Made by a program: the position numbers and the translations under genes. Of a DNA stretch of 15,442 bases, positions 1 through 15,442 are shown piece by piece; position 1 is the stretch's first letter; each line of letters opens with the position of its first letter. Source of the stretch: Oligoflexus sp. (GTDB taxonomy: Bacteria; Bdellovibrionota_B; Oligoflexia; Oligoflexales; Oligoflexaceae). The stretch lies in the NCBI GenBank assembly GCA_041736305.1, contig JBGSTX010000175.1, forward strand, positions 1-15,442, in the 5' to 3' direction. The notes below the pieces were generated by a model. That model was not told the origin of the DNA and did no database searches. It was given only the letters and a program-made list of their open reading frames with translations.

Positions 1-278
1 TTGTCGTTTTCAAGGACATCACGGGGTCCTTCGCAGAAACTGCAGTCGCCGCCTGGTCCGCCTTGATCACCACCACTTTGGATGTAGGAAATCTCAGAAT
101 TGATTTCTGCCACGAGGGAGTCGGCTGTGCTAGCCGCTGCATAGAGATTGTTCTTGTAAGAAGAGCCTTCCCCACCCGATGGAGGTCGCGTTGCATCGAA
201 GGCAAAAGCTGAACCAGCCGTAAGTAAGGATACGAGCAGCGGCGCATGCCGATGCAGAGCTAGAGGCAAGTGCTTCAT
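1..278 (-). CDS. Secreted hypothetical protein, N-terminal part (runs off the left edge; not in ORF track)
   Basis: ATG at 278 preceded by GGAG; open frame to the edge: MKHLPLALHRHAPLLVSLLTAGSAFA|FDATRPPSGGEGSSYKNNLYAAASTADSLVAEINSEISYIQSGGDQGGPGGDCSFCEGPRDVLEND; Sec signal with A-F-A cleavage site. Confidence 0.8.
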   Translation of the reverse strand, partial: MKHLPLALHRHAPLLVSLLTAGSAFAFDATRPPSGGEGSSYKNNLYAAASTADSLVAEINSEISYIQSGGDQGGPGGDCSFCEGPRDVLEND

Positions 279-452
279 TTGAAGTCTCCACTATTGAATT
301 TTTTGCTTCTACTGGGGGTCTCCCTTCGATGACAGAGAGCGGGACGATACATTGCAGTTTTTAAAATAATTTTTTTTGCTGCTGATTTTTTGCGACGGAG
401 CAGCTGCAATACCTGCATTTTTGAGGACTCATTAAGATAGGATACAAAGCTA

Positions 453-1448
453 ATGAGGAAAAATATGAACAGGTCGCGGAGCAGAATCTATTTTATCGGT
501 CTTTACCTTTGTCTCGCTGCATGTGGAAGTGAAAGCGCCTCGGAAATCAAGACTATTTTTGGCCATTTCGATCTTAAAGTACTCACACGCTCTCAGACTG
601 AGACGAGTTTGCAGCGGAGTGTCGGCGCCATTTTTCTCGCAAGTCTCGACCAAAAAGCTCAAGCGAGCCAGATGATAAAATTCTGCAGCGGCATACAGAT
701 ATCGCCCCGCCACGTCCTGAGCAATGCTCACTGCCTGAAGAAGAAGAGTGAAGATACTTACGTCGACCTATACTTTTCTAAGGACTACGTGGCACTCGAT
801 GGTGAAGAGAAGAAGTATACAGTTGATGATGCAGGTGGCTCCCTTTATCTCCGCTTCCGTGGAGCTACACTCTTGGATCCTGAGACGGCTCATGCACCCA
901 ATCTAAAGCCCCTCTTCGTCAGTTCGACGCTCGACTATGCTATCTTTGAAATTACGGAGCAGGGCTTTGACTCTGAGCATATAGACCTCGCTAGAGCACC
1001 AGAAATTCAGGAGCCCTCTACAGCGGGACTGCTCGCCTACCCCAATGCCATGCCGTTAACTTGGTCGGACTCCTGTCAGATCACGCCTTATCTCAAGGGT
1101 GAGAGCAAGCACGACTGCGATTCTACGGGAGGTTCTTCGGGTGGGCTGCTCTTCGATGCGCTGTCAGGCGCGCCCTTGGCTCTGCACAGACAGGGTGTTT
1201 TCAACAATTCGATACAATTCTATCGCGAGCATGGCAGGAGTGAAGAAGCTGCTGAATTAGCAGCTCGAGAATGCCGCGAGAAGTTCAAGATCGATGAGCA
1301 GAGTCCGGACTTGCCAGCCTGCATAAAGTTTCGGAGTGAGCATTTTGGTTTCAATCGCGCCATTCCTCTGGCCGATATAAGGGCAGATCTAACGAAGGAG
1401 GCGCCAGACCTCGCCCAGTCTCTGAGCACAGCACCATCAGCTGAATGA
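453..1448 (+). CDS. Trypsin-like (S1) serine protease, lipoprotein
   Basis: CSG...VLSNAHC (His), DYAI (Asp), HDCDSTGGSSGG (Ser); lipobox LAAC. Alternative start ATG 465 has GAGG RBS. Confidence 0.88.
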   Translation: MRKNMNRSRSRIYFIGLYLCLAACGSESASEIKTIFGHFDLKVLTRSQTETSLQRSVGAIFLASLDQKAQASQMIKFCSGIQISPRHVLSNAHCLKKKSEDTYVDLYFSKDYVALDGEEKKYTVDDAGGSLYLRFRGATLLDPETAHAPNLKPLFVSSTLDYAIFEITEQGFDSEHIDLARAPEIQEPSTAGLLAYPNAMPLTWSDSCQITPYLKGESKHDCDSTGGSSGGLLFDALSGAPLALHRQGVFNNSIQFYREHGRSEEAAELAARECREKFKIDEQSPDLPACIKFRSEHFGFNRAIPLADIRADLTKEAPDLAQSLSTAPSAE

Positions 1449-1913
1449 GCAATCTAGAAGATCTCGGAAGCGCTGGGTCTTCAAATAGAGAGTTTCGAAG
1501 CGATTTTGAAATTCCTCGGGCTGTGAAAGTTCGCTGAGCGAAAGCGAGAAGCCTTGGCGGGCTTCTTTCGCAACGGCACCAGAGACCATACAGGCTTTAA
1601 CTCTCGCACTATCGGCATGACTGTAGTTTTTCACGTAGGTCTCGACCGCTGTTTGGGTGAGACCTATCGTCGCCTGGAGCTTGCCACCGATTGAAAGCAG
1701 GATATTCACTACGGCATCATCGCCGCGGTAGGCAGCGTTGCGGTTGACGATGCTGCGGCCCATGAGGTTCAGAAATTGATCGACATCGTTTTTCATTTCC
1801 CATCCTAATGCCAGTCCCGCCGACCAATTCTCCTCTTGACTAGCTGCACTAGCTTGCGATCCGAAGCTCAGAGAAGCCCACAAGACTAGACCGATCCTTA
1901 GATTTTTTTTCAT
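1437..1913 (-). CDS. Secreted hypothetical protein
   Basis: ATG 1913 with GAGG upstream; signal peptide MKKNLRIGLVLWASLSFGSQASA; predicted helical mature part with two Cys; 3' end overlaps the protease 3' end by 12 nt. Confidence 0.75.
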   Translation of the reverse strand: MKKNLRIGLVLWASLSFGSQASAASQEENWSAGLALGWEMKNDVDQFLNLMGRSIVNRNAAYRGDDAVVNILLSIGGKLQATIGLTQTAVETYVKNYSHADSARVKACMVSGAVAKEARQGFSLSLSELSQPEEFQNRFETLYLKTQRFRDLLDCSFS

Positions 1914-1980
1914 ACTCCGCCTCATCGTTAATCGTGCAAGAAGTGATTTTATAAGCGAAGGACAGGGCCTTTTCGTGGAT

Positions 1981-2000
1981 ATTGCAGAAGTTTTTGCAAT
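1981..2000. promoter_or_regulatory. Palindromic candidate operator ATTGCA-N8-TGCAAT
   Basis: ATTGCAGAAGTTTTTGCAAT centred between divergent starts at 1913 and 2072. Confidence 0.4.
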
Positions 2001-2071
2001 TCATTCTGGACAAAAAGCGCCGCTCGGAGAAAAATACTTCTATGTCAATGGGTCGAAGGAGAGAGGTGCTC

Positions 2072-3073
2072 ATGATTGAGACAGCTAAATCGCTGCGTCC
2101 ACGCTTGATGGCTAGTTTTGTGAGCCTCATGGTCCTAGGTGCGAGCAGCTCAGCCTGCAAAACCAGCTCGCCTCAAAGCAAGTTAGCGACTATCGAAGCA
2201 AACCCGCCGTTTATAAGCCAGAAATCGGACATTCATATCACCTTTCTCGGCACTTCGACTCTCCTCTTTGACGACGGCGAAACGCGCTGGATCACGGATG
2301 GTTTTTTTACTAGACCTAATCTGAGTAAATTTGGCCAGAGCAGACTTCGCTCTGATGATAAACTCATCGATCGCATCCTCGATCGACTCAAGATCAAAAC
2401 CCTAAGCGCCGTCGTATCATTGCATTCGCATTACGATCATGCGCTTGATGCTCCCCTTTTGGCAAAAAAGACGGAGGCGCTTTTAATAGGCTCAAACTCA
2501 ACGGCGCTACTGGGTCGCGCCTTTGCTTTGCCACAAAGTCAAATCCAGGTGGTAAAAGATGGCGACGAGCTAAACTTCGGCAAGTGGAAAGTCACTCTTA
2601 TTCTTTCAGCACATAGCCCCAACCCCAAAGTCGCCGGTGAAATAGACAAGCCCCCTGTACTGCCTCTGACAGAGAATGATTACAAGCCTGGGGAATCTTT
2701 CTCGCTCCTCGTCGAGCACAGTGGTCGCTCACTCCTCTTGCAAGCTAGCGCAGGCTTTGTTCCAGGAAAGCTCCAAGGTCGCAAGGCGGATGCCGCATAT
2801 ATTGCGATCGACACCTTGGACAAGCAGGACGAGACTTACCGTAATGATTATTGGCGAGAAACAGTCGAAATAGTCGGAGCCAAGCGGGCTTTTGTTGTGC
2901 ATTGGGATGATACGAATAAGAGTCTCGAAGATCCTCTGGTGCCAGCTGTGGCACCCCCAGAGGAATTCGATAAACTCATGAAGTGGCTGAAGAACAAGGC
3001 TAAAGCCACAAATGTGGACATCCAACTCCCTCAGGCTTTTAAGGTCACCCTACCGTTTCCGGAAGCCAAGTGA
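2072..3073 (+). CDS. Metallo-beta-lactamase-fold hydrolase (UlaG-like), probable lipoprotein
   Basis: ITFLGTSTLL..DG...ITDGFFTRP, HSHYDH (HxHxDH), later H and VHWDD; GAGAGG RBS before ATG 2072 (preferred over TTG 1982); SSAC lipobox-like. Confidence 0.88.
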   Translation: MIETAKSLRPRLMASFVSLMVLGASSSACKTSSPQSKLATIEANPPFISQKSDIHITFLGTSTLLFDDGETRWITDGFFTRPNLSKFGQSRLRSDDKLIDRILDRLKIKTLSAVVSLHSHYDHALDAPLLAKKTEALLIGSNSTALLGRAFALPQSQIQVVKDGDELNFGKWKVTLILSAHSPNPKVAGEIDKPPVLPLTENDYKPGESFSLLVEHSGRSLLLQASAGFVPGKLQGRKADAAYIAIDTLDKQDETYRNDYWRETVEIVGAKRAFVVHWDDTNKSLEDPLVPAVAPPEEFDKLMKWLKNKAKATNVDIQLPQAFKVTLPFPEAK

Positions 3074-3083
3074 GCTAAAAATC

Positions 3084-4838
3084 TCAATCGATCGAGCAGC
3101 AGAGTAGCGCACTCGCTTTACCATCCCTCTGGGCGAGTCCTGCGACGTACTCGTGATCGGCACATTGCCCTTTGCGGGATCCGGAGGCGAAGTCACCTCC
3201 TTTCACCGATCCTCTGCCGTCTTCTCTATCGAACCAGCGGGTCGTACAGCTGCTGCTGAGTGGCCGCTGGGCTGGACTGCAGAGGATACCGCTGCTTCCC
3301 CAGTAGTGCTTGCTAAATCCAAGGACCATTTGCTGAGGTGGGCACTCGTACTTGGTGAATCCGGAGGCCCAATCTCCCTGAGCGAGTGAACTGCTTTCGC
3401 TGACAGCAACGACAGTGAGAGGCGCGGGTTTAAGGAGCTCAGCAGAGGCTTCGTCAGTGCATAGAGCGCGATGGTCCTGACTCATCCCGGCCAAACGCAT
3501 GGTATCGGGACAAGTTCCCTTATTGGCTCCAAGCAACCAATCTTCCCTAAAACTGTTTTGCTGGTCGTTGCCCCGACGAATATCCAGCTGGGAATAGTGC
3601 ACTTCGCGCGGTGTGCCTTCAAAACCCTTGGCGGCCATCAGGCGTTTCATCTCTGGAATTCTCCAATCATCGTCCAGCGTCTTCGACCAGTCGGCAGACA
3701 CCAGCCCGTAGGACTCATGATTCAAGGGCCAGTAAGCAAAATCGAGGTCTTTATCGATCATATAAGTGATGAGATCGCGAAACCAAGCCTTATCGAGCTC
3801 GCTCGCGTTATCGCGAGCGGCCCCAAACTCGCTGACCCAGACCGGGGCCGTATAGAATTGGCCAGGCTCGCTGACAAATCCCCATTCCTTATCCAGAGTT
3901 TGGCGAAGCGCTTCAGTTCCCAGTTCGCTGTAAAGTGGACCCTTGGATACACTGGCATTGCCGTTGTGCTCGGGACCGATATGCGTGTAGTTGTGGGCAG
4001 CATAGACGAGCTTATTATTGCCGGGAAGATGTACCGGACGATCGCGAACGGGCATGAGGTGGGGCCGACTCCCGGAACCGAGCAGAGGTATAGTACCCCA
4101 CCAGTTGATGCCTTCAACGACGATAAGAATATCTGGGTTGACGGCGAGAATCTTGCGACCTAAGTCTTCAGCAGCCTTATGCCAGTCATTCTGATCTCCC
4201 CTGCCCCAGTTAGGTATTTGGGGAAGAATCGTATCGCCTAACTTGCCGGTGCGAACTTCGTTCCGTAGATCAGCAGCAACGACAGCCTTATTATTTTTGT
4301 AACGCTCGATCAGCATCAGCCAGTCATTCTCCCACTGACTGAGATTTTGATCCATTTTGTCAGGAGAGCCACTGTGGATCCAAAGGCCATTGGCGTCGTA
4401 ACCGCAGCACCATTCCGAATAGGTCGAATGGTTGTTTAAGAAGACCACAATACCTGCCGCGGTCAAAGCCTCGACGGTCGCATCGAACACCTGGAGTGGA
4501 CTGAGATTTTGCAGCTGCGGATTTGCTCGGACAGCATCCGCCGAAACGGGTTGGGTCGTGCGGAGCATAGTGTTGGAAAAAGGCAGTCGAACAGCATTGA
4601 ACCCGAAATCTTTGATCAAATTTACGATATGCGCGAGAGATTGTTGGTCCAGCCCCCCTACAATCTCCCCTACCAAATGAGCCCCGTACCAGTTGACGGC
4701 TTGGACTTTGAATCGTTGCCCATCACGGTCGACAATATATCGACCATCTGTACTTAAGGGAAATCGTTCGCTTGCAGCCGCCGAACTAGCTAGGGCCAGC
4801 AAGCTCCCTAAGACGATTCCTACCCATAATTTCAGCAT
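3084..4838 (-). CDS. Secreted glycoside hydrolase family 5 (cellulase superfamily) with C-terminal Cys-rich triple repeat
   Basis: VNWYG, GFNAVRLPFS, DLRNEVR (acid/base Glu), AHNY, VWVSEFG (nucleophile Glu), FAYW; GAGGGAG RBS before ATG 4838; signal peptide MLKLWVGIVLGSLLALASSAAA. Confidence 0.92.
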   Translation of the reverse strand: MLKLWVGIVLGSLLALASSAAASERFPLSTDGRYIVDRDGQRFKVQAVNWYGAHLVGEIVGGLDQQSLAHIVNLIKDFGFNAVRLPFSNTMLRTTQPVSADAVRANPQLQNLSPLQVFDATVEALTAAGIVVFLNNHSTYSEWCCGYDANGLWIHSGSPDKMDQNLSQWENDWLMLIERYKNNKAVVAADLRNEVRTGKLGDTILPQIPNWGRGDQNDWHKAAEDLGRKILAVNPDILIVVEGINWWGTIPLLGSGSRPHLMPVRDRPVHLPGNNKLVYAAHNYTHIGPEHNGNASVSKGPLYSELGTEALRQTLDKEWGFVSEPGQFYTAPVWVSEFGAARDNASELDKAWFRDLITYMIDKDLDFAYWPLNHESYGLVSADWSKTLDDDWRIPEMKRLMAAKGFEGTPREVHYSQLDIRRGNDQQNSFREDWLLGANKGTCPDTMRLAGMSQDHRALCTDEASAELLKPAPLTVVAVSESSSLAQGDWASGFTKYECPPQQMVLGFSKHYWGSSGILCSPAQRPLSSSCTTRWFDREDGRGSVKGGDFASGSRKGQCADHEYVAGLAQRDGKASALLCCSID

Positions 4839-5007
4839 GCTGAGCTCTCCCTCAATCGAAAATAGATAAGTGGAATCTCCTCTTAACATCCATTTTTGTA
4901 AAGGCCAAGTCTGTTCGGATTTTTGAAATTGCGGGAGGGATAGGGGTTTGCGACTGCTTCCAACGCAGGCTGGTCAAGCGTGGAAGCCGTCTTACTTTTA
5001 TCGAATC

Positions 5008-6189
5008 TCAGTATCGCCTCGAGCGGGAATCGATGAAAGCCTGAGGATTTTCATAGAAGGCAAGAGCATCTTTCATCAGGCGAAGACGGATACTATCCGG
5101 TTCATTGTAGATCTCATGCCGCGAATTTTCATGGACGTAATAGCGGCAGCTAAAGACTCTTTTGCAGAATTTTTCAATTGCATTCAGCTCGACCCACTTA
5201 TCAAGGTCTTTGCCACCTGCAGCTATTGCTACTGGAACCTTTACGGCATCCAAGTTTGCTAGCTCGGTGGTCTCAGCGCTCAACTTCAAGAGCTGGCGAC
5301 CTTGCGCATTGGTAGAACCACAGCGGTAGCGTCCTGATTCGAGACCGCTGATCTTTCGTCCAGCATCATAGCGAGCCCTGGAAGTATGATCGGCCTTTTC
5401 GAAAGTCAGATCTTCTATAGGGACTTCTTTATTTGTGGGCACATAGTCATTGGGTTTCAGGGCCGCCGCCCCTTCCAGAATAATTTTTGCTACTTGGGTC
5501 GGGAAAGGCTCGCTTTTCGCCTGATGCATAGGCGAATTCATGAACGCGGCATCAACCCCGTCAGGATATTCTTGGAGGAAGCGCGAGCAGATACCGCCTC
5601 CCATTGAATGGCAATAAAGATAAGTCTTTCGACCGGGGGTCTTTACGCGGTCTACAAATACCTTTAAATCCTTGATATAACGCTCTCTGTCATCGACATG
5701 AACTTTGCAGTATCTCGGATCCTTATAGTAGGATTTGCCGTTTCTCTTGATGGAGAGCCCTTCGCATTGATTGGCTCGCATGCTCTTGTTTTCTTCTGCA
5801 CTGAAGAGCAGATGATCCGAGCAACCATGACCTACATGGGAATAGGAGTGAACAGCATAACCATTATTCCAGAAGTTGTAGAGCAGCTCGGAAAACGCTC
5901 GGTAATCTTGACCAAACCCGTGGACAGCTATGATGTTCGCTTTCGCCGAGCTATTGTCGATACTTATCGATTCGAGCTGGGCTCCTCCAGTTGCTGTGAA
6001 ATACGATTTAGGTGCCTTCTCCATAAAGGGCAGGATAGAATCCGACCACTCCTGTTCAAAGTTCGCATCTAAAATAAGCTTTGGTTCCTGCTTCGGCGCC
6101 GGCGATTCTGCGAGCGACTCGCTCCCGTCCTGCGTGCTTTTACATGAGATCAGACTCCAGACAAGAAATACAGCTGTTGCTAGTTTCAT
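5008..6189 (-). CDS. Alpha/beta hydrolase, lysophospholipase L2 (PldB)/Hydrolase_4-like lipoprotein
   Basis: VHGF oxyanion motif, GHG.S, CHSMGG nucleophile elbow, D..V, HEIYNE catalytic His; lipobox LISC; GAGG RBS before ATG 6189. Confidence 0.88.
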   Translation of the reverse strand: MKLATAVFLVWSLISCKSTQDGSESLAESPAPKQEPKLILDANFEQEWSDSILPFMEKAPKSYFTATGGAQLESISIDNSSAKANIIAVHGFGQDYRAFSELLYNFWNNGYAVHSYSHVGHGCSDHLLFSAEENKSMRANQCEGLSIKRNGKSYYKDPRYCKVHVDDRERYIKDLKVFVDRVKTPGRKTYLYCHSMGGGICSRFLQEYPDGVDAAFMNSPMHQAKSEPFPTQVAKIILEGAAALKPNDYVPTNKEVPIEDLTFEKADHTSRARYDAGRKISGLESGRYRCGSTNAQGRQLLKLSAETTELANLDAVKVPVAIAAGGKDLDKWVELNAIEKFCKRVFSCRYYVHENSRHEIYNEPDSIRLRLMKDALAFYENPQAFIDSRSRRY

Positions 6190-6470
6190 TCGTTCCTCAT
6201 AGATGGCAAGCTTTACCATCCAGTTTATATGTGCTGATACAGCCTCGGAAGAATTAATAACTGTTCAAAATATGTCCAAAGCACTTAAAAGTGACTTTCT
6301 TGGCAACTTGCGCTGAGTCCTGTTTGATTTCGCGCCTCCCCCCGTCCTCTAAAGCTGCAAAATTTCATGTTTTAAGCAATTATATTATAGACATAGAGTC
6401 GATTGGCCAGGACATCAGCACTGCCTGTACTCTATGCAGTCTATGCGGCTGTAAACACAAGCGATTGCAT

Positions 6471-6487
6471 CTGGTTTACCTCTTGCA
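6471..6487 (+). promoter_or_regulatory. Putative sigma54 (-24/-12) promoter
   Basis: CTGGTTTACCTCTTGCA: GG-N10-GC with TTGCA at -12, ~95 nt upstream of 6580. Confidence 0.45.
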
Positions 6488-6579
6488 AAGGATGCTTCTA
6501 GTTAGGCCGTCGCAGCACAAAGTATTCTTCGCTCTTCAAGGCGAAATCTGCTTTTACGAAAGAAACACAGGAGTTGCTA

Positions 6580-7125
6580 GTGACTCGTTCATACGTCGTA
6601 ACATTCAGCTTTCTGGCTTTTGCTTTGGCATGCAGCGGCGAAAAATCGACGTTCAATGCAGGAACGCCAACTGTAACAACTGCGCCTCGCACTAGCGATG
6701 CTACTAGCGGTGTTGATGAACTAAGCTCGGCGAAAACTCCCGCCGAAGCTGCTCCGCCAGCGCCGGCGCCAATTGCCGCGCCAGCCAACGCCATCAAGAA
6801 AGGTAGTTTCTTGGTATTCACGGTGCCTGCTGATCCATTACCGTTCAAGCCTTACGATATCTATATTACGGTCGACTTGAGTTCGGCTGAAGACCTCGGA
6901 AGTTATACGAAGGGCGACTTGTCCGGCACCATAACGGGCACTGATGGTTTCATGTATAACCTTGGCAGTAATATCGATGGCATTGAATCATTCTCATTCA
7001 ACTCGGATAAGGTGCAAGCGGTTTTGCAGGTCACCATCCCAGGCGCCGTCAACAATACCAAAGATTCTATCAAGGTCAACTCGACCTTGCTTAATGAATC
7101 CCAAGTTATTGAGTTAGTCTTCTAA
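6580..7125 (+). CDS. Hypothetical lipoprotein with Pro/Ala/Thr linker and beta-rich (Ig-like?) C-terminal domain
   Basis: AGGAG RBS 6 nt before GTG 6580; lipobox ALAC; linker TPAEAAPPAPAPIAAPA; followed by terminator. Confidence 0.8.
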   Translation: MTRSYVVTFSFLAFALACSGEKSTFNAGTPTVTTAPRTSDATSGVDELSSAKTPAEAAPPAPAPIAAPANAIKKGSFLVFTVPADPLPFKPYDIYITVDLSSAEDLGSYTKGDLSGTITGTDGFMYNLGSNIDGIESFSFNSDKVQAVLQVTIPGAVNNTKDSIKVNSTLLNESQVIELVF

Positions 7126-7151
7126 AAGAGAAGCTAGCTTCTCAGGACCAG

Positions 7152-7181
7152 AGGCTTCGGGTAGATCCGGAGCTTTTTTTT
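7152..7181 (+). terminator. Rho-independent terminator
   Basis: Stem AGGCTTCGGG / TCCGGAGCTT, loop TAGA, followed by T-run, just after stop 7125. Confidence 0.8.
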
Positions 7182-7207
7182 GCCATTTTTCTTCTTATTG
7201 CAGCCTC

Positions 7208-7236
7208 TTGCAGTCCTCCCCCTCCTGCCTTATAAT
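7208..7236 (+). promoter_or_regulatory. Putative sigma70 promoter
   Basis: TTGCAG (7208-7213), 17-nt spacer, perfect TATAAT (7231-7236), 45 nt before ATG 7281. Confidence 0.65.
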
Positions 7237-7280
7237 AAGCTCTTATCGCTGTCGACCCAACCACTTGCGAAAGGCAGCTT

Positions 7281-7883
7281 ATGAAGCTCTGGCGCCCCCT
7301 GCTGCTGATTTTGAGCCTATTCTCTCTTCAATGTAAATCAACGCGGAATCGCAATATTATTGACCTTGAAGCCGAGCCGCAATCAGCCGAAGCGGACGGT
7401 CCGCTGGGATGGGGCACGTCCTGCGCAGCCTGTCTCTGCACCCTCGCGACGAACCCTGAAGCTGTATCGTACAAGCCTCAGAAAGGTACCCCTCAGCAAG
7501 AGTTCAATGAGAAGCACAGCTGGTGCGAACGAAATTGGGCCTGCAATGGTGTCGAGTATCTCACCTTCCAGCCCGATATGCAGGAGCAGTGCGCCAGCAA
7601 TCCAATTCTCATGCGTTGGAAGAAAGTCAGTGGCAAAGCTGTCTGCGTCTACGAATACAGTTTTTTCGGGGGCGCTGAACAGTGCTACAGCGAGGGCGAT
7701 ATTCCGGATCTCGGCGAGATTTGGAACGACCGCATTTCATCTCTCAGACTCTTTGGCGATGTGCAGGTAGAATACTGGGAGAATGCGCAGTATCAGGGCA
7801 ATGGCCGCAAGACTACAAGCAGCTGGATACCTCGCCTAGAAGATGCGCTAGAAGATCACATATCTTCCCTACGCATCAAGTAG
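7281..7883 (+). CDS. Lipoprotein with Cys-rich N-domain and C-terminal beta/gamma-crystallin domain
   Basis: Two Greek-key motifs VYEYSFFGG...WNDRISSLRL and YWENAQYQG...EDHISSLRI; signal ending SLQC. Confidence 0.82.
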   Translation: MKLWRPLLLILSLFSLQCKSTRNRNIIDLEAEPQSAEADGPLGWGTSCAACLCTLATNPEAVSYKPQKGTPQQEFNEKHSWCERNWACNGVEYLTFQPDMQEQCASNPILMRWKKVSGKAVCVYEYSFFGGAEQCYSEGDIPDLGEIWNDRISSLRLFGDVQVEYWENAQYQGNGRKTTSSWIPRLEDALEDHISSLRIK

Positions 7884-7896
7884 GGGCCCATGGAGA

Positions 7897-7917
7897 AGGC
7901 TCCGTTTCCCGGAGCCT
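7897..7917. terminator. Hairpin between convergent genes (possible bidirectional terminator)
   Basis: AGGCTCCG-TTTCC-CGGAGCCT perfect 8-bp stem; no clear U-tract. Confidence 0.5.
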
Positions 7918-7932
7918 CCCCTGTGCCATCGA

Positions 7933-8931
7933 TTAGTTTGCTGGATTATAGTTGATAGAAAGACTGGCTGAATCTTTGACGAGGTCGGTCTTGATCAGAG
8001 TCACAGAATTTTTCTGAGCATCATAAGTCCAGTCGCTAGCGGCGAGTAAAGTTCCTCCAATTCGCACGTTCATAGCTTTCGGATCCTTTGGCTTTTTGGT
8101 CAAGGTAAAAGTCACGCTTCGCTTAACCATATCGGTCGAGAGGCGGGTAATCAAGTTTGACCAATCGGGAGCGCATAGATCCAAGGACGTACCACCTGAG
8201 GTAGCCGCTAGATTGATGTACTCAGTGCCAATGTTAGCTAAATCACAGGTATCGTTGACTAGTGAGTTTGGTAGCCCGAGTATACCGTTGAAAGTCGCTT
8301 TCAAGGTTTTAGTCGGGTCAAAATCCGCAGCTAGATTGCCTTCGCCAGACCCATTATCATCCGTGATTACTACGATCTCCAGTTTTGCATCTTTCCGAAA
8401 AGCTATAGGAGCTGCGAGTGGTGCATTCTGCACCGAGAAGTAAAACGCTGCGAATTGCCCAGCAAAAAGGCTGGTCAATCGGCTGATAGCGTCACCCGAG
8501 TCAACCCTTTGCCGTACAAACGCTACTTTGTTCGGATCTGTAGTGGCAGGCAGGACTAGGTTTTGATCCAGCATCAAGTGGATGCGGGGGTCCAACTTAC
8601 CATCAGTTAGTGTGCTGATCAGTTTGGGCAGGTTGTTCTGGGTACTAAGAAGTTCGTCGTCCATACTCGCGCTAGTATCAATAGCGAAGACAACGTCGAC
8701 TTTTAGTGAGATCAAATGCTTATCGGTAATGCTTCCAAGATCCTCGACCTGCGAAACTTGGACTGGAGCAGCAGGCGCTGAATCTCCAGAATCGACCTGA
8801 CTCGTCACGGGTTCAGCCGGAAGCTGGACCAGCTTCTCGGGTTCAGGAGGTGCAACTCCTTTGAAGGCTGACTGGTTACAGCCAATGAGATAGGCCGCAC
8901 CTATACATAAGAAATAGATTCTCGCTTTCAT
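7933..8931 (-). CDS. von Willebrand factor A domain lipoprotein
   Basis: DVVFAIDTSASM (MIDAS DxSxS), IVVITDD, Y..LA..SGG; lipobox LIGC; Pro-rich linker; small C-terminal beta domain (WTYDAQKNSVT); GAGGAG RBS. Confidence 0.88.
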   Translation of the reverse strand: MKARIYFLCIGAAYLIGCNQSAFKGVAPPEPEKLVQLPAEPVTSQVDSGDSAPAAPVQVSQVEDLGSITDKHLISLKVDVVFAIDTSASMDDELLSTQNNLPKLISTLTDGKLDPRIHLMLDQNLVLPATTDPNKVAFVRQRVDSGDAISRLTSLFAGQFAAFYFSVQNAPLAAPIAFRKDAKLEIVVITDDNGSGEGNLAADFDPTKTLKATFNGILGLPNSLVNDTCDLANIGTEYINLAATSGGTSLDLCAPDWSNLITRLSTDMVKRSVTFTLTKKPKDPKAMNVRIGGTLLAASDWTYDAQKNSVTLIKTDLVKDSASLSINYNPAN

Positions 8932-9012
8932 GTGCGTTGCTCCTCTAAAGTTCGACTGGCATTACCCATTCGAAGGACTGAAACTGCAAAATTTTTTTTG
9001 TCACTTACTGTT

Positions 9013-9029
9013 TGCAAAGCCTATACCTC
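9013..9029 (-). promoter_or_regulatory. Possible sigma54 promoter for the vWA gene
   Basis: Minus strand GAGGTATAGGCTTTGCA: GG-N10-GC, TTGCA at -12, weaker -24. Confidence 0.35.
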
Positions 9030-9080
9030 GCGTGCAGAAGAAATTACGCGGGGTATGACCCTGTTTTCATTTCTGATTAA

Positions 9081-9097
9081 TTGGCACTTTCTATGCT
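9081..9097 (+). promoter_or_regulatory. Putative sigma54 promoter for the CheX-domain gene
   Basis: TTGGCACTTTCTATGCT: TGGCAC -24 box with exact GG-N10-GC spacing. Confidence 0.65.
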
Positions 9098-9218
9098 TAG
9101 GGGCCGGACACCGACTTTATTTTAGACAGCCCGTCACAAAGCTTAGACACTCTAATTTGACTTCAGATATAGCCAAGGTCTGTTAGAATGAGAGGGATCA
9201 AAGAGGGCAAGTAATTTC

Positions 9219-10691
9219 ATGAGCACACACTATATAATCTTGCTCCGTCCAAGCCCTAGCCTGGTTAAGACGGTTGAGGAATCGCTAAAAAAGCTTGAAG
9301 GGATCAAAGAGATCAAGGTGAACCTTGAGATCGCGAAATCCGCACCTGAAATGGCCAAGCTCATAGATCAAGGCCGGCGTTTTGAAGCCATCCTAGCAGA
9401 GCATCCTATCGAGGCTATCGATGTCAACTTTATCCTCACCCTCTATCGTCCCCTGAAGAGAAAACCGCCTCTGCTCGTCTCTAAGGAAAACTACGAAAAG
9501 TTAGCGAACCGCATTATCAATACCGACCTGACGCCGGCCATCAAAGGCTTCAGTAGGGAATTCATTTATGACTACCTCAGCGAAACCTTGCTCATCAGCG
9601 AGAAGAAGATCGACAACCGTATCATCAAAGAGGTGCTGACCTCAGCGACCTCCATTATATTTTCCAATACCCAGTTGAAAATGGATGTGGCGGCTCTCAG
9701 CGAAGTCTCTGCTAAGGGCTCTCAACAGGAAATGACTTCCGTCATCGCCTTCATCGGAGACGGGTTGCTCGGTAATCTCAGCTTTGCCACCACCAATAGA
9801 CTCATCAGCCTTTTTTGCCAGAAAATGCTCTATTGTGAAGCGAGCGATGTAACGCCTGCGATGTGTACTGATGTTCTGATGGAGCTATCCAATCAAATTT
9901 TGGGTGCGACCAGACTCCAGCTCGCACAAAGCGGCTATGAGCTGGGGTCTTCCTTACAGCTCGTGGTCTCGGGAGAGCAGCCGCATCTTTACCTTGCGAA
10001 GAGCAGTGGCCACTATTATCGCATCAAACTCAAGCACGGCGAGGACGATTTCCACATTACCTTTGCCTACGGTACCTATCCGAAGCAAAAGGGCGAAGCG
10101 AATTTCTATGGGAGTAAGCTGAGCAATCTCACGCTCGACGTTCGCATTGTTAACGGCCTCGTGAAAGCAGCTAACGAAGTTTTGACTATAGGTGGAGACC
10201 GACCTAAAAAGCAGGGCGTAGGCGAGCATAGAGGTGAGGACTACCAGGCCGACTCGCTGCATATCTTACATGGTCGGGGCCACCAAGGCAGCTTCATACT
10301 CGCTCTCGAAATTCCTTTTGCGACGATCAAGGCTTATATAAAAGAAACTTTGGGTCTAGAGACCGAAGGATTGACTCCAGCGATGATCACGCAGGTCGGC
10401 GGCGAACTTGTAAACAGCCTGGGGGCCGCGTTTCGTGAAAGCTCTCAGAAGCATGGCTACGGCTATATCTCGGTCTTCAGCGGCGGCTTCTGCGCATCCC
10501 GCAAGCTCAGCTATCTGCTGAAAAATCAGGGACTCTACTGCCGCCTGAACTTTGCCGTTCGCGATCTACCTTTCACTGTTTGCTTTGGCATGGAGGCAGC
10601 GGCTTCCCCGAAGATTTTTGACCTTTGGAACTATATCAAAAGTCTGGCCCAGGCCGTCAAGCCGCAAAAGAATTCACCGGCTCCTGGCTAA
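9219..10691 (+). CDS. Chemotaxis phosphatase CheX-family protein: degenerate receiver-like domain + two CheX domains
   Basis: CheX-1: IDNRII...TSVIAFIGD..GNL...DVLMELSNQILG; CheX-2: LDVRIVN...QVGGELVNSLGA (ExxN at 222/225 and 396/399); N-terminal ~125 aa has receiver-like beta/alpha pattern. Confidence 0.8.
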   Translation: MSTHYIILLRPSPSLVKTVEESLKKLEGIKEIKVNLEIAKSAPEMAKLIDQGRRFEAILAEHPIEAIDVNFILTLYRPLKRKPPLLVSKENYEKLANRIINTDLTPAIKGFSREFIYDYLSETLLISEKKIDNRIIKEVLTSATSIIFSNTQLKMDVAALSEVSAKGSQQEMTSVIAFIGDGLLGNLSFATTNRLISLFCQKMLYCEASDVTPAMCTDVLMELSNQILGATRLQLAQSGYELGSSLQLVVSGEQPHLYLAKSSGHYYRIKLKHGEDDFHITFAYGTYPKQKGEANFYGSKLSNLTLDVRIVNGLVKAANEVLTIGGDRPKKQGVGEHRGEDYQADSLHILHGRGHQGSFILALEIPFATIKAYIKETLGLETEGLTPAMITQVGGELVNSLGAAFRESSQKHGYGYISVFSGGFCASRKLSYLLKNQGLYCRLNFAVRDLPFTVCFGMEAAASPKIFDLWNYIKSLAQAVKPQKNSPAPG

Positions 10692-10718
10692 AAACAAGAG
10701 CTCCTAGATTTCGGCGCC

Positions 10719-11879
10719 TTAGGCAGCCGCGGTCTTTTTCTGCAGCATTTTTTTGGCTTCTGCCAGGTAGGGATGGACTTTATCATAGTCCGCAGGAGCA
10801 TTGGCAGCGCAAGCTTTGAAAAAGCTCAGGGCCTTCTGCCAGTTCTGGAGACGGCGAGCATGCAGCCCCATATTCATCCAAACTTTATACGAGTCAGGCT
10901 GCTCCCCTAGCACCTGCTGTGACCTCTGCAGAATCTTCTCAGCTTCTCCCACCTTATTGGCTCTGGCGAGATCGAGAGCATAGCTTTGAACCAAACGTGT
11001 GACTTGGAGCTGCCCACTCCCGAGCATACTCCGTACTGAATCAGCTCGATTGAGCAGCGCTTCGGCCACCAGTTTACCGGCAAGAGCCGCGCTTTGATGG
11101 GGATCAGAATTCAGGCTTTCCTCGAAGAGACTCAAGCCAAGCTCTATCTTGCCTTCTTGCACCGCCCAACGCGCTTTGAGACTCAGGAAGGGCGGATAAC
11201 CAGGCGCCAGACTCAAACTTTTATCTATAACCTCTCGGGCCTTGTCGATTTGAGAATTTTCCGTATAAGCGACCGCAAGAGTCAGCCGGGCATCCAGAGA
11301 GCGACTGTTCTCCCTGACCGCACTCGCACAGCTGAGGATCGCATTAGGATAGTCCTTCATTTCTAGGTGGAGCTTGGCTTTGAGCAGAGTCGCACGAAAA
11401 GGCTCGCTATCCTGCTTGGCGTAGGTCTCAAGAAGAGGCCCCACTTTATCGAATTGCTTTTGCTGCATATTGAGGCTGATACGTTCTCTCAGATCCATCA
11501 GATGACGGCGCTTGCGGGAGAAGAGTACCAGCTTTTTGAGACTAGGAATAAAATCCAAGCTTTGCAATGGCGCTACGCAAGGCAGAATGTATTCGAGATC
11601 AAAGCAAAGGGCTCGATGATAGGTATCGAGGCCAGGCAGAAGGAGGATGATAGGAAGAAAAGTGTTGCTACGACCTTCGCGAATCGCCCGAGCTTCCTGG
11701 ATCGCGGCAAGCGCGTCGCCTGAATTTTCTATGACGACCCCTTCCAGCGTTTTGATTTCCGCCAGCTGCTCGAGTATCGTGATGCGCTGCCATGCAATAT
11801 CTAAGCCTTCGAAAGCACCGAATTCCCGGGCGGCTTCGACGAGCTCTTCAGTTTGGCAGTAAAGTGCGATCGTCCCCAT
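10719..11879 (-). CDS. Degenerate receiver-like domain + tetratricopeptide repeat protein
   Basis: TPR-like helical pairs (LKAKLHLEMKDYPNAI, ARLTLAVAYTENSQIDKAREVIDKSLSLAP, VWMNMGLHARRLQNWQKALSFFKAC); N-terminus GVVIE...IRE....FLPIILL like REC beta3/beta4. Confidence 0.8.
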   Translation of the reverse strand: MGTIALYCQTEELVEAAREFGAFEGLDIAWQRITILEQLAEIKTLEGVVIENSGDALAAIQEARAIREGRSNTFLPIILLLPGLDTYHRALCFDLEYILPCVAPLQSLDFIPSLKKLVLFSRKRRHLMDLRERISLNMQQKQFDKVGPLLETYAKQDSEPFRATLLKAKLHLEMKDYPNAILSCASAVRENSRSLDARLTLAVAYTENSQIDKAREVIDKSLSLAPGYPPFLSLKARWAVQEGKIELGLSLFEESLNSDPHQSAALAGKLVAEALLNRADSVRSMLGSGQLQVTRLVQSYALDLARANKVGEAEKILQRSQQVLGEQPDSYKVWMNMGLHARRLQNWQKALSFFKACAANAPADYDKVHPYLAEAKKMLQKKTAAA

Positions 11880-11908
11880 GTACCCACACGTGTAATTAGC
11901 TTATGGGT

Positions 11909-11935
11909 CTATCGGCATTCCCAATCAATACTTGA
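11909..11935 (-). promoter_or_regulatory. Putative sigma28 (FliA) promoter for the TPR gene
   Basis: Minus strand TCAA-GTATTGATTGGGAAT(15)-GCCGATAG versus consensus TAAA-N15-GCCGATAA; 30 nt upstream of ATG 11879. Confidence 0.7.
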
Positions 11936-12073
11936 TTACCATTTCAGCGCCTCTTCCGTGCACTAGCTTTTTCACGGCTACCCCGACTTTGGTCGAAACC
12001 AAAAATATCCCTATTTTTCATGGCAAGCTGGGAGGGATCCATATTTTAGGAACGCCAGATGAAGATTAAAAAC

Positions 12074-12100
12074 TCAACAAGCCTGAATCCCAACCGAAAA
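12074..12100 (+). promoter_or_regulatory. Putative sigma28 (FliA) promoter for the MCP-flagellin unit
   Basis: TCAA-N15-ACCGAAAA with exact spacing, ~40 nt before ATG 12142. Confidence 0.5.
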
Positions 12101-12141
12101 GCTAAGCGGAATTTCTATGTCTTTGCGTGGGAGTCGCAGCT

Positions 12142-14004
12142 ATGGAACGCAGCCGCTATGTCGGGGGACTACTCTGGGTGATGAGCTTAGGCCTCATCCT
12201 CTTGGCCAGTCTAGCAACAGTGTTCGATACCCCTGAGTTTACCCATAAGAGTGAACTGGGAAAGGTTCAAGAGTCTTTAGCCGCGATGAGCGAAAGCCAG
12301 AGCGGCCCTCATGCGGATGAGCTTACGGCGCTCCACAACACCCTCGCACTACTGCGCAGCGACTCTCAGCTGATAGACGAACGACTCATTCTCGTCTGGT
12401 CTATGCTCTCCCTTATGAGCTTCGGTCTCGCCTCAGTGCTCGTCATGGGGCTGGGCGAAGTGCCGCTGCCCTTTATTCGCCCCCGCAGCAGCCGCCGACG
12501 CAAGCAGGAATTAATTGAAGATTTCAGCGGTCCCCTCGAAGAAACTCTAGAGCAACTCCAGCGGGTGAGTCTTGAACTGAGTCAGCTCAGTCAAGTTTCC
12601 TTAAAAGGCGAACCAGCTCGAAGTCCCGAAATGCTAGCCAATCGCTTCGACGAACTACTCAGAATACAGGGTCGTCTAAGCGGCTTGCAAAGGGAACTCG
12701 GCTTCACGCTGTCGACTCTCAAGGAAGTCGCAGAACATCTGCAATCACTCTCGCGCCAATGCGAAGAGAACGCGCAATTCACCGCTGCCACAAGGCTCGA
12801 ATGGAGTTCGATGGGTAGCAAACTCCGCATGCTGCGCGATCAGCACAACAAGGTCAAAAGCACGGCAGAGAAAGTCAGTAAGCAGCAGCTTTCGCTCTGC
12901 GAGATGATCGGCAAATCTCTTGAATATGGCAACGTTCAAGACAAGCATGCAACGGGAGCCCGTGAGCATATCCACAAGATGAACGAAATCTCGCGCAGCA
13001 CGCTCTCGACTCTCGATCTTCTGGCCGGTTCTATGGCTGAATCCAACCAGGACGTCGGTGCCGCCAGCGCCCTAGTGCGTGGACTTTCTGAGCGAGCCGA
13101 GGAAATAGTCAATATCATAGATGTGATCGACGACATCGCCGAGCAGACCAACCAACTAGCGCTCAATGCGTCGATCGAAGCCGCCCGGGCCGGCGAGCAA
13201 GGGCAGGGTTTCGCAGTAGTTGCCGGCGAGGTTCGAAACCTGGCAGCGCGTTCTTCGACGGCAACCAAGTCCATCACCGATCTTCTTGGTACGATACAGC
13301 AAGAAGCCGATCATGCTTCCAGCTGCCTCGAAAAAACCAGCAAATCTGTGGGGCTTGCTCATACGAAGACTCTCGAGGTAGATCGTTCCTATAGAGAAGG
13401 AGTACACCTAGCTCGTCAAGCTATGAACGGACTCCAGCTGCTTATAGCCAATGCTGCCGAGCAGACGGCCGAACTGAAGGCGGTTGAAAGACAGGCGCAC
13501 GACCTCAAGAAATACAACAGAAACGTCTTGGCTCAGCTCGAAGAGCAGGGTCGCATCAGTACGTCGGCCTGCGGCGACAGCACCTCGCTCATGCAGCACT
13601 CCGATAGACTGTCACGTTTATTGAGCCGCCAATACTTTGAGATTACCCACTGCGATAGCATGGTCGACGCCAGCATACAGAATCTGCGTGGGATCAAGGA
13701 AGGCATGGAGGATAGTGTGGCACAAAGCGAGAGTCTCCGAGGCGCAGTGCAGCAGCTTTATATCCAGAGTCTGCATATCGTGCCACAGACGGAAGGTGGT
13801 GACAGCAAACTTACCCGGGCTGTGGCTACCTTACAGGCTTGTAGCAAAAACCTTGAGATTATCAAGGCCAGCCCGGAGCGGGCCCGAGGCGAAATGGAAG
13901 CCATGTACAAAAATATTATTCCCTTAGCTACTGCCGATGGAGCACCCCTGCACGACCTCAATATCGAAGAGCTCAACAAGTCTTCGGAAGCGAAAGCGGG
14001 ATAG
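12142..14004 (+). CDS. Methyl-accepting chemotaxis protein (two TM, short periplasmic loop, long cytoplasmic coiled coil)
   Basis: Signalling hairpin [47 protein letters not shown]; two hydrophobic segments; GGGAG RBS 8 nt before ATG 12142 (alternative GTG 12127). Confidence 0.92.
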
Positions 14005-14005
14005 C

Positions 14006-14932
14006 ATGACCTTTATCCTCAATGATAAAGCCATGTCTGCCAAGCTCAATAATGCATTGGACAAGTCACGTCGCCAAAACAGCGACAGCCTTTCCAAGCT
14101 GAGCTCGGGCCAGGTCTTTACCGCCGAGGATCCTCGTCCTGCCGACCGCGCTTTAGCGGAAGGACTCGAACATAAGCTGCGTGGACTCGCCGCCTCGAAG
14201 CGCAATATCAACGATGGTATATCGCTGCTCCAGACTGCGGAATCGGGTTTCTCTGAAATCAGCAATATGCTCATTCGTATGAAGGAAATCAACACCGCTG
14301 CGGCCTCATCAACTCTGAGTAATCAAGACCGAAAGTTTCTCTTCATCGAGTATCAGGCACTCCACGAAGAAGTCGACCGCATAGCAGCAACTACCGAATT
14401 CAATAAGATTCCGCTGCTCGATGGCAGTAACGAGAAAGTACCCGAGGAGCTCGTCTTGAGAATCGGTGATGCAGCTCGCAGCACCGATGGCGATGGAAGC
14501 GATCTCAATACCTTGCGTTTCCAAGATCTGAAGAAAGTAATAGCGACAACGACGGGGCTCGGGCTCAAACCTGTCGCCGATCTCCTGGCGGAAGCCGAGG
14601 AAGGCATCGATCGCGAGGATGCACAGGAATTGCTTGAGGCTGAAGACAGCCGCTATGGAACGGTCTACGATGAGGCTCTCGATAAATTGAGCGGATATCG
14701 GGCCATGTATGGCGCTATGCAGACCCGTTTAGCCAAAGCTATAGACTACAACGAAGTGGTCTCAGAAAACATTTCAGCGGCTCGATCGAAGATCGCTGAC
14801 GTCGACTATGCCGATGAAGTGGCAAAGCTCACGCAAAGCAATATTCTTATGCAGACAGCCACGGCCCTGATGACACAAAACAATCTCGCCGCGGGCATTG
14901 GCGTGCAGATGATCCAATCTCTCCTCAGCTAA
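14006..14932 (+). CDS. Flagellin-family protein (divergent, 308 aa)
   Basis: KLSSG, RNINDGISLLQTAE, LIRMKE, EVDRIAATTEFN; C-terminal RAMYGAMQTRL, ENISAARSKIADVDYADE...NILMQ; ATG 14006 matches the usual flagellin N-terminal length and lies 1 nt after the MCP stop. Confidence 0.9.
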   Translation: MTFILNDKAMSAKLNNALDKSRRQNSDSLSKLSSGQVFTAEDPRPADRALAEGLEHKLRGLAASKRNINDGISLLQTAESGFSEISNMLIRMKEINTAAASSTLSNQDRKFLFIEYQALHEEVDRIAATTEFNKIPLLDGSNEKVPEELVLRIGDAARSTDGDGSDLNTLRFQDLKKVIATTTGLGLKPVADLLAEAEEGIDREDAQELLEAEDSRYGTVYDEALDKLSGYRAMYGAMQTRLAKAIDYNEVVSENISAARSKIADVDYADEVAKLTQSNILMQTATALMTQNNLAAGIGVQMIQSLLS

Positions 14933-15019
14933 GTCTTCTCCCGAATGAAAACTCTGGCATTTTCTGTTCCCTGCTTTAAAATCTAATCTGGATCAACGCC
15001 ATAGCGATCGGGGTCGATA

Positions 15020-15442
15020 GTGGTAAGCAAATTCTGGCCGGGATTGCGCAGCGATAATAAGGAAAGTACCAAAAATAAAGCTAAGAGTGTTAGCAAAAGC
15101 AAGCCAAGCGACGAGGATCTCAAGCGGCCTAAAGTCAAGGAAAGCCGCAGCGGCAGCCGCTATTTACTCGGCGAACTCATCGACACTGAATTCTTGCTTG
15201 ATGAACCCTATGGTCCTATCCAATTCATTTGTGATATCGACAAAACTTATATTGAGACGAAGTTTGACAGTGCGATGTCGATGCTGAAGATAGCCTTCGA
15301 GCAAGCTAATGAGAAAGTTACGGTTACGGGTGCCCCTGTCGCACTTCTTGCCGGGCGTTGGGGCGACGTGTTTGCGAAGCAGGACGCCACATCCAAAGCA
15401 CCTAGGCCCTTGCATTTTCTCTCCGCCTCACCACCACAGCTA
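15020..15442 (+). CDS. App1/DUF2183-like HAD-superfamily phosphatase domain protein, partial (runs off right edge; not in ORF track)
   Basis: Open frame from GTG 15020 (start uncertain): ...PIQFICDIDKTYIETKF...AFEQANEKVTVTGA...RPLHFLSASPPQL; DxDxT motif I and hydrophobic strand + SAS motif II; Lys/Ser-rich N-tail. Confidence 0.75.
   Translation, partial: MVSKFWPGLRSDNKESTKNKAKSVSKSKPSDEDLKRPKVKESRSGSRYLLGELIDTEFLLDEPYGPIQFICDIDKTYIETKFDSAMSMLKIAFEQANEKVTVTGAPVALLAGRWGDVFAKQDATSKAPRPLHFLSASPPQL

Follow-up and report, generated by a model that had tools for sequence, protein, structure and literature searches.

Do the five adjacent motility- and signalling-type genes in the 15,442-nt window analysed here, which is one whole contig, form a single dedicated module, or do separate gene sets stand side by side? 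The initial annotation described them as a pseudoreceiver-CheX-CheX protein (gene A), a pseudoreceiver-TPR protein (B), a chemoreceptor or MCP (C), a divergent flagellin (D) and a HAD phosphatase (E), and family searches together with AlphaFold models bore out all five, each at its place and as described. Its remark that cheA, cheW, cheY, cheR and cheB are missing also holds for the window, where none of these families was found in the 14 ORFs scanned. Generic scans of the window stayed at chance level both for promoters (5 promoter-like sites against 4.4 expected) and for terminators (7 terminator-like sites against 6.7 expected).

Gene A (9219-10691, plus strand) encodes 490 aa that divide into a degenerate receiver-like domain (aa 1-124) and two CheX domains (aa 133-286 and 308-460). 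The AlphaFold model of the protein (pLDDT 84.7) places a (beta-alpha)5 domain and two CheX-like domains in these same intervals. Pfam CheX (PF13690) matches residues 172-259 at 36.1 bits against a cut-off of 27, and the same family is matched by 15/15 homologues of A. Foldseek comparisons with solved CheX and CheC-like proteins gave TM scores of 0.77-0.89, with E 2.5e-10 and a TM to target of 0.87 for 3H2D, 0.89 for 6VPW and 0.80 for 1XKO, and 3HZH was matched as well. When a profile of A was compared with PDB sequences, domain 1 led to 3IIC (E 5e-21) and domain 2 to 1XKO (2e-4). An internal duplication is evident from a self-comparison in which one CheX half aligns to the other at E 7e-7 and the ExxN motifs coincide. 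The catalytic motif of the CheX family reads D/S-x3-E-x2-N. Domain 1 carries D218-VLM-E222-LS-N225, in which E222 is invariant and N225 is kept in 13/15 homologues; in domain 2 the motif is E396-LV-N399, both residues being kept in at least 90% of the aligned homologues. The motif of A can also be aligned to the catalytic motif of the Shewanella and Vibrio proteins with solved structures. Neither CheZ nor CheC was found in this genome (92.7% complete), and there was no Pfam CheC match. Altogether, the A profile was found in 18 of 131 genomes, all of one order.

Gene B (10719-11879, minus strand; 386 aa) combines a degenerate receiver-like domain (aa 2-123) with a TPR array (aa 125-385); TPR families of Pfam match the protein, and its model (pLDDT 86) shows a (beta-alpha)5 domain followed by TPR helices. 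The N-termini of A and B keep only the (beta-alpha)5 topology of receivers and lack the sequence features of receiver domains. No PF00072 match was obtained at E<=1 in any of 15 members of the A family, and for 10 members of the B family PF00072 is absent among the 25 families listed of the 49 matched. The phospho-acceptor Asp is conserved in neither the A nor the B alignment; the corresponding position of the A and B homologues mostly holds E, N, Q, A or T, with D in three A homologues only, and the N-terminal acidic pair of receiver domains is absent from both alignments. Since a PF00072 match and a conserved acceptor Asp are both missing, the term pseudo-receiver is for A and B a call made from structure.

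B adjoins A in 20/22 loci (18 genomes from several families), and full-length, high-scoring B matches (E<1e-60) are confined to the 18 genomes that bear A; judged by sequence, the two genes co-occur strictly. The initial annotation had proposed structure prediction of pairs as a check, and for A and B this yielded a predicted heterodimer with an ipSAE of 0.78 (0.79, 0.78 and 0.78 in separate runs) against 0.01 for the best control. At least 97% of the contacts recur between runs, partner pLDDT is at least 85, and in an ipSAE benchmark the mark of A+B was reached by 116/157 solved complexes and by 2/215 mismatched pairs. However, CheX-receiver complexes have already been solved, so part of the score could be memory of those structures. 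In the predicted complex, helices alpha1 and alpha5 of the receiver-like domain of B dock on the second CheX domain of A. This interface avoids the catalytic helix of that domain and therefore says nothing on substrate binding.

Genomic context points to the type of partner that A-B may serve. In 5 genomes B and A are separated by a genuine receiver gene (DD...D...T...K), in one other such a gene is located upstream of B, and genes for Hpt, CheA-like and hybrid kinase proteins are found near A-B in other loci. The window itself contains no receiver gene, and a search of this genome with the receiver encoded between B and A elsewhere returned a weak match only (25% identity), so no substrate candidate is named for A-B. 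In another genome, the MCP-D pair is flanked by a divergently oriented REC-TPR gene (locus L109 of G003, hhalign probability 99.4), which was considered as an ancient link between B and C-D; the idea was dropped because each genome holds many generic REC-TPR paralogues and L109 is not among the true B matches.

Gene C, on the plus strand, encodes a chemoreceptor of 620 aa from ATG 12142 (12142-14004; the ORF opens with GTG at 12127). Its MCP signalling domain is recognised by PF00015 at 122.7 bits against a cut-off of 34.6, and this was the only domain found at E<=0.01 when C and 8 positional orthologues were searched for HAMP and ligand-binding domains. A simple hydropathy scan predicts two membrane helices and a periplasmic loop of ~55 aa in C, a build that its orthologues share. 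More generally, MCPs paired with D have either two membrane helices and a loop of 50-115 aa or are fully soluble, and lack a recognisable ligand-binding domain; for the soluble MCPs upstream of D in a Silvanigrellaceae-type family, orthology is defined by position and a conserved tip region only.

The start codon of gene D (14006-14932, plus strand; 308 aa) follows the stop of C after 1 nt. The product scores above the cut-offs of both flagellin domains, with 82.4 bits for Flagellin_N (PF00669; cut-off 26.6) and 56.4 bits for Flagellin_C (PF00700; cut-off 23), and the conserved C-terminal flagellin block is present. It is nevertheless divergent: when the flagellins of the genome were compared, D scored 85 bits with Flagellin_N and the six others 128-146 bits, and none of the NCBIfam flagellin equivalog cut-offs is reached by D (144.5 bits at best against 443). 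D-type flagellins form a separate clade (SH-aLRT 100 in a tree from a quick IQ-TREE search), evolve faster than canonical flagellins and have altered N-terminal and 'DDAAG' motifs. The gene is single-copy: 96/131 genomes each have one match, and no more, at E<=1e-52, and in an order-level sample a D-type protein is present in 47/49 genomes with any flagellin match. A local 'DP..A' motif suggested that D might be the junction protein FlgL. This assignment was rejected, as D reaches 48 bits with TIGR02550, whose cut-off is 127.2, a FlgK-FlgL pair is encoded on a different contig of the genome, and D-types score below their paralogues against that FlgL (median 28.9 versus 46.0 bits).

The pairing of C with D is far more widespread than A-B. 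D is immediately preceded by a same-strand MCP gene in 55/59 assessable genomes and in 44/57 assessable loci of named records, two samples that overlap. Between the stop of the MCP and the start of D, about 40 genomes of the order show spacings from -16 to +18 nt, mostly between -1 and +3. Across most flagellated Oligoflexia, as far as gene sequences tell, a chemoreceptor gene is thus joined stop-to-start to a D-type flagellin gene. Many D orthologues begin with TTG or GTG, and a Shine-Dalgarno core lies inside the last MCP codons in 15/25 loci, that of the window before D being weak. No sigma28 -10 element just upstream of D or inside the 3' end of C is conserved across the loci compared. In loci without an MCP, D carries its own sigma28-like site. 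Such an absence of the upstream MCP was noted in 13/57 loci and in 4/59 genomes of the first set, which indicates that coupling is dispensable in some lineages. One natural fusion of an MCP with a flagellin was found (P0104, 825 aa), the only fusion among 32 longer flagellin relatives; its cluster has this single member, from one contig, and a frameshift or sequencing error could account for it. A second in-frame fusion, suspected in G094, was discarded, since its 608-aa frame is open by chance in another phase and 1 nt separates the stop of the MCP from D.

The initial annotation also proposed a hierarchy in which sigma54 acts before sigma28, and the two halves of this proposal fared differently. 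The sigma28 (FliA) promoter consensus is TAAA/TCAAG-N14-15-GCCGATAA. Pattern matches to it comprise TCAAGT-N14-GCCGATA upstream of B (11910-11935, minus strand) and TCAAC-N14-ACCGAAA upstream of the C-D operon (12074-12099, plus strand). The CCGATA -10 upstream of B is kept in 7/7 loci of the genus sub-lineage and in one locus of another family, and in most of 11 same-genus loci a site of the type TCAAG/TAAAG-N13-15-GCCGAT was read from the sequences ~45-60 nt upstream of the MCP start. The window has 3 matches against 0.04 expected, with a pattern derived after the first two sites had been seen, and genome-wide there are 59 strict matches, of which 3 fall on this 15-kb contig. FliA is encoded in the genome (288.8 bits; cut-off 189.6). 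With a -35/-10 pair, conservation and FliA all present, the regions upstream of B and C are assigned putative sigma28 promoters. In contrast, the sigma54-like motif (TGGCAC-N5-ATGCT, 9082-9097, plus strand, 122 nt upstream of the A start) has no equivalent in the four closest relatives examined. It is the one match to the sigma54-like pattern in the window, against 0.04 expected, and 8/200 shuffles reach one match; RpoN is encoded in the genome.

Taken together, these data favour, with fair though far from complete confidence, a reading in which two independent Oligoflexia-specific gene sets stand side by side: A-B as a scaffolded phosphatase, and C-D as a late operon that couples the amount of a minor flagellin to that of a receptor. 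The phyletic pattern argues for two modules, as A occurs in 18/131 genomes and D in 96/131, and the sets are adjacent in part of one genus. A-B adjoins C-D-E in the genome of the window and in five others of the sub-lineage, with one more split by contig ends; in five other members of the genus C-D-E has no A-B beside it, and in seven further genomes A-B lies on other contigs or hundreds of kb from C-D-E. The proposal that the five genes constitute one dedicated module is therefore very unlikely, because the adjacency of A-B and C-D-E is limited to one sub-lineage of the genus Oligoflexus. Of the conserved co-occurrence across genera that would have supported it, the A-B pair (20/22 loci) and the MCP-flagellin pair (throughout the phylum sample) were recovered, but not the five genes together.

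According to the two-set reading, A-B would remove phosphate from CheY-like single-domain response regulators. Contact between the partners would follow the predicted complex, with B docked on CheX domain 2 of A, and the TPR array would give localisation or partner binding. In this lineage, B at least would be expressed with the late (sigma28) flagellar genes. C-D would be a late flagellar operon under the sigma28-type promoter upstream of the MCP, in which translation of D is probably coupled to that of C. Such coupling would make D a low-dose, specialised or minor subunit, presumably located in the filament and made in step with the receptor. Oligoflexus tunisiensis counts against this explanation, as it has the same gene order and is described as non-motile, with no flagella seen, in passages of PMC4179278.

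Among the alternatives, the one that survives best is rather unlikely in our view. It regards the MCP-flagellin adjacency as inherited gene order within the sigma28 regulon and A as a protein that binds receivers non-catalytically, as a sink or scaffold like FliM. The first half fits well-studied bacteria, where MCP genes and flagellin genes alike belong to the late sigma28 class, and the CheC/CheX fold is used by the non-catalytic middle domain of FliM, which is among the Foldseek matches of A. However, the junction is held to a few nt across families whose proteins share 33-50% identity, and all other neighbours change. The second half is opposed by the Glu and Asn kept in both CheX domains of nearly all homologues, since a scaffold would need neither.

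A further alternative, which we consider distinctly improbable, assigns to D a role that is not only, or not at all, that of a filament subunit: D would be a cytoplasmic partner or ligand of the sensor-less MCP, and the receptor, by reading the pool of an exported protein, would signal the state of flagellar export or assembly to a chemosensory pathway. In its favour are the lack of a recognisable ligand-binding domain in the paired MCPs, the stop-start junctions, which are typical for proteins made in a fixed ratio, and the faster evolution and altered motifs of D. The fusion P0104 could be added to these points, although it is one of 32 longer relatives and may be an artefact as described above. 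Against this alternative, D retains at its C-terminus the flagellin blocks expected of a subunit that polymerises and is exported, and some lineages carry D without an MCP. Slightly more doubtful again is the mechanistic form of this idea, in which D, translated from the message that also encodes C, is the input of this receptor and the array monitors the cytoplasmic pool of a flagellar export substrate. If true, it would mean that the cell senses whether its filament is under construction or finished, and that throughout the class Oligoflexia the flagellar type III export apparatus feeds back on chemotaxis-type signalling.

Least probable of all is that the five genes work as one unit: order and orientation are kept in the window and six other genomes of the genus at 35-70% protein identity, and B and C-D diverge from one 260-nt region with two conserved sigma28-like sites, but A-B and C-D-E were never adjacent outside the sub-lineage in the loci examined, and genomes with C-D-E but not A-B beside it, genomes with A-B elsewhere and the unequal distribution of A and D largely refute a single module.

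The gene families in both sets are all known. Filaments built of several flagellins with a specialised minor one occur in Shewanella (FlaA/FlaB), Helicobacter (FlaB), Caulobacter and Bdellovibrio. As in those systems, the genomes studied here have several paralogues, of which one is distinct and conserved; the difference is that D is joined stop-to-start to an MCP, with a sigma28-type promoter upstream of the MCP. FlaC of Campylobacter is a secreted flagellin homologue and not a filament subunit. It resembles D in being a short, divergent relative of flagellin whose gene lies away from the main flagellin genes, whereas D has full-length N and C flagellin domains.

For A, the closest comparison is CheX of Thermotoga maritima and Borrelia burgdorferi, the CheY-P phosphatase (1XKO, 3HZH) whose fold is that of the CheX domains of A. 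CheX has one such domain per chain and acts as a homodimer, whereas A has two complete ones behind a degenerate receiver-like domain at its N-terminus, and its gene comes with an obligate TPR-encoding partner. CheC/FliY proteins of the same superfamily (1XKR and 4HYN are among the Foldseek matches) have two catalytic ExxN sites per polypeptide, as A does. In CheC, both sites lie inside one pseudo-symmetric domain, in contrast to the two separate CheX-type domains of A. Shewanella and Vibrio have CheX-family proteins that stand alone (3H2D, 3IIC, 6VPW); these share the fold and the Glu-x2-Asn motif with A, and the Vibrio homologue VC0377 is itself uncharacterised (PMC8789113). Rap phosphatases of Bacillus, which parts of PMC3035606 present as TPR proteins acting on the receiver Spo0F, offer a likeness in that a TPR protein works on or with receiver-fold proteins; no homology is claimed. 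In Rap, the TPR protein itself is the phosphatase, whereas here the catalytic motifs are in A, and B is the receiver-like and TPR partner.

Two arrangements, the joined MCP-flagellin pair and the tandem CheX protein with a receiver-TPR partner, appear undescribed, as no description of either was found in the open-access literature. The first offers a testable case of why filament composition should be tied to receptor production, and it also poses the question of whether a receptor can read a flagellar export substrate. The second would extend the known ways of ending CheY-type signals. Among the Oligoflexia are the FD111-like bacteria, flagellated predators that attack cultivated microalgae (PMC12865303), so motility and chemosensing in the class are of practical interest.

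Gene E (15020-15442, plus strand) is the 5' part of a gene for a putative APP1-type HAD phosphatase-like protein that is cut by the contig end. Its 141-aa fragment has a DxDxT-type motif (DIDKT) and no Pfam match, and the APP1-type assignment comes from full-length orthologues, which match PF09949 (APP1_cat) at 42.1 bits (a 365-aa protein) and 46.6 bits against a cut-off of 27.1. This catalytic-domain model represents the yeast App1 phosphatidate phosphatase family; in contrast to yeast App1, E would be a bacterial member conserved beside a flagellin gene. E lies close to D in 20/29 and 40/57 assessable loci, often in convergent orientation, and the putative APP1-type enzyme is thus a frequent neighbour of D.

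Five adjacent genes, A to E, were located by an ORF and family scan in the right half of the window, in agreement with the initial annotation. Gene A (double-CheX protein, 490 aa) lies at 9219-10691 on the plus strand and is convergent with gene B (receiver-like and TPR protein, 386 aa) at 10719-11879 on the minus strand. The other three genes are on the plus strand. The MCP gene C is an ORF from a GTG at 12127 to 14004, with a likely start at the ATG at 12142, which is preceded by GGGAG. The flagellin gene D starts with the ATG at 14006, one base past the stop codon of C; a 331-aa ORF from 13937 corresponds to D with an upstream extension, and flagellin models start at its residue 24. Gene E (APP1-type HAD protein) runs from 15020 and is truncated by the contig end, as the window represents an entire contig of 15,442 bp in a genome of 392 contigs (92.7% complete, 2.7% contamination). 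The reported absence of cheA, cheW, cheY, cheR and cheB also holds, with none of these families found among the 14 window ORFs scanned; 13 CheW-domain matches are spread over six other contigs of the genome. The nearest named relatives are proteins of Oligoflexus tunisiensis, sharing 58% identity with A and 45% with C. The window's left half (453-8931) contains genes for secreted-type hydrolases and surface-type proteins, including a trypsin-like peptidase, a metallo-beta-lactamase-fold protein, a 601-aa GH5 cellulase, an alpha/beta hydrolase, a beta/gamma-crystallin or I36-inhibitor-like protein, and a lipoprotein-like 332-aa protein that faintly resembles VWA/MIDAS adhesins.

The proposal that these genes form one dedicated module is only partly borne out by their neighborhoods. 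B is adjacent to A in 20 of 22 loci, the exceptions being one contig edge and one fragmentary locus in which no B was found, and a same-strand MCP-signalling gene immediately precedes D in the loci of 55 of 62 genomes, but A-B occurs beside C-D-E only in part of one genus. This complete arrangement was found in the window, in G090, G119, G121, G122 and G125, and in G123, where the cluster is split by contig ends; B also adjoins C-D in the named Oligoflexus records L160-L163. In five further genomes of this genus, a hybrid kinase gene or other genes take the place of A-B upstream of C-D-E, and in other genera A-B is located elsewhere in the genome. Altogether, the data fit two units, A-B and C-D. 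In three same-genus loci lacking A-B (L092, L095 and L098), a PAS-HisKA-HATPase-REC(-Hpt) hybrid kinase gene is divergent from the MCP-flagellin operon, and two of them have a GH30 glycosidase gene between D and E.

The orthologs of E match APP1_cat, and in 20 of 29 loci of the order Oligoflexales E is found no more than 1.5 kb from D. Among the named loci, E was found within 2.5 kb of D in 40 of the 57 that could be assessed, on the same strand in 12 and convergent in 28, and E was found in none of the 15 loci from other orders. E is linked to D by conserved synteny.

For the MCP-flagellin pair, the seven remaining genomes of the set of 62 comprise three whose loci end too soon to judge and four without an MCP gene (G032, G030, G064 and G014). 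Two families of other orders contribute 15 loci to this set, all with an MCP gene upstream of D. Among 63 named loci with flanks of 2.5 kb, a set that overlaps the first, an MCP gene was present in 44, absent from 13 and not assessable in six; the 13 loci without it belong mostly to more divergent freshwater lineages of Oligoflexales. Among loci of the order, the spacing between the MCP stop and the inferred start of D ranges from -16 to +18 nt and is mostly between -1 and +3 nt. TTG or GTG serves as the start codon in many D genes, and a GGAG, GAGG or AGGA core is located 4-18 nt upstream of the start in 15 of 25 loci. Where the two genes abut, this Shine-Dalgarno-like core falls within the last MCP codons.

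The partner MCPs have a signalling domain as their only recognized domain. Those of the order contain two predicted membrane helices separated by a loop of about 50-60 aa, the loop in one other family is about 115 aa, and the MCPs of a Silvanigrellaceae-type family have no membrane helices. The best reading of C-D is a sigma28 operon whose specialized flagellin would be made via coupling to a sensor-less receptor; we infer both this coupling and where D sits in the filament. A bolder and much less probable reading is that receptor C would sense D itself.

Several individual loci deserve mention. A protein of 825 aa (P0104), encoded on a 3.77-Mb contig, joins such an MCP to a D-type flagellin in a single ORF. 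It forms a singleton cluster, is the sole fusion among 32 longer relatives, and may be either a real fusion or a frameshift artefact. In all three annotated loci of the Silvanigrellaceae-type family (L099, L101 and L106), the soluble MCP gene is directly preceded on the same strand by a gene for a protein with an MshEN domain, a c-di-GMP-binding module, resulting in an MshEN-MCP-flagellin row. In one genome of another order (L109), a gene for a genuine receiver with TPRs is divergent from the MCP-flagellin pair, mirroring the position of B. This gene (51-1214, minus strand, 387 aa) was rejected as a counterpart of B, being a member of the generic REC-TPR set and not a true B match.

The pattern TCAAS-N14-RCCGAWA has three matches in the window versus 0.04 expected, although it was derived post hoc from the first two sites seen. 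Two matches lie in the B/C intergenic region, each directed at its own gene, and the third is within D. All seven loci of the sub-lineage, and one from another family, retain the -10 element ahead of B, and most of 11 same-genus loci, read by eye, show TCAAG/TAAAG-N13-15-GCCGAT at about 45-60 nt before the start of the MCP gene. No conserved sigma28 -10 element was found immediately upstream of D; in loci without an MCP gene, D is preceded by its own TAAA-N15-CGATAA-like site. Of the three promoters initially annotated, the two sigma28-like sites are supported by this conservation. For the sigma54-like site (9082-9097), no equivalent was seen in any of the four closest relatives that were examined. 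Both FliA and RpoN are encoded in the genome. The third match (14309-14334, plus strand, TCAAC-N14-ACCGAAA), located about 690 nt upstream of E, could have arisen by chance or could be an internal promoter for E.

D represents a distinct type of flagellin. The genome has eight Flagellin_N matches, comprising six canonical flagellins (128-146 bits), D (85 bits) and FlgL (64 bits). With D as a query, each flagellated genome of the order yields one hit at 41-68% identity (E 1e-77 to 1e-134), compared to 32-41% identity (E about 1e-40 to 1e-47) for the other flagellins of the same genomes. The D type is present in 47 of the 49 order genomes having any flagellin match, and exactly one match at E<=1e-52 was found in 96 of the 131 genomes of the phylum sample. 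In a quick IQ-TREE tree of 34 D-type proteins and 25 paralogs taken from the order only, the two groups are separated by a branch with SH-aLRT 100, and D-type branches exceed paralog branches in length for the same genome pairs. The canonical N-terminal MGLRIxTN motif is missing from D-type proteins, which have VFTxxDPRPA in place of the RINKSADDAAG of the paralogs and retain the C-terminal flagellin block. A D-type-specific peptide pattern searched against 185,579 species identified 63 loci, nearly all labeled as Oligoflexus, Oligoflexales, Oligoflexia, Pseudobacteriovorax, Silvanigrellales, Silvanigrellaceae or Bdellovibrionota, or broadly as Proteobacteria or 'bacterium'; for three, the submitter label is odd (two Polynucleobacter and one Zetaproteobacteria).

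The type strain of O. tunisiensis is described as a non-motile organism on which no flagella were seen (PMC4179278). In the record of strain Shr3 (L161), B, the MCP, the D-type flagellin and E stand in a row, and A is matched by a protein bearing the name of this species; its flagellation may be conditional. A single flagellum is described for an FD111-like Oligoflexales predator (PMC12865303).

In an initial set of 101 genomes from the class Oligoflexia, full-length A relatives were present at about ten places, and B adjoins A in all nine loci fetched. In the phylum sample, the A profile was found in 18 of 131 genomes, all of one order and four with two copies. Full-length B-profile matches (E<1e-60) are confined to the A-holding genomes, and the remaining matches are generic REC-TPR paralogs with a tail at E 1e-30 to 1e-49. 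The two genes are either convergent or arranged as B then A on one strand. Their other neighbors differ wholly between loci, yet signalling genes are frequent: in five genomes, B and A are separated by a genuine receiver gene, as in the Oligoflexus sp. FD111-type locus, elsewhere a receiver gene or a gene for one protein carrying both Hpt and HATPase domains occurs upstream of B, and hybrid kinase genes are found nearby.

Pfam assigns a single CheX domain to A. Its AlphaFold model (pLDDT 84.7, pTM 0.74, from an input alignment of 15 sequences) consists of a (beta-alpha)5 domain (1-124) and two CheX-like alpha/beta domains (133-286 and 308-460). The top Foldseek matches are solved CheX/CheC-like structures (3H2D, 3IIC, 3H4Y, 6VPW, 3HM4, 1SQU/1XKO) and include the CheX-CheY3 complex 3HZH. 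The two CheX halves align with each other over 97 residues (E 7e-7, 29% identity), setting TDVLMELSN above TQVGGELVN. Among 15 homologs with 24-100% identity, E222 is invariant, D218, E396 and N399 are kept in at least 90%, and N225 is substituted in two. The family profile matches Shewanella CheC-like proteins with ExxN in register (E 5e-21), and by profile the second CheX domain matches T. maritima CheX (E 2e-4). Despite its receiver topology, the N-terminal domain has no PF00072 match at E<=1 in any of the 15 members, and a phospho-acceptor Asp is not conserved among them.

The model of B (pLDDT 86) similarly combines a (beta-alpha)5 domain (2-123) with helical repeats (125-385), and Foldseek returned generic TPR proteins only for B. 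The acceptor position and acidic pair of its receiver-like domain are not conserved in the alignment of homologs, and for ten B members PF00072 is absent among the best 25 of 49 matched families. The predicted complex of A and B has an ipSAE of 0.78 (runs 0.79, 0.78 and 0.78) against 0.01 for the best control. Of 157 solved complexes, 116 attain that mark, as do 2 of 215 mismatched pairs. At least 97% of the contacts are shared between runs, with partner pLDDT of at least 85. The predicted interface involves alpha1 (12-25) and alpha5 (104-112) of B and residues 308-315, 331 and 464-475 of A, and leaves the catalytic helix of A outside. Part of the score may stem from likeness to known structures, because solved CheX-receiver complexes exist; the prediction supports A-B binding. 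We favor reading the pair as a scaffolded CheX-type phosphatase with two sites that would act on CheY-like receivers; we infer its activity and substrate.

CheZ and CheC families had no matches in this genome at its 92.7% completeness. On another of its contigs (C165:28213-29250), with no che cluster seen nearby, another gene with a CheX domain (residues 46-123 of 345 aa) adjoins a gene for an outer-membrane efflux protein. Pfam DUF3334, which has no assigned function, shows weak matches in seven of the 15 aligned A homologs (best E 6e-4), and these sequence matches may point to a link between DUF3334 and CheX-like domains.
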